From an uncultured Acidobacteriota bacterium (GTDB taxonomy: Bacteria; Acidobacteriota; Thermoanaerobaculia; Gp7-AA8), in assembly GCA_963822445.1 (NCBI GenBank), contig CAWGHO010000002.1, positions 1,888,001-1,952,000 of the forward strand: a stretch of 64,000 nucleotides of DNA, written 5' to 3'. Below the pieces are notes generated by a model, which worked only from the letters and a program-made list of their open reading frames with translations, was not told where the DNA came from and did not search any database. A program made the translations under genes and the position numbers. Of this stretch, positions 1 through 64,000 are shown piece by piece; within the stretch, counting starts at the first letter, position 1, and the number at the start of each line of letters is the position of its first letter.

Positions 1-1
1 G

Positions 2-423
2 CTGTCGCTGCTGCAGGAGGAAGTCGTCGAGATCCGCGCGGTCGGTGTTCCCGTGCTCACGGACAAGGTGGACATGACCAACGTGCGGCTGCAGCTCGCG
101 AATGGCGCGGTCGCAAATCTCACCGCGAGTCGCGTGTCGCAGGACCGGGTGCGCAAGCAGCGATTCTTCGGAAGTGATTTCTACTACTCCGTCGACACGA
201 AAGAACAGGAAGTGAAGGGCTACCGGCTCATCGACGGCGCCATCACTCCCGCGGCGGTCAGTGTCGAGAAGAAAGAGCCGCTGCGCGCGGAGCTAGAAGC
301 GTTTCTGCAATGCGTGCGCGATCGCTCGCGGCCGATCGTGTCCGGCGAAGACGGCCTGGCCGCGGTTTCGCTCGCGGTGAAAGTGGCCGAAGCGATCGGC
401 GAGTCGATGAGGAGGTTCAAGGC

Positions 424-427
<4 letters not shown>
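2..427 (+). CDS. Gfo/Idh/MocA family oxidoreductase, C-terminal part (5' end outside the window)
   Basis: Open frame from the window edge; ANLTASRVS and EPLRAELEAF...PIVSGEDG are typical of Gfo/Idh/MocA C-termini. Confidence 0.8.
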
Positions 428-1290
<863 letters not shown>

Positions 1291-1300
1291 GAGCTCCCGA

Positions 1301-2218
1301 ATGGGCATTCTCGTAGTTGGCAGCGTCGCCTTCGACGCACTTCAGACGCCGTTCGGCAAGGTCGATCGCTGCATCGGCGGCTCGGCGACGTACTTTTCCG
1401 TGGCCGCGTCGTTTTTCACGGAGGTGTCGATCGTTGCCGTCGTCGGCGACGACTTCACCGAGGAAGACGCGGCGATCTTTCGCGGCCGCAACATCAACGT
1501 CGACGGCCTGCAGCGCATCCCGGGCGAGAAGACGTTTTTCTGGAGCGGTGAGTACGGCTACGACCTGAACGTCGCCAAGACCCGCGACACGCAGCTCAAC
1601 GTCTTTGCCGATTTCAAACCGCAACTCACCGAGGCCCAGCGCAATACGGACGTGCTGTTCCTCGCGAACATCCAGCCCGATCTGCAGCTCGACGTTTTGC
1701 GGCAAACCAAGCGCCCGCGGATCGTCGCTCTCGACACGATGAACCTCTGGATCGCGACCGCGCGCGAGTCGCTGGAACGGGTGTTCCGTGAAGTCGATCT
1801 GATCATCATCAACGAGGCCGAAGTCCGGCAGTTCACGAACGATCCGAATCTGATCAAAGGCGCCCGCTCGATTCTCGCCCTTGGGCCGCAAACCCTCGTG
1901 ATCAAGCGCGGTGAGTACGGCGTGCTGATGGTGACCAAGGATGCGATCTTCGCCGCGCCGGCCTACCCGCTGGAAACGGTGTTCGACCCGACCGGCGCCG
2001 GCGACACCTTCGCCGGCGGTTTCCTCGGCTTCCTGGCATCACGCTCCGAGATTCACGATCGCGAGCTGCGCCGCGCAATCATCTTCGGCAGCGTGCTGGC
2101 GTCGTTCACCGTGGAGAAGTTCTCGCTCGACCGCCTGCGGGAGATCACGCTCGCGGACGTGCACGAGCGCTATCAGGATTTCCGCGCGCTGACGGCCTTC
2201 GAGGATTTCGACAGGTAG
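1301..2218 (+). CDS. PfkB family carbohydrate/nucleoside kinase
   Basis: VVGSVAFD, GGSATY and the DPTGAGDTFAGG PfkB signature. Confidence 0.9.
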   Translation: MGILVVGSVAFDALQTPFGKVDRCIGGSATYFSVAASFFTEVSIVAVVGDDFTEEDAAIFRGRNINVDGLQRIPGEKTFFWSGEYGYDLNVAKTRDTQLNVFADFKPQLTEAQRNTDVLFLANIQPDLQLDVLRQTKRPRIVALDTMNLWIATARESLERVFREVDLIIINEAEVRQFTNDPNLIKGARSILALGPQTLVIKRGEYGVLMVTKDAIFAAPAYPLETVFDPTGAGDTFAGGFLGFLASRSEIHDRELRRAIIFGSVLASFTVEKFSLDRLREITLADVHERYQDFRALTAFEDFDR

Positions 2219-2223
2219 GAACG

Positions 2224-3888
2224 CTACTTCCCGAAAACGATCTCCCCCCCCACCACCGTGTACCGCACCTTCGCCTTGAACAACTCCGTCGCCGGCATCG
2301 CGAACAAGTCGCCTTCGACGATCGTCAGGTCGGCCAGCTTTCCCGGCTCGATCGTGCCGCGCGAGCCTTCCTCGAACGCCGCGTAGGCGGCGTCGAGGGT
2401 GAAGCCGCGGATGGCTTCGGCGAGGGTCAGGCGCTGTTCGGGATACCAGCCGCCTTCCGGCCAGTTCTTCTGGTCCCGGCGGGTGACGGCGGCGTGGATG
2501 CCGAGGAAGGGATTGACCAGTTCGACGGGGAAATCGGAGCCGAGGGCGAGGCGGCCGCCGGCGTTGAGAACGGTCCGCCAGGCGTACGCGCCTTTGACCC
2601 GTTCCGGGCCGACTCGCGCTTCGGCCCAGTACATGTCCGAGGTCGCGTGCGTCGGCTGCATCGAGGCGATGATGCCGTGTTGCACGAGACGGGGCACATC
2701 GGGCGGCGAGATGACCTGAAGATGCTCGACGCGATAGCGATCGTTCGGCGCAACGCCGGCACGTGCGTAGGCATCGATGACATTGCGAACGCCGCGGTCG
2801 CCGATCGCGTGCGCATTCACCTGAAAGCCCGCCGCCTTCGCCCGTTTCGCGACGTCTTCGATGTGCTCCGGTGTGGCGATCATCAGACCGCTGTTGCCGG
2901 GATCGTCGCTGTACGGCGCGAGCAGGGCCGCGCCGCGGCTGCCTAGGGCTCCGTCGGCGTAGAGCTTCACCGAGCGGATGGTGAGGCGATCGCCGTAACC
3001 GATCAGCGGCTTCTGCGCGAACCAGGTGCCGAGGAGCGGTGCGTTGTCGCCGAGCATCGCGTACACGCGGATGGGGAAGCGCTTCTCGTCGATCAGCTCC
3101 TGCACCGCGGTGATCGTGCTGCCGTCGATGCCGGCGTCGTGGATCTCGGTGAGTCCCGTCGCGGCGATCGCCTGCGCGGCCGCGAGCACGCGCGCTTTGC
3201 GTTGCTCCTGCGTCGGCGGCGGAACGATCGAGTCGATCAGTTCCATCGCTTCGTCGATGAAGACGCCGGTCGGATTGCCGTTCGCATCGCGGAGGATCTT
3301 TCCGCCTTCCGGATCCTTCGTCGCGGCGGTGATTCCGGCGGCGCGCAACGCGGCGGTGTTCGCCAGTCCGGCGTGTCCGTCGATTCGCCGCAGCCAGACC
3401 GGATTGTTCGACACGGCGGCGTCGAGCGCGGCCGAGGTCGGGAACTCCTTCACCGGCCAGTCGTTCTGATCCCAGCCCCGTCCCAGGATCCATTCACCCG
3501 ATGCCGCTCGCGAGGCGCGTTCGCGGACTCTGTTGATCACTTCTTCATACGAGGTCGTGTCGAGCAGGCTGACCGTGTCGAGGGAGAGTCCCAGCCCGTA
3601 AAGATGGGCATGCGCGTCCGTGAGACCAGGGAGGATGGTCGCGCCGCTTACGTCGATGATCCTGGCGGACCCGTGCGTGGCGCGCAGTTGTTCTGCGGGC
3701 CCCACCGCCTTGATCACGCCGTTCTCGACATACACGGCCCAACTGTTGCGAAGGGTCTGTTCAGGTCCGGTGAGTACCTTCCCCCCTACGAAGAGGGTGC
3801 CGGTGTCCGCAGCGGTCGTCGTCACAGGTGCAGAGGTCGGTGTGCAGGCAAGCAAAGTCATCAGGAAGATTCCGGCAATTCCACGCAT
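2224..3888 (-). CDS. Amidohydrolase (YtcJ-like), probable lipoprotein
   Basis: PGLTDAHAH, HAIGD, RVEH, GSDFPV and GKLADL motifs; LLAC lipobox after MRGIAG. Confidence 0.88.
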   Translation of the reverse strand: MRGIAGIFLMTLLACTPTSAPVTTTAADTGTLFVGGKVLTGPEQTLRNSWAVYVENGVIKAVGPAEQLRATHGSARIIDVSGATILPGLTDAHAHLYGLGLSLDTVSLLDTTSYEEVINRVRERASRAASGEWILGRGWDQNDWPVKEFPTSAALDAAVSNNPVWLRRIDGHAGLANTAALRAAGITAATKDPEGGKILRDANGNPTGVFIDEAMELIDSIVPPPTQEQRKARVLAAAQAIAATGLTEIHDAGIDGSTITAVQELIDEKRFPIRVYAMLGDNAPLLGTWFAQKPLIGYGDRLTIRSVKLYADGALGSRGAALLAPYSDDPGNSGLMIATPEHIEDVAKRAKAAGFQVNAHAIGDRGVRNVIDAYARAGVAPNDRYRVEHLQVISPPDVPRLVQHGIIASMQPTHATSDMYWAEARVGPERVKGAYAWRTVLNAGGRLALGSDFPVELVNPFLGIHAAVTRRDQKNWPEGGWYPEQRLTLAEAIRGFTLDAAYAAFEEGSRGTIEPGKLADLTIVEGDLFAMPATELFKAKVRYTVVGGEIVFGK

Positions 3889-3934
3889 GAGCCGGAATGC
3901 TACACGCGCCAACGCTCGTTTTGCGTGTGCTCTC

Positions 3935-4594
3935 ATGAATGCACGCAACGTGATCGGGCTCACGCTTCTCCTCGCGACGACCGCAGTGGCCGACGAACGC
4001 CGCTTCACCGCGTCGGCCCTTCCCGGCGCCGGCCTGAAGAAGCCCGGCAAAGTCGTGATCACGAACACTTCCAAGGCGGTCACTGCTTACCGTTTCTTCG
4101 GAAACATTCGCGAGTCGCTCTTCACGATCCGCAGCTCGCCGCGCACCCTCACAACGAATCCCTACGGCAAGGTTGTCTTCGATTCGAGCGCCGGCTTCGC
4201 CGCGCCGAAGCACCTCACCGCCGTGATTCAGGAAGCGTCGCGCCAGCACGGCGTCGATCCCCGTCTCGTCGCGGCCGTCGTTCGGCGCGAGTCAGCGTGG
4301 AACGAGGCGGCTGTCTCGCCGGTCGGCGCGTGCGGTCTCATGCAGCTCATGCCCGCCACCGCCCGTTTCCTCGGCGTCAACAACATCTTCGACGCCCGCG
4401 AGAACGTCTTCGGTGGAACGCGCTACCTGCGCACGCTGCTCGACACGTTCAACGGCGATCTCGATCTCGCGCTTGCCGCGTACAACGCCGGTCCGGGAGC
4501 GGTGGCAAAGTATCGCGGCGTGCCGCCGTACAGCGAGACCAAGGCTTACGTGGCGGCCGTGCGCGGAACGTACGAAGCAGCGCTTCGCCAGTAA
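3935..4594 (+). CDS. Lytic transglycosylase (SLT domain), exported
   Basis: RES, GLMQLMP and AAYNAGPG motifs; N-terminal signal peptide. Confidence 0.9.
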   Translation: MNARNVIGLTLLLATTAVADERRFTASALPGAGLKKPGKVVITNTSKAVTAYRFFGNIRESLFTIRSSPRTLTTNPYGKVVFDSSAGFAAPKHLTAVIQEASRQHGVDPRLVAAVVRRESAWNEAAVSPVGACGLMQLMPATARFLGVNNIFDARENVFGGTRYLRTLLDTFNGDLDLALAAYNAGPGAVAKYRGVPPYSETKAYVAAVRGTYEAALRQ

Positions 4595-4598
4595 CGCG

Positions 4599-5081
4599 TC
4601 ACTCGGAATACCACTCCGAGATCGCGCTCACCACGCCCTTCCTCATGAAGATGCTCGTGTGCCGCGCGCATCCCTCGCTGACTCGGCAGATGAAGAAGTA
4701 CTCCGTGTCCCCGAGCCGTTTCTGATCCGCCTCGGGCGCCGCTGAGGCGTCCGGACGTCCAAGCCGCTCGACGATGCCGGGACTCGTTTGACCGAGCTCG
4801 ATTCCTGACCGCGCGCGCACGTCGATCTGCGGTCCTTGCTCCGGACGTTTGCACGGCGGTTCGGCGGCGAGCGTCACCCGCCACGGTTTCCTGTCCTTTT
4901 TGTCGATGGAAATCGCCAGATACCGGTCCGCGGAAAGCGCGTAACAGCCTTCCGATTTCAAGCCCGCAAACTGCTCCTGCAGCGTGGCCAGCGGTGTTTC
5001 CGCGAGCTGGTCCAGGTAGATCGGGTCGGCGGCGCGCGCACTCGTTGCCGTGAGAACCAGCAGCGCGACCGCGAGTCTCAT
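4599..5081 (-). CDS. Hypothetical exported protein (4 Cys)
   Basis: Signal peptide MRLAVALLVLTATSARA; ATGA overlap with the nadK stop. Confidence 0.7.
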   Translation of the reverse strand: MRLAVALLVLTATSARAADPIYLDQLAETPLATLQEQFAGLKSEGCYALSADRYLAISIDKKDRKPWRVTLAAEPPCKRPEQGPQIDVRARSGIELGQTSPGIVERLGRPDASAAPEADQKRLGDTEYFFICRVSEGCARHTSIFMRKGVVSAISEWYSE

Positions 5082-5965
5082 CCTTCGCCCCACTTCAACT
5101 TGGTGCGCAGCACGTCGAAGTAATTCTTTTCCGGGGACTGAACGAGCAGCACGCGCTCGTCGGACTTGCGGACGCAGACGCGATCCTTGTCGCTGATCTC
5201 GAAGCCTTCCTGGCCGTCGAGGGTCAGCCAGATGTCTTTGGCGTCGGGCGTCAAGAGGCCGATCTCGATGTCCAGTTCGTCCGGCAGAACGATGGGGCGG
5301 TTGGTGAGCATGTGCGGGCAGATCGGCGTGAGCACGAGCGCGCCCATGGTCGGATAGATGATCGGGCCGCCCGCGGACAGGTTGTAGGCCGTCGATCCTG
5401 TCGGCGTGCAGACGATCATCCCGTCGCCGCGGAACGTGGAGACGAACAGACCGGCGACGCTGACCCGCATCTCGATGATCCGGGCCACGGCGCTTTTATT
5501 GATGGCCGCGTCGTTGAGGACGCGATAGCGGCGGCTTGCATCGCGATCCGGTCCGCTGACCGAGACGGTGAAGGTGACCCGCGGCTCGACCTCGTAGTCG
5601 CCTTCGAGCACGCGATCGAGAACGGTCGGGAACTCCTCGACGCGAATCTCGGTGAGAAAGCCGAGCGTGCCCATGTTCACGCCGACGATCGGCACGTGTG
5701 CCGGAGCATGCCGCGCGATGGAGAGCAGCGTGCCGTCACCGCCGAAGGTGATCAGCAGGTCGCAGTGTTTCCCCAGCTCGGACTTCGGCACGGACTGCTC
5801 GTTTCCGTCCAGGTAGCCGGCTGTGTCGTCGTCGAAGATGACTGTGAATCCGCGGCCGCGCAGGTCGTTCGCGATCTGCTGCGCGTACGCGAGTGCCGGT
5901 TCGGCGGTGGTTTTTGCGGCCAGTCCAATCGTGCGCATGTCGTGTCGGGCCGCAGCGGAAGTCAT
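5078..5965 (-). CDS. nadK: NAD kinase
   Basis: GGDGT, GTLGFL, LND and TPTGSTAYNLSAGGP motifs; alternative start at 5938. Confidence 0.93.
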   Translation of the reverse strand: MTSAAARHDMRTIGLAAKTTAEPALAYAQQIANDLRGRGFTVIFDDDTAGYLDGNEQSVPKSELGKHCDLLITFGGDGTLLSIARHAPAHVPIVGVNMGTLGFLTEIRVEEFPTVLDRVLEGDYEVEPRVTFTVSVSGPDRDASRRYRVLNDAAINKSAVARIIEMRVSVAGLFVSTFRGDGMIVCTPTGSTAYNLSAGGPIIYPTMGALVLTPICPHMLTNRPIVLPDELDIEIGLLTPDAKDIWLTLDGQEGFEISDKDRVCVRKSDERVLLVQSPEKNYFDVLRTKLKWGEG

Positions 5966-7005
5966 GCCGGGGTCGCCGTGACGCGGCGGACCTCGTCCGG
6001 TCCGACCACGATCCGCTCGCCGGCGCGCTCCGGTCCGACGAAGAGAATCGGGTGCAGAACTTTCTCGATGATCGCTCGCAATGCTCTTGCTCCGAGGTGC
6101 TGTTTGCGGGCGGCGCTGGCGATTTCGTAGAGCGCGTCGCGGCTGAACTCGAGCTGGATCTGGTCGAGCGCGCAGAGGCGCTGGTACTCGGGAATCATGG
6201 CCTCGCGCGGCTCGGTGAGGATCGACACCAGCTCGTCGGGCGTGAGCTCGTCGAGCTCCACGCGCACCGGCAGCCGCCCGAGAAGCTCGGGCAGGAAGCC
6301 GTATTTGACGAGGTCGTCGGTGGTCACTTCATCGGAGCGGCCGGCGTTGTTGTCGAAGAAGCCGACGCTCTTCCCTTCGCCGGGATCGTCCATGTCCGAG
6401 AAGGAACCTGCGCAGATGAAAAGGATGTTGGAGATGTCGATCTCGACGTAGTCGTACTTGTTCCAGTGGGCGGTGACGTTCATCGGCACAAACAGCTTGT
6501 CCCCTTCGAGGATCTTGAGCAGCGACTGCTGCACGCCCTCGCCGCCGATGTCGCGCTGCCCCGCGCCGGTGCGCGCGCCGCCATTGCGCCGCGCGATTTT
6601 GTCGATCTCGTCGATGAAGACGATGCCGTTCTCTGCGGCGTCGACGTTCTGATTGGTGGCGAAGAGCAGGCGTCCGATCGCCACTTCGACGTCTTCACCG
6701 TAGTAACCGGCTTCGGTGAACGCGGTGGCGTCGTTGTACGCGAAGGGGACGTCGAGGATCTTCGCCAGCGTGCGCGCGAGATAGGTTTTGCCGCAGCCGG
6801 ACGGTCCGATCATCAGAATGTTCGACTTGCGGATGGAGACCTCGCCGCCGAACTTGAGGTACTCGATGCGCTTGAGATGGTTGTAGGCCGCGATGGCCAG
6901 AACCTCTTTGGCGTGGCGCTGCCCGACGACGTACTGATCGAGCTGTTCGAAGATGCGCCGCGGTGTGACGTGGAGGAAGCGGTAGATCTCGCGCTTTTCC
7001 TTCAT
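5962..7005 (-). CDS. ClpX-like AAA+ ATPase lacking the N-terminal zinc-binding domain
   Basis: [46 protein letters not shown] and GARALR are ClpX hallmarks; only 347 aa and no C4 zinc finger. Confidence 0.85.
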
Positions 7006-7069
7006 CAGGCGCCCGGGGCTGAGGATAGCACGGCGTTTTCGTCAAACCCCCTTTACACCGCCCTCCCAC

Positions 7070-7085
7070 GTCAAAAGTTTTTGAC
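7070..7085. promoter_or_regulatory. Palindromic putative operator GTCAAAA-gt-TTTTGAC in the divergent clpX-like/comEA intergenic region
   Basis: Perfect 7-bp inverted repeat overlapping TTGACA at 7081-7086. Confidence 0.4.
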
Positions 7086-7139
7086 AACCCTCAAAAGCTC
7101 AAACCACTGAATCCACGCAACTTAACTCCTGACACCCCA

Positions 7140-7155
7140 TGGCGGCCAGCTTGAA
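7140..7155 (+). promoter_or_regulatory. Sigma54-like -24/-12 element upstream of comEA
   Basis: TGGCGGCCAGCTTGAA (GG-N10-GA variant). Confidence 0.35.
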
Positions 7156-7313
7156 CTATGGCTCCCGCGAAAGGAGGTGGTTCGGTAGGAAAAAGCGAAA
7201 CGTGAAACCGGGACTTGGTCCGAGACAGACGGTTCAGTGTGGAACGAAAAACCAAGAGTCGAAACAACAACAACACAAACAAACAACCTGAAAAACGAAA
7301 GGAGATAAGACCC

Positions 7314-7685
7314 ATGCGGAAGTCCCTCTACATTGTCTTTGTCACTCTCATGCTCGCGGTGAGCTCGATCGCGCTCGCCGAGGAGGCCTCGCCGGCTGCT
7401 GGATCCCAGCAGGGTGTGGTCAACATCAACACCGCCGATGCCGCGCAGCTCTCGCTCCTCCCGCGCGTCGGTGAAAAGGCCGCCCAGCGGATCATCGAGT
7501 ACCGCACGCAGAACGGCCCCTTCAAGAAGACCAGCGATCTGATGCAGGTCAAAGGCTTCGGCGCCAAGACCTTCGAGCGCCTGGCCCCCTACATCTCCCT
7601 CTCCGGTCAGACCACTCTCGCCAAGAAGATCGCCAGCCCGCGCAAGCCGCGCGCGAAGAAGCCCACCGCCACGGCGTCGAACTAG
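7314..7685 (+). CDS. comEA: ComEA-like helix-hairpin-helix DNA-binding protein
   Basis: Signal peptide; VNINTA...LPRVGEKAAQRIIEYR...GPFK...DLMQVKGFG; Lys/Arg-rich tail; AGGAG RBS. Confidence 0.88.
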   Translation: MRKSLYIVFVTLMLAVSSIALAEEASPAAGSQQGVVNINTADAAQLSLLPRVGEKAAQRIIEYRTQNGPFKKTSDLMQVKGFGAKTFERLAPYISLSGQTTLAKKIASPRKPRAKKPTATASN

Positions 7686-7710
7686 ACGCCGCCCTCCACC
7701 CAACCCACCT

Positions 7711-7742
7711 GGGGCGGCCGCGCGGCGCGGCCGCCCCTTTTC
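7711..7742 (+). terminator. Intrinsic terminator between comEA and the pilin gene
   Basis: GGGGCGGCCGCG-cgg-CGCGGCCGCCCC followed by a T-run. Confidence 0.75.
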
Positions 7743-7774
7743 CCAACCCCGCAAACCAACAGAAGGAGAGACGT

Positions 7775-8368
7775 GTGTCTGAACGCCCCCGCAACGGCTA
7801 CACCCTCATCGAGCTCCTCACCGTCGTCGCACTCGTCGGCCTCTTCGCCGGCATCACTTTTCCGGCATTCGTCAACATGCAGCGGCGCGCGGCCCTGCGT
7901 GCGGCGGCCGGACAACTGCGCTCCATCTTTCATCTGGCCCGCTCGCGCGCACTGCAGCGCGGCTCCAACACCGGCGTGAAGTTCTTCCAGGCCGAAGGGA
8001 CGTGGCAGTACGCCATCTACGACGACGGCGATGGCGACGGCGTTCGCAACGACGACATCGATCGCCGCGTCGACAGGCGCGTGACTCTGCCGCGCCGCGC
8101 TCTGCCCGAATCGAAGATCGTGACCATCGGCCTGATGCGCCAGCCCATCAAGGATCCGGACGGCGATCGACTGCTGCCGGGCGCGTCCCCCGTTCACTTC
8201 AACCGCTCGGCGATCTGCTCCTTCACTCCGCTCGGCGAATCGACGCCCGGCACGATCTACATCACCGACCGCGGCGACGAGCTCTACGCGGTGCGCGTTT
8301 TCGGCGCGACCGCGAAAGTCCGCACGCTGCGTTACGACGCGGCCTCGCGCACCTGGAGGAACCGGTGA
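7775..8368 (+). CDS. GspH/FimT-like type IV minor pilin
   Basis: Prepilin cleavage motif G|YTLIELL plus hydrophobic helix; LARSRAL segment; AAGGAG RBS. Confidence 0.85.
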   Translation: MSERPRNGYTLIELLTVVALVGLFAGITFPAFVNMQRRAALRAAAGQLRSIFHLARSRALQRGSNTGVKFFQAEGTWQYAIYDDGDGDGVRNDDIDRRVDRRVTLPRRALPESKIVTIGLMRQPIKDPDGDRLLPGASPVHFNRSAICSFTPLGESTPGTIYITDRGDELYAVRVFGATAKVRTLRYDAASRTWRNR

Positions 8369-8373
8369 GAGCC

Positions 8374-9969
8374 TCACGCGCCCGCGCGGCGCACCACCAC
8401 CCGTTCCGCCTCGTACGTCTGAATCGCCGAGAGCGTGCTGCGGCGCAGCGCCTCGTCGGTGAAGGCGTCCGTGATCACCGCGCCATCCATGTCCCGGCCG
8501 ACCGGCAGTCCCGCGGCGTAGAGAATCGTGGGCACGACGTCGACCACGTAGGCGACGCGCGGATTCTCGCGATGGGTCACGCCCTCGCCGCGAACGAGCA
8601 GGAATCCATCGTCCGCGCCGGGATCGTCGCGCGTCACCGCGCGCATGGCGAAGGACCAGGCATCGGCCGGCAACTCCGGAGGCGTGACAGCGGTGGGCGA
8701 GCAGAGGACCAGCAGATGGCCGGGATGCTCGAGCGCGATTTCCGCCACCATCCGGTCGAGCTGCTGCACGTACGCTCGAACGGCCTGCCCCTTCATCGAC
8801 GTCTTCGGCGGCAGCTCGTTCGAGTAGATGTGCAGCGCGCGCTGGGCGCGCTCGAATCCATCCAGCGCCACCGCGGTGAATGCGGATCCTCCGTCCACCG
8901 CCGCGGCTGCGGCGAGATCGCGCTCGAGCTCCTGCAGCACGATCGCTTTCGCGGCTCCCGCGGCGTTGAAACGATCGGCGGCTTCTCCCACGCCGACGGC
9001 AGGACGCGCCGTCGTCGAAACCGCGTTCCAGCGCACGACCTTCGCGCTCAGCTGCAGACGCTGGAAGAGCTCCCACACCGGCAACGCCTCACCGGCCGGA
9101 AGCGGCGCGGAGATGCGCTCGACCGGCGGAACGAGGCCCCACGCGCGAAAGCCGACGCCGCTGGGCAGCAGCAGGAAGGGATCGTTGCGATTGAGCGGCG
9201 TGCGATACGAGAAGCGTCCGGTCACGCCGTGCCGGTATGGCAGCTTCCCGGTCGCCAGCGAAGCCCACAGCGACTTGGTACTCGTGGTCGGGAAGGGCTC
9301 GAGCCGGGCGAAGTAGGCGCGGTCGGTCACCTCTTCGAAGAAGGGCAGCGATCCCTCGCCCTTCATCGTCACGATCCAGTCGTACGGCAGATTGCGGATG
9401 GCCACGAGGATCACCGGCCGGTGCCCCGCCACTGCGCCGATCGTCGCTACGACGACATTTTTTCGCTCGGTCCGATAGCTCTCGCGGCGCTGGTAGAGAA
9501 AGAACGACGAGAGCGCGATCAGTACGACGCCGCCCATGAAGATCGCGCGCGAGATCCGCTTGCCGGCGTTGCGCTCGACGACCCACAGCGCGAGCAGCAG
9601 AAACGCCGTGACGGTGATGGCCGTGGTGGCCTTCGACAGGATGCGCACCGCGCCGATGGGCAGGTAGATGCGCACGACCTCGAGGTGAATCCAGTAGATC
9701 AAAGAGGAGACGAACGCCGCGGCCACGACGAAGCCGAAGCCGTACGTACGAACCGCATCGCCGAAAAGGCGCACCCGCAGCGCCCGCAATCCCCACAGCA
9801 CGGAGCCGAAGAGCAGGCCGCAGATGAGGCCGTACACGATGGTCACCGTGGCCAGGCGGCCCGGCGTGATCTCCACCTGCGGGTTGAGGAAGTACAGCAG
9901 GTGAGCCATGTACAGGCCGAAGATCGCGCCGGCGAGAACGCGTTTGAGATAGCCCCAGCGGATCTGCAT
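8374..9969 (-). CDS. Membrane protein with a C-terminal alkaline phosphatase-superfamily domain (degenerate)
   Basis: About five N-terminal TM helices; W.SLATGK.P..HG and DVVPTILYAAGLPVGRDMDG motifs. Confidence 0.75.
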   Translation of the reverse strand: MQIRWGYLKRVLAGAIFGLYMAHLLYFLNPQVEITPGRLATVTIVYGLICGLLFGSVLWGLRALRVRLFGDAVRTYGFGFVVAAAFVSSLIYWIHLEVVRIYLPIGAVRILSKATTAITVTAFLLLALWVVERNAGKRISRAIFMGGVVLIALSSFFLYQRRESYRTERKNVVVATIGAVAGHRPVILVAIRNLPYDWIVTMKGEGSLPFFEEVTDRAYFARLEPFPTTSTKSLWASLATGKLPYRHGVTGRFSYRTPLNRNDPFLLLPSGVGFRAWGLVPPVERISAPLPAGEALPVWELFQRLQLSAKVVRWNAVSTTARPAVGVGEAADRFNAAGAAKAIVLQELERDLAAAAAVDGGSAFTAVALDGFERAQRALHIYSNELPPKTSMKGQAVRAYVQQLDRMVAEIALEHPGHLLVLCSPTAVTPPELPADAWSFAMRAVTRDDPGADDGFLLVRGEGVTHRENPRVAYVVDVVPTILYAAGLPVGRDMDGAVITDAFTDEALRRSTLSAIQTYEAERVVVRRAGA

Positions 9970-9983
9970 CGCAGGAGCCGCCT

Positions 9984-12917
9984 ATGCTAACCCGCGAGCG
10001 TGTCGCCGCCGCTCACCCTCTCGACCTCTTCCGCGACCTCGGATACCCGATCGCCCCGATCGAAGTCGACCCGCAGGAATGGCGTCGCGGCGGCGTGACC
10101 ATTCCCTGGAACGGCGAAGCCCGTTTGCATCTCGCGGCGCGGCTGCGGCGCTTCGATCTGTTCCATCTGGAGGGGGAGGTTTCGGAGGAATGGATCGCGC
10201 AATTCATGCGCAGTTATGCGGATTACAACGCACTCACTAAATCAGCACTAATTTATAAGACATCATTATTCGATCTGAATGCAGATCGTTCCCTGCGCCG
10301 GCTCGATCTCACGGCCACCACCCACGCCGTCGATCGCCTCAACCTGCTCGCGTGCGGCGACGATCTTCCCCGGATCTTCGACCGCGCGCTCGATCGCGAA
10401 AGCGTCACCCGGCTGTTCTTCCAGCGATTCCGTTCCGCCGTTCGCGATGTCGCTTCGGCAATTACGCACGCGTGCCCGAAAGAAGCGACGGAGGCCGTCG
10501 ATGGCGAGGCGCTGCTGATTCTCTCCCGGCTCCTCTTCCTGTCCTTCGTTCAGGAAAAGGGCTGGCTGAACGGCGAGCGGCGCTTCCTCGTCGATCGGCT
10601 CGCTCACGAGATCAGCCGCGGCCGCGAGTTCTTCTCCAGCGTGCTCGTGCCGCTGTTCTTCGGCTGCCTGAACACGCCGCTGCACGAGCGAACGCTTTCG
10701 GCGCGGAAGCTGGGCCGCATCCCCTATCTCAACGGCGGTTTGTTCGAGCCCGCCGCATTCGAGCAGCGCAATCCGAAGCTCCATCTGCCGAACGAGTTGA
10801 TGCAGCGCGTGATCGAAGAGGTCTTCGAGCGCTTCGACTTCCGCATCGAGGAGACCGACACCGCCGGAACGCATGTCGATCCGGAGATGCTGGGCAAAGT
10901 CTTCGAATCGCTGATGGCCGCGGACGAGCGGGCGTCGAGCGGCAGCTTCTACACGCCGAGGGAAATCGTGGACATCCTCACCGAGCGCGCGGTCAGCGAA
11001 TGGCTCGCCGACGGCGGCGTGGAGCGGCTGGAGCAGATCACCGTGCTCGATCCGGCGTGCGGTTCCGGCGCGTTTCTGCTCTCCGCGCTGGGCACGATCG
11101 AGCGCCATTACAAACGGCTGACGGGAACGATCCCGCCCGATCTGAGGCAACGGATCGTGTCCCGGAACCTGTTCGGCGTCGATCTGAAGCCGGAAGCGGT
11201 TCGATTGTGCGAGCTGCGTTTATGGCTGGCGATCGTCGCGGCGACGGACGCGCCGGTGGAAATGGTCCAGCCGCTGCCGAATCTCGATCGCAACATCCTT
11301 CAGGGCAACTCGCTCCTCAGTCCGACCGATTTTCTCGGCGACGCACGCGCCGATATCTATGGCGAATGGGTGGTCGCGCTGCACGCGCAACGGAACCTGC
11401 TCGAGCGCTATCGAGCCGCGTCGCACGCCGAGCGCCCGGCGTTGTATCGCGTGATTCGAGGGAACGATCAGCGTCTCGCGGCGGACCTGCTCGCGAAGTC
11501 GATCGACGCCGCGGAGCGCGAGCTGCAACATCTCACCGCGCCGCAACGCGATCTCTTCGGACGAGCCGTAACTGCCGATGCGGAAGCTTGCCGCGCACTG
11601 CAGGAGCGGATCGCCGAGTGCCGGCGGATGCTGGAGAAGGTCGAGGAAGGCACGCTCGACTTCTTCTCCTTCGACATCCACTTCGCGCACGTCATGGCCG
11701 CAGGCGGCTTTCACATCGTGGCCGGCAACCCGCCTTGGGTGCGCAACAGCCGCATCGACGCGCGGGCCAAGCGGATGTACGCCGATCGTTATCAGCTCTT
11801 CCGCGGATACCGCGACGGCACGGCCTTCCATCAGCCGGATCTTTCGGTCGCCTTCTTCGAACGTGCCCTCGCTCTCACCGCGCCGGGCGGCGTGACCGCG
11901 CTGCTGATGCCGGCGAAGATCGCCAACGCCGCGTACGCCGGTCCGCTGCGACATGCCGCGCGCAAGCGGGGGCGCATTGTGGCCATCGACGACTGGAGCG
12001 ACGACCCCCGCCGCCACCGCTGGTTCGAAGCCGACACCTTCCCCCTCGGCATCGTCCTGGCCCGCGACGGCAAACGCGCGGACGTTCGTGTGACCGCCGA
12101 CGGCGAGTCGTTCGAGCTCGGCGAGTTGTCGCTCGGCTCGGAATGGGCGCTGGTGCCGCCCGAGATCGGCGCGATCGCACGGCGTCTGCGCGAGAAGTTT
12201 CCGCCGCTCGCCGTCGCTCTCCATCGCAAGCCGTTCATGGGTGTGAAGACCGGCGACAACCGCAGCTTCTTTCTCGACGATGCCGACATTCGCCGCTTCC
12301 GCATTCCACCGACGGCGCTCTGCCGGGCCGTGCGCGGACGCGATCTCGAACGCTGGACCGCCAACGAGTCGCAGTGGATGCTCTGGCCGCCGAAGAACGG
12401 CTGGACGAAGCCGCCGCGTTGGCTCGAGCGCCTGGCGGCCGAGCGTGGTCTGGCGCCGCGCGATTTTCGTTTGTCGTTCGTGCGGCCGGAGCACGTCGGG
12501 ATCAAGGTCGCATGGAAGGATTTGTCCCGCGGCATGGCCGCCGCGGTCTTGCCGGACATCGTGAACATCGACGGGCAGGCTTTCCCGCTCATCCCGAACC
12601 AGACGCTTTACGCAATCGACGCGGTCTCGCTCGACGAGGCGTACGTCATCGCCGCTCTGCTCAATTCGACGATCGCCGGCGCGCTGCTTCTCTGCACCGC
12701 CGAACGGGCGAAAGACGCGCATTACCGCTATTTCGGGCGCACCGTCGCGGCTCTGCCTTTGCCCGACATGGCCGGCGACTGGCAGGCGCTGGTTCGCGCT
12801 TCGCGGCGCGGCAATCTCACCGCCGTCGATCAGGTCGTGGCGAAGCTCTACGGTCTGAGCGAGCACGAGTCACAGCTCATCGAAGGATTCGTGCAGCGGA
12901 GACTCGGTGCTCGCTGA
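9984..12917 (+). CDS. Eco57I/type IIG-like N6-adenine DNA methyltransferase
   Basis: PYLNGGLF, DPEMLGKVFE, GSFYTP, LDPACGSGAFL (motif I), GNPPW (motif IV) and a C-terminal target-recognition-like region. Confidence 0.88.
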   Translation: MLTRERVAAAHPLDLFRDLGYPIAPIEVDPQEWRRGGVTIPWNGEARLHLAARLRRFDLFHLEGEVSEEWIAQFMRSYADYNALTKSALIYKTSLFDLNADRSLRRLDLTATTHAVDRLNLLACGDDLPRIFDRALDRESVTRLFFQRFRSAVRDVASAITHACPKEATEAVDGEALLILSRLLFLSFVQEKGWLNGERRFLVDRLAHEISRGREFFSSVLVPLFFGCLNTPLHERTLSARKLGRIPYLNGGLFEPAAFEQRNPKLHLPNELMQRVIEEVFERFDFRIEETDTAGTHVDPEMLGKVFESLMAADERASSGSFYTPREIVDILTERAVSEWLADGGVERLEQITVLDPACGSGAFLLSALGTIERHYKRLTGTIPPDLRQRIVSRNLFGVDLKPEAVRLCELRLWLAIVAATDAPVEMVQPLPNLDRNILQGNSLLSPTDFLGDARADIYGEWVVALHAQRNLLERYRAASHAERPALYRVIRGNDQRLAADLLAKSIDAAERELQHLTAPQRDLFGRAVTADAEACRALQERIAECRRMLEKVEEGTLDFFSFDIHFAHVMAAGGFHIVAGNPPWVRNSRIDARAKRMYADRYQLFRGYRDGTAFHQPDLSVAFFERALALTAPGGVTALLMPAKIANAAYAGPLRHAARKRGRIVAIDDWSDDPRRHRWFEADTFPLGIVLARDGKRADVRVTADGESFELGELSLGSEWALVPPEIGAIARRLREKFPPLAVALHRKPFMGVKTGDNRSFFLDDADIRRFRIPPTALCRAVRGRDLERWTANESQWMLWPPKNGWTKPPRWLERLAAERGLAPRDFRLSFVRPEHVGIKVAWKDLSRGMAAAVLPDIVNIDGQAFPLIPNQTLYAIDAVSLDEAYVIAALLNSTIAGALLLCTAERAKDAHYRYFGRTVAALPLPDMAGDWQALVRASRRGNLTAVDQVVAKLYGLSEHESQLIEGFVQRRLGAR

Positions 12918-14472
12918 GCATCAGACTGAGGCCGTTGCGCGATGTCTGGATCTTCTTCGCTCGCGCGGCGGCGTCATCCTCGCGGACGACGTCGGCCTCG
13001 GGAAGTCCTTCATCGCCGCGGAAGTGATGAAACGCTTTGCCGATGTCGACCTGATCGTCCCCGCGTCGCTCGTCGAGCAATGGCGGCCCATGACGGACGC
13101 GCGAATCCTCACGCACGGCGCGATCGTCAGCGATCCGTTCGTACCGCAACCCGGCGAGCGACTGGTCGTCGTCGATGAGGCCCACGCCTTCCGCAATCCG
13201 GCTACGCAGCGGTATGCCGCGCTGGCGCGACGAACAACAGCGGCGCGCGTCCTGCTAGTCACGGCGACTCCGGTCTGCAATTCAGCGAGCGACCTCGAGG
13301 CGTTGCTGCGCCTCATCGCACCCGACGACCTGCTGGCCGACCTCGGCGTCCCATCGATCGATGCCGCCTTCGAGAATCGCGACCGGGAGGCCATCGAGAT
13401 CATCGTCGGCGCGCTGGTCATCCGTCGCGATCGAAGCGTGCTGCCGCCGGCGTTGCAATTCGGAGAGCTGGAGCGCCGCGTCGTGCGCCATCCTGTTTTG
13501 AACGCGCCGATCATCGACGAGCTGCGCTTTCCGCTCGTCGGCGACCACGGAATCCTGCGGCGGTTTCTCTGGCGGCGTCTGGAGTCCAGCGAGGCCGCCT
13601 TGGCCGAGTCGGTCCGGCGGCAACTCCGCTTTTACGATCGCGCTCTCGATTGCATCGCCGCCGGCAGGGCGCTGCCGAAACGCGATTACCGCCGCGCGTT
13701 TGCACACGAAGAGGATCGCGATGCCTTTCAGGAAGTTCTGTTCTGGGAGCTGTTCGCGCCGGAAGGGGATGCTGATCCAGTGGCGATCCGCGAGGAGGTC
13801 GCGCGCCTGGAGGCGCTGCTCGCGCAACTCGCGGCTTCGACCTGCGAGAAACGGAGACTCTTGCTGGAGATCGTGGCCGCGGAATCAGAGCCGATGTTGA
13901 TCTTCACCGGCTCGGCCGCGACCGCGCGCGATCTTCACAAGGCCATTCCTCGAAGTGGATTGGTTACCGCGCGGGAGCGCTCGCGCGACGCCGTGCTCCG
14001 CGCCTTTCGCGAGGGACACCTCGACGTCGTGGTCTCCACGGACATGGCGGCCGAGGGGCTGAACCTGCAGCGGGCGGGGGTGGTGGTGCATTACGACATC
14101 CCCTGGAATCCGGTGAAGCTCGATCAGCGCAACGGCCGCGCGTATCGAATCGGCCAGAAGCGCGATCGCGTGCGGGCGATCTACTTTCTGCCGGAGTCGC
14201 GAGAAACGCGCATCGTCGAGACCATCGCCCGGAAGAATCGGATGAGGCGGCGAACGCTAATTGGGCAAGCAGCGGCCACACGCGAAGCGACCCTGCGTCC
14301 GCGACTCACGAAATCAGCCGCATACCTGGCTCTGGCCGCGAAATGGAAACTCCCCGACGGTCTCGCCCGGCGCCACAAAGCAGGCATCGAGCAACTCATG
14401 CTGGAGATGTCGCGCGAATATCTCGATCAGCGCCGCATCGACGATCTCATCGCGCTGTGTAATAGCGCTTGA
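12907..14472 (+). CDS. Compact SNF2-like superfamily 2 helicase/ATPase
   Basis: LADDVGLGKS, DEAH, TATP, EGLNLQ and YDIPWNP..LDQRNGR motifs; overlaps the methyltransferase stop. Confidence 0.88.
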   Translation: MLAEHQTEAVARCLDLLRSRGGVILADDVGLGKSFIAAEVMKRFADVDLIVPASLVEQWRPMTDARILTHGAIVSDPFVPQPGERLVVVDEAHAFRNPATQRYAALARRTTAARVLLVTATPVCNSASDLEALLRLIAPDDLLADLGVPSIDAAFENRDREAIEIIVGALVIRRDRSVLPPALQFGELERRVVRHPVLNAPIIDELRFPLVGDHGILRRFLWRRLESSEAALAESVRRQLRFYDRALDCIAAGRALPKRDYRRAFAHEEDRDAFQEVLFWELFAPEGDADPVAIREEVARLEALLAQLAASTCEKRRLLLEIVAAESEPMLIFTGSAATARDLHKAIPRSGLVTARERSRDAVLRAFREGHLDVVVSTDMAAEGLNLQRAGVVVHYDIPWNPVKLDQRNGRAYRIGQKRDRVRAIYFLPESRETRIVETIARKNRMRRRTLIGQAAATREATLRPRLTKSAAYLALAAKWKLPDGLARRHKAGIEQLMLEMSREYLDQRRIDDLIALCNSA

Positions 14473-15448
14473 CGACTTCCGCGGCCGGCTTGTTCTCGAT
14501 CTCGTAATCGTTGTCCGTCGGACCGCTGTGATCGAGACTCGAAAACCATTTCCACGGATACGCGCCGGCCAGCCACGGCTGCGGCCATACCGCCGCGAAG
14601 AACGCCTCGTACGCTTCGCGCTGTACGTCGAGATTCAGCGGCGCCGCCCGCGGCAGCTCCCACTGCCGCCAGGCGGCGCCGTCCGCGCTGCGGTAGCCGA
14701 TCTCGGTGAACAGAATCGGCCGCCGATGTTTCTTCGACAGAGCTTCGAGCCGCGCCAGCACCGGTTCCCACGCCTTCACCAGGGTCGCGCGATCGGGCGA
14801 CGGCGCATCGACGAGCGGAAAGTAGCCGCTGACGCCGATCCAATCCAGCGCGTCCCAGAACGCGACCCGTTCCACCTCGTCGAAATTCGCGCCGTAGGTC
14901 AGTGGACCTTTGTAGATCGTGCGGACGCGCTCGATGATCGCCCGCCACTCGCGCTCGTACCTCGTCGAGTGCTTCTGCTCGTTGCCGATGCAGAGCGCAT
15001 CGATCTTCGCGTCGCGCGCCAGCGTCGCGTAATGGGTGATGAACTGCTCGTAGGACGCGAACCACTTCCGCCAGTCCTCGTCCGTCCACCGCTCCATCGC
15101 CGCCTCGTCGCGAGCCCAGATGTGCGGCTTGAGCATGACTTTCATGCCGAGGGCGTGGGCCTGGATGGTGGCGCCGCGGAGGGAGGCGTCGTCCTCGTAG
15201 CCGCCCATTCGCACGCTCGGCTCGCTTCGCTGAAAGCCGAACGGCGTGATCGCGATCCAGTTCACCCCGTGCTCCCGCACTTTCTTCAGCGCCGCCGCGG
15301 ACGCCGGCGAGCCGTACCGGATGTCCATCGCGCGGGAGCGATCGAAGTCGCAGGCGTAGTTCATCCCCCGGTGCTTTTCCGCTGCGGGAAAGGTGGAACA
15401 GCCCGCGAAGACCAGTGCGACTAAAATCCTGCTGGTGAACCTCCTCAT
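14447..15448 (-). CDS. Glycoside hydrolase family 113-like TIM-barrel lipoprotein
   Basis: VMLKPHI, IGNE, YGAN.DE, IGVSGYFPL and ILFTEIGY motifs; FAGC lipobox. Confidence 0.8.
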   Translation of the reverse strand: MRRFTSRILVALVFAGCSTFPAAEKHRGMNYACDFDRSRAMDIRYGSPASAAALKKVREHGVNWIAITPFGFQRSEPSVRMGGYEDDASLRGATIQAHALGMKVMLKPHIWARDEAAMERWTDEDWRKWFASYEQFITHYATLARDAKIDALCIGNEQKHSTRYEREWRAIIERVRTIYKGPLTYGANFDEVERVAFWDALDWIGVSGYFPLVDAPSPDRATLVKAWEPVLARLEALSKKHRRPILFTEIGYRSADGAAWRQWELPRAAPLNLDVQREAYEAFFAAVWPQPWLAGAYPWKWFSSLDHSGPTDNDYEIENKPAAEVVKRYYTAR

Positions 15449-16850
15449 CGTCGACGACGAAGCCTCCCTGCGCGATTTTCTCAGCATCGTGTTCGAAGGC
15501 GAAGGCTGGAACGTCGAGTCGGCCGGCTCACTCGCCGAAGCGCGTGCCGAACTGCAGCGCGGCGAGCCGGACATCGTCCTCTGCGACCTGATGCTCCCCG
15601 ACGGCTCCGGCATCGATCTCATCCGTGAAGTGAAGGCCCAGACGCCATCCGTGCCCTTCGTGATGATCACCGCCCACACCTCGACGCGTTCGGCTGTCGA
15701 GGCGCTGAAGGCCGGCGCGATCGACTACATCGCCAAGCCCTTTGACATCGAAGAGCTGAAGCTGGTCGTGCGCAAGGCCGTCGAGCGCAAGGAGCTCGAG
15801 GACGAGAACGTCCACCTGCGCACCGCGCTCGAGGAGCGCTTCACCTTCTCCAACATCATCGGGCGCAGCTCGAAGATGCAGGAGATCTTCTCGATCGTCA
15901 GCCGCATCGCCAAGACCATGTCCACGGTCCTGATCTCCGGCGAGTCGGGCACTGGCAAGGAGCTCATTGCCCGAGCGATTCACTACAACTCCGATCGTCG
16001 CGGAAAGTTCGTCTCCATCAATTGCGGAGCGCTGCCCGAAACGCTGCTCGAATCGGAGCTCTTCGGCCACGAGCGCGGTGCATTCACCGGCGCGGTCCGC
16101 GACAAACGCGGCCTTTTTCACGAAGCCGATCGGGGCACGATCTTCCTCGATGAGATCGGCGAGACATCGACGGCGATGCAGATCAAGCTTCTGCGCGTGC
16201 TTCAGGATCGCGTGGTTCGTAAAGTCGGCTCGAACACGGAGGCTCTCGTCGACGTCCGCGTGATCGCGGCTACGAACGCCGATCTGTCGGAATCGATCAA
16301 GGCGGGAACGTTCCGCGAGGATCTCTTCTATCGCATCAACGTCATTCCCATCACCCTGCCGCCGCTCAGGCATCGCAAGGAAGACATCGCCCTGCTCGTC
16401 GATCACTTCATCGAGAACTTCTGCACGAAGATGGGCGTCCCGCGGAAGCGGATCTCGTCCGACGCCATGCGCGCGATCGAGAAGTACCACTGGCCGGGCA
16501 ACGTCCGCGAGCTGGAGAACGTGATCGAGCGGCTGATCGCGCTGGAAAGCTCGGAAACGCTCACCACGAAATCGCTCCCCGAGCATGTCCTCCTTGGCGG
16601 CCGCATCCCCGACGCCACGTTCGAGCTTCCGCCCGAGGGGTTGTCGCTGGAGGAGCATCTTCAGGCGATCACCAAGATCTTCATGCTCAAGGCGCTGGAG
16701 CGCGCCGGCGGCGTGCAGACCCAGGCCGCGGAGCTGCTGCAGATGTCCTTCCGCTCGTTCCGCTACTACGCGAAAAAGTACGACATCATCCCGCGGGAGC
16801 GGGAGCTCGAAGACGTGATCGAGCCGGCGAAAGAGGTGTTCGAAAAATGA
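15435..16850 (+). CDS. PilR/NtrC-family sigma54-dependent response regulator
   Basis: Receiver domain (VDDE), GESGTGKE, GAFTGA, WPGNVRELEN and a C-terminal HTH (SFRSFRY, PilR-like). Confidence 0.92.
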   Translation: MNLLIVDDEASLRDFLSIVFEGEGWNVESAGSLAEARAELQRGEPDIVLCDLMLPDGSGIDLIREVKAQTPSVPFVMITAHTSTRSAVEALKAGAIDYIAKPFDIEELKLVVRKAVERKELEDENVHLRTALEERFTFSNIIGRSSKMQEIFSIVSRIAKTMSTVLISGESGTGKELIARAIHYNSDRRGKFVSINCGALPETLLESELFGHERGAFTGAVRDKRGLFHEADRGTIFLDEIGETSTAMQIKLLRVLQDRVVRKVGSNTEALVDVRVIAATNADLSESIKAGTFREDLFYRINVIPITLPPLRHRKEDIALLVDHFIENFCTKMGVPRKRISSDAMRAIEKYHWPGNVRELENVIERLIALESSETLTTKSLPEHVLLGGRIPDATFELPPEGLSLEEHLQAITKIFMLKALERAGGVQTQAAELLQMSFRSFRYYAKKYDIIPRERELEDVIEPAKEVFEK

Positions 16851-17329
16851 AGCTGCTCTTCGTCGTACTCCTAGTGACCGCATGCTCGCAGCAGGCGCCC
16901 GCGCCTCCGCCCTCCGAGCCCGCGCCGGCGCCGGTCGCTTCCGGTCCGCGCGTGATTCTTCCGGACAACTCCGTGTACAGCGTCGAGATCGCGGCCGATC
17001 AGGATCTGCGCGCGCAAGGGCTCATGTATCGCGATCAGCTCCGGCCCGCGACGGGGATGCTCTTTTTCTTTCCGGCCGACGGCGATTACGGGTTCTGGAT
17101 GAAGAACACGCTCATCCCGCTGGACATGATCTGGATCGATTCCAACCGCAAGGTCGTGCACATCAAGACGGACGTGCCGCCGTGCAGGATCGAGCAGTGT
17201 CCGAGTTACGATCCGGGCGTCCCGTCGCGGTACGTGCTGGAGCTCGCCGCGGGTGAGGCCGCAAAGCACCGGTTGACGGTTGGTGACGTGCTGCGGTTCG
17301 AAGGAATGGATAACGTCGTAGTTCGTTGA
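16847..17329 (+). CDS. DUF192 family lipoprotein
   Basis: VTAC lipobox; GLMYR, GMLF, FWMKNTLIPLDMIW and YVLEL motifs. Confidence 0.88.
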   Translation: MKLLFVVLLVTACSQQAPAPPPSEPAPAPVASGPRVILPDNSVYSVEIAADQDLRAQGLMYRDQLRPATGMLFFFPADGDYGFWMKNTLIPLDMIWIDSNRKVVHIKTDVPPCRIEQCPSYDPGVPSRYVLELAAGEAAKHRLTVGDVLRFEGMDNVVVR

Positions 17330-18239
17330 AACTGGCAATGTTCCGGTTCCGAGGCGAGAACCTCCGCTCCGTTTTCATTCTCCTGTTCCTGAACGTCGCG
17401 TTCTTTCTGCTCGAGCATCAGGACCCGGAGAAGTACGCGCGGCTCTTCCGATTCGATGCGGAGGCCGTCGCGGGGGGGAGGTGTGGCGTCTGGTCACGTA
17501 CCAGTTCACGCAGGCCGGAACGGGATGGATGGAAGCGCTCTCGCTTTTCATCACCCTGCTGTTGCTCTACATGATGGGCTCCGCGCTCGAAGAGGAATGG
17601 GGTACCTGGAACTTCCTGGTCTTCTTCCTGGTCTCGGCGCTGACCACCGCCGGTGTCGCGGCCTACCTCGGCATCCCGCTCCTGGGCACGTACTTCGTCT
17701 ACTTCACCCTGCTGTTCGTGTACGCGTCTGCATTTCCGCAGCAGACGTTCTACCTGTTCGGGATGATGCCCGTGCGCGTGCGGATGCTCGCCGCGTTCTC
17801 GCTGGCCGTGCTCGTTTACGGCGTGTTCAGCGGAGGAATGGCGAATCTCGCCGCGCTGGCCGGTGCGACGGCGGCGTACTTTTACTATCTCTCCCATCGG
17901 ATCCGGATTCGGATCGTCACGACGACCGCCGAGGCCGAGGAAGAAGTGCCGCAGGTGCGGATCGACACGACGCCGATTCACAACGCGGCGCGGTTCACGG
18001 CGATCAAGCAGGCCATTGCGACGCAATCGGATTCGGATGTCGAACGGTTGCTGACGCAGTGTGAGCGGGAAGTGGTGGCCGGCGTGAACATCTGCCCGCC
18101 GGTCGACTACAAACCCGAGAACGCGGATGGCTACTGCGTGCGTTGCGAGGGGTTCGCGGAATGCTCGGCGCGGTATCTGCGCGCGCACCGGCCGGCTACG
18201 GCGCCGGCGGCGTTGCCGGTGCCGGACGCGTCTACGTAG
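17326..18239 (+). CDS. Rhomboid-like membrane protein with a Cys-rich C-terminal domain; frameshifted in a G-tract at 17472-17478
   Basis: Two overlapping frames join as AVAGGEVWRLVT if one G is added; GSALEEEWG motif. Confidence 0.65.
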
Positions 18240-18337
18240 GGGAGCGGCCGTCCCGGCCGCCCTCGGCGGGCATCCTGCCCGACGATTCAGCACCGGGCAG
18301 GCTGCCCGGTGCGATGCGAGCGGGACGCTTGCTCCCC

Positions 18338-19018
18338 TCAGGTCGCTGGTGTGTCGCCCCCACCCTCACCACCCGGCCCACCACCCCCGCCGCGACGGCG
18401 GCGGCGGAAGCGACGGCGTTTGCGGTCGCCGCCGCCTTCGCCGGGTGGGCGGTCGGGGCGCGGCGGCTTTGGCGCTTCAGGGGACGCGGCGCCTTCGGGC
18501 CGCGGAGGACGTTCGGGACGGGGAGGACGCTCCGGACGCGGAGGTCTCGGCTGCTGCGGCTGCTGTTGCTGGCGTTCCGGCTGCGGCGGCCCACCGGCGG
18601 ACGGACCGGCTCCGCCGCGACCGCGACGACGCCGTCTGCGGCTGCGAGAGGTCTGATCACCAGCAGGCTGGCCCTGGACTTGTTGCTGTTGCTGTTGCGG
18701 TGGTCGCTGCTGCTGCGGAGGCCGCTGCGGTTGCGTGCGTTGTTGCTGCTGCCCACCGCCGCGCTGGCGATCCTTCTGCCGCTGCTGAGGATTCGGACGG
18801 TCGCCGCGGCCCGGACGATCGCGCCGCGGCTCGTCCGCGGGGCGTGTCGCCTTGCCCGTCCGCTGCTCGAACTCGCGGACTTTCTTTTCCATGAACCGCC
18901 GCGCCTGCTGTTCGAGCTTCTGCCCGGTCGCGTTGTAACCGCAGTACGGGCAACGCTGCCACCCCTCGGGATAGGTCTTCTTACACGACGTACAAAGAAT
19001 GCTTTTCGGGAGCGGCAT
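18338..19018 (-). CDS. Zinc-ribbon protein with a long low-complexity Arg/Pro/Gln/Gly tail
   Basis: CTSC...CPYC at the N-terminus; PQQQR, RPERPP and poly-R tracts. Confidence 0.7.
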   Translation of the reverse strand: MPLPKSILCTSCKKTYPEGWQRCPYCGYNATGQKLEQQARRFMEKKVREFEQRTGKATRPADEPRRDRPGRGDRPNPQQRQKDRQRGGGQQQQRTQPQRPPQQQRPPQQQQQQVQGQPAGDQTSRSRRRRRRGRGGAGPSAGGPPQPERQQQQPQQPRPPRPERPPRPERPPRPEGAASPEAPKPPRPDRPPGEGGGDRKRRRFRRRRRGGGGGPGGEGGGDTPAT

Positions 19019-19052
19019 CGCGAATCGGCGCGCATTGTACACTCCGGATTCC

Positions 19053-19241
19053 ATGGACGAAGGCCGCCGCCGGACGCTGTTGGAGCTCATCGAACTGGCC
19101 GATGAAAGCTCGCCCGGGGCGTGCTGGGACGACGCGCGGGCCATCCAGTTGCTGCGCAGTCAGACCACGGCGGACGAGCTTCGCGAGCTGGGGGCGTCCG
19201 AGGGGCTGATCGAGCACGTTTTCGCGGAGAGTCATGGGTAA
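19053..19241 (+). CDS. Small hypothetical protein
   Basis: 62-codon ORF after a TACACT -10-like box; overlaps the start of the next gene. Confidence 0.55.
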   Translation: MDEGRRRTLLELIELADESSPGACWDDARAIQLLRSQTTADELRELGASEGLIEHVFAESHG

Positions 19242-19614
19242 GTACAGCGTGCGGGTCGAAGCGCGTTTCGAAGCCGCTCACTTTCTTCGCGAGTACCGTG
19301 GGATCACCGAGCCGCTGCACGGCCATTCCTACAAAGTCGAAGCTGACCTTTCGGCGCGTGGCGGTGGGGTCGATTCCGACGCGATCGCCGTCGACTTCGT
19401 CAGTGCGAAACGAAAGCTGGACGTGCTGGCGAAGAAGCTCGACTACGGCTGCATCAACGACATCCCGCCCTTCAACGAAGTGAACCCGAGCGCGGAGAAC
19501 ATCGCTGAATGGTTCGCGCACGAGCTGCAGACCGCGATCCAGGATGAGAACGCGATCGTTACCGCGGTGACGCTCTGGGAAGGGCCGGTCAACTCGGTCA
19601 CCTACACGCCATGA
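19234..19614 (+). CDS. 6-pyruvoyltetrahydropterin synthase/QueD family protein with an ExxHGH (PTPS-III-type) motif
   Basis: FEAAH, EPLHGHSY, VDF, NPSAENIA and LWE motifs. Confidence 0.85.
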   Translation: MGKYSVRVEARFEAAHFLREYRGITEPLHGHSYKVEADLSARGGGVDSDAIAVDFVSAKRKLDVLAKKLDYGCINDIPPFNEVNPSAENIAEWFAHELQTAIQDENAIVTAVTLWEGPVNSVTYTP

Positions 19615-20135
19615 ACAAGCTCCCGAATCACACCGCGCTCAAGGAATGGTCGAACGTCATCGAAGCCCTCGGCCGCGGCGAGCAGGTCATCCTCATCCGC
19701 AAGGGCGGCATCGCCGATCCCCACTTCGGAATCGAAGCCGATCGCTTCTATCTGTATCCGACCTACTTTCATCAGGGCGAGACCGATCCGCGCTCGCGCG
19801 TGTCGATCACCCACTGGTGCGAGGTGACGCGGACGTGGAGCGTTCGGGACATGGAGTCGATCGAGCGGCTCGAGCCGTTCGTCGACATTCCGCGGGAGAC
19901 GCTGGAGGCGCGGTACCGGTTCCGGCCCGACCAGGCGCTTTACGTGATTGCGGTGAAGACCTTCGCGTTGCCGGGGCCGGTCGAGATCGCGTATCGCGAG
20001 GATTACGGCGGCTGCAGAAGCTGGGTCAGCATCGAGGAAGAGATCGATATCGAGGGATCGAAGCCCGTGCTCACCGACGCCGCACTGCGCGCGAAGATCG
20101 AGAGCATCGACGCATTGCTCACAGTCGCGGTGTAG
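19611..20135 (+). CDS. DUF1802 family protein
   Basis: ALKEW, LIRKGGI, FYLYPT.FHQ and YGGCRSWV motifs. Confidence 0.85.
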   Translation: MNKLPNHTALKEWSNVIEALGRGEQVILIRKGGIADPHFGIEADRFYLYPTYFHQGETDPRSRVSITHWCEVTRTWSVRDMESIERLEPFVDIPRETLEARYRFRPDQALYVIAVKTFALPGPVEIAYREDYGGCRSWVSIEEEIDIEGSKPVLTDAALRAKIESIDALLTVAV

Positions 20136-20137
20136 CC

Positions 20138-20878
20138 ATGGTGCCGATCCTGTTCATGCTGATCGGCGGCGCGGGGCTGGCCGTCTTCGTGATGGTCGCG
20201 TGGGCGATCAATCAACGCGCCGAGCAGCATGAAGCGCGAACCGAAGCGCTGCCGGCGACGGAGCGGGAACGGATCGCTGCGTCGCTGCTTTTCGCGGTCG
20301 TCAAGGCTGCGGGTGGGTCTGACGAAGATGCGCTTCGTGTCGTGCGCCGCGGCGCAGGCCTTGTCGCGCCGGTCACGCGAGGGATCGATGTCTCGAACTG
20401 GGCGGAGAGCTACGCGAATCTGTCCACGCCGCAGGAGCGTTCGTCGCTGCTCGAGACCGCGGTGCAGCTCATCGCGAGCCATGACAAGCCCATTCCGCTC
20501 CGGCAATACGCGACTCTCCTCGATCTAAGTTTCGGCCTCGGATTTCAGACCGATGCATTAGCCAGGCTTCGCGAGATCTACGGGTTCGAGTACGTCGATC
20601 ACGCCAAGGACGCGCGTCCGCGGAGCGCGGATCGTGGTGGCGGGGCGGCTCCGTTGTACGTTCGCAAGGAGCGGGACGCGACGGCGTTGCTGCACATCCT
20701 CGGATTGCCCGCCGAAGCGTCGCGGCGGGACATCATCGCCGCGTATCGCCGCCTCGTTGCCCAGCATCATCCCGACAGGTTCCACGGGAGCTCCGTAGAA
20801 GAGCAATCCGGCGCGGCACAGCGCTTCATCGAGATCACCCGGGCCTACGAAGAACTGCTGGTGATTTATCGGGATTGA
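20138..20878 (+). CDS. DjlA-like membrane-anchored J-domain protein
   Basis: N-terminal TM, TerB-like middle region and C-terminal J domain (AYRRLVAQHHPDR). Confidence 0.8.
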   Translation: MVPILFMLIGGAGLAVFVMVAWAINQRAEQHEARTEALPATERERIAASLLFAVVKAAGGSDEDALRVVRRGAGLVAPVTRGIDVSNWAESYANLSTPQERSSLLETAVQLIASHDKPIPLRQYATLLDLSFGLGFQTDALARLREIYGFEYVDHAKDARPRSADRGGGAAPLYVRKERDATALLHILGLPAEASRRDIIAAYRRLVAQHHPDRFHGSSVEEQSGAAQRFIEITRAYEELLVIYRD

Positions 20879-20915
20879 TCTTTCGGCGGTTGATCTGCTA
20901 TTCTTCGCCGTCCTG

Positions 20916-20941
20916 GGAATAGGGGCAGTTCACTGTTTGTT
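20916..20941 (+). promoter_or_regulatory. ECF (SigR/SigH-type) promoter upstream of the ECF sigma gene
   Basis: Exact GGAAT-N18-GTT. Confidence 0.55.
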
Positions 20942-21176
20942 CACAGCCGACTCGCCAGCAGTTCCCTCCGTTAGACCGTAGTTTTAATCACAGCAAAGAG
21001 TCGCGTCGTGGACGGACGTGTCCGGAGCCGGTGACGGCCCCGGGGCGTTTGGTCCTTTCGTCAACATCCGAGCCACGCGAGTCGATGCTTCGTAACCCTC
21101 TGAGCTGAAACGAGTTCAGGAAACGTGTCCGGTACCGAGTAACTATTTTATTTGCTGGCCCATCTAATGTTGCATG

Positions 21177-21192
21177 CGGCACGAAGGTTGAA
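21177..21192 (+). promoter_or_regulatory. Sigma54-like element upstream of the ECF sigma gene
   Basis: CGGCACGAAGGTTGAA (GGCACG-N4-TTGA), preceded by an AT-rich tract at 21140-21153. Confidence 0.4.
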
Positions 21193-21221
21193 GTTTCGTA
21201 GCCGTCAGCAGGGGAAAGATC

Positions 21222-21998
21222 ATGAAGAGCGCGGAAGTCCAGATGCACGAACAGGGATGGGATTTCGAGAAGGCAGCCATGCCTTACGTCGATTCCCTCT
21301 ACAACACGGCGTACCGAATGACCCGGAACTCCGAGGACGCCGAGGATCTCGTGCAGGAGACCTACCTCAAGGCGTACAAGTACTACGACAAGTTCGAAGA
21401 AGGTACGAACTTCAAGGCGTGGCTCTTCAAGATCATGAAGAACACGTTCATCAACAACTACCGGAAGAAAAAGCTCACCCCGCACAAGATCGACTTCTCG
21501 GAGATCGAAGAGTCCTACGAGCGGGTGATCCAGAAGAACGCGCCGGATCTCATTCGCGATCCGGAAAGCGAGATCTTCCAGGACATGATGGACGCCGACG
21601 TGAAGCGGGCTCTGGACTCGCTTCCGCACGACTACAAGATGGTCGTGCTGCTGGCCGACATCGAAGGCTTTTCGTACAAGGAAATCGCCGAGATTCTCGA
21701 CTGCCCGGTGGGCACGGTCATGTCCCGGCTGTATCGCGGCCGGAAGATGCTCGAGCGCACCCTGCTCGACTACGCGCGCAAGTACGGCTACATCCGCGGC
21801 GGCGCAGAGCCCGCCAAGATGCGGTCGCGTAAGGACGAGACCAAGGGCCGCAAGAAGAAGGACGAGAAGGGCGAAGAGACCGACGTCGTCGAGCCGGAGG
21901 AGAACGAAGAAGAAGTGCTGTTCGCCGGCGGAGACGAGGAAGAGCTCGACGACTTCGAGCTGGAAGAGGAAGAAGAAGAGCGTTTCGAGATCGAGTAA
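21222..21998 (+). CDS. ECF RNA polymerase sigma factor (SigR/SigH-like) with an acidic C-terminal extension
   Basis: DAEDLVQETYLKAY, GTNFKAWLFKI and FSYKEIAEILDCPVGTVMSRLYRGR motifs. Confidence 0.92.
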   Translation: MKSAEVQMHEQGWDFEKAAMPYVDSLYNTAYRMTRNSEDAEDLVQETYLKAYKYYDKFEEGTNFKAWLFKIMKNTFINNYRKKKLTPHKIDFSEIEESYERVIQKNAPDLIRDPESEIFQDMMDADVKRALDSLPHDYKMVVLLADIEGFSYKEIAEILDCPVGTVMSRLYRGRKMLERTLLDYARKYGYIRGGAEPAKMRSRKDETKGRKKKDEKGEETDVVEPEENEEEVLFAGGDEEELDDFELEEEEEERFEIE

Positions 21999-22002
21999 CT
22001 GC

Positions 22003-22097
<95 letters not shown>

Positions 22098-22104
22098 TTA
22101 TTGG

Positions 22105-22120
22105 TGGCCGCTCGATTGCA
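22105..22120 (+). promoter_or_regulatory. Sigma54 -24/-12 promoter upstream of the anti-sigma gene
   Basis: TGGCCGCTCGATTGCA (GG-N10-GC). Confidence 0.45.
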
Positions 22121-22164
22121 CTAGCGGCGTCCCGTGATTTCGGCAGAAGAGAGCCCGGGTAAAC

Positions 22165-22191
22165 GGAATTCACAGTTTCGCAACGGAGTTG
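22165..22191 (+). promoter_or_regulatory. Second ECF (SigR/SigH-type) promoter, upstream of the anti-sigma gene
   Basis: Exact GGAAT-N18-GTTG. Confidence 0.55.
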
Positions 22192-22235
22192 CACCGGGAG
22201 CCGTCACCTCTCGCTCCACGGAAGGAAACGCCGCA

Positions 22236-22469
22236 ATGGTCTGTGACGATGTTCGACGCGTTGTTTACTTTTTCCTCGATGGTTCCCTTGGTCAACAGAA
22301 GCTGGTGGAGTTCGAGACGCACATCGAGATCTGTCGGGACTGCGACGACAGAACCAAGCTGAACAAAAAGTTGCGCGCATTCATCCGCCGGCGTCTCACC
22401 CCGGTCAGCGCGCCTGAGCATCTGAAGGTCCGCCTCACCCAGACCCTCCGCACCGTTCAAGTCGAGTAG
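22236..22469 (+). CDS. Zinc-binding anti-sigma factor (ZAS, zf-HC2; RsrA-like)
   Basis: C...FLDGSL...HIEICRDC (HxxxCxxC); downstream of the ECF sigma gene. Confidence 0.85.
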   Translation: MVCDDVRRVVYFFLDGSLGQQKLVEFETHIEICRDCDDRTKLNKKLRAFIRRRLTPVSAPEHLKVRLTQTLRTVQVE

Positions 22470-22477
22470 CCGCGGAC

Positions 22478-23083
22478 GTGTCGAAGTCGTCGAAACCGTC
22501 CGGCTCGAAAGCTCCGTCGGAAGAGCAGCTTTCGCAGCAGCTGATCCTCGTCTCGACCAATCCCAACAAAGGCATCGAAGCGGAGCGCATCCTCGGCGCT
22601 CCCGTCCTCCGCGTGTCGATCTCGCTTCCCGAGATTCAGGCCGCGACGGTCGAAGAAATCACCCGCTACAAACTCGACGTCGCCAAAACCAAGGGTTATC
22701 AGCGGCTCATCGTCGAGGACGTTTCCCTGGGCTTCGACGAGCTCGGCAATTTTCCGGGGCCGTATGTGCGCTGGCTGCTCGAGGCCGCCGGAGGCAAGGG
22801 CCTCGCCGCGATCGCGTATGCGCTGAACAACCGCGCCGCGCGCGCGCAATGCTGTGTCGGCTACTGGAACGGGCGTGAAGTGCACATGTTCATGGGCGAG
22901 ACGGCGGGCCAGATCCTCGTGGAGCCCCGTGGCGAGCGCCATTTCGGCTGGGACGCCTGGTTTCAGCCTGCCGGCACGACGAAGACGTTCGCCGAGCTGA
23001 CCGCCGACGAGAAAGACCAGCTCTCCCATCGCGGCAGGGCTTATCGCAAGCTGGCTGAGCATCTCGCTGCCGAGCGCAAGTAG
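22478..23083 (+). CDS. Non-canonical purine NTP pyrophosphatase (Ham1/ITPase family)
   Basis: STNPNK, LPEIQ, VED.SL, FPGPY, FGWD and SHR motifs. Confidence 0.9.
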   Translation: MSKSSKPSGSKAPSEEQLSQQLILVSTNPNKGIEAERILGAPVLRVSISLPEIQAATVEEITRYKLDVAKTKGYQRLIVEDVSLGFDELGNFPGPYVRWLLEAAGGKGLAAIAYALNNRAARAQCCVGYWNGREVHMFMGETAGQILVEPRGERHFGWDAWFQPAGTTKTFAELTADEKDQLSHRGRAYRKLAEHLAAERK

Positions 23084-23273
23084 TGCTCTGCGACCGTCCT
23101 GTCGAATAGACGCTTTGCGTCCCCGCCGAGACATCCGCTGTTTCGATTTCGACACCAACTGCGTCCAACAATCCGTGTAAGTCATGCGTATTCAATGGTG
23201 TTGCAGGCAGGCGCGACGCTCTGACCGACTGGCAGGCCCCTTGTAATTAAGGGGATCAACGAAAGGAAAGGCC

Positions 23274-23456
23274 ATGTGGGTATACGACGGAGAAGAATGG
23301 ACGCAGGACAACGGCGGAGTCGAGTCGACCTCGACCCCCAAGCCTGAAGCGGCGCGGCCGCAGTGGCCCGCCGAAATGGTTCCTGAGCTTCAGGTGATCG
23401 AGATCGTGCAACCGGTTCCGCGGAACCGTTACGTTCCTCAGGTCCCGCTGCCGTAG
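23274..23456 (+). CDS. Small hypothetical protein (60 aa)
   Basis: AAGGAAAGG RBS, own putative promoter upstream and terminator downstream. Confidence 0.55.
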   Translation: MWVYDGEEWTQDNGGVESTSTPKPEAARPQWPAEMVPELQVIEIVQPVPRNRYVPQVPLP

Positions 23457-23485
23457 ACCCGGCCACGACCCTCGACAAACGAGCC

Positions 23486-23520
23486 GGCCGCACGCGATGA
23501 GCGTGCGGCCTTTTGCGTTT
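23486..23520 (+). terminator. Intrinsic terminator
   Basis: GGCCGCACGC-gatga-GCGTGCGGCC followed by TTTT. Confidence 0.7.
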
Positions 23521-24302
23521 CAGCAGGGTGTGTGACGGCCAAGGAAGGCCTTGCAGATCGGCTCGATCGAGTCGGACGCGACGGTGAAGATCCGGTCGGC
23601 GTGATAGTTCCCCACGATGTCGAGCACATGCAGTTCCTTCGGCTCGTTCGCCGACTCGTAAAGCGCCACCGAATGCTTGTGGCCGATCAGCCAGTCGTTC
23701 TTCACGTGGATGAAGCAGACCGGCACGCGGATCCTGTCGATGTCGTCGAGCGCGCGCAGCTTCGCCGCGCGGCGGATGGTCCAGGTGAACCGCGGTCGCT
23801 TCAGGGCCTGCTTGAAGGCGATGTGCCGGTGAATGGTGAACGGATTCAGCCGCGGCGCGATCATCTTGAAATCGGCGACCGGGGAGATCAGCAGCAGCGA
23901 GGAGACCGGCAGGTCGTGCCGCGCCACCGTCGAGATGGCGATCGCGCCGCCGTACGAGAACCCGACCAGCGTCAGCGTGGAAATCGTCGCGGCCATCGCC
24001 AGGAGGTCGTTGGCCACGGCGGCCACGTCATGATGCTCGTGCAGGTTGAATCCGTACGTGCCGCCGCTGTCGCCATGACCTCGCACGTCGACCACCACGG
24101 CGCGGTATCCCATCGTGTTGAGCAGGCGGGCCAGGTGGACCATCGACGCGTGCCGGCGGTCGCGCCAGAACCCGGGAACGATCAGGACGGCCGAGGGAGA
24201 GGGGGCGTCGTAGACGTCGTAGTGAATGATCGTTCCGTCGAACGAGGCGACGGTTCTGTGCTCCGGTGGACGATCTGCTTCGATTGCACTCAAGCTTGAC
24301 AT
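23520..24302 (-). CDS. Alpha/beta hydrolase
   Basis: DVRGHGDS, GFSYGG nucleophile elbow, C-terminal D and H. Confidence 0.85.
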   Translation of the reverse strand: MSSLSAIEADRPPEHRTVASFDGTIIHYDVYDAPSPSAVLIVPGFWRDRRHASMVHLARLLNTMGYRAVVVDVRGHGDSGGTYGFNLHEHHDVAAVANDLLAMAATISTLTLVGFSYGGAIAISTVARHDLPVSSLLLISPVADFKMIAPRLNPFTIHRHIAFKQALKRPRFTWTIRRAAKLRALDDIDRIRVPVCFIHVKNDWLIGHKHSVALYESANEPKELHVLDIVGNYHADRIFTVASDSIEPICKAFLGRHTPC

Positions 24303-24323
24303 TGAGAGTTGTCGACCTATGAT
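24296..24323 (+). promoter_or_regulatory. Sigma70-type promoter for the first Thr-rich lipoprotein
   Basis: TTGACA-N16-TATGAT. Confidence 0.55.
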
Positions 24324-24412
24324 ATGCGCCGCGTGAGGGCGCGGCCTGCGTCTTCCGTGCCCCCGCACCGTTTCAACACCCCTGGACAACCAAATCGAAG
24401 GAGATGTACGTA

Positions 24413-24685
24413 ATGAAGAAGTCCCTTGTTTTCACGCTGATCGCCGTGCTCGCGATCGCCATGCTCGCCGTGGGCTGCAAGAAGGAAGAGGCCACGACCG
24501 ACACCGCCGCGACCGACACGTCCATGACGACCGGCGCGACTGATTCGTCCTACGCGACCGATATCACCGCGACGGACACCACCGGAACCATGACCACCAC
24601 CGACACCATGGCCACGGACACGACCGGCACCGCCACCACCACCGATACCACGGCGACCGGAACGGTAAGCACCACAACCACTTAG
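24413..24685 (+). CDS. Thr/Asp-rich low-complexity lipoprotein 1
   Basis: GAAGGAG RBS, AVGC lipobox, then KKEE and TDT repeats. Confidence 0.8.
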   Translation: MKKSLVFTLIAVLAIAMLAVGCKKEEATTDTAATDTSMTTGATDSSYATDITATDTTGTMTTTDTMATDTTGTATTTDTTATGTVSTTTT

Positions 24686-24700
24686 TTCTGTAGCGGTTAC

Positions 24701-24716
24701 TGGCATTTCTGTTGCT
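24701..24716 (+). promoter_or_regulatory. Sigma54 -24/-12 promoter upstream of lipoprotein 2
   Basis: TGGCATTTCTGTTGCT, close to the TGGCAC-N5-TTGC consensus. Confidence 0.6.
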
Positions 24717-24884
24717 GGTTTCCTTTTTCCGGCGTGTCTCTCACGCCTCCCAAATCCGAATCTGGTTTCCCGTTGGCGGGTACGACTGTCAAAGCAAAAC
24801 GCAGAGGAGGTGAGCGCAGGCACCCAGAGCGACACTCTCAAAGACATTCTCGAAACGAACAACAACGCAAGGAAGGAAATACAA

Positions 24885-25163
24885 ATGGCTAAGAAGATTC
24901 TGGTTCTCCTGGCGATCCTGACGCTCGTCGTCTTCGTCGCATGCAAGAAGGAAGAGACTGAGGTCAACACCACCGACGTCACCACCACCGACACCGGCGC
25001 GATGAGCACCGACACCGGCATGACCACCACCGACACCGGTCTGACCACGACCGACACGATGGCCACGGACACGACCGGCACGACCTCGACGGACACGTCG
25101 GGCACGGTCAGCACGACCGAGACGTCGACCACGAGCGGCACGGTCTCCACGACCACCACCTAG
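24885..25163 (+). CDS. Thr/Asp-rich low-complexity lipoprotein 2 (paralog of lipoprotein 1)
   Basis: AAGGAAGG RBS, FVAC lipobox, KKEE, TTDTG repeats and the same GTVSTTTT C-terminus. Confidence 0.8.
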   Translation: MAKKILVLLAILTLVVFVACKKEETEVNTTDVTTTDTGAMSTDTGMTTTDTGLTTTDTMATDTTGTTSTDTSGTVSTTETSTTSGTVSTTTT

Positions 25164-25221
25164 GCCGGCACGGCCGGCAGCGCTTGTTGCCCCAGGCTTG
25201 GGCGCGAGCGTCGCCTGGTTT

Positions 25222-25866
25222 TCAGTTCTCGGGACGGGCTTCGGCTCGTCCCGATTTTTTTTGCTCGAGATCCGCCTGCAGCCGCTCGTACACGCGCAGC
25301 GTTTCCGCGAATCCCTGCTCGACGCTGCCGCTGTTGTCGATCACGTAATCGGCCTGCCGCAGACGCTCCTCGCGAGGCAGCTGATGCGCGATCCGCCGGG
25401 TCACTTCCTCGCGGGTCATGCCCCGTCCGATGGCCCGCGCGATCTGCACGTCCGGCGCGACGTCGACGACGACGATCCGCTCGTAGCGTTGCCGTCCGCC
25501 GGCTTCGAGAAGGAGCGTCGCCTCGACGACGTAGACCGTGTCGTCGCCCCGATCCTCGGCCGCGGCCATCATCCGCGCTTCTTCGCCGAGGACGATCGGA
25601 TGAATGAGTGCGTTGAGCCTCCGCGCCTCCTCGGCATTCGCGAACGCGACGTCCGACAGCTTCTTCCGATCGATCCGGCCGTCCGGCAGGAGCATGGCCA
25701 TTCCGTAGGTCCGCACGATGGCCTGATGACCGAGCTGGCCCGGCTCGTACAAGCGGGCCACGATGGCGTCGGCGTCCACGGTCACGCAGCCGAGGCCGGC
25801 GAAGTTGCGCATGATCGTCGACTTGCCGCTGGCGATGCCGCCGGTCAGGCCGACTCTGAGGATCAC
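25222..25866 (-). CDS. coaE: Dephospho-CoA kinase
   Basis: [29 protein letters not shown] and ADYVIDNSG motifs; GTGA overlap with folD. Confidence 0.92.
25229..25262 (+). terminator. Intrinsic terminator overlapping the 3' end of coaE
   Basis: TCGGGACGGGC-ttcg-GCTCGTCCCGA followed by a T-run. Confidence 0.7.
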
Positions 25867-26765
25867 CCGCGCCTCCGCTCCGCGGCCAGGACGGTGTTCT
25901 TCATGAGCATGGCGATGGTCATCGGCCCGACGCCGCCGGGCACCGGCGTAATCCAGGACGCGACCTCGCGAACGCGCGCGAAATCGACGTCGCCGACGAG
26001 GACCGATCCGTTTTTTTCGAGAAGGCGGCTCTTTTCCGCATCGTGCTCGAGCTTCGCCGCGAATTCCGGTCCGACGCGATTCATGCCGACGTCGATCACG
26101 ATCGCGCCGGGCTTGACCATCTCCGCGGTGACCATGATCGGGCGGCCGATCGCGGCCACGAGGATGTCTGCCTGACGGGTGATCGCGCCGAGGTCGGGCG
26201 TTCGCGAGTGGCAGATCGTGACAGTCGCATTTCGCTGGAGGAGAAGAGCGGCCATCGGCTTGCCGACGATATCGCTGCGGCCGATGACGACGGCGTGCTT
26301 TCCGGCGATGTCCTCCCCAATCGAATCGAGCAGGCGGATGACGCCCGCGGGAGTGCATGGCGCAAATGACGGGCGGCCGAGATGGAGCAGACCGACGGTG
26401 ACCGGATGAAAGCCGTCGACGTCCTTGGCCGGGCTGATCGCGTCGATGACCTGTCGCGGATCGATCTGCTTCGGCAAAGGGAGCTGGACGAGGATGCCAT
26501 CGACATCGGGATCGCGATTCAGGCGGTCCACTTCTTCGAGCAGCTCGGCTTCCGAAAGGGAGTCGGGGAACACGAGCTCCGTGCCCTGCAGGCCGAGCTC
26601 GCGCGCTTTCTTCGCTTTGTTCCGAACGTAGATCTCGGAGGCGGGATCGTTCCCCACGCGCACCGCGACCAGACCCGGCTTGAACCCGAGCCGTGCGATG
26701 GCCGCGGCCACCTCGGCCTCGGTCTCCGCGGCGATGGCTCTTCCGTCGATCAGGCGCGCGGTCAC
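25863..26765 (-). CDS. folD: Bifunctional methylenetetrahydrofolate dehydrogenase/cyclohydrolase
   Basis: [35 protein letters not shown] and [11 protein letters not shown] motifs. Confidence 0.95.
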
Positions 26766-26835
26766 GGCGCGGGCTTGTACCACAGCCGTCGCGAGCGGTG
26801 ATACAGTCCCGAATCCCAACATAAGGAGAGAAGTC

Positions 26836-27351
26836 ATGAAGCGTTTTGCGCTCGTCGTTCTCCTCATGGCGCTGGTCGCGCCTGCCGCGTACGCCCAGAA
26901 CTTCTTCGCCAACCTGAGTGGAGCGAATGAGGTGCCGCCGGCCGATCCTGATGGCACCGGCACTGCCTTCATCAGCATCGTCGGCACGACCGTGAATTAC
27001 TCGATCACGGCGAACCTGATCGACGCACCCACCGCCCAGCACATCCACAGCGGTGTCGCGGGCGTGAACGGCCCCATCGTGGTGAATTTGCCTGGTGTCT
27101 GGGTAGGCGCGGGCCAGGGGCCGTGGACGTTGAACGGATCGACGACCACCGACGCGGCCACCGCGGCGGCGATCATCGCCAATCCGGCGGCGTTCTACGT
27201 GAACGTGCACAACGCCCCGTTCCCGGGCGGCGCGATTCGGGGACAGCTGGCGGCCACTACCGCGAACATCCCGACGGCTTCGACGCTGGCGCTCTTCGCA
27301 CTCGGTGCAATGCTGGCCGTCGCGGGGCTGTTCGTGATCCGGCGAGCCTGA
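26836..27351 (+). CDS. CHRD domain protein with an IPTL-CTERM sorting signal
   Basis: [19 protein letters not shown] and FYVNVH...[10 protein letters not shown] motifs; C-terminal IPTAS + TM + RR. Confidence 0.85.
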
Positions 27352-27396
27352 CCGGCGGCGGCCTCGCGGCCGCTCAAAGTCTTGGGAATGAACCGC

Positions 27397-27426
27397 TTGA
27401 CACCCTTTGTTGGGCGGTGTTACCGT
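27397..27426 (+). promoter_or_regulatory. Sigma70 promoter of rplM-rpsI
   Basis: TTGACA-N18-TACCGT with an extended TG. Confidence 0.55.
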
Positions 27427-27566
27427 CGCAACCCCTCTCGAAAGGGAGGGCTTCGTTCGTCTTTGATTTACCAGCGGTGTCTGCGGTCCACACCTGCACC
27501 GCCGGTCATCTGGCAGTACCTGCCTCTGGCAGACATTTGTGTCATTGCTTCGCTTTCAGGAGAGTC

Positions 27567-28001
27567 ATGCGTACGTATTTTCCCAAACAGGGTGACATCG
27601 AGCCGCGCTGGTTCGTGATCGACGCCGAAGGCCAGGTCCTCGGCCGTCTGGCCACGAACATCGCCAACATCATTTCCGGCAAGGCCAAGCCGACCTACAC
27701 GCCGTTTCTCGACACCGGTGATCACGTGATCGTGCTCAACGCCGAGAAGATCGTGCTGAGCGGCAAGAAGGAGACGGACAAGATCTACCGTCACCACTCG
27801 CTGTATCCGGGTGGCCTGAAGGAAAAGGCGGCTCGCTTCGTGCGCGCCGAGAAGCCCGAGCACATGATCGAACAGGCCGTCTGGGGCATGCTCCCCAAGA
27901 ACAAGATCGGCCGCAAGATGCTGAAGAAGTTGAAGGTCTATCGCGGTACGAACCATCCGCACGCGGCGCAGAAGCCCGAGCCGATGAACATCACCGGGTA
28001 A
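27567..28001 (+). CDS. rplM: 50S ribosomal protein L13
   Basis: WFVIDA...LGRLA...KPTYTP..DTGD and GMLPKNK motifs. Confidence 0.97.
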   Translation: MRTYFPKQGDIEPRWFVIDAEGQVLGRLATNIANIISGKAKPTYTPFLDTGDHVIVLNAEKIVLSGKKETDKIYRHHSLYPGGLKEKAARFVRAEKPEHMIEQAVWGMLPKNKIGRKMLKKLKVYRGTNHPHAAQKPEPMNITG

Positions 28002-28016
28002 TTTCAGGAGGATTCC

Positions 28017-28409
28017 TTGGCTTTGGTCGAATATTACGGAACAGGAAGACGCAAGACGTCCACGGCGCGCGTGCACATTCGTCCCGGCGCGGGCGCGATC
28101 ACGGTCAACCGCCGCGGGCTCGACGAGTACTTCGGGAACGAAGTGCTGAAGATGATCATCAAGCAGCCCCTCTCGCTGACCGAGACTGTCGACAAGTTCG
28201 ACATCGTCATCACGGTCGACGGCGGCGGCCCGAGCGGCCAGGCCGGCGCGATCCGCCACGGCATCTCCCGCGCGCTGCAGGTCTACAACAGCGAGCTTCG
28301 CAAACGCCTCAAGAAGGCTGGACTCCTCACGCGCGACCCGCGCATGAAGGAGCGCAAGAAGTACGGACAGAAGGGCGCCCGGGCCCGCTTCCAGTTCTCC
28401 AAGCGCTAG
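28017..28409 (+). CDS. rpsI: 30S ribosomal protein S9
   Basis: [15 protein letters not shown] and KERKKYG...QFSKR motifs; TTG start. Confidence 0.97.
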
Positions 28410-28446
28410 TCGGTTCCATGTTCCGGTTTACCTAGATTTCGTTTCG

Positions 28447-28482
28447 AAAGACAGGAGCCGCAAGCTCCTGTCTTTTGTTTTT
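28447..28482 (+). terminator. Hairpin terminator/attenuator between rpsI and rpsB
   Basis: AAAGACAGGAGC-cgcaa-GCTCCTGTCTTT followed by T-runs. Confidence 0.7.
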
Positions 28483-28537
28483 GTCCGGTGTTTTTCAATT
28501 CTCATTTTTCAACTTTCAATTCAAAAGGAGGGTTCAC

Positions 28538-29326
28538 TTGGCGGTCTCTATTACGATGAAAGAGCTTTTGGAGGCTGGCGTCCACTTCGGTCATCAGACC
28601 AAGCGCTGGAACCCGAAGATGAAGAAGTACATCTTCGGCAAGCGCAACGGGATCTACATCATTGACCTGCAGAAGACGCTGAAGCTCTTTAAAGAAGCCT
28701 CGGCATTCATTTCGGATCTCTCGTCCGGCGGTAAGCGCATCCTGTTCGTCGGGACCAAGCGCCAGGCCCAGGACGCCATTCTCGAGGAGGCCAACCGCTG
28801 CGGCATGTTCTACGTGAACAACCGCTGGCTGGGCGGCACCCTGACCAACTTCACCACCGTCCGCAAATCGATCGAGCGTTTGAAAGAGATCGAAGCGCTG
28901 CTCAACGACGCCGAGAAGGAAATGTCGAAGAAAGAGCGCGCCGCTCTCGACAAGGAGCGCGACAAGCTCCAGAAGAACCTGATCGGGATCCGCGAGATGG
29001 ACGGCCTTCCGGATGCGCTCTTCGTGATCGATCCGAAGAAGGAGTACATCGCGGTGAAGGAAGCCAAGAAGCTCGGCATCCCCGTGGTGGCGATCGTCGA
29101 CACCAACTGCGACCCGGAAGACATCGACTACGTCATCCCGGGCAACGACGACGCGATCCGCGCGATCCGTCTGTTCACGCAGAAGATCGCCGATGCGGTC
29201 CTCGAGGGCTACAACCTCGCCGAGGAGCGCTACATCGGGACCGAGGACAAGGGCGACGAGAACGTTCGTCCGATCGCTCCGGAAGTTCCGGCTTCCGAGC
29301 CGATGCAGGCCGTTCCGGCGGTCTGA
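28538..29326 (+). CDS. rpsB: 30S ribosomal protein S2
   Basis: [17 protein letters not shown] and PGNDDAIR motifs; AAGGAGG RBS and TTG start. Confidence 0.97.
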
Positions 29327-29401
29327 TCTCCCACCGACTTTCTTTGTGGAGCGGGGCCGTTCAGGTCCCGCTCCACGCATTTCCCTGCGAGAGGCAATCA
29401 A

Positions 29402-30310
29402 ATGACGATTACCCCCCAACTCATCAAAGAGCTGCGCGAGCAGACCGGCGCCGGTTTCGGCGACGTCAAGGCTGCGCTGACTGAAGCAAACGGCAACATG
29501 GAAGAGGCCACGAAGATCCTCCGCAAGAAGGGTCTCGCCGCGGCCGGCAAGAAAGCGGGACGGGTCACCGCGGAGGGTGCGGTCGTCGCTCACGTCGACG
29601 GCAAAACCGGTGTGCTGGTCGAAGTGAACTGCGAGACCGATTTCGTCGGCCGCAACGAAGTCTTCCAGCGCTTCGCCGCGGAAGTCGCCCGCGTGATCGC
29701 CCAGAGCAAGGCCAATTCGGTCGATGAGCTCCTGGCCGAGAAGTGGCCCGGCAGCGACGAGCCGGTGGCCCAGAAGGTCGCCGAGCAGATCGCGTCGATC
29801 AAGGAGAACATCTCCGTCCGCCGCTTCGCCCGCTACGAGTCGCCCGAGAACGGCGTGATCAACTCGTACATCCACGGCGGCGGCAAGATCGGCGTCATGG
29901 TCGAAGTGACCGGCTCGAATCGCGAGCACGCCACCGAGATCGCCAAGGACGTGGCCATGCACATCGCCGCGGCCGAGCCGCGCTTCCTGCGCCGCGAGGA
30001 CGTGACCGAGAAGGACCTCGAGACCGAGCGCGAGATCGCCCGCGACGCGGCCCTCAAGTCCGGCAAACCGGAGAACATCGTCGAGAAGATGGTGTCCGGC
30101 AAGATGGAGAAGTTCTACGGTGAGGCCTGCCTCCTCGAGCAGCCCTACATCAAGGACGACAAGTCCACCGTCAGCCAGTACCTCGGCAAGCGTGGCAAGG
30201 ATTCGAACTGCGAGTTCGTGATCACCCGCTTCACCCGCTACAAACTGGGTGAGGGGATCGAGAAGCGCAGCGAGGATTTCGCGGCGGAAGTCGCCTCGTA
30301 CATGAAGTAA
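29402..30310 (+). CDS. tsf: Elongation factor Ts
   Basis: IKELREQTGAG, EVNCETDFV and AMHIAA motifs. Confidence 0.97.
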   Translation: MTITPQLIKELREQTGAGFGDVKAALTEANGNMEEATKILRKKGLAAAGKKAGRVTAEGAVVAHVDGKTGVLVEVNCETDFVGRNEVFQRFAAEVARVIAQSKANSVDELLAEKWPGSDEPVAQKVAEQIASIKENISVRRFARYESPENGVINSYIHGGGKIGVMVEVTGSNREHATEIAKDVAMHIAAAEPRFLRREDVTEKDLETEREIARDAALKSGKPENIVEKMVSGKMEKFYGEACLLEQPYIKDDKSTVSQYLGKRGKDSNCEFVITRFTRYKLGEGIEKRSEDFAAEVASYMK

Positions 30311-30332
30311 TCACCCCCATTTCGATCAATGA

Positions 30333-30357
30333 AAGGCGGCCTTCGGGCCGCTTTTTT
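30333..30357 (+). terminator. Intrinsic terminator after tsf
   Basis: GGCGGCC-ttcg-GGCCGCT followed by a T-run. Confidence 0.8.
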
Positions 30358-30436
30358 GTTGCTGGGTTGCTGGGTTGCTGGGTTGCTGGGTACCCTCCAC
30401 CCCGCAGCACCCCAGCAACCCAGTAACCCGGTAACT
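30358..30436. repeat. Octamer tandem repeat (GTTGCTGG x4) with inverted copies
   Basis: GTTGCTGG units followed by CCAGCAAC, CCAGTAAC and CCGGTAAC. Confidence 0.75.
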
Positions 30437-30457
30437 TTCTGATATAACCCGCCCCGC

Positions 30458-31189
30458 ATGGCCGACCCCAAGTACAAACGAATCTGTCTCAAACTCTCAG
30501 GCGAAGCACTCATGGGCGGGCGGCGGCAGGGCATCGATCCGGAAACGCTGGCGGCCATCGCGGACGAGATCGGCGAAGTCCAGAAGATGGGCGTGCAGAT
30601 CGTGATCGTCATCGGCGGCGGCAACATCTTTCGCGGCGTGACCGCGGCCACCGAGGGGATCGATCGCGTGGCCGGCGATCACATGGGCATGCTCGCGACC
30701 GTCATCAACGCCATCGCCCTGCAGGACGCACTCGAGCGCCGCAGCATCAACACGCGCGTCACGACCGCGATCACGATGTCCGAGGTCGCCGAGCCGTTCA
30801 TCCGCCGCCGCGCGATGCGGCATCTCGAAAAGAGTCGCGTGGTCATCTGCGCCGCCGGTACCGGCAATCCGTTCTTCACCACCGACTCCGCTGCCGCGTT
30901 ACGCGCCGCCGAGCTGAAGTGCGACATCATCTTCAAGGCCACGAAGGTCGACGGCATCTACACCGCCGATCCGGAAAAAGACCCGAACGCCATCCGCCTT
31001 CCGCACGTCACCTATCAGCGCGTGCTCGCGGAGCGGCTGCAGGTCATGGATGCCGCGGCCATCGATCTCGCCCGCAACAGTTCCATTCCGATCTACATCT
31101 TCTCGCTGCGCGAGAAGGGCAATATCAAGAGAGCGCTGCTCGGCGAGGACGTCGGCTCGATCGTGTCCGACGAGCTGCCCGCGGCGTAA
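30458..31189 (+). CDS. pyrH: UMP kinase
   Basis: LKLSGEAL, GGGNIFRG, DHMGMLAT and GNPFFTTDSAA motifs. Confidence 0.97.
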   Translation: MADPKYKRICLKLSGEALMGGRRQGIDPETLAAIADEIGEVQKMGVQIVIVIGGGNIFRGVTAATEGIDRVAGDHMGMLATVINAIALQDALERRSINTRVTTAITMSEVAEPFIRRRAMRHLEKSRVVICAAGTGNPFFTTDSAAALRAAELKCDIIFKATKVDGIYTADPEKDPNAIRLPHVTYQRVLAERLQVMDAAAIDLARNSSIPIYIFSLREKGNIKRALLGEDVGSIVSDELPAA

Positions 31190-31202
31190 TCAGGAGCAAA
31201 GC

Positions 31203-31764
31203 ATGCCGACCCAGGACGTGATGAAAGATGTGCTCACCGCATGGACAGCTCGATCGAGTCGCTGAACGCACACTTCAAGACCCTTCGCACCGGCCGCGCG
31301 AATGCGGCGATGCTCGACACCGTGCAGGTCGATTACTACGGCACGCCGACGCCGATCTCGCAGGCGGCCAGCGTCAAAGTTCCGGAGCCCGCGCTGATCG
31401 TGGTCGAGCCGTGGGACAAGTCGATGGTCGGCGCCGATCGAGAAAGCCATCCGCACCGCCGACCTCGGCTTCAACCCCGCCTCGGACGGCAAGGTCATTC
31501 GCGTGCCCGGTCCCGCAGCTGACCGAAGAGCGCCGCAAGGAGCTCGTGAAGAAGGCTCACGACATGGCCGAGGAGGCGCGCACCGCCATCCGCCAGGTGC
31601 GCCGCGACGGCAACGACCGCCTCAAGAAAATGCTCAAGAATCAAGAGATCTCCGAGGACGACGAGAAGCGCGCCCTCGACGAGATCCAGAAGCTGACCGA
31701 CAAGCACATCGACGAAGTGGCCAACGTGCTGAAGCACAAAGAGCACGACATCATGGCCGTCTGA
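31203..31764 (+). CDS. frr: Ribosome recycling factor (several apparent frameshifts)
   Basis: LRTGRAN...DYYG in one frame and [13 protein letters not shown]...IQKLTD in another; follows pyrH. Confidence 0.9.
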
Positions 31765-32438
31765 TGCGCGACCTCGCCGTCATCGTTCCCGCAGCCGGCT
31801 CCGGATCGCGTTTCGGCGGCGGTCCATTCCCAAGCAGTTTCAGGAGCTCGCCGGGAAACCGATCATCCAGCACGTCATCGAGCGTTTTCTGCTGAACGAA
31901 AACGTTGCTCGGGTGATCGTGCCGGTCTCGCAGCAATTGCTGCGCCGGCGTGAAGAACAGCGAGCGGGTGACGTTCGTCGCCGGTGGTGAGACGCGGCAG
32001 GAGTCGGTGACGAACGGATTGGCCGAGGCGGGCGATGCGGTGCTGATCGCGGTGCATGATGCGGTGCGGCCGCTGTTCAGCCACGAGATGTTCGCGGCCG
32101 TCGTTGCAGCGGCGCGAGAGTTCGGTGCGGCGCTGCCGGTCGTTCCCGTTCCCGACACGATTCACGTGATGACCGATCGCGCCACGGTCGAATCGACACT
32201 CGATCGCTCGATGCTCGCCGCGGCGCAGACGCCGCAGTGTTTTCACGCGAACGTCCTGCGCGACATCCTCGAGCGGGCCGGGCGCGAAAAAATCGAAGGC
32301 ACGGACGAAGCCGGGCTCGCGGCGCGCTTCGGCTACACGGTGAAAGCTGTTCCCGGCGATCCGCGCAATCTCAAGATCACCGTTCCCGAGGATTTGGCCA
32401 TCGCCGAGTCGTACCTCCAGCAGTGGAGCGCGTCGTGA
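31764..32438 (+). CDS. ispD: 2-C-methyl-D-erythritol 4-phosphate cytidylyltransferase (apparent frameshifts in the 5' third)
   Basis: PAAGSGSRFG, PKQF, GGETRQESV, VHDAVRP, QTPQ and NLKIT motifs spread over several frames. Confidence 0.88.
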
Positions 32439-32944
32439 TACGAGTCGGTCAGGGCGTCGATATTCATCCCTTCGATCCTGACCGGCCGCTGATCCTCGGC
32501 GGCGTGCGCATCAGCGAAACAGGCGGCCTCGCCGGACATTCGGATGCTGACGCGGTGCTGCACGCGGTCACGGACGCGCTTCTCGGTGCCGCGGGCGCGG
32601 GTGACATCGGCCGTTACTTTCCGTCCACGGACGAACGCTGGCGCAACGCCGACTCGGCGGTGTTCGTGCGGGAAGCGAAACAGATCCTCGACGAGATGAA
32701 CGGCGAGATCTCGAACATCGACATCACCATCGTCGCGCAGCAGCCGAAGCTCGCGCCGCACCGCGCGGCGCTGGTCACGTCGGTCGCGAATCTTCTGGGC
32801 CTGCCCGAAAGCCGCGTGAACGTGAAAGCAACGACCACCGATCACCTCGGATTCGTCGGACGCGGCGAAGGCATCTGCGCGATGGCCATCGCGGCGGTTG
32901 TCATCCCGAGCGCAGTCGAGGGATCTGGCCGGGTGGCTCGATGA
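32435..32944 (+). CDS. ispF: 2-C-methyl-D-erythritol 2,4-cyclodiphosphate synthase
   Basis: RVGQGVDIH, GHSDADAVLHA and NVKATT...GRGEGI motifs. Confidence 0.95.
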   Translation: MIRVGQGVDIHPFDPDRPLILGGVRISETGGLAGHSDADAVLHAVTDALLGAAGAGDIGRYFPSTDERWRNADSAVFVREAKQILDEMNGEISNIDITIVAQQPKLAPHRAALVTSVANLLGLPESRVNVKATTTDHLGFVGRGEGICAMAIAAVVIPSAVEGSGRVAR

Positions 32945-32982
32945 CGGTGCCACCAGATCCCTCGACTTCGCTCGGGATGACA
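32899..32982. repeat. Palindromic REP/MITE-like element spanning the ispF-gltX junction
   Basis: TGTCATCCCGAGCGCAGTCGAGGGATCTGG...CCAGATCCCTCGACTTCGCTCGGGATGACA, about 30 bp near-perfect inverted repeat. Confidence 0.85.
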
Positions 32983-34335
32983 TCCGTCCGCGTCCGCTTC
33001 GCCCCTTCGCCCACCGGGCACCTCCACGTCGGTGGCGCGCGCACGGCGATTTTCAACTGGCTCTTCGCGAAGCATCACAACGGCAAGTTCATCATCCGCG
33101 TCGAAGACACCGATCAGGCGCGGTCGACGCGCGAGTCGGAGCAGATGGTCCTCGACGATCTGCGCTGGCTCGGCCTTGATTGGGATGAAGGACCCTATCG
33201 CCAGAGCGAGCGACTCGACCTGTACGCTGGTTTCGGACGCGAGCTGATCGAGCGCGGCGTTGCGTATCGCTGCTACTGCACGGAGGAGGAGCTCGATGCC
33301 AAGCGCAAACAGGCGGAGCTAGACGGGCGGCCGCCCCATTACGACCTCAAGTGCTGGATCAACCGGCGTGACGACGATGCGCCGCACGCGATCCGCTTCC
33401 ACGTTCCTGACGACGGGGACGTGACCATCGTCGATGTCATCCGCGGCGAGATCACCTGGCGCAAGGAGTCGCTCGGCGACTTCATCCTCATCCGATCGGA
33501 CGGTTTTCCGATCTACAACTTCTGCGTCGTCGCCGACGACCACGACATGGACATCACGCACGTCATTCGCGCGGAAGAGCACCTCACCAACACGCATCGT
33601 CAGGTTCTCATCTACCGGGCGATGGGTTGGGACGTTCCGCGCTTCGCCCACGTTTCGCTGATCCTCGGTCAGGATCGAACGAAGCTCTCCAAGCGTCACG
33701 GCGCAACGTCGGTCAGCGCGTATGCCGACGAGGGCTACCTGCCGGACGCGATGCTCAACTACCTCGCTCTCCTCGGCTGGTCGTCATCGGAAGGCGTGGA
33801 GGTTTTCTCGCGCGAGTACGCCGTCAAGAACTTCTCACTCGATCGCGTGAATGCCGCGCCGGCGGTGTTCGATCCGCAGAAGTTCGAGTGGTTGAACGGC
33901 CAGTACGTGCATGCGATGAGCGCGGCGGAGCTCGCGCCGCTCGTGCGCCGGTTCTTCGATGCGCCGTGGCTCGAGGAAGGAATCGACGTCGTAAAGACCA
34001 GCGTGCATCGGCTCACCGAGTTCGGTTCCGCGCTGAGCTTCGTCAGCGGCTACACGCCGCCGGCGATCGAGCGCGAGTTCGCGGTGAAGCTCGCTGAGGA
34101 TTTGCGCGCGAATGGCTCGCCGACGGATGAGGCGAGCTACAAGGCGATGGTCGAGCGGCTGAAGACATCGACCGGGCTGAAGGGCAAGGCGCTGTTCATG
34201 CCGTTGCGGCTGGCGATCACGGGACTCGAGCATGGGCCGGAGCTCGTGCGCTCGATTCCGCTGATCGAGCACGCCAGCAAGGTCGATCCGCGCGTTCTGT
34301 CGCCGCTGGCTCGAGCAGAGCAATGTATCGCCTGA
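32977..34335 (+). CDS. gltX: Glutamate--tRNA ligase
   Basis: RFAPSPTGHLHVGG, RVEDTD, KLSKRHG and PLRLAITG...GPEL motifs. Confidence 0.95.
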   Translation: MTSVRVRFAPSPTGHLHVGGARTAIFNWLFAKHHNGKFIIRVEDTDQARSTRESEQMVLDDLRWLGLDWDEGPYRQSERLDLYAGFGRELIERGVAYRCYCTEEELDAKRKQAELDGRPPHYDLKCWINRRDDDAPHAIRFHVPDDGDVTIVDVIRGEITWRKESLGDFILIRSDGFPIYNFCVVADDHDMDITHVIRAEEHLTNTHRQVLIYRAMGWDVPRFAHVSLILGQDRTKLSKRHGATSVSAYADEGYLPDAMLNYLALLGWSSSEGVEVFSREYAVKNFSLDRVNAAPAVFDPQKFEWLNGQYVHAMSAAELAPLVRRFFDAPWLEEGIDVVKTSVHRLTEFGSALSFVSGYTPPAIEREFAVKLAEDLRANGSPTDEASYKAMVERLKTSTGLKGKALFMPLRLAITGLEHGPELVRSIPLIEHASKVDPRVLSPLARAEQCIA

Positions 34336-35291
34336 TCCGCCGCGCGCTCTTCGCGCTCGAACCCGAGGCGGCGCACGAGTGGACCAGCGAGCAGATCCAG
34401 CACCTGCAGCAGATCCCTCTCGTGCTGCGGATGATCGAGCGGGTCTACCGCACGCCCCCGAAACCGCGGACCCTTTTCGGCCTCACCTTCAACTCGCCGA
34501 TCGGCATCGCCGGCGGCTTCGACAAGAACGCCGCGATGATGCCGTTCCTCGCCGCCCTCGGCTTCGGTTTCCTGGAAGTCGGAACGGTCACGCTGAAGCC
34601 GCAGGCCGGCAATCCTCGTCCGCGCCTTTTTCGCTATCCGAAAGAACAGGCGCTGATCAACCGCCTCGGATTCAACAACGACGGCGCCGATGCCGTGGCC
34701 GCGCGACTGAAATCGTGGCCGCGAACCGTTCCGGTTTTCGTCAACGTCGGCAAGAACCGCGACGTACCGCTCGAAGGGGCGGTCGAGTCGTATGTCGAGT
34801 GCTACCGCCGCGTCGCGCCGCACGCCGATGCAGCGGTGTTGAATTTGTCGTCGCCCAACACGCCGGGGCTGCGCGACCTGCAACGGCCCGAGCATGTCGA
34901 AGCGCTGCTGAATGCCCTGCCGCGCGTCGGACCGGTGTTGATCAAGATCGCGCCGGACCTCGACGAAAGCCAGATCGCCGAAATCGCCGCGGTCTGCGCG
35001 AACAAAGCCGACGGCATGATCTGCACGAACACCACCCTCGATCGCCTGCCGGGCATGAACGAGGCAGGGGGGCTTTCGGGCAAGCCGTTAATGGCGAAGT
35101 CGACGAAGGTGCTGGCGCAGGTGCGGAAGGCGGTCGGCGACGACTACCCGCTCATCGGCGTCGGCGGCGTGTTCACCGCCGATGATGTGCGGGCGAAGGT
35201 GGATGCGGGGGCGAATCTGGTGCAGATCTACACATCCTTTATCTATGAAGGGCCGGGAATCGTGAAAACTCTGGTGCGCGCATGCCAGTAG
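34323..35291 (+). CDS. pyrD: Quinone-dependent dihydroorotate dehydrogenase
   Basis: PEAAH, GFDKN, GNPRPRLFR, NRLGFNN, NLSSPNTPGLR and GGLSG motifs. Confidence 0.95.
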   Translation: MYRLIRRALFALEPEAAHEWTSEQIQHLQQIPLVLRMIERVYRTPPKPRTLFGLTFNSPIGIAGGFDKNAAMMPFLAALGFGFLEVGTVTLKPQAGNPRPRLFRYPKEQALINRLGFNNDGADAVAARLKSWPRTVPVFVNVGKNRDVPLEGAVESYVECYRRVAPHADAAVLNLSSPNTPGLRDLQRPEHVEALLNALPRVGPVLIKIAPDLDESQIAEIAAVCANKADGMICTNTTLDRLPGMNEAGGLSGKPLMAKSTKVLAQVRKAVGDDYPLIGVGGVFTADDVRAKVDAGANLVQIYTSFIYEGPGIVKTLVRACQ

Positions 35292-35292
35292 T

Positions 35293-35410
35293 TCATCCTT
35301 CGGCGCGCAGCGCCGGAGGATCTACGGTTACACCGGCAGGATCACGCATGTGGGCAGCAGTCGCGCGGTATAGCCGGAGATCCTCCGGCGCTGACGCGCC
35401 GAAGGATAGA
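35293..35410. repeat. Palindromic REP/MITE-like element between pyrD and rlmB
   Basis: ATCCTTCGGCGCGCAGCGCCGGAGGATCT...AGATCCTCCGGCGCTGACGCGCCGAAGGAT inverted repeat. Confidence 0.8.
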
Positions 35411-35421
35411 CTCGAAAAAGC

Positions 35422-36135
35422 ATGATCGTTTACGGAGCGAACCCCGTCCTCGAAGCCATCCGCGCCGACCCTCGCCGGGTCCGGTTCGTGGCCGTGGCCC
35501 GGGAGAACAGCGGGCGGCATCAGCGGATTGTGGCCGAGGCGAAGGAGGCGGATGTGGCTGTGCGGATCCTGCCTTCGAACCAGATCGACAAGATGGCAGG
35601 CCGGGTCGTGCACAACGGCGTGGTGGCCGAGGTTTCCGAGACGGCGTACGCGGACTTTGATGAGGTCGTGGGCCAGGATGAGACGACCTTCGTCCTGATC
35701 CTGGACGGCATCACCGACCCGCAGAACTTCGGGGCGATTCTGAGGGTCGCGGATGGGTTCGGCGTGCATCTGGTCGTGCTCCCCCAGCACGAGAGCGTCG
35801 GCCTGACTCCCGCCGCGGTGAAAGCCTCGGCCGGGGCGGCGCAGTGGGTCGCGGTCGCGCACGTCACGAACCTTTCCCGGGCCATCGAGACCCTGAAGGA
35901 AAAGGGATTCTGGGTTTACGCCGCGGCCGCGGATGGGGATCACGCCGCGAAGATCGACTTCACCGGCAAAGTCGCGCTCGTCATGGGAAGCGAGGGGAAG
36001 GGGGTCCGGCGGAACGTTCTGGACCACTGCGACCGGACCATTTCCATCCCCATGTTCGGGCACGTCGACTCCTTCAATGTCGCGTCCGCCGCGGCGGTTT
36101 TGTGCTACGAGGTCGTCCGGCAAACCCGGAATTAA
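35422..36135 (+). CDS. rlmB: 23S rRNA (guanosine-2'-O)-methyltransferase, SpoU family
   Basis: LDGITDPQNFGAILR, KASAGA, GSEGKG and IPMFG.VDSFNVA motifs. Confidence 0.9.
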   Translation: MIVYGANPVLEAIRADPRRVRFVAVARENSGRHQRIVAEAKEADVAVRILPSNQIDKMAGRVVHNGVVAEVSETAYADFDEVVGQDETTFVLILDGITDPQNFGAILRVADGFGVHLVVLPQHESVGLTPAAVKASAGAAQWVAVAHVTNLSRAIETLKEKGFWVYAAAADGDHAAKIDFTGKVALVMGSEGKGVRRNVLDHCDRTISIPMFGHVDSFNVASAAAVLCYEVVRQTRN

Positions 36136-36142
36136 GAGGCAC

Positions 36143-36171
36143 TTGCACGCGGTTTGGCCATCTGCTATAAC
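36143..36171 (+). promoter_or_regulatory. Sigma70 promoter of the tRNA operon
   Basis: TTGCAC-N17-TATAAC with an extended TG. Confidence 0.6.
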
Positions 36172-36258
36172 CCGCAGTTCCTCGGCCGCGCCGGCAGCAG
36201 TCTCACCCTCTGCAACATCGGTATTGGCTGATTGTGTCTTTGAAATCATAGGTTTGGC

Positions 36259-36334
36259 GCTGGCATAGCTCAGTTGGTAGAGCAGCTGATTTGTAATCAG
36301 CAGGTCGCGGGTTCGAGTCCCGTCGCCAGCTCCA
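36259..36334 (+). tRNA. tRNA-Thr(TGT)
   Basis: 76-nt cloverleaf; CTGAT-TTGTAAT-CAG anticodon arm, GGTTCGA, encoded CCA. Confidence 0.95.
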
Positions 36335-36349
36335 GAGCGGCTCCAAACC

Positions 36350-36437
36350 GGAGAGATGGCTGAGCGGCTAAAAGCAGCAGACTGTAAATCTGCCGGGTCC
36401 ATGACCTACGGAGGTTCGAATCCTCCTCTCTCCACCA
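36350..36437 (+). tRNA. tRNA-Tyr(GTA)
   Basis: Cloverleaf with a long variable arm, CTGTAAA loop and CCA. Confidence 0.95.
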
Positions 36438-36453
36438 GAGCAGCGTAAAAAAC

Positions 36454-36529
36454 GCGGGAGTAACTCAGTTGGTAGAGTCACAGCCTTCCAAGCTGTTGGT
36501 CGCGGGTTCGAATCCCGTCTCCCGCTCCA
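36454..36529 (+). tRNA. tRNA-Gly(TCC)
   Basis: GCGGGAG/CTCCCGC acceptor stem, CTTCCAA loop and CCA. Confidence 0.95.
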
Positions 36530-36542
36530 AACGAAGCAGTAA

Positions 36543-36617
36543 GCCCTCGTAGCTCAGGGGTAGAGCACGTCCTTGGTAAGGACGGGGTCACCAGTTCAAA
36601 TCTGGTCGAGGGCTCCA
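36543..36617 (+). tRNA. tRNA-Thr(GGT)
   Basis: GCCCTCG/CGAGGGC acceptor stem, TTGGTAA loop and CCA. Confidence 0.95.
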
Positions 36618-36658
36618 CCAATCAGCGGCACCAAACTCATCACAGAGGCGGCAACACC

Positions 36659-36817
36659 ATGGCGGCAACGCGCGAGATCATCACGCTCCAGTGCACCGAG
36701 TGCAAACGGCGGAACTACACCACCACGAAGAACAAGAAGACGACCACCGAGAAGCTCGAGCTGAAGAAGTTCTGCCGGCACGAGCGGAAGCGGACGGTCC
36801 ATCGCGAGACGAAATAG
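36659..36817 (+). CDS. rpmG: 50S ribosomal protein L33 (not in the ORF track)
   Basis: Manual translation [52 protein letters not shown]. Confidence 0.95.
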
Positions 36818-36868
36818 CAGGGAATTAAACGAGAAAGCTCCGCTTTCTCAGCAGTTTGCGGCAAATGT

Positions 36869-36944
36869 AGGCCAATAGCTCAATTGGTAGAGCAGCGGTC
36901 TCCAAAACCGCAGGTTGGGGGTTCGAGTCCCTCTTGGCCTGCCA
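36869..36944 (+). tRNA. tRNA-Trp(CCA)
   Basis: AGGCCAA/TTGGCCT acceptor stem, CTCCAAA loop and CCA; canonical position before secE. Confidence 0.95.
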
Positions 36945-36962
36945 AATCCTGAAGAAGAAGCT

Positions 36963-37035
36963 TGCAGCCATCAGCTCTCAGCTCGCAGGGAGAAAGCCTT
37001 CCCCTGTGGGCTGAGAGCTGCCGGCTGAGGGCTGA
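36963..37035. repeat. Degenerate heptamer inverted-repeat hairpin before secE
   Basis: CAGCCATCAGCTCTCAGC...GCTGAGAGCTGCCGGCTGAGGGCTG. Confidence 0.6.
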
Positions 37036-37044
37036 AGGGTATTC

Positions 37045-37298
37045 ATGGCACCGGAAGTCGACAAAGACAACGCAGTCGTCGCAAGCCGAAGCAGTGGTGG
37101 CTCGCGACCAAAGAGTTCTTCCGAGACACGAACTCGGAAATGCAGAAGGTCACCTGGCCGAGCAAGAACGAGGTCGTCGGCACGACCGTCGTGGTCATCG
37201 TGGCCACGCTCGTGTTCGCGCTCTTCCTCTGGGGCTGCGACCTCGTCTTCTACAAGGCCATCGATTTTCTCTTCACCCGTTTCGGAGCGAGCACCTAA
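37045..37298 (+). CDS. secE: Preprotein translocase subunit SecE (apparent 1-nt deletion near 37083)
   Basis: EMQKVTWPSKNEV..TTVVVIV TM lies in a frame shifted from the ATG; position between tRNA-Trp and nusG. Confidence 0.9.
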
Positions 37299-37301
37299 TC
37301 A

Positions 37302-37889
37302 ATGGTCGAAGCGACGACGCAGAAGCAGTGGTACATCGTCCACACCTACTCCGGTTTCGAGGAGCGGGTGAAGGAGAACCTCACCCAGCGCATCGACGCC
37401 CTCGGCATGCGCGAGAAGTTCGGCGAGATCAAGATCCCGACCGAGACGCTCGTGGAGATGAAGGGCGGCAAGAAGCGCGAGGTGCAGCGCAAATTCTTCC
37501 CCGGCTACATCCTCGTGGAGATGGAGATGTCGGACGACGCCTGGCATCTCGTCAAGAACACTCCCAAGGTGACCGGCTTCGTCGGCACGGGCAAGAAGCC
37601 GACGCCGCTGACGCAGGAAGAGGTCGACCAGATCCTCAGCCAGGTCGTCACCACCAAGGAAAAGCCGAAACCGAAGCACGTTTACGAGCACGGCGAGCAC
37701 GTCCGCATCATCGACGGCCCGTTCACGAACTTCACCGGCGTGGTCGAAGAGGTCAACCTCGACCGCAACACTCTCAAGGTCATGGTCACGATCTTCGGCC
37801 GCTCCACTCCGGTCGAGCTGGACTTCCTGCAGGTCGCCCGTTACGACGCGGCCGAGGAACAGGCCGGCGGCGCCCAGAAGACGCGATAA
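37302..37889 (+). CDS. nusG: Transcription termination/antitermination factor NusG
   Basis: [19 protein letters not shown] (DGPF) and [12 protein letters not shown] motifs. Confidence 0.97.
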
Positions 37890-37932
37890 ACGATTACAAA
37901 TTAACGCGAGCAATTAGCGCGAAGGATTCACG

Positions 37933-38358
37933 ATGGCTAAAAAGATTACTGGTTACATCAAGCTTCAGATCCCGGCCGGACAGGCCACTCCCGCTCCCCC
38001 GGTCGGCCCGGCCCTCGGCCAGCACGGCGTGAACATCATGGAGTTCTGCAAGACCTTCAATGCTCGCACCGCCAAGGACCAGGGGCTGATCATCCCGGTC
38101 GTGATCACGGTCTTCTCCGACCGCACGTTCACGTTCATCACCAAGACCCCGCCCGCGTCGATCCTTCTGCTGAAGGCGGCCGGCATCCAGAAGGGGTCCG
38201 GCGTGCCGAACAAGACCAAGATCGGCAAGGTCACCCGCAAGCAGGTCGAAGAGATCGCGCGTCTGAAGATGCCCGACCTCAACGCCGCCAGCGTCGAGGC
38301 GGCCATGAAGACCGTCGAGGGCACGGCGCGCTCGATGGGGATGGAAATCGTCGATTAG
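37933..38358 (+). CDS. rplK: 50S ribosomal protein L11
   Basis: [11 protein letters not shown] and GTARSMG motifs. Confidence 0.97.
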
Positions 38359-38360
38359 TT

Positions 38361-38436
38361 CGGTAGGCAGTAGGCAGTAGGCGGTAGGCAGGAGAGACCG
38401 GTTTTCCTGCCTACCGCCTACTGCCTACCGCCTACT
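38361..38436. repeat. Heptamer tandem/inverted repeat hairpin (GTAGGCA/G) between rplK and rplA
   Basis: Four GTAGGCA/G units, a short loop, then four CCTACC/TG units. Confidence 0.8.
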
Positions 38437-38469
38437 AAGAGGCGCGACAGCGCGTAGCTGTCGCAAATG

Positions 38470-38501
38470 TGTAGGAGGCTCGAAAGAGCCGCTAAAACTA
38501 C
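38470..38501 (+). promoter_or_regulatory. Putative L1-binding autoregulatory mRNA site upstream of rplA
   Basis: GTAGGAGG-ctcgaaagag-CCGCTAAAACTAC resembles the L1 target fold and lies just before the rplA RBS. Confidence 0.6.
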
Positions 38502-38511
38502 AAGGAGAGAT

Positions 38512-39213
38512 ATGGCCAAACACGGCAAGAAGTATCGTGCTGCGGCTGAGAAGGTCGAACAGCGACCGTACAAGCTGGACGAGGCCTTCGGTCTGCTCAA
38601 GCAGATCGCGTATGCCAAGTTCAATGAGACGGTCGAGTTGTCGATGCTTCTCGGTGTCGATCCCAAGCACGCCGATCAGATGGTCCGGGGAACGACCGTG
38701 CTTCCGCACGGAACCGGCCAGACCAAGCGCGTGCTCGTGATTGCCCAGGGCGAAAAGCAGCGTGAGGCGCAGGAAGCCGGCGCAGACATCGTCGGAGGTG
38801 ACGAGATCGTCGAGAAGATCCAGGGTGGTTGGGTCGACTTCGATGCGGTCATCGCCACACCGGACATGATGCGCTCGGTCGGTAAGCTCGGTAAGGTCCT
38901 CGGTCCCCGTGGACTGATGCCGAACCCGAAGACCGGCACCGTCACGTTCGACGTCGCCAAGGCGCTTCAGGAGATCAAGGCCGGCAAGGTGGAGTTCCGC
39001 GTCGACAAGACCGCGATCATCCACGTCCCGGTCGGCAAGATCTCGTTTTCCGCCGATCAGCTGAAGGACAACGCTTCAGCGATCATCAACGCCGTTCGCA
39101 AGGCGAAGCCCGCCGCTGCGAAGGGCAAGTACGTCAGGTCCATCTACATCTCGTCCACCATGAGCCCGTCGGTCCAGATCGACACGGCCGTGGCTGAGAC
39201 CAAGGCGGAGTGA
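38512..39213 (+). CDS. rplA: 50S ribosomal protein L1
   Basis: DQMVRG...LPHGTG and [15 protein letters not shown] motifs. Confidence 0.97.
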
Positions 39214-39215
39214 GC

Positions 39216-39743
39216 ATGAAGAATCGCGAACAGAAAGCAGAAGCGATCTCCCAGTTCACCGAAGGCATCGGTTCCGCGACGAACGCGTTCGTCCTCGATT
39301 TCAAGGGCATCACCGTTCCTCAGGTCACCGAGCTGCGCCGCCAGATCCGCGAGACGGGTTCCGAGTACGTGGTCATCAAGAACACGCTCGCTCTCATCGC
39401 GGTGAAGGACACCCCGCTCACCAAGCTCACCGGACACTTCCAGGGCATGACTGCCGTGGCCTACAACGCCACCGACGCGGTTGCGCTCGCGAAGGTGCTG
39501 ACCAAGTTCGCCAAGGACGTCCCCACCGTGCAGTTCAAGGGCGCTCTTCTCGGCGGTCAGCCGGTTCCGGCGAGCGAGATCCAGAACATCGCCAATCTGC
39601 CGTCGCGCGACGAGCTGATTGCCAAGGTTCTGTACCTCATGCAGCACCCCATCCGCGGCCTCGCGGTCGTTCTCAACGGCACGATCCGGAACTTTGCGGT
39701 CGTGCTCGACCAGATTGCTAAACAGAAAGAGACGGCTGCTTAG
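39216..39743 (+). CDS. rplJ: 50S ribosomal protein L10
   Basis: DFKGITV...LRR...VIKNTL and LPSRDEL motifs. Confidence 0.95.
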
Positions 39744-39772
39744 GGCGGCCTCAAGATAAAACTGGAGGAAAA

Positions 39773-40156
39773 ATGGCTATTTCTACTGATGATTTCGTGA
39801 AGCAGATTGAGACGATGACGGTGCTCGACCTGGCCAATCTGGTCAAGGCCCTCGAGGATCGCTTCGGTGTTTCCGCCGCCGCGGCCGTGGCTGCGGCCCC
39901 GGCAGCGGGTGGTCCGGTTGCGGCTGCCGCTCCGGCCGAGGAGCAGACGGAGTTCACCGTCACCCTCAGCGAAGTCGGCGACAAGAAGATCAACGTCATC
40001 AAGGCAGTCCGCGAAGTGACGTCGCTCGGCCTGAAGGAAGCGAAGGACCTCGTCGAAGGCGCGCCTCAGACCGTGAAGGAAGGCGTGACCAAGGAAGAGG
40101 CCGAGAAGATCAAGAAGGTCTTCGAGGAAGCCGGCGCCAAGGTCACCATCAAGTAA
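39773..40156 (+). CDS. rplL: 50S ribosomal protein L7/L12
   Basis: Ala-rich hinge, [16 protein letters not shown] and [11 protein letters not shown] motifs. Confidence 0.97.
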
Positions 40157-40174
40157 GTATCGAAGTTTTGTACG

Positions 40175-40217
40175 GTTCCGGGCGGTGTTCATGCATCGCC
40201 CGGAATCGGCGTTTTTG
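40175..40217 (+). terminator. Hairpin/attenuator between rplL and rpoB
   Basis: GTTCCGGGCGGTG-ttcatg-CATCGCCCGGAAT, then a T-run at 40212-40216. Confidence 0.55.
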
Positions 40218-40334
40218 CCTCGCGGGTCTGAAAGGGGGGGAGCGGCCCTTTCACATAGACCCACCCATCGCGTACTCCATCGTGCGTTGCCTGCACGGTG
40301 GCCTCGCCTGACGCGACATTAGGAGTCCATTCGA

Positions 40335-44625
<4,291 letters not shown>

Positions 44626-44628
44626 CCG

Positions 44629-44817
44629 ATGCGACGCAGAGTCACACCGCTGTCGAGGATGCCGAACGCCGATTGCCGTGCCTGTCACGGCATGGGCTCG
44701 GTGCGGATGACCGCGCACTTTTACACGGGCGACCACGAGTTCGAGGCCCCGTGCTGGGAGTGCTTCGGCAGCGACGTGAAACTGCAGTTCCCGCATCCCC
44801 CGACTTCCGATAACTGA
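44629..44817 (+). CDS. Small DnaJ-type zinc-finger protein between rpoB and rpoC
   Basis: CRACHGMG...CWECFG motifs; AAGGA 8 nt upstream; fills the intergenic gap; alternative ATG at 44659. Confidence 0.6.
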
Positions 44818-44852
44818 TTCGAACGAATTCGTCCCTACAAGGGAGGCGCAAA

Positions 44853-49094
<4,242 letters not shown>

Positions 49095-49117
49095 GCGTCA
49101 ATCTTTGCCTTACTGTG

Positions 49118-49150
49118 AACGGCGGCCGAAAGGCCGCCGTTCTTTTCTCT
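49118..49150 (+). terminator. Intrinsic terminator after rpoC
   Basis: AACGGCGGCC-gaaa-GGCCGCCGTT followed by CTTTTCT. Confidence 0.8.
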
Positions 49151-49204
49151 CTGCGCGCTCCGTGGCGGTCGGCGCCGGTAAACTGCAGGCCGGTAGGCGA
49201 CAAG

Positions 49205-50443
49205 GTGAATCGTCACAGACTTCTTCGTATCTTTATTCTGGCCGACGTCTTCTCCGTGGTTGCCGGCGTCATCGCGGCAGTCATTTTTGAAGGAACCCTG
49301 CCGGAACCGTTACGCACGTACGCCGCGACGCAAGAGCTCCATCCGTTCCTTCTGATTGTCGGACTCGTTCTCATCGTCCTGCTGATCGTCGCCTGGGTAG
49401 GACTCTGGAGGAATGCCTCGTGGGCGCCGGCCGCCTACGCAGTTGCCTGGGCCGGCTGTCTCGTCATCCTGCCATTCAGTGGGCCGTACATAGGAACGGG
49501 CATCGAAGAGATGTTCGATTTCGTGGGCACCGCTGCCGGCGGTGGAATCCTCGCGCTGCTTCTTCTCGCGATGGAGGAGCGTCGAAGCTCAGGGCCGGCC
49601 ACACTGGTAGCGAGGGATACGACGAACGACGTTGGGCAACCAAATATCAAATCGTCGCGCGTTCATCGCGCGTTGTCATGGCTGTACGGGCTCATCGCGC
49701 TGATGCTGCTCGCCCTTCCGTATGTCGCACGGACCGGCCAGGAAAAACTGCTTCCCGCAGAGATGGCAATCGCGTTGTCTCTGCCGCTGTTCTTCTTTGC
49801 CCTCGCGATCCTTCATCATTTCGTGTCGCGCGGCGCGAAGGAGCGGAAGCGCTGGGCGCGAATCGGCTCGATCGTTCTCGCTTGTTTACTAATGCCTGCT
49901 GTTCCGGTCGGCACGATCATTGGCGTCTACCTGCTGCGCAATAGTTCGTGGGAACCTGCGATGGCATGCAAGTGCGCTGAGTATCCTGACTTGCCGTTCT
50001 TGCGCGACGCGATCACGAAGCGGATTCGCGAGACGAAACGTATCCTTTCTCGACTCACCTTGCTCGAGACGAACAGCCAGGACCGTCTGCGGCTCTACGT
50101 GTGTGAAGCTTGTGGGCAATACTGGCAAACAGGACACGAATGGAACTTCGGCGACCGTGAGTACGTCTTCAAAGTGCCGGCGATCGAGTCGTCAGAGTGG
50201 CTTCGCGAGCCGTACCGTCAGCCGGCGGCCATGCTCATCTTCACCGCCGCCATGACGGACTATTTCGAGAAGAACAGGTTCGAAGAGGGCGACACGCCCT
50301 GCCGTGAAGAAGGTTGCCCGAACCGCTCGATGAAGCAGGGCCGCTTCTGCATCGATCACCATCTGGAGCAACTGCGTGCGGTAAGAATTCTTCCCGCGGT
50401 TCCACGCGGTCGCATGTTCCCGCCGTATCGAACTGAGGTATGA
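49205..50443 (+). CDS. Composite hypothetical protein: two membrane modules plus a Cys-rich module
   Basis: 4-TM block, then 3-TM block, then MACKC...CEACGQYW...C....C.......FCIDHH; the last module may start separately at 49960. Confidence 0.55.
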   Translation: MNRHRLLRIFILADVFSVVAGVIAAVIFEGTLPEPLRTYAATQELHPFLLIVGLVLIVLLIVAWVGLWRNASWAPAAYAVAWAGCLVILPFSGPYIGTGIEEMFDFVGTAAGGGILALLLLAMEERRSSGPATLVARDTTNDVGQPNIKSSRVHRALSWLYGLIALMLLALPYVARTGQEKLLPAEMAIALSLPLFFFALAILHHFVSRGAKERKRWARIGSIVLACLLMPAVPVGTIIGVYLLRNSSWEPAMACKCAEYPDLPFLRDAITKRIRETKRILSRLTLLETNSQDRLRLYVCEACGQYWQTGHEWNFGDREYVFKVPAIESSEWLREPYRQPAAMLIFTAAMTDYFEKNRFEEGDTPCREEGCPNRSMKQGRFCIDHHLEQLRAVRILPAVPRGRMFPPYRTEV

Positions 50444-50444
50444 G

Positions 50445-51101
50445 ATGACACGAGTCCGCGTTGAGAGCTTCACCATCTCGCTGGACGGATACGGAGCAGG
50501 CCCGAAACAGGACATCAGCAGTCCGCTCGGCATTGGCGGGACGGATCTGCACCAGTGGTTATTTCCGACACGCACGCTCCAGCGGGCCTTGTTCGGCAAG
50601 GAGGGCGGCACGACCGGCGTCGACGATGACTTCGCCGCTCGTGGCTTCGAGAATGTCGGGGCCTGGATTCTCGGGAGGAACATGTTCAGCCCCTCTCGTG
50701 GGCCCTGGCCGGATCTGAACTGGAAAGGCTGGTGGGGAGACGATCCTCCGTATCACGTTCCGGTCTTCGTCCTGACGCACCATGCACGTCCACCGATCGA
50801 GATGGAAGGCGGCACGACGTTCCATTTCGTCACCGGCGGCATTCGTGACGCGCTTGAAAGGGCACGCGAGGCGGCCGGCGGAAAGGACGTGCGCATCGGC
50901 GGCGGGGCGAACACCATCCGGCAGTATCTTCGCGAGCGCCTCGTTGATGAACTGCACATTGCCATCGCGCCAGTCCTCCTCGGCGGAGGAGAACGGCTGT
51001 TCGAAGGAGTTGACTTGCGGGCTCTGGGATATGAATGCGTCGAATTCATAGCATCGGAGAAGGCCACGCACGCCGTCCTGCGGCACCGTGGGCGTGTATG
51101 A
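50445..51101 (+). CDS. Dihydrofolate reductase/RibD C-terminal family protein
   Basis: ISLDGYGAG, ILGRNMF, VFVLTH, IGGGA and PVLLGGGERLF motifs. Confidence 0.9.
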   Translation: MTRVRVESFTISLDGYGAGPKQDISSPLGIGGTDLHQWLFPTRTLQRALFGKEGGTTGVDDDFAARGFENVGAWILGRNMFSPSRGPWPDLNWKGWWGDDPPYHVPVFVLTHHARPPIEMEGGTTFHFVTGGIRDALERAREAAGGKDVRIGGGANTIRQYLRERLVDELHIAIAPVLLGGGERLFEGVDLRALGYECVEFIASEKATHAVLRHRGRV

Positions 51102-51160
51102 GCGAGGAGACATCATGACGGTGAGGCGGCCGTAATCCGGCGACGCCCAGGAGACGACGA

Positions 51161-51601
51161 ATGCAGTTCAGCATCACAACAGAGGTCGACGCTCCGCCGG
51201 AAGTGGTGTTCGCGGTTCTGAGCGAGGTCGAGTACTGGCCTGAGTGGACGCCGACGGTTACGCGGGTAGAGCGTCTCGGTGACGCCGGCGCGCCGTTGGC
51301 GCTCGGTGGCCGCCTCCGAATCGTGCAGCCGAAGGTGCCGCCCTCCGAATGGACGGTCACAGCGCTCGAACCGGGTCGAGGGTTTCGGCTCGTCAGCCGT
51401 TCTCCCGGCGCAACGGTCGAGGCGAATCACTGGATAGAGCAGGCGGGAGCGGGATCCCGCGTAACGCTCTCCGTGACGTTTACCGGCTTCCTGGGACGGG
51501 TCGTCGGCTGGATGATGCGGGGCCTCAACAACCGGTACCTTGCACAGGAAGCGGCCGGGCTCAAACGCCGAAGTGAGGAGCGCGCTCGGGCCACGGAGTG
51601 A
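51161..51601 (+). CDS. SRPBCC/polyketide cyclase family protein
   Basis: VDAPPEVVF.VL.EVEYWPEW and GLKRRSE motifs. Confidence 0.85.
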   Translation: MQFSITTEVDAPPEVVFAVLSEVEYWPEWTPTVTRVERLGDAGAPLALGGRLRIVQPKVPPSEWTVTALEPGRGFRLVSRSPGATVEANHWIEQAGAGSRVTLSVTFTGFLGRVVGWMMRGLNNRYLAQEAAGLKRRSEERARATE

Positions 51602-51654
51602 GGCGGTGACTTCGGCGAGGCCCCCGGCCTCACCCGCCGCGCAGTCCTTGTGCA

Positions 51655-51750
51655 ACCTAACGAGACGCTGCAGCGGACGAGGCGGCCGGCACTCCTGCTC
51701 GCCTTCGGCTCTGCCTTGGCCGTCTCGCCGCTGAGCCTTGAGGACGAGGC
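51655..51750 (+). mobile_element. Degenerate integron attC-like site
   Basis: R'' ACCTAAC; CAGCGG-a-CGAGGCGGCC pairs with GGCCGTCTCG-CCGCTG; R' appears damaged (CGAGGC instead of CGTTAGGC). Confidence 0.55.
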
Positions 51751-51837
51751 CCCAGCCTTCCCTCGAAGAGGACGAGGTGATCAGTCTCGCGGACTTCGGC
51801 GACGAGCGGTGACGCTCACTACGTCTCGTGTTTTGCA

Positions 51838-52989
51838 GTGTTTGTGCTGACCATTGGCAGGCGGAGTTGTGGTCGTACACATCCTCTGCTACCGTTGAGC
51901 TTCCCAATCAGACAACAGTGGCGAGGTGACGTGGATAATCCGACGAATGCCTTCAGGGCCGGTTCCTACGTTCTCTGCGTGAGCACTCTGTTGCCTGAGG
52001 CCGTTAACCGTGTAGAGCAAAATGACCTGGCGCCGATCGCAAGTCTAGTCGTTGTGATCGTGTTTCTGTGGCTCGATGCATGTGCTCGCACGATGACGAG
52101 TAAGAGCCTGGACGTTAAGATCAAGACCGAGAGCTTCTCAAAGGCCTGGCGTGCCATCTCGATCGTCGGGCTCGAGATCATCGGCGCGGTCTTTTTTACT
52201 TTTTGGGCCCGTGGTTGGGTTTTCTCGAGCCCTGTGCCGCCTGCGGCGTCAAAGGCGCTCGCTGTCTGGGTTTTGCTGACGCTGATTCACAATTTGCTTC
52301 ATATCGACATTGCAACGGGCGTAACGGTTCGCGAATACCTCTCGTTGGCCCCGACCCGCAGCGTCCTCGAATTCGACGGCGTTCAGTCCAGAGTGTGGGT
52401 CACACAGCTCACGCGTTGGTATGACAAGGCGACCGACGACCTCCGAGCCGCTTGGGACCAGTTCAAACAGCACAGCTCACCTCCCAGTGCCGGCCAGCTG
52501 GCGGGCGCGAGCGTGCGCCGGTCAGCTTTGGTCGCTACTCGCGCACTACGTCCCGCGGCCATACGCCTGCTGACGCAGTACTGTGCGCTTCACATCGTCT
52601 ATTTCAATGCGGTATTCGCGTGTGCGCTATTCCTATCGGCCATGCTGGAGATCGATCCCTTTCTGGTGGCTCGCATGAGCGTGATGGAGCTTGTCCTGGT
52701 GGGGGCAGTCCCGGCGCTCGCTGCAGGAACGTTCTTTTTCGTCACTGTTCGCGACCTGAGAGATTGGGAAATGAAGGCGCAAACGGCGACGCCAAACCAG
52801 TCCGCAGTCAAAGGTGGGCAATTTGTGGCAAACCTGTTTCTGATCGCGTCGTTTCTCGTCATCGTGTCGCTGCTTGTCGCCCGGGGACTTCCGGTGTTCC
52901 TGTTGGTCGAGCAGTTCATTGTCACGGGAACGATTCTAATCGTGACGATTGTGGCCGCGAGGAGGAGTGCCCATGACGTTGCTGGATAG
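51838..52989 (+). CDS. Polytopic membrane hypothetical protein (start uncertain)
   Basis: Long ORF with many hydrophobic segments and atypical composition; alternative start GTG 51931. Confidence 0.55.
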   Translation: MFVLTIGRRSCGRTHPLLPLSFPIRQQWRGDVDNPTNAFRAGSYVLCVSTLLPEAVNRVEQNDLAPIASLVVVIVFLWLDACARTMTSKSLDVKIKTESFSKAWRAISIVGLEIIGAVFFTFWARGWVFSSPVPPAASKALAVWVLLTLIHNLLHIDIATGVTVREYLSLAPTRSVLEFDGVQSRVWVTQLTRWYDKATDDLRAAWDQFKQHSSPPSAGQLAGASVRRSALVATRALRPAAIRLLTQYCALHIVYFNAVFACALFLSAMLEIDPFLVARMSVMELVLVGAVPALAAGTFFFVTVRDLRDWEMKAQTATPNQSAVKGGQFVANLFLIASFLVIVSLLVARGLPVFLLVEQFIVTGTILIVTIVAARRSAHDVAG

Positions 52990-54334
52990 CGGCATCGTGA
53001 TTGCCTGGCTCGTCATCGTTTTCGCGGTGGGTATTGCCGCGGGTTTCCGAGCCCGACCTGAATCGTTTTGGCTGAACGATAGGCGCACTCCGCTTCCGTT
53101 GCTGATTACTACCATTGTTGCCACACAAGTAGGTGGCGGCACCGTCCTCGGCATTGCGTCGTCGACCTATGAGAGTGGAATCGGCTTCGGCGCAGTGGCC
53201 GTGCTGTCGACGTTGTCCGGCTTCCTGGCTGTCGCGCTGCTGGCACCTCGTGCGAAACGAATGGCCGACTCCGCGAAGGCGGTGACGATAACCGAGCTTC
53301 TTGGCTTGCATTACAGCCGCCGCACAGAGCTCGCGGCGTCGGCAATCATTATCTTCGCCTACTTTTCGCTCGTCGGGGGGCAGCTCATCGCGGCGGCAGC
53401 GATCTTGAAGTTGTGGTCGGGATGGGGCTCAGGGATCGCGCTCGCGATCGCCGCGATCGGGCTGGTCACGTACACGGCCTTCGCCGGCCTCCGCGGCGAC
53501 ATCGCGACGGACGCCCTTCACTTCTGCATCATGGCCGTGGTCCTCATCGGTGTGCTGGGCGCGTCAATCATTCGGAATGTCGACATTCCCCAAGTGCTCG
53601 GCGCGGTCCCCCCTGATGTCTGGAACCCGGTCAGATTCGGAGGCTGGGTCTATCTGATCGTCGGTATGCTCCTCGGTGCGCTTGTGCCGCTCGTTTCGGT
53701 CGAGATGTGGCTTCGGGTGTTTGCATCGAGTAGCGAGCGTGCGGCCCGGCGGTCTTATGTCGTCGCCGCCATTGTCGTGCTCCCCTTTTATCTGATACCC
53801 CTGCTCATGGGTGCTCTGGGAACGCAGTTATTCGGTCCGATCGACCCGCAGAGCGTCTTTGGCGAATATATCCGCCGCTACCTTGGCGATGGGACCAGAG
53901 GGTTGGCGATCGCGGCTCTCCTCGCTGTGATTATCTCGACTGCCAACACTTATGTCGTCGTTCTTAGCGCAACGCTGTATCGCAACATCTGGTCGCGGCG
54001 CGGCGAAGTGAGCTCGGAGCTCAGGCTGTCGCGGTTCTTGACATTTGTTGTCGGCTTGCTGGCTTTCGCTTATGCCCTGATTGTTCCCGACTTGATTCAG
54101 CTGTTGCTGAATGCGTTCTTCGTAATCGCCGTGCTTGCACCTGCGCTTCTGGCAATGATTTATGCGCGAAAAGTTCCCGAGCCGGCTGCGTTCTGGAGCA
54201 TAGCGGTAGGCGGTGCCGTCACAGTCGCTGCTTTGCCTTTCATGCCGAAGGAGGCTTTCGTTCCGGGACTGGGGTTATGCCTGATGACGTTCGGTGCCAT
54301 GACGTGGCTTGCCAGGACTAGGAGCACCGGGTGA
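52973..54334 (+). CDS. Sodium:solute symporter family protein
   Basis: ATQVGGG, YTAFAGL....TD..H and LAVIISTA motifs; about 13 TM; GGAGGAG RBS. Confidence 0.88.
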   Translation: MTLLDSGIVIAWLVIVFAVGIAAGFRARPESFWLNDRRTPLPLLITTIVATQVGGGTVLGIASSTYESGIGFGAVAVLSTLSGFLAVALLAPRAKRMADSAKAVTITELLGLHYSRRTELAASAIIIFAYFSLVGGQLIAAAAILKLWSGWGSGIALAIAAIGLVTYTAFAGLRGDIATDALHFCIMAVVLIGVLGASIIRNVDIPQVLGAVPPDVWNPVRFGGWVYLIVGMLLGALVPLVSVEMWLRVFASSSERAARRSYVVAAIVVLPFYLIPLLMGALGTQLFGPIDPQSVFGEYIRRYLGDGTRGLAIAALLAVIISTANTYVVVLSATLYRNIWSRRGEVSSELRLSRFLTFVVGLLAFAYALIVPDLIQLLLNAFFVIAVLAPALLAMIYARKVPEPAAFWSIAVGGAVTVAALPFMPKEAFVPGLGLCLMTFGAMTWLARTRSTG

Positions 54335-54341
54335 CGTGATT

Positions 54342-54926
54342 ATGGTGGCGCCGGCGATACAGCTATCGCTTCTGCTCGTTCTTCGAATCATTCCGCAGTC
54401 AGTCATCGCTCGTGCGAATCGCAAGAATGAGGTTACCGCTAAAGCCATGACTTCCGCCCGACCGGAATACATCATGATCTTGTATGGCATTGCGGCCCTC
54501 GCAGCGATGCAGCGGTGCGTTGCATCCGGCTATCGCCTGTCTGTCTCGGTCGGGCTGTTCTTCTTCGCTTTGACGGCGACCTGGAGCCTGGTCTCCATCG
54601 GGTTCATTCGCAAGTCGTACAACGAGGAATTGAACGTCCACCGCGGCTTTAAGCTCGTTACGGCCGGGCCGTACGCAATTGTGAGACACCCCGTCCGGCT
54701 GGGCCTGTTGGGTGAGGTGTGTGCCCTGGTCGTGATCGCTGGCCGGTGGTGGCTCGGCATCGTTCCGCTGATGATCTGGCGGTTTCAGCTTATTCGGAGT
54801 GAGGCTGAAGATAGGATGCTGCTCCACTTTTGCGGCGATCGCGCCGCCCAATACCACGCAGAGGTTCCCGCGCTGAATGTCGCGATGGGTTTGATTGGAT
54901 ACCTCAGGAGGAAACGGAGGAAGTGA
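54342..54926 (+). CDS. Isoprenylcysteine carboxyl methyltransferase/PEMT-like membrane methyltransferase
   Basis: LVTAGPYAIVRHP and C-terminal ED..L......Y...VP motifs. Confidence 0.8.
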   Translation: MVAPAIQLSLLLVLRIIPQSVIARANRKNEVTAKAMTSARPEYIMILYGIAALAAMQRCVASGYRLSVSVGLFFFALTATWSLVSIGFIRKSYNEELNVHRGFKLVTAGPYAIVRHPVRLGLLGEVCALVVIAGRWWLGIVPLMIWRFQLIRSEAEDRMLLHFCGDRAAQYHAEVPALNVAMGLIGYLRRKRRK

Positions 54927-55423
54927 TGCAAGCCGAAACACGATTGGCTGATAGCCCTTCGGACGTGCTCATTCTTGGCAGGCCGGAGGTGTCCGCGTTA
55001 CTGGACATGTACCGAGAGGATGCGGTTTTTCTCGAGGATTGCCGGGTGCAGGGCAACAAATTGACTGCTACTGCGCGAAGTTTCACTCATCCATTTCGCC
55101 GCTCGGAGCCGAAACATCTCACTCGGACTCACGTGCTCACCTTCGTAACGCAGGGCGCCTTTGTGCTCGGGCATTACTTAGAAACGTTGGATGGCGAACC
55201 TCTGATGTCGCCGGCCGCCTTTCACGAACTCGCTGGTAGTGAACGAGCGGTCTTTGCATCTGTGGAGATGCGTTTCCGAGGACATGAGCAGAGACGTGAG
55301 CAAATCGAACTCACGATGCGATGTCAACGCATCCGGAAGATTGGTGCGCGATTCGTAATCCACATGGATTTCGAAGTGGGAAGGCGATGCCGGGGCGGTC
55401 TTGTGGGGCTGATCGCCTGTTGA
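54926..55423 (+). CDS. Hotdog-fold protein, possibly an FcoT-like thioesterase
   Basis: LL..Y....FL, H.......Q and MRFR pattern recalls FcoT/ScoD; overlaps the upstream stop. Confidence 0.5.
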   Translation: MQAETRLADSPSDVLILGRPEVSALLDMYREDAVFLEDCRVQGNKLTATARSFTHPFRRSEPKHLTRTHVLTFVTQGAFVLGHYLETLDGEPLMSPAAFHELAGSERAVFASVEMRFRGHEQRREQIELTMRCQRIRKIGARFVIHMDFEVGRRCRGGLVGLIAC

Positions 55424-55454
55424 GTGTCGTCGCCGTACCGAGCGGGCCGCCGAC

Positions 55455-55670
55455 GTGACGGTTATTGACGAAGCCGGAAGGCCGCTGGCGGGAATGACCG
55501 TGAGAAGGTCGTGCAACGATCATTCGGCCGGAATCCACGGTTGCCATTCCTATGTGTTCGCGTTCGGCGGAGGGCGGCAGGGCTCACCCGTACGCGAAGG
55601 CTACGTGGAGGCCTGGCGCGGCGCGCCGGACTACATGGAATCGCGTATCGTCGCCACTACCACACGATGA
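55455..55670 (+). pseudogene. Possible gene remnant at the island boundary
   Basis: VTVIDEAGRPLAG..V is a beta-sandwich-type start, but the ORF is short and has no RBS. Confidence 0.3.
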
Positions 55671-56245
55671 TCCGTACACTCGTACTCGTCGAGGGCGAAA
55701 GCGATGCGGCCGCGGTTCGCGCGCTCGCCCTGCTCATCGGTTGTGATCTGGGCGTGCATCACATCGAGATCCGGTCCGCTGCCGGCGTAACCAACTTCCC
55801 GCGGATGCTCGCGGACTTCGTGCGTACCTACCCGAACGCAGACTTCTGCGGCATGTACGACGTCGCCGAAGAGCGGTACGTCCGCCGCGCAATCGCCGGC
55901 GCCGGCATTGCGATCGACGCGCACGAGTCCCTCGAATCCTTCGGTTTCTTCGCCTGCGTAGCCGATCTCGAGGACGAGCTGATCCGCGCGCTGGGAACCG
56001 AGCGCGTGGAGCGCGTGATCGAGGCGGAGTCCGAGCTCAGCTCGTTGCGACGTTTTCAGGCGATGCCCGAGCATCGCGAGGACCCCGCGCATCACCAGCT
56101 GCGCCGGTTCCTCGGCACGCGCGCGACACGAAAAATCCGCTCCGCACAACGTCTCGTCGAAGCTCTGGATCCTGGCCGATTGCCGCGCCCACTCGTGCAG
56201 CTGGCTGCGCGGCTGCTTCAGGCGCCTTACGACCGGCCGCTCTGA
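55667..56245 (+). CDS. Stand-alone OLD-like TOPRIM domain protein
   Basis: LVLVEGESD, YD..E and DLEDELIRALG motifs. Confidence 0.75.
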   Translation: MIRTLVLVEGESDAAAVRALALLIGCDLGVHHIEIRSAAGVTNFPRMLADFVRTYPNADFCGMYDVAEERYVRRAIAGAGIAIDAHESLESFGFFACVADLEDELIRALGTERVERVIEAESELSSLRRFQAMPEHREDPAHHQLRRFLGTRATRKIRSAQRLVEALDPGRLPRPLVQLAARLLQAPYDRPL

Positions 56246-56296
56246 GCGGTCCACCTCAACTGCGCGGGTCGTCGCCTGCGTGGCACAATCCGAACG

Positions 56297-56959
56297 ATGA
56301 CCTTTCGCTGGTGGGTTGCGTTCTCGCTGCTGATTCTGGCCATCCATGAGGCGCACGAGCTCGTTCATGTGGTCACGGGCCGGCTTCTTTGCGGCACGTG
56401 GGCGTCCCGCGATTTCAACGCCTGGTGGTTCACGCGTGACTGCGACAGCGTCCTGCCGACACTCGCCGGGCCGTTATTCAGCTATCTGCTCATGCTCGCC
56501 GGCGCCGCGATTGCGGCGAAGTGGGAGTCGCCGCGGCGATGGATCGGCGTGGCCTTGCTCTTCGCCGCCAACCCGTTTGCCCGGCTGTTCACCGCGGTCA
56601 TGGGCGGTGGTGATGAGATGGTCGTCGGAAGACGCATCGCCGGCGTCGCGGAAAACACGATGGCCGTGCGGGTCGCGGTGTTGCTCGTCGTTGCGTCGAT
56701 CTGCGTTTCGGTCATGGTCGCCGGCTGGCGCGCGCTCGGCGGACTGAATCGGCGCGCGCTCTGGTTCACCGGCCTGCTCCTCTGGCCGATGGTCCTGACG
56801 GGCACGCTGTTGTTCGTGGTGGGGAACCGCCTGCTCCGGGCGGGCGTCCTCGCCGAACCGGCGATCACAGGGGCACCGATGCTGGTCGTGGTGGTCACCG
56901 TCATCGTTTTCGTGATGACCGGACTGACGGCGAAATGGTTGTCGAGTGAAAGCTCGTGA
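56297..56959 (+). CDS. Membrane protein with an HExxH motif (M50-like)
   Basis: HEAHELVH, AGP and NP....GGGDE motifs; multiple TMs. Confidence 0.65.
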   Translation: MTFRWWVAFSLLILAIHEAHELVHVVTGRLLCGTWASRDFNAWWFTRDCDSVLPTLAGPLFSYLLMLAGAAIAAKWESPRRWIGVALLFAANPFARLFTAVMGGGDEMVVGRRIAGVAENTMAVRVAVLLVVASICVSVMVAGWRALGGLNRRALWFTGLLLWPMVLTGTLLFVVGNRLLRAGVLAEPAITGAPMLVVVVTVIVFVMTGLTAKWLSSESS

Positions 56960-57351
56960 TTACGCTTCGCTCAGCGTCGTGGTGGATTCTGGTTGCCGCG
57001 CTGAGCCTTTGCCTCTTCGCGGTAGCCATGGTTGTTTTTCCCGATGCCTTGCAGACGGTGTATCTCCGCCAAACGGCAGCGCCTCGGTTGAAGCGCGAAT
57101 TCGGCTTCGACTCGGACTATGTCCGGAGCACGTTCACGATCACGCGTATTACGCCGGACGGCGTCCTGGCGAAGGCGGGAGTACGAGTTGGCGACCGGCC
57201 CTGGGATTATCACGGCCGAGATGAAATGTCGTTCTACTACATGCTGCAGGCGGCGCGCAGTCGCCGCGTCGTGTTGAGAGTTCGGCGCGAGCCACCGGGT
57301 AGCGGGATCGTCGAGATTCCGGTGTCCCTCAGGGCAGAGATCCCGCGATGA
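56956..57351 (+). CDS. Membrane-anchored PDZ-like protein
   Basis: N-terminal TM; FGF, ITRITPDG..AKAGVRVGD and V.LRVRR motifs. Confidence 0.6.
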   Translation: MITLRSASWWILVAALSLCLFAVAMVVFPDALQTVYLRQTAAPRLKREFGFDSDYVRSTFTITRITPDGVLAKAGVRVGDRPWDYHGRDEMSFYYMLQAARSRRVVLRVRREPPGSGIVEIPVSLRAEIPR

Positions 57352-58523
57352 TCGCGCGCGAGCGCATCCACGCTCTCGACGTCCTCCGCGGCGTGGCCGT
57401 TGCCGGCATTCTCTTCGCGAACGTGCTGGTGTTCTTCGGTGTGTTCGTTCTGCCGGAGGATCGCGCCGCCGCCCTTTCAACCGCAGACACTGATCGGGTC
57501 GCGCTGTTTCTCGAGCGGGTCTTCGTCGAAGGCAAGTTCTACTCGGTGTTCTCCCTGCTGTTCGGAATCGGCTTCGGCGTGCAGCTCGCCCGCGGCGGCG
57601 ATGAGGTGCTGCCGCGATTCAAACGTCGCCTCCGCATCCTGCTCGCGATTGGTGCCGTTCACGCCTTCCTGATCTGGGGCGGCGACATTCTGATGTTGTA
57701 CGCGCTTCTCGGCTTCACGCTGCCATGGTTCGCGCGGCGATCCGACCGCGCGCTCCTGCGACACACCGTGATCCTGCTGGCCGTGCCGACAGCGCTCTAT
57801 GTCGTTGCGCTCGCGATCTGGACGCTCGTCTCATCCGGCGCGGCTCCGACATCTCCCGGCTCGAACATGCCGCCGAAGATCCTGGCAATCTTCGAAGCGA
57901 TGGGCACGGGAGGGCTGAAGGATGCGTTCATCGGCAATCTCGTTCTTCTCGCCGGCCGGTGGGCCGACCTGTTCGCAACGGTGCGATTCCCGAAAATTCT
58001 CGGCATGTTCGTGCTGGGTCTCTGGGCCGCGCGCACCGGCCTCGCGCTGTCGCCGTCCGATCACCGAGCCACCCTCGTGCGATGGAGTCTCCTCGGCTGG
58101 GTTGTCGGCCTGCCGGCGAACGTCATCGCCGCATGGGCCTTCGAACACTGGCGCTACTTGCCGCCGTCGGCCGGAGCACTCCTCGGCGTGGCTTTGCAGG
58201 GCGTCGGCATCCCCATGCTGGCCCTCGGATATGCAGCCACGGTTGGACTGCTTGTCGTCGACGGATGGCGTTTCGTCAACGTGTTCGCGCCTGTGGGTCG
58301 CATGGCGCTGACGAACTACCTGATGCAATCGATCGTCTGTGTCCTGCTCTCCTATGGATTCGGACTTGCGCTGTGGTGGCGAATCGGCGCGTCGACGGCG
58401 ATGGCGATCGCCGCCGCAATCGTGATGCTGCAGATCCCGCTCAGCGCTTTATGGCTCTCGCGATTCCGCTTCGGGCCGATCGAGTGGATCTGGCGCCGGC
58501 TCACCTACGGTCGGCCGCTTTGA
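57348..58523 (+). CDS. DUF418 (YeiB-like) membrane protein
   Basis: RI.ALDVLRG, GKFYSVFSLLFG, GDIL..Y, GRMALTNYL.Q and GPIEW.WR motifs. Confidence 0.9.
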   Translation: MIARERIHALDVLRGVAVAGILFANVLVFFGVFVLPEDRAAALSTADTDRVALFLERVFVEGKFYSVFSLLFGIGFGVQLARGGDEVLPRFKRRLRILLAIGAVHAFLIWGGDILMLYALLGFTLPWFARRSDRALLRHTVILLAVPTALYVVALAIWTLVSSGAAPTSPGSNMPPKILAIFEAMGTGGLKDAFIGNLVLLAGRWADLFATVRFPKILGMFVLGLWAARTGLALSPSDHRATLVRWSLLGWVVGLPANVIAAWAFEHWRYLPPSAGALLGVALQGVGIPMLALGYAATVGLLVVDGWRFVNVFAPVGRMALTNYLMQSIVCVLLSYGFGLALWWRIGASTAMAIAAAIVMLQIPLSALWLSRFRFGPIEWIWRRLTYGRPL

Positions 58524-58571
58524 GCGCAAGCGCTGTCAACCTGGAGCCGATGCGCGCGTAGGTAGCCGGGT

Positions 58572-59132
58572 ATGAAGACCTTCGCTCACACGGCCGGCGA
58601 GCTCGCGGCTCGCTGGTACGTGTTCCTCTTCCTGAACATCTACGGCGTCGCCAAGATCGCCGGCGGCCAGTTCTATCGCCACGGCAAGGTGCCCGTCGAC
58701 GTCGCGAGCACGCCACTCGGCGAAGCGTCCGCGTTCGATCTCGCCTGGGTCTTCATGGGTTACTCGTTCGGCTACATCCTCGTCATCGGACTCGCGGAGA
58801 TCATCGGTGCCTGGCTTCTCTTGTGGGAACGCACCAAGCTTCTTGGCGTCGCGGTTCTTCTGCCGGTGATGGTGAACGTCATCGTCTTCGATGTGTTCTT
58901 TCTCGACGAATACGGCGCGCTCGCCAGCGCGACGATCTACACGTTGCTCCTGATCGCCATCCTGATCCTCAACAAAGAGGCAGTGGTGCGGGCGATCCGC
59001 GCGCTCATTCCGGAATCCGGCGTGCTGTTCCGGCCGAGGGCGCGGGTTGCCGTCGTGGCACTCTCGCTCATGGCCCTGCTGTTCCTCGTCGATCAGTTGC
59101 TGGTGAACTTCTTCGGACACGGCAGGGGATAG
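58572..59132 (+). CDS. DoxX-like membrane protein
   Basis: YG.AKI..GQF, LAW.FMGYS and LLPVMVNV motifs. Confidence 0.65.
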   Translation: MKTFAHTAGELAARWYVFLFLNIYGVAKIAGGQFYRHGKVPVDVASTPLGEASAFDLAWVFMGYSFGYILVIGLAEIIGAWLLLWERTKLLGVAVLLPVMVNVIVFDVFFLDEYGALASATIYTLLLIAILILNKEAVVRAIRALIPESGVLFRPRARVAVVALSLMALLFLVDQLLVNFFGHGRG

Positions 59133-59137
59133 CGCGA

Positions 59138-60103
59138 TTACTTGCGCGGGATGAACGCCACGATCCGTTTCTCGAGCTCCGGCGCGAGCGGCAGCGAGGG
59201 ATCGCCGTACGAGGCGAGGTGCTGGTCGCGGTCACCGTCGAAAATCTTGAGCACGTGGTTCATGCCGCTGATCATGGCCAGCTCGCCGCGCGGCGCCGCG
59301 GCAACGAGCGCTTCCGCGTCAGCACGCGTAGCCTGGACGTCCGTCGTTCCCTGAACGATCAGCACCGGCACCTGCAGCCGCGCGATCTCCTTCGCCGGGT
59401 CATAGGCAAACCAGGAGATGAGATACGGCTGCACGCTCGGTCGATAGAGCATGAACAACGCCGGATTCACGGGCGACACGGTCTTGCCCGCGATGAGATT
59501 CTCCAGAACGCGCTCGCTCTCGTCCCACAGCTCCTTCGACAACTGCGGGCGCAACTGCTCGCGAAGGAGGTCCGGCGTCGTTCTTCCCGCGCCGGCGATC
59601 GAGACGAATGCATCCGCGCCCGCTTTCTGCGCGGCCAGGATGCCGAGGAGCGATCCTTCGCTGTGACCGATCACGGTGATGGTCGAGAAGCGGGGATCGC
59701 GCCGAAGCATGCGCACCCATTGCGCCGCGTCATCGGCGTAGTGATCGAAGCGGAGGTCGGCCTCGTTGAAGATGGGCGCGCTTGCCCCGATTCCTCTCTT
59801 GTCATAACGCAGCGAGGCGATTCCGTTGCGCGCAAGCGCCTCGGCGAGCATGCGCAGACTGTTGTTCGGCCCGGACAGCAACGGCGAATTGCCGTCGCGA
59901 TCGGTCGGTCCCGATCCGGCGATCAGCAGTGCCACCGGAATCGCTTTCTGCTGATTCGCCGGCACCAGCAGCGTTCCATGGAGCGCGCCCGTGACGCCCG
60001 GAAGCTCGACCTTCTCTCCGACCGGATCACTGGTCATGGCCGGAGCCGTTGCGCAGGACGCGAGCAACAACGCCGCGAGAATCGTGATCGTCATGGTTCT
60101 CAT
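59138..60103 (-). CDS. Alpha/beta hydrolase lipoprotein
   Basis: LASC lipobox; GSGPTDRDGN, RYDKRG, GHSEG, D.Q and MNH motifs. Confidence 0.9.
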   Translation of the reverse strand: MRTMTITILAALLLASCATAPAMTSDPVGEKVELPGVTGALHGTLLVPANQQKAIPVALLIAGSGPTDRDGNSPLLSGPNNSLRMLAEALARNGIASLRYDKRGIGASAPIFNEADLRFDHYADDAAQWVRMLRRDPRFSTITVIGHSEGSLLGILAAQKAGADAFVSIAGAGRTTPDLLREQLRPQLSKELWDESERVLENLIAGKTVSPVNPALFMLYRPSVQPYLISWFAYDPAKEIARLQVPVLIVQGTTDVQATRADAEALVAAAPRGELAMISGMNHVLKIFDGDRDQHLASYGDPSLPLAPELEKRIVAFIPRK

Positions 60104-60162
60104 TGATCGCTACCGTAGCAGACTAGCTTCTATACTTTGCTGCGCCTGCGACGGAGGACTGA

Positions 60163-60573
60163 ATGCGCCTCGATGTCTACGTCAACTACCGCGGCAACTG
60201 CGAGCAAGCGTTCCGCTTCTACGAGCAACACCTCGGCGGCAAGATCACCGGGCTGGTGCGGCACGGCGAACAGCCCGGCAATCCGAACATCCCCGCCGAC
60301 TGGAAGGACAAGGTCATGCATGCGCGCATGGACATCGGCGACACGGTGCTCATGGGCGCGGACATCCCGAACGCGGAACCAATGCGCAGCGCTTACCTGA
60401 CGGTTACCGTCGATCGGGAGGAAGACGCGGAGCGAATTTATGAAGCGCTGCTCGCGGATGGCGGGGAGATCTTCATGAAGATGGAGAAGACCCCGTTCGC
60501 CAACCGCTTCGCCATGCTGCGCGACAAGTTCGGCGCGTCCTGGATGCTTCTACATCAACCCGAAGCTTCGTGA
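60163..60573 (+). CDS. VOC/PhnB family protein
   Basis: GNCEQAF.FY...LGG, VMHA and DKFGASW motifs. Confidence 0.88.
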   Translation: MRLDVYVNYRGNCEQAFRFYEQHLGGKITGLVRHGEQPGNPNIPADWKDKVMHARMDIGDTVLMGADIPNAEPMRSAYLTVTVDREEDAERIYEALLADGGEIFMKMEKTPFANRFAMLRDKFGASWMLLHQPEAS

Positions 60574-60579
60574 CGCGTC

Positions 60580-61401
60580 ATGCGAGCCGCGCTAGGTAAG
60601 CTCTGGGGTCGCTTGCCGGCGCTGGTGCGTGGTGCGGTCCTCGCGTTCGTCATCCTCGCCATCGGACAGTTGCCGCCCGGCGTCTTTCTCGCGATTGGCT
60701 TGCAGTTCACGCCACGGATCCCGTGGTGGCCGTTGCCGACGATCGTGTGGCTGTGGCTGTTCTGGCAATCCCTGAACGGCCGTTGGTGGCCGTCGACGAC
60801 GGCCGAAGCGAGACGCGAGCATCTTCGCGCGCCGCCGCTGTCCGCGCGCATGTGGATCTGGTCCCTCGTTGCCGGCGGTTTCGGCATGGCCGCCGTGCTG
60901 ACTACGGCGCTCTTGGCCGGTCTCGTCGCCGATCTCCCTCGTGAAGCGTACGAGGCGCCGCTCGACCTCACGCGCTACCCCACCTGGACCGTCGTGGCGT
61001 TCTTCTTCAACGTCGCGCTGGTGGCCGGAGTCGTGGAAGAGGCCGCGTTTCGAGGGTACATGCTGTCCATCGTCCAGCGGCGCCACGGCTGGTGGATTGG
61101 GATCACCAGCGTGGCCGTTTTCTTCTACCTCGTGCACCTGAGCCACGCCTACGCGACTTCGGCGTTCGTTCCGTTCTTCCTGGCCTACAGTTTCCTGCAC
61201 GGTCTGCTGGTGTATCTGACGCGTTCGATTCGTCCCAGCGTTCTGCTTCACGCTCTCGGCGACTTCACCATTCTGCCGATCCAGTACGGAGTCATGCGCG
61301 ATCCATTCGGTCCCTCGATTCGCGCGCACGTACTGGCGGTGCTGTGCTTCGGGGTCCTGACGCTGATCGCGTTCCGCTCTCTCGCTCAGAATCGTTCGTA
61401 G
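60580..61401 (+). CDS. CPBP (Abi/CAAX) intramembrane protease
   Basis: EEAAFRG, F...H and H...D motifs. Confidence 0.88.
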   Translation: MRAALGKLWGRLPALVRGAVLAFVILAIGQLPPGVFLAIGLQFTPRIPWWPLPTIVWLWLFWQSLNGRWWPSTTAEARREHLRAPPLSARMWIWSLVAGGFGMAAVLTTALLAGLVADLPREAYEAPLDLTRYPTWTVVAFFFNVALVAGVVEEAAFRGYMLSIVQRRHGWWIGITSVAVFFYLVHLSHAYATSAFVPFFLAYSFLHGLLVYLTRSIRPSVLLHALGDFTILPIQYGVMRDPFGPSIRAHVLAVLCFGVLTLIAFRSLAQNRS

Positions 61402-61802
61402 AACGTATCGATCACGCCGAAGCCCTCGACCGGCACCGCATGCATGCGCAGACCGAATGCGGTCTTGCCGTTCAGCACGCGATTGGCGAAGGAACCGGTG
61501 ATGGTTCGGGAGCTGCCGTCGTCGAAGTTCGCGCGCGCGGTGAAGCTCGCTCCGTTCAGGACGATCGCGTTCAGAACGGCGACGCGGCCCATCTCGACGT
61601 AGTTGCCGCGCAGCACTCCTTCGTCGGACAGTTCCAGGATCAGACCGTACGACTCGGCGGGACCGCGGTAGCTGCCGGTGACATCCGCCGCCTGCACGGT
61701 CACTGCTTCGAAACGCTTGTTCTTCGTTTTCGGTGCTTTGTTCTTCTCGGCGTACGATGCGAAGGCGACGACGATCAGCAGGATGGCTCCAAACTTCCGC
61801 AT
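61386..61802 (-). CDS. Hypothetical exported protein
   Basis: GGAGG RBS, signal peptide ending ASYA, beta-rich body. Confidence 0.65.
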   Translation of the reverse strand: MRKFGAILLIVVAFASYAEKNKAPKTKNKRFEAVTVQAADVTGSYRGPAESYGLILELSDEGVLRGNYVEMGRVAVLNAIVLNGASFTARANFDDGSSRTITGSFANRVLNGKTAFGLRMHAVPVEGFGVIDTFYERF

Positions 61803-61854
61803 GGTCAGGTCCTCCATTTGTAAATACGGCGGAATGCGGGTTTAGTTAGCAACC

Positions 61855-62202
61855 ATGCAAGGCGCTCTCTACCTCGCCGCGTTTCTTCTGGTCGCCGTGG
61901 GCATCGCCCATTCCTATCTCGGCGAGCGCTTCATCCTTTCGCGGCTGGCCGGCCGCAGCAGTGAGTCGATGATGCGGGTCCTGCGGTTCGCGTGGCACAT
62001 CACCACGGTGGCCTGGTGGGGATTCGCGGGAGTCATCGTCGTGCTCGCGCACCCGCCTGCGACGCCGAAGAACCTCGGCCTGGCGATCGGCTGCACGTTT
62101 CTCCTGCACTTTGCGATCGTGATCATCGCTTCGCGAGCCAAACATCTGTCCTGGCCCGTGTTCCTCGCGATCGGTATTCTCGTGATCTACGCGACGCGAT
62201 GA
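61855..62202 (+). CDS. Small 4-TM hypothetical protein
   Basis: HSYLGE and WH motifs with hydrophobic helices. Confidence 0.7.
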   Translation: MQGALYLAAFLLVAVGIAHSYLGERFILSRLAGRSSESMMRVLRFAWHITTVAWWGFAGVIVVLAHPPATPKNLGLAIGCTFLLHFAIVIIASRAKHLSWPVFLAIGILVIYATR

Positions 62203-62203
62203 C

Positions 62204-62884
62204 ATGAGTGAATCAGTCGATGTCCAGGTTGAGTCGGCCCTCGCGTGGCTGAGGAAGCACAGCACCAAGGCCGCGCTCGATGGCATGTCCCGCTACGCCA
62301 TCCCCTCGACCAACGCCTACGGAGTGGCCATGAAAGACATCAAGGCCCTCGGCAAAACGATCGGTCGGAACCACGACCTCGCGCTGGCACTTTGGGAAAC
62401 CGGGGTTTACGAGGCGCGCATGCTCAGCTCGTTCGTCGGCGATCCGGAGAAGCTCACCGCGGCACAGATGGACCGCTGGTGCAAAGACTTCGACAACTGG
62501 GCCTACTGCGACGCGTTGAGCTTCAACCTCTTCGACCGCTCGCCGCATGCGTGGGCGAAGGTTGCGAAGTGGAGCAGCAGGAAGAACGAGTTCGAGAAGC
62601 GGGCGGCCTTCGCGCTGCTGTGGAGTCTCGCCCTTCACGACAAATCAGCGGACGACGCGCAATTCATGAAAGGCCTCGCTTTGATCGAGCGAGAAGCGAC
62701 GGACGAGCGCAATTTCGTGAAGAAGGCCGTGAACATGGCCCTTCGCGCGATCGCGAGACGCAACCGCAAGCTGGAGGCCGCGGCGATCGCCGTCGCGCGG
62801 CGTCTGGCGAGCTCCGAGAATGCGACGGAGCGGTGGGTGGGGAAGGACGCGCTCAACGAGATGACGCGGAGGAAGGCAAAATGA
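62204..62884 (+). CDS. DNA alkylation repair protein (AlkD-like HEAT repeat)
   Basis: LALALW....EAR, DFDNW..CD and DERNFVKKAVNMALR motifs. Confidence 0.88.
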   Translation: MSESVDVQVESALAWLRKHSTKAALDGMSRYAIPSTNAYGVAMKDIKALGKTIGRNHDLALALWETGVYEARMLSSFVGDPEKLTAAQMDRWCKDFDNWAYCDALSFNLFDRSPHAWAKVAKWSSRKNEFEKRAAFALLWSLALHDKSADDAQFMKGLALIEREATDERNFVKKAVNMALRAIARRNRKLEAAAIAVARRLASSENATERWVGKDALNEMTRRKAK

Positions 62885-63231
62885 CACGCAATAAAGAGAC
62901 AGTCGAGAAATACATGGAAGGCTTCCGGCGAAGCGATCATGCCGCGATCCTGGCCTGCCTCACCGACGACGTCGAATGGGAGCTTCCCGGCGCGTTTCAC
63001 ATCCATGGGAAGGAAGCGTTCGACCGGCACATCGAGAGCGAAGCATTCGTCGGGAGTCCCGCAATCACCGTCACCCGTCTCACCGAAGAGAACGATGTGG
63101 TCATTGCCGAAGGAACGGTGCGCACGCAGCAGAAGGACGGAGCGGTTCTGAATCTGGTGTTCTGCGATGTATGCGAGATGCGCGAGGGCCTGATCAAGCG
63201 GCTCGTGAGCTATCTGGTCGTCGTCGGGTGA
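62881..63231 (+). CDS. SnoaL/NTF2-like protein
   Basis: LTDDVEW.LPG, V.AEG and FCDV..MR.G.I motifs. Confidence 0.85.
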   Translation: MTRNKETVEKYMEGFRRSDHAAILACLTDDVEWELPGAFHIHGKEAFDRHIESEAFVGSPAITVTRLTEENDVVIAEGTVRTQQKDGAVLNLVFCDVCEMREGLIKRLVSYLVVVG

Positions 63232-63241
63232 GACGCCGCGT

Positions 63242-63640
63242 ATGCAGGAGATCGCGTTTGGCATCGGCCTGGTTCTGCTCGTTCTGGCCTTTCTGGCCTT
63301 TCGAAAGACCAGGACCTTCATTGCGCGATGCCGCATGGCGCAGGGGACGATCACCGCTTTCACCGAAGAGCAGGATTCCGACAGCGGGTCGACTTACTAC
63401 TATTCGGTAATCCGTTTCGTCGATTCATCGGGTGCGTCGCATGAGATCCCTGGCGCGCATGGGTTGCAGGAGCCGCCGGAAATCGGCACGCCCGTTTCGA
63501 TTACTTATGATCCCTCGTATCCGACGAACGCCTGGATCACCGGGACGGCCGCCCCGTGGGTGATTCCGTGGCTGGTGTTGATCGCCGGTCTTTGCGCGAT
63601 CGGCGCAGGCGTGGGCGTTCGCTTCAGCGGAGGGTCGTGA
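63242..63640 (+). CDS. DUF3592-like membrane protein
   Basis: TM, AQG.I, F.D..G, G..V...YDP..P..A and C-terminal TM. Confidence 0.75.
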   Translation: MQEIAFGIGLVLLVLAFLAFRKTRTFIARCRMAQGTITAFTEEQDSDSGSTYYYSVIRFVDSSGASHEIPGAHGLQEPPEIGTPVSITYDPSYPTNAWITGTAAPWVIPWLVLIAGLCAIGAGVGVRFSGGS

Positions 63641-63975
63641 TGACCTTCATCAATTGGGCTGATTCCGAAGAAATGCTCGGACTGTTGTCGGAGTACGTCG
63701 CCGACGAGCGCGGCGAAGCTCACGGCGATCCGCCCCGCGCGGCATTCCTCGCCGAGCTCTCTGCCGCGCTTTCCGATCTGCTCGAGCGTGCCGACGATCT
63801 GCCGGCGACCGAAGTGATCGAGCAATTGCGGGCGATTCATCGGGAGCAGGATGATGCGTTTGCCGCGGATCCTGTGCTCGTTCACGTCGAAGCCTGCATC
63901 GAAGAACTGCAGCGGATCGCGGGCTGGGAGAAACATGCCGAACTGGAGCATCGCCCCTTACTTCCTTGTCGATGA
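63640..63975 (+). CDS. Hypothetical acidic helical protein
   Basis: ATG overlaps the upstream stop; host-like codon usage. Confidence 0.6.
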   Translation: MTFINWADSEEMLGLLSEYVADERGEAHGDPPRAAFLAELSAALSDLLERADDLPATEVIEQLRAIHREQDDAFAADPVLVHVEACIEELQRIAGWEKHAELEHRPLLPCR

Positions 63976-64000
63976 CGTCGTCACGAGCGCGAATTTCTAT

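Follow-up and report, generated by a model that had tools for sequence, protein, structure and literature searches.

The window, a stretch of 64,000 nucleotides from an uncultured Acidobacteriota bacterium, contains two overlapping genes that encode a predicted N6-adenine methyltransferase and a compact Snf2-like helicase. We give about an even chance to the reading that this pair descends from a restriction-modification (RM) system, has become fixed in the chromosome without a nuclease, and uses its Snf2 motor to support methylation of the cell's own DNA. Overall, an ATP-driven machine for marking DNA fits the evidence better than a typical mobile phage-defence system does. What is new is the lineage-wide and cross-phylum distribution of the pair, with housekeeping-like inheritance through entire lineages of soil bacteria.

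An ORF check of the window recovered both genes as first described, with intact reading frames, an ATG start for the methyltransferase and a GTG start for the helicase. A GGAG sits 5 nt before this GTG, within the coupling junction, and by their ORF coordinates 7 of 14 orthologous loci have the identical 11-nt overlap (L015, L017, L018, L019, L020, L024-G016 locus L026); in the remaining loci the genes overlap by 1 to 35 nt (four) or are separated by 6, 18 or 40 nt (three). We propose that translation of the two genes is coupled, making them a single unit. The start codon of the divergent neighbour lies only 14 nt from the AGGAG/ATG of the methyltransferase region. The initial annotation's impression of host-like composition and no mobility genes holds: the GC content of the pair (0.63-0.67) is within the range of its flanks (0.61-0.69), the ORFs scanned from 2224 to 20878 include neither an integrase nor a transposase, there is no tRNA in window positions 1-30000, and no direct repeats were found flanking the pair.

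Features of the gene pair and its neighbourhood (window positions)
Feature	Position	Strand	Remarks
ComEA-like HhH protein	about 7314-7685	+	context only
FimT/GspH-like prepilin	7775-8368	+	'GYTLIELL'; context only
Divergent membrane protein, alkaline-phosphatase-superfamily domain	8374..9969	-	Phosphodiest 1.6e-6; outside the cross-phylum module
Ribosome-binding site AGGAG	9973..9977	+	6 nt ahead of methyltransferase ATG; read from sequence
Methyltransferase gene, 977 aa	9984..12917	+	N-domain, helical spacer, gamma-class N6-adenine methyltransferase, C-terminal target-recognition domain
N-domain, aa 1-135	9984..10388	+	alpha/beta fold by secondary structure; occupies the MmeI/DrdV nuclease position
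Helical spacer, aa 136-290	10389..10853	+	MmeI_hel 5.2e-4, DUF7814 2.4e-4
Catalytic methyltransferase domain, aa 291-690	10854..12053	+	motif I DPACGSG 11049-11069, motif IV NPPW 11727-11738
Target-recognition domain (TRD), aa 691-930, and C-terminal helices, aa 931-977	12054..12914	+	aligns with CamA, TaqI and BseCI TRDs
Coupling junction	12898..12917	+	GGAG 12898-12901, helicase GTG 12907-12909, methyltransferase TGA 12915-12917; 11-nt overlap
Compact Swi2/Snf2 ATPase, 521 aa	12907..14472	+	Walker A GLGKS 12994-13008, DEAH 13174-13185
Helicase_C region; helical tail, aa 431-521	13849-14154; 14197-14469	+
NtrC-family sigma-54 response regulator	15393-16850	+	profile match

The upstream protein is predicted from its sequence to be an MmeI/BREX-type N6-adenine methyltransferase. 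It matches the Pfam families Eco57I (1.7e-19), N6_Mtase (2.4e-14), MmeI_Mtase (1.2e-8) and, weakly, MmeI_hel, and the two motifs noted at the outset, DPACGSG (aa 356-362) and NPPW (aa 582-585), are both present and invariant across 60 homologues. The Eco57I profile (161 positions, 2-162) is stretched over residues 395-668, and the catalytic domain contains a family-specific three-helix insertion at residues 445-560 (11316-11663). Structure comparison shows a methyltransferase fold common to BrxX/PglX, MmeI, LlaGI and DrdV; specifically, structure alignment (VIA) places the BrxX chain (1-921) on residues 137-977 of the methyltransferase model and LlaGI (647-1569) on residues 114-957. The helical spacer corresponds to the helicase-spacer of MmeI, to the helical domain at the N-terminus of BrxX and to the coupler of Type ISP enzymes, the region ahead of their methyltransferase. 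Identity in the TRD versus the catalytic domain is 0.70 versus 0.77 within the genus and 0.43 versus 0.50 between families; gauged by percent identity alone, the predicted TRD does not appear to be hypervariable.

The helicase matches Helicase_C (2.1e-18) and SNF2-rel_dom (1e-12) in Pfam, and its main motifs are intact, as originally stated: GLGKS, DEAH and QRNGRAxRxG are invariant in sets of 15 and 41 homologues. Deeper relatives carry a C-terminal extension in which four strands and long helices are followed by a final strand; the window helicase lacks most of it, the C-terminal subdomain having been lost in this genus. There is no fused methyltransferase-helicase form among the 120 longer relatives listed.

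No nuclease had been visible in either protein, and this stands with one nuance, which is that the first ~135 residues of the methyltransferase fill the position of the MmeI/DrdV nuclease. A regex search of both proteins found no HKD, HNH or GIY-YIG motif, and loose PD...(D/E)xK strings occur only inside the methyltransferase fold. The N-domain has no Pfam match, MmeI_N included; the ESM Atlas clusters closest to it are MmeI_N (0.85), which gives no more than a lead. Across 60 sequences, the column of D58 is D/E in 31 and K/R in 21, that of E63 is D/E in 27 and that of K86 is K/R in 29; R53 and R105 are each kept in 51, with K/R at the latter position in 55. In 40 sequences, only M1, L15, G20, R53 and L119 are near-invariant, and the column counts in these sets of 60 and 40 reveal no conserved acidic/lysine catalytic set. 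The domain is family-specific and forms the extreme N-terminus in all 150 representatives among the matches listed. We predict that it is a dead nuclease-like head of the methyltransferase. Across phyla, no third gene or nuclease is conserved beside the pair.

Within the window's order, 115 of 121 sampled genomes carry the helicase, as do 82 of the 86 of high quality, and 42 of 43 genera are represented; a second copy is rare. The N-domain profile is found in 113 of the 121; both N-domain and helicase occur in 111 and neither in 4. A helicase-profile match (E <= 1e-30) is also present in 103 of 151 sampled Gemmatimonadota genomes, mostly in one copy. Among 80 related loci from Thermoanaerobaculia, Gemmatimonadota, Myxococcota/Bradymonadales and one 'proteobacterium' MAG, the methyltransferase is directly upstream of the helicase on the same strand in 76, and the other four are contig ends. 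In 14 fetched loci, including three from other families at 37-46% identity, a syntenic block runs NADK, ClpX-like, ComEA, pilin and AlkP on the left, then the pair, then the sigma-54 regulator and DUF192; the pair is in all 14, the right flank in 12 and the left flank in 13, missing only in L026, whose sequence begins at a contig end. In eight outside loci scanned, the flanks are housekeeping genes that vary by phylum and include neither a nuclease nor an integrase nor a third gene in common, and the Gemmatimonadales have their own synteny around the pair (HAD hydrolase in 20, aminotransferase in 18 and DUF4097 in 17 of the 80 loci).

A methyltransferase tree of 60 sequences (FastTree, arbitrary root) follows taxonomy, with support of 100 for Thermoanaerobaculia (31 rows), 100 for Myxococcota/Bradymonadales (5 rows) and 99 for Gemmatimonadales (15 rows). 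Same-genus orthologues are 68-71% identical for the methyltransferase and 64-80% for the helicase, both inside the 42-90% spanned by neighbouring genes. In the window's 6-Mb genome (94.7% complete), the only DNA methyltransferases found are this enzyme and one HsdM-like gene; none of the Dam, N6_N4 or C5 kind was found. The near-universal, single-copy, syntenic state of the pair points to vertical, core-like inheritance in the order. Of the two options first offered, a minimal defence system or a domesticated module, these patterns better fit the domesticated half. The wider methyltransferase family has mobile members, because a homologue in genome G240 that lacks both helicase and N-domain adjoins RadC and endonuclease VII genes. 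This mobile-type setting counts against a fixed marking role, as does the dispensability of the pair in the 4 of 86 high-quality genomes with no helicase match.

If the pair is a marking module, its ancestor would have been an RM enzyme of the MmeI, Type ISP or BREX-PglX kind that lost its nuclease chemistry as the pair became fixed in the chromosome. The C-terminal TRD would let the methyltransferase recognise a specific site, probably an asymmetric one, and methylate one adenine at N6. We infer that it forms a physical complex with its Snf2 partner, presumably a double-strand DNA translocase, for which the likely docking surface is the dead nuclease-like N-domain together with the helical spacer. 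Methylation would depend on ATP, which the motor may spend moving the enzyme along DNA, or clearing or remodelling DNA for site access and base flipping. The cell's own chromosome would be methylated and not cut, and the mark would have a housekeeping role in regulation or post-replicative maintenance.

The main alternative, possible but doubtful, is a minimal system of the BREX, DISARM class 1 or Type ISP kind that acts against phages or plasmids, nuclease-free or with its nuclease in trans, and that has become fixed in these lineages. Here the methyltransferase would mark self, and the motor would load at unmethylated sites on incoming DNA and block replication or pass the DNA to host nucleases. 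The shared fold described above agrees with this, and every partial match of both proteins is to a defence family, which also counts against the marking reading: in PADLOC, the methyltransferase matches REase_MTase_IIG (4.9e-36), DrmMI (8.2e-24) and PglX (8.7e-16), and the helicase DrmD (8e-31), BrxHI (1.5e-27), DpdE, ZorD and PLD-Snf2. Among the matches listed, the closest longer helicase relatives, at 27-37% identity, bear an N-terminal PLD nuclease, another point on the same side. A defence system can itself go to fixation in a lineage, and BREX restricts without a known nuclease. However, no PADLOC or NCBIfam model on the pair exceeds its cut-off (DISARM_DrmD 126 bits versus 610; PglX models 37-55 versus 400-900), and the two-gene unit noted at the outset matches no described system above cut-off. 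Neither DrmA, DrmB and DrmC nor BrxA, BrxB, BrxC, PglZ, BrxL or PLD was found near the pair in the window or the eight outside loci scanned, and there are no defence-island or mobility neighbours. Defence genes are usually patchy, often transferred and fast-changing in specificity; the near-universal single copies, taxon-coherent tree, housekeeping-like divergence rate and conserved TRD of this pair are unusual for them. We consider improbable a reading in which stalled RNA polymerase or replication/repair intermediates are the main target of the Snf2 protein, as for RapA or Mfd/CSB, with the methyltransferase marking the DNA it passes or serving as a DNA-targeting subunit. E. coli RapA gives the best Foldseek matches of a modelled homologue (8spg 8.5e-15, 6bog; about 960 aligned columns), and the C-terminal extension of the deeper relatives resembles the RapA/BrxHII C-terminal domain as described in the available text of PMC12839542. 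Yet the window helicase lacks most of that extension and begins at the motor, with no Tudor or RNAP-binding N-terminus; the NCBIfam RapA model scores 55 bits versus a cut-off of 576, and VIA, with the extension compared as part of the whole, places generic Snf2 remodellers as high or higher.

The initial annotation also raised a tie to DNA uptake, in which the pair, together with ComEA and the FimT-like pilin, would translocate and methylate transforming DNA as it comes in; this we regard as very improbable. Both genes are real and lie 1.6-2.7 kb upstream of the pair, and the third neighbour is an NtrC-family sigma-54 activator for which 'PilR-like' found no support. Both stay beside the pair in relatives (ComEA in 13 of 14 fetched and 17 of 26 Thermoanaerobaculia loci, FimT-like in 9 of 14 and 14 of 26), but neither is near it in any of 54 loci from Gemmatimonadota, Myxococcota and the 'proteobacterium' MAG, so conserved linkage to competence genes stops at the lineage. 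Because the entire Thermoanaerobaculia region is syntenic, including NAD kinase, the ClpX-like ATPase and other unrelated genes, the adjacency is not specific and looks like general synteny. In addition, the oppositely oriented membrane protein lies between, with no shared operon; this AlkP-type protein, which has no PADLOC, NCBIfam or PDB-sequence match, adjoins the pair in Thermoanaerobaculia loci only. Both proteins of the pair are predicted to be cytoplasmic, and transforming DNA enters single-stranded, whereas Snf2 motors and such methyltransferases work on duplex DNA. An inactive remnant of a decayed RM system, with no present function, is already disfavoured and hardly credible: the N-domain has no catalytic set and the helicase has lost its C-terminal subdomain in this genus, but both frames are intact, 60 methyltransferase and 41 ATPase homologues from three phyla keep every catalytic motif unchanged, and the pair is kept across nearly all of the order (115/121).

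Comparison with known systems places the putative marking module beside several families. MmeI-family Type IIL (IIG) enzymes have a conserved D...ExK that is absent from the N-domain here, and they lack an ATPase partner, the 115-residue helical insertion in the catalytic domain and a core-genome distribution, MmeI-type enzymes being sporadic. The Type ISP enzymes LlaGI and LlaBIII are one nuclease-helicase-methyltransferase-TRD polypeptide whose Mrr-like nuclease is active; the window instead has two genes, methyltransferase then helicase, with a Snf2-type motor and no active nuclease. BREX PglX/BrxX lacks the N-domain, and BrxHII of BREX types 3 and 5, at ~940 aa, has a RapA-like architecture with a Tudor domain, unlike the window helicase. 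The PLD-Snf2 anti-phage helicases (NF042964; PADLOC 'HKD+Snf2'), the nearest longer relatives among the matches listed (P0009, 28% identity over helicase residues 2-441; NCBIfam 102 bits), differ by about 250 N-terminal residues that form a PLD nuclease; the window helicase has neither this domain nor an HKD motif. CamA, the core orphan adenine methyltransferase of Clostridioides difficile, has 577 residues and no N-domain, helical spacer or ATPase partner. DISARM class 1 is similar in pairing an adjacent Snf2-like helicase (DrmD) and N6-adenine methyltransferase (DrmMI), which give the best partial PADLOC and NCBIfam matches for the window helicase; it differs in the length of DrmD (about 1000 aa), gene order and sporadic defence-island context. 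In the available text of 10.1101/2021.12.28.474362, DrmD and DrmMI contribute to protection against one phage, which favours the defence reading. Dnmt5 and DDM1/HELLS, eukaryotic systems of cytosine-C5 methyltransferases with the motor fused or in trans, share the Snf2 core with the pair and offer a working analogy, not membership; a precedent for the marking reading is fungal Dnmt5, in which, as the available text of 10.1101/2020.01.05.895227 has it, DNA methylation requires ATP hydrolysis by the fused SNF2 domain.

Two plus-strand reading frames in the window overlap, and they encode an N6-type methyltransferase (MTase) followed by a compact Swi2/Snf2 helicase. The helicase start is a GTG lying 11 nt within the MTase frame, with a GGAG 5 nt upstream of the GTG, an arrangement that would be expected for translational coupling. 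The initial annotation had described overlapping genes with intact motifs, no visible nuclease motif, no mobility genes and host-like composition, and this description is borne out because the reading frames, Pfam matches, motifs, GC content, and the mobility and nuclease-motif scans all agree. Specifically, DPACGSG and NPPW, and GLGKS and DEAH, are all present; regular-expression searches of both proteins for HKD, HNH and GIY-YIG found none of them; the GC content of the pair is like that of its flanks; and searches of the surroundings found no tRNA, flanking repeat, integrase or transposase. A promoter scan of 9400-15000 returned 0 sites, and the 5 terminator-like sites in the same interval, against a shuffle mean of 3.4, are within chance.

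Coordinates of the gene pair, its neighbours and related loci (positions in the window unless a genome or locus is named)
Feature	Position	Strand	Length	Remark
ClpX-like AAA+ ATPase	5962-7005	-	347 aa	
Open frame rejected as a gene	7122-7754	-		antisense shadow of the ComEA-like gene
ComEA-like gene	~7314-7685	+		
FimT/GspH-like prepilin	7775-8368	+		
Membrane protein, alkaline-phosphatase superfamily	8374-9969	-	531 aa	Phosphodiest 1.6e-6
MTase	9984-12917	+	977 aa	
Swi2/Snf2 helicase	12907-14472	+	521 aa	
GH113 glycoside hydrolase	14447-15679	-		first ~90 codons are an antisense shadow of the response-regulator gene
Sigma-54 response regulator	15393-16850	+		
HsdM-like gene, window's own genome	G000:C3:798442-799446			N6_Mtase 1.3e-60
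Second, more distant MTase with a longer Snf2 helicase, loci L107 (genome G099) and L109 (genome G171)	~3300-8400			MTase: 28-30% identity over residues 316-585
MTase homologue and flanking genes, locus L115 (G240:C74)	2727-6397			homologue: 837 aa, 49% identity, begins at query residue 145

The MTase matches Eco57I (1.7e-19; 71 bits, cut-off 25.3), N6_Mtase, MmeI_Mtase and, weakly, MmeI_hel. Motif I (DPACGSG, residues 356-362) precedes motif IV (NPPW, residues 582-585), both are invariant across 60 sequences, and a C-terminal target-recognition domain (TRD) aligns with those of TaqI, CamA and BseCI; these are the features of a gamma-class N6-adenine DNA methyltransferase of the Eco57I/TaqI-like kind. 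An AlphaFold model built on the 60-sequence alignment is confident (pLDDT 89.9, pTM 0.87), and on this basis the protein is predicted to be built like a Type IIL enzyme, with an N-terminal domain (residues 1-135, the N-domain), a helical spacer, the methyltransferase and the TRD. The succession of spacer, methyltransferase and TRD is that of the MmeI-family Type IIL/IIG enzymes, and a three-helix insertion at residues 445-560 is specific to this family.

The N-domain is an alpha/beta domain that occupies the place of the MmeI/DrdV nuclease, but no active N-terminal PD-(D/E)xK nuclease of the MmeI-family Type IIL/IIG kind was found in it. Within residues 21-135, alignments of 60 and 40 homologues have no column in which D/E or K is conserved, and at the candidates D58, E63 and K86, D/E or K/R occurs in just 27-31 of 60 sequences; R53 is conserved in 51/60, and R105 is R in 51/60 and K/R in 55/60. 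ESM features of the domain lie nearest MmeI_N clusters (0.85, a lead only), Pfam gave no MmeI_N match for 14 N-terminal pieces even at E <= 10, and whole-model VIA rows scarcely reach residues 1-136. Because Pfam, the profile search and the VIA rows give the N-domain so little cover, its nuclease-like fold is a lead. Searched against 1.84 billion representatives, the N-domain profile matched 535 representative clusters at E <= 0.001; in all 150 matches listed the domain sits at the extreme N-terminus, the listed matches belong to its own family only, and the full-length proteins among them are ~1000-1200 aa long. We conclude that the N-domain is a family-specific, apparently catalytically dead domain in the nuclease position, probably kept for DNA binding or helicase binding. 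A single anecdote fits this: in genome G240 the canonical locus was not found, and an MTase homologue that has neither the N-domain nor a helicase partner is there instead. This genome is of the same family as the window's and 100% complete, and its homologue has a RadC-like JAB gene and a gene with an endonuclease VII domain as flanking neighbours, surroundings that resemble a mobile element.

The helicase matches Helicase_C and SNF2-rel_dom in Pfam, carries GLGKS, DEAH and QRNGRAYRIGQ, and has the SF2 motifs I-VI and Snf2-type lobes of a Swi2/Snf2 ATPase. Snf2 enzymes translocate along duplex DNA and do not unwind it. The window's protein starts right at the motor, whereas the nearest longer relatives listed have a PLD domain N-terminal of it. 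Deeper relatives have a C-terminal extension of ~200 residues, formed by four strands, long helices and a last strand; the beta part has been lost in the window's genus, which retains the terminal helices alone, and inspection of the alignment found no invariant residues in the extension that point to a nuclease. In Gemmatimonadota the extension lies outside the VIA rows, and its likeness to the C-domains of RapA and BrxHII is one of secondary-structure order only. Matches in PHROGs are at the domain level only (for example, DarB-like antirestriction, 1.4e-6, on the C-terminal lobe).

Within the window's order the pair behaves as a core component of the genome. Of 121 genomes sampled, 115 matched the helicase profile (82/86 of those of high quality, 42/43 genera), nearly always once, and 113 matched the N-domain profile; 111 have both, 4 neither, 4 the helicase alone and 2 the N-domain alone, and the single absences checked (G001, G253) fall at contig ends. 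These tallies take in the unpublished genomes G002, G220, G228 and G274. Full-length helicase orthologues occur in 22/24 same-genus genomes (66-81% identity) and in three genomes from two other families of the order (40-50%), and in 13 genomes of the class's other orders the helicase matches were weak, the best at 4.8e-19. Fourteen loci are syntenic for NAD kinase, the ClpX-like ATPase, the ComEA-like, pilin-like and opposite-strand alkaline-phosphatase-like genes, the pair, the sigma-54 response regulator and DUF192, and the left flank and pair are still retained at 37-46% identity. Same-genus orthologues share 68-71% identity in the MTase and 64-80% in the helicase, compared with 42%-90% in neighbouring genes, the ClpX-like ATPase being highest. 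TRD identity is close to that of the catalytic domain (0.70 vs 0.77 within the genus, 0.43 vs 0.50 between families), so the TRD appears almost as conserved as the catalytic domain, with no sign of the specificity switching that is typical of defence methyltransferases.

A cross-phylum scan with one genome per species returned 80 loci, 26 of them titled Thermoanaerobaculia or Acidobacteriota and 54 from Gemmatimonadota (Gemmatimonadales, Longimicrobiales), Myxococcales, Bradymonadales and one 'proteobacterium' MAG. In 76 of these the helicase gene is immediately preceded by a same-strand MTase gene, and the remaining 4 are truncated at contig ends. Outside Thermoanaerobaculia the flanks differ from the window's and are mundane (HAD hydrolase, aminotransferase, aldehyde dehydrogenase, PhoU, a beta-lactamase-family protein, anti-sigma/DUF4097 proteins), and a scan of 8 such loci showed neither a nuclease nor an integrase nor any third gene in common. 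In Gemmatimonadales the pair has a conserved setting of its own (HAD hydrolase at 20 loci, aminotransferase at 18, DUF4097 at 17), and a second clade has DUF402 and PhoU there. In Gemmatimonadota the helicase profile matched 103/151 sampled genomes at E <= 1e-30, mostly in one copy, a sample that takes in the unpublished genome G095. A FastTree of 60 MTases groups by taxon, with support of 100 for Thermoanaerobaculia (31 rows), 100 for Myxococcota/Bradymonadales (5 rows) and 99 for Gemmatimonadales (15 rows). Because loci, synteny and MTase tree are lineage-coherent, the pair appears to have been inherited mostly vertically inside each lineage. Fusions of MTase and helicase were sought and none was seen among the 120 longer relatives listed; long open frames in genomes G104 and G114 turned out to be overlapping frames of separate genes. 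Some Gemmatimonadota genomes hold a second, more distant MTase followed by a longer Snf2 helicase (frame ~1400-1500 aa), which may represent a distinct, defence-type relative of the pair.

Several neighbours merit description in their own right. The opposite-strand gene upstream encodes a membrane protein with several N-terminal transmembrane helices, and is conserved beside the pair in Thermoanaerobaculia only. Its start codon diverges from the MTase start at 14 nt, so the promoter of each would lie inside the other gene. What we take to be the usual metal-ligand positions of its phosphatase-like domain look altered ('AIRNLPYDW', 'DDGF'). It has no match in PADLOC, NCBIfam, PHROGs or PDB sequences; assignment as PglZ was rejected for want of support in PADLOC, NCBIfam and PDB sequences and of linkage outside the Thermoanaerobaculia lineage. 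The ClpX-like ATPase, 84-90% identical in same-genus genomes, appears to be missing its N-terminal zinc-binding domain, since the NCBIfam ClpX match begins at profile position 59. Downstream, the GH113 gene converges on the helicase gene, their 3′ ends overlapping by 26 nt; since many relatives have no such gene here, it looks like a variable insertion within a block that is otherwise fixed. At four Gemmatimonadales loci (L058, L078, L083, L095) a sigma-54-dependent response regulator sharing 36-41% identity with the window's lies downstream of the helicase at a distance of ~2-3 kb; this is a common family, and chance is possible.

What does the pair do? The initial annotation offered a minimal two-gene defence system or a domesticated module that translocates and methylates incoming DNA beside ComEA and FimT. 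The ComEA-like and pilin-like genes are indeed there, and are conserved there in Thermoanaerobaculia, but the proposed linkage did not survive comparison: they are near the pair at 0/54 loci of other phyla, and within the lineage they belong to a generally syntenic block, with an opposite-strand gene between them and the pair. We therefore read the competence neighbourhood as coincidental, and a competence-coupled module as very improbable. A transcription or repair role like that of RapA or CSB would accord with Foldseek, where RapA is the top match by E-value of a modelled helicase homologue; we regard such a role as improbable. Least credible of all is an inert remnant, given the motifs and the retention described here. 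The main rival, less likely than not, is a fixed, nuclease-free defence system: every partial family match of the pair is a defence protein, and BREX acts without a known nuclease. MTase-helicase pairs are usually assigned to defence, with a patchy and mobile occurrence to be expected; this nuclease-free pair is core-gene-like across an order, and it is also widespread in a second phylum, whose soil bacteria are abundant and little studied.

The reading we favour, at roughly even chances, is that the pair is a putative ATP-driven machine for self-methylation. The dead N-domain and spacer would hold the Snf2 motor, and the motor would move or position the methyltransferase on duplex DNA, or gate recognition; the output would be an m6A mark used in regulation or maintenance. 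The anatomy suggests descent from translocase-coupled or Type IIL restriction enzymes, and the distribution suggests that the module now serves a stable chromosomal function. Each half of the self-methylation idea has a precedent: CamA is described as a lineage-core orphan methyltransferase with regulatory roles (PMC8187626), and methylation by Dnmt5 is reported to require ATP hydrolysis by its SNF2 domain (10.1101/2020.01.05.895227). More tentatively, by analogy, and less likely than not, the pair could correspond in bacteria to the SNF2-dependent DNA methylation of eukaryotes (Dnmt5, DDM1/HELLS). The motor would then be an obligatory MTase subunit that gates base flipping or the recognition of sites, and the module, domesticated from a Type IIL/ISP-like enzyme, would maintain a core-genome epigenetic mark in an Acidobacteriota order and much of Gemmatimonadota. 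Should the pair prove to be a housekeeping machine, bacteria would have their first case of DNA methylation that depends on an ATP motor, and the pair would clearly exemplify the conversion of a restriction system to epigenetic use. Should it prove to be a defence system, it would be a minimal two-protein, nuclease-free one, and how BREX-like systems stop phage without cutting could be studied far more easily. In both cases, some 500 representative clusters of this family have only generic names at present.

The comparison with described systems that the initial annotation had proposed yielded no PADLOC model for the pair above cut-off; matches in PADLOC and NCBIfam are partial and all sub-threshold. 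For the MTase they are to type IIG REase-MTase models, DrmMI and PglX, and for the helicase, mostly confined to the C-terminal lobe, to DrmD (126 bits vs a cut-off of 610), DpdE, PLD-Snf2, BrxHI and ZorD. Partner genes of BREX, DISARM, Dpd and Zorya were not detected among the window neighbours. BREX places PglZ and BrxC (with BrxA/BrxB) beside PglX, whereas neither PglZ nor BrxC was matched in PADLOC or NCBIfam by the window neighbours, nor was either found at the 8 outside loci, and the best NCBIfam score of the MTase, to BREX_2_MTaseX, is 55 bits against a cut-off of 400. The class 1 DISARM core of DrmA (helicase), DrmB (DUF1998) and DrmC (PLD) was not found in the window's scanned ORFs or the outside loci. 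Hma is a triad of HmaA, HmaB and the HmaC ATPase; the HmaA profile matches just the helicase C-lobe (3.7e-20), HmaB and HmaC profiles are not among the best 25 matches listed, and no third ATPase gene adjoins the pair across phyla. Type ISP enzymes unite an Mrr-like nuclease, helicase, methyltransferase and TRD in one polypeptide, whereas here two genes, MTase then helicase, stand without a nuclease that we could find. With lineage-wide conservation and no cognate nuclease found nearby, the MTase resembles a lineage-core solitary ('orphan') methyltransferase. In the window's genome (6 Mb, 94.7% complete) an HsdM-like gene is the sole other DNA MTase candidate across five Pfam families, and no Dam-, CcrM/N6_N4- or C5-type methyltransferase was found there. 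In the literature searched, which lay outside subscription journals and REBASE, we found no paper on this pair or its core-genome distribution. The parts are already known, an MmeI/BREX-type methyltransferase and an Snf2 motor; the combination, a nuclease-dead, two-gene, vertically inherited module, is new.

Follow-up and report, generated by a model that had tools for sequence, protein, structure and literature searches.

The small gene examined here lies on the forward strand of the window (the whole 64,000-nt stretch of acidobacterial DNA that was analysed), between the genes for the beta and beta' subunits of RNA polymerase (RNAP). Pfam matches identify L1, L10, L7/L12, RpoB and RpoC as products of the neighbouring genes, and the locus is the classical rplKAJL-rpoBC region. 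Its features are as follows:

40335..44625, + strand: rpoB (beta), in two frames with one extra base near 43645; Pfam Rpb2 domains
44617..44622, + strand: Shine-Dalgarno-like AAGGAA, supplied by the final two sense codons of rpoB; 6 nt separate it from the small-gene ATG
44629..44817, + strand: small zinc-finger gene, 62 codons (ATG 44629, TGA 44817); identified from its ORF, conservation, dN/dS and synteny
44674..44697, + strand: putative first zinc knuckle, CRACHGMG, residues 16-23; C16, C19, G21 and G23 invariant in 37 sequences
44698..44751, + strand: predicted beta-hairpin between the knuckles, residues 24-41; T28, H30 and F31 invariant; AlphaFold2 strands
44752..44769, + strand: putative second zinc knuckle, CWECFG, residues 42-47; C42 and C45 invariant, W43, E44 and G47 in at least 90% of rows
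44818..44852, + strand: 35-nt spacer from the small gene to rpoC, holding the rpoC Shine-Dalgarno AAGGGAGG at 44839-44846
44853..49094, + strand: rpoC (beta'), TTG start; ORF with Pfam Rpb1 domains 1-5

Coordinates and translation agree with those of a first-pass annotation, which had described a 62-codon ORF starting 3 nt after rpoB, ending 35 nt before rpoC and carrying CRACHGMG and CWECFG. The three nucleotides CCG separate the rpoB stop (TAG, 44623-44625) from the small-gene ATG. A scan of 44300-45100 found no promoter-like site on either strand and no terminator-like site on the + strand (one terminator-like site lies on the - strand), so that co-transcription with rpoB and rpoC is plausible. 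Directly after rpoC lies a 442-aa ORF (49115-50443) with no Pfam match at E <= 1e-5.

In the window, rpoB reads in two frames, 40335-43772 and 43585-44625, owing to a net gain of one base near 43645 (43641-43650) relative to its relatives in all eight alignments listed. Because the gene is essential and the assembly comprises three contigs, this frameshift is most likely an assembly error. The extra Cys-rich insertion that had been noted in RpoB is real: it spans 62 residues (81-142; window 40575-40760) in the N-terminal part of the protein and carries eight cysteines as CxC...CxxC...CxxC...CxxC. A weak resemblance links its first half to the beta' zinc-binding domain (E about 0.13-0.2). Among solved beta chains none matches the insert; they align solely to the conserved residues that flank it. 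A link between this insert and the small gene was considered and rejected, as the insert is spread phylum-wide: 190 of 201 genomes from the class carry it, as do 117 of 141 from the phylum, irrespective of the presence of the small gene, with which it does not co-vary.

Conservation, range and history of the small gene

A search of 41 related genomes with the single window sequence recovered orthologues in 21 of the 24 same-genus genomes (E 6e-34 to 3.6e-29, 69-80% identity) and, outside the genus, matched nothing convincing. Twenty orthologues align nearly without gaps and share 28 invariant columns. Over their 190 pairs the Nei-Gojobori method gave a median dN of 0.156, a median dS of 0.779 and a dN/dS of 0.19, and variable columns at codon positions 1, 2 and 3 number 23, 24 and 55 of 62. 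The GC3 of the small gene is 0.82, compared with 0.79-0.89 for rpoB, rpoC and rplL. Across a wider set of 37 sequences M1, P12, C16, C19, G21, G23, T28, H30, F31, C42, C45 and N62 are invariant; H20 gives way to Q or G in divergent genera and is thus not an obligatory ligand. Some of the tallies given here and below include genomes flagged as unpublished (G002, G030, G125, G156, G194 and G263), of which G002 supplies one of the 20 rows of the orthologue alignment (A1) and of the dN/dS set.

The reading frame is intact in all 45 distinct loci, and 42 of them have a Shine-Dalgarno-like motif 3-13 nt ahead of the ATG. At most loci this motif is the AAGGA(A/G) of the final rpoB codons, which occurs also in genomes without the small gene and is therefore not independent evidence for it; six loci in which another element separates rpoB from the small gene carry a GGAG or GAGG of their own, 5-7 nt before the ATG. 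A read-through fusion with beta was also considered: the small gene is in frame with rpoB here; elsewhere 2, 4, 5 or 8 nt separate the two genes, which are then in different frames. With the gene out of frame in many relatives, such a fusion is not a conserved product.

In a wider search, a profile built from the 20 sequences matched 29 of 48 further genomes of the same Thermoanaerobaculia family (9 of its 22 genera) and none of the 152 genomes that represent 19 other families in the class. Across the phylum there were matches in 4 of 401 genomes, every one of them from that family. An exhaustive HMMER search of 1.84 billion cluster representatives returned seven proteins at E <= 0.001, namely two full-length divergent orthologues, three truncated or mis-called copies, one doubtful 83-aa protein and one unrelated repeat protein. 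A word-indexed search yielded 40 clusters, all 60-98% identical, some named 'DnaJ-class molecular chaperone' (JGI) and one, from a Thermoanaerobaculia MAG, 'hypothetical protein' (NCBI). Public genome contigs contributed 43 loci, all from Thermoanaerobaculia or Acidobacteriota MAGs (a 'gp7' bin among them), and the ESM Atlas contributed the small protein's own clusters together with a 60-aa Actinomycetota cluster of 893 members (score 0.93). Reading by eye 14 loci from other Acidobacteriota with long rpoB-rpoC spacing revealed no similar small Cys ORF, the extra length consisting of RpoB C-terminal extension and non-coding DNA. At L114-L120 (family f46 of the phylum), RpoB runs about 20 residues past its usual ...LDVEL(I/L)K end, and 150-200 nt of apparently non-coding DNA separate the extended rpoB from rpoC.

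A chance or decaying ORF without function would fit the shortness of the small gene, its taxonomic restriction (seven matches in 1.84 billion representatives) and its failure to pass any curated family threshold; a frame intact at all 45 distinct loci, invariant cysteines and a dN/dS of 0.19 with dominant third-position variation argue so strongly the other way that, on these sequence comparisons, this reading is effectively refuted. By the same comparisons the gene appears to be translated and selectively maintained, and it is almost certainly a real protein gene with a zinc site. The checks proposed in the first-pass annotation (homologue search, synteny and dN/dS) recovered homologues in which all four cysteines are invariant, the rpoB-rpoC slot is kept and dN/dS is 0.19, and the annotation's proposal, a zinc-motif micro-protein gene inside the rpoB-rpoC operon, is borne out by a frame that is conserved, selected and found in the same slot in relatives.

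Synteny is strict. In all 49 fetched loci (which include genomes fetched twice and represent the 45 distinct sequences) the small gene is preceded directly by the rpoB 3' end and followed by the rpoC 5' end. It is single-copy in each genome and occurs nowhere else; where the gene abuts rpoB, its ATG follows the rpoB stop by 2-8 nt in the loci read. We compared the rpoB-rpoC regions of 40 genomes and the window, 39 of which are complete at the junction (2 fetched loci are cut). The rpoB-rpoC gap measures 206-424 nt in the 21 bearers of the small gene (20 fetched genomes and the window), and the stretch from the small gene to rpoC differs among orthologous loci in both length and sequence. In the 18 non-bearers the gap is 2-190 nt (12-190 nt in 11 of the same family, 2-48 nt in 7 of other families) and holds no Cys ORF, in keeping with the earlier premise that rpoB and rpoC are normally adjacent.

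A maximum-likelihood tree of concatenated RpoB and RpoC (39 rows, 2859 columns, quick search with SH-aLRT support only) unites all 21 bearers within a single 24-row clade that has 99% SH-aLRT support. Three non-bearers (G160, G043 and G140) fall within or at the base of this clade, and the deeper lineages of the family and the outgroups (7 other families) are without the gene. The fewest changes on this tree are three, for example one gain and two losses; constraining the bearers to a single clade is not rejected (AU p = 0.062), so that one gain without loss is also compatible. A single gain with up to two losses fits the sequence data, and the gene appears to have arisen in the ancestor of a sub-clade of one uncultured soil Thermoanaerobaculia family and to have kept its slot since. 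As a separate observation from the alignment, a basic loop of 18-20 residues at about RpoC residue 1000 (window about 47850-47910) occurs only in the sub-clade that holds the bearers together with G053 and G160, and is absent from deeper family members and other families.

Other elements occupy the same slot in places. At L068, the sole spacing exception among the 49 loci, a 438-aa ORF without a Pfam family (L068:2720-4036) lies between the small gene and rpoC, which starts 1.4 kb downstream. In a different acidobacterial family, at L128 (G322:C5:102400-111000), an 8.3-kb insert separates rpoB from rpoC; it comprises an FG-GAP repeat ORF of 386 aa, an RHS-repeat ORF of 1829 aa and two ORFs without a Pfam family. 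Since unrelated genes have also landed between rpoB and rpoC at these two loci, position alone is weak evidence of function. REP-like double hairpins with GC-rich arms (gcgggc...gcccgc) are found in the spacers before rpoC at L007, L009, L075, L079 and others; they follow the small gene in several bearers and are present also in G140, G160 and other gaps without the gene. These hairpins may have mediated loss of the small gene.

Predicted zinc hairpin and its nearest families

From the sequence pattern, the CxxCxGxG and CxxCxG knuckles should clamp a beta-hairpin, with one zinc held by the four invariant cysteines. AlphaFold2, given the 37 sequences, returned a modest model (mean pLDDT 70, pTM 0.43) with a knuckle, hairpin strands at residues 24-31 and 34-41 (block pLDDT 71-83) and a short helix at 43-49 that starts in the second knuckle; both tails are of low confidence. 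The top Pfam match is PF00684 (DnaJ_CXXCXGXG; E 3.3e-5), at 24.5 bits against a cut-off of 32.7, and the DnaJ models of NCBIfam reach only 11-18 bits, with cut-offs of 338-585. In a profile search of PDB sequences UvrA ranked first (3ux8, E 0.0099; 2r6f, E 0.033), followed by the cysteine-rich domain of DnaJ (1exk, E 0.045). A comparison by hhalign with the C-terminal finger of the UvrA encoded in the same genome gave a marginal probability of 69% over 34 columns that include both knuckles and a shared H-F pair, compared with 12% over 21 columns for the DnaJ of the same genome.

Searches with the model, which is too small for them to be telling, found no Foldseek match in the PDB at E <= 0.001 and nothing at Z >= 2 among 48,161 chains with VIA-align. 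The sole low-rmsd local overlaps from Foldseek were with the zinc fingers of UvrA (3uwx, 2r6f and 9gxl; 27-32 columns, rmsd 2.3-2.6) and DnaJ (6jzb). A recent copy of either finger from the same genome was considered and rejected, the best other genomic place reaching only E 0.15-0.21, and no close paralogue was found in that genome. The earlier label of a DnaJ-type zinc finger therefore stands only in part: the CxxCxGxG...CxxCxG pair is present, but PF00684 scores below its cut-off (24.5 < 32.7), UvrA is nearer, and two motifs rather than four imply one zinc centre, not two. On sequence and model together, we read the protein as a probable single-centre zinc hairpin of the UvrA-Zn3/DnaJ class, which may or may not descend from either family.

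Two other leads were followed and dropped. Antiterminator Q profiles (phrog_6060 and phrog_127) matched three members at E 0.004-0.02, and PDB Q proteins matched at E 0.57-0.9; the Q profile also matches 13 of 14 control genomes, and three other places in the genome outscore the small ORF (E 0.275), so this lead was rejected as non-specific. For a phage or defence origin, PADLOC gave no match and IMG/VR only an 11-residue pattern match, and a tblastn search of 50,697 phage records matched 31, with none below E = 1 among the 25 matches listed.

Candidate roles of the micro-protein

The likeliest role, to which we give a probability of about 45% and which we infer from gene position alone, is that of an accessory or assembly factor linked to the polymerase and produced along with beta and beta'. 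The candidate roles named in the first-pass annotation (lineage-specific RNAP subunit, assembly factor or zinc/redox sensor) likewise derive from gene position. With the ATG only a few bases after the rpoB stop, ribosomes finishing beta would probably re-initiate there, so that translational coupling would tie output of the small protein to that of beta, and the protein would be made alongside beta and beta' from one mRNA. The small protein would act on the polymerase, either as a small accessory subunit or as an assembly or zinc-handling helper while beta and beta' fold and join; such an action would be the most economical explanation for a gene that has kept this slot for as long as the clade has existed. 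Its working mode might be likened to that of omega or of stand-alone DnaJ-like zinc-finger assembly factors. The polymerase works without the small protein in G043, G140 and G160, which lack the gene, and disappearance of the gene from as many as two or three nested lineages indicates a role that is accessory, not essential. A stronger form, in which the protein is a true extra lineage-specific zinc-binding RNAP subunit, born in the rpoBC operon and docking as beta and beta' meet, we regard as unlikely.

Pfam, NCBIfam, PDB sequence, Foldseek and VIA searches detected no similarity to a known RNAP subunit or factor (omega, epsilon, delta, RpoP, RpoN). Comparing bearers with non-bearers identified one near-discriminating RpoB column, with no RpoB column separating them fully, and nine RpoC columns, which merely mirror phylogeny, as the two loss lineages are without RpoC C-terminal data. 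A complex prediction combining the last 530 aa of beta and the first 400 aa of beta' from G006 (a same-genus genome) with the small protein and two Zn, with an alignment supplied for each chain, scored 0.00 (mark 0.32) and is uninformative either way.

Several alternatives bear on the same observations. The small protein could be a hitchhiker in the rpoB-rpoC spacer, a zinc protein unrelated to RNAP (a general holdase, or a thiol/redox or zinc-buffering protein) retained for the strong, constitutive expression of the operon. That the slot tolerates foreign insertions (the 438-aa ORF at L068 and the 8.3-kb FG-GAP/RHS cassette in G322), that REP-like hairpins populate many spacers, that no co-varying RpoB change was seen and that the gene was lost in up to three lineages are all consistent with this explanation; a general-purpose protein would nevertheless be expected to move or duplicate over such divergence (56-98% identity), and the exact slot is kept at all 45 distinct loci with one copy per genome, which leaves it possible but doubtful. 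Were the gene unrelated to transcription, it would still define a well-delimited new small-protein family of soil Acidobacteriota, and it would warn that a position in the rpoBC operon does not imply function.

The profile ranking (3ux8, E 0.0099; 2r6f, E 0.033), the hhalign comparison (69% over 34 columns including H-F, against 12% over 21 columns for DnaJ) and the local Foldseek overlaps (27-32 columns, rmsd 2.3-2.6) all place the UvrA C-terminal finger closest, and a nucleic-acid-facing hairpin of UvrA type, acting as a small factor close to DNA or RNA, in the transcription complex or in transcription-coupled repair, and not as an assembly helper, would suit that resemblance. Passages of PMC5053424 attribute damage discrimination to the UvrA finger and describe it as swinging aside upon DNA binding. 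All the UvrA scores are nonetheless marginal, the net charge of the small protein is about zero (7 R/K against 7 D/E by hand count), and the UvrA finger is reportedly without direct DNA binding, going by the title of Croteau 2006 as cited in PMC5053424; we judge this role quite improbable. Less probable still is a mainly cis-acting frame, in which ribosomes crossing the spacer would adjust the beta:beta' ratio or the translation of rpoC, perhaps as a sensor of zinc or cysteine supply, with the peptide secondary. Its appeal is a start tightly coupled to the rpoB stop (3 nt here, 2-8 nt where the genes abut) between genes that need a controlled ratio, but the amino-acid sequence is under purifying selection (dN/dS 0.19), nine residues of the knuckles and hairpin are invariant across 37 sequences, and the widely variable distance from the small-gene stop to rpoC, together with the latter's own Shine-Dalgarno, argues that coupling is absent on the rpoC side.

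Relation to known zinc proteins and polymerase subunits

Full-text literature searches turned up no description of a gene in the rpoB-rpoC slot of Acidobacteriota or of the small protein itself. The zinc-hairpin module is already familiar; the novelty lies in a clade-specific micro-protein that stands alone and is fixed between rpoB and rpoC. The closest resemblance is to the C-terminal finger of UvrA, which likewise joins CxxCxGxG, a beta-hairpin and CxxCxG around one Cys4 zinc and has the same hairpin H-F pair. That finger, however, is an insert in the second signature domain of UvrA, an ABC ATPase of about 950 aa (in this genome a separate 959-aa ORF elsewhere on contig C2), whereas the small protein is free-standing. 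The UvrA finger also has 19 residues between the inner cysteines compared with 22 in the small protein, whose hairpin is longer by 3, and is without the small protein's conserved tails (N-terminal RMPN; C-terminal P-x-P...TDN). With scores this marginal, the resemblance to the UvrA finger may or may not reflect common descent.

With the DnaJ cysteine-rich domain (PF00684) the small protein has the CxxCxGxG motif in common, but that domain carries four CxxCxGxG repeats and two zinc centres, compared with one CxxCxGxG, one CxxCxG and four cysteines here, and the small protein, at 62 aa, is without the J domain and HPD of DnaJ/Hsp40 (Pfam, NCBIfam). Anti-TRAP (RtpA, PF15777) is likewise a bacterial micro-protein of similar size with a DnaJ-type zinc motif; the small protein scores 14.6 bits against a threshold of 32 for PF15777 and 16.6 bits against 65 for RtpA NF058604 (E 0.0065), the match is confined to residues 36-48 (12-13 residues), and genomic context and taxon are different.

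Closer to the mode proposed here are stand-alone DnaJ-like zinc-finger assembly factors, BSD2 among them. PSA2 and ZnJ6, as described in PMC4806229 and PMC7865324, are stand-alone DnaJ-like zinc-finger proteins of plant and algal plastids that act as assembly helpers for one complex, and a dedicated helper for one complex is what we propose the small protein may be. As a young, clade-restricted zinc micro-protein, it would offer a clean case for how new partners join a very old machine, and also a case of new-gene birth inside an essential operon.

Bacterial RNAP is usually described as alpha2-beta-beta'-omega, and to our knowledge few lineage-specific extra subunits are known. Its small accessory subunits include omega, epsilon and delta in bacteria and RbpA in Actinobacteria, and archaea have the zinc-binding micro-subunits Rpo12/RpoP and Rpo10/RpoN. 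No sequence or fold similarity to any of these was found for the small protein. Like them, it is small and encoded with polymerase genes, and zinc binding (in the archaeal cases), restriction to a lineage (in several) and dispensability (in some) are features that it would share. Should it prove to be a true extra subunit, it would be a convergent bacterial counterpart of the archaeal and eukaryotic Rpo12/Rpb12 and Rpo10/Rpb10.
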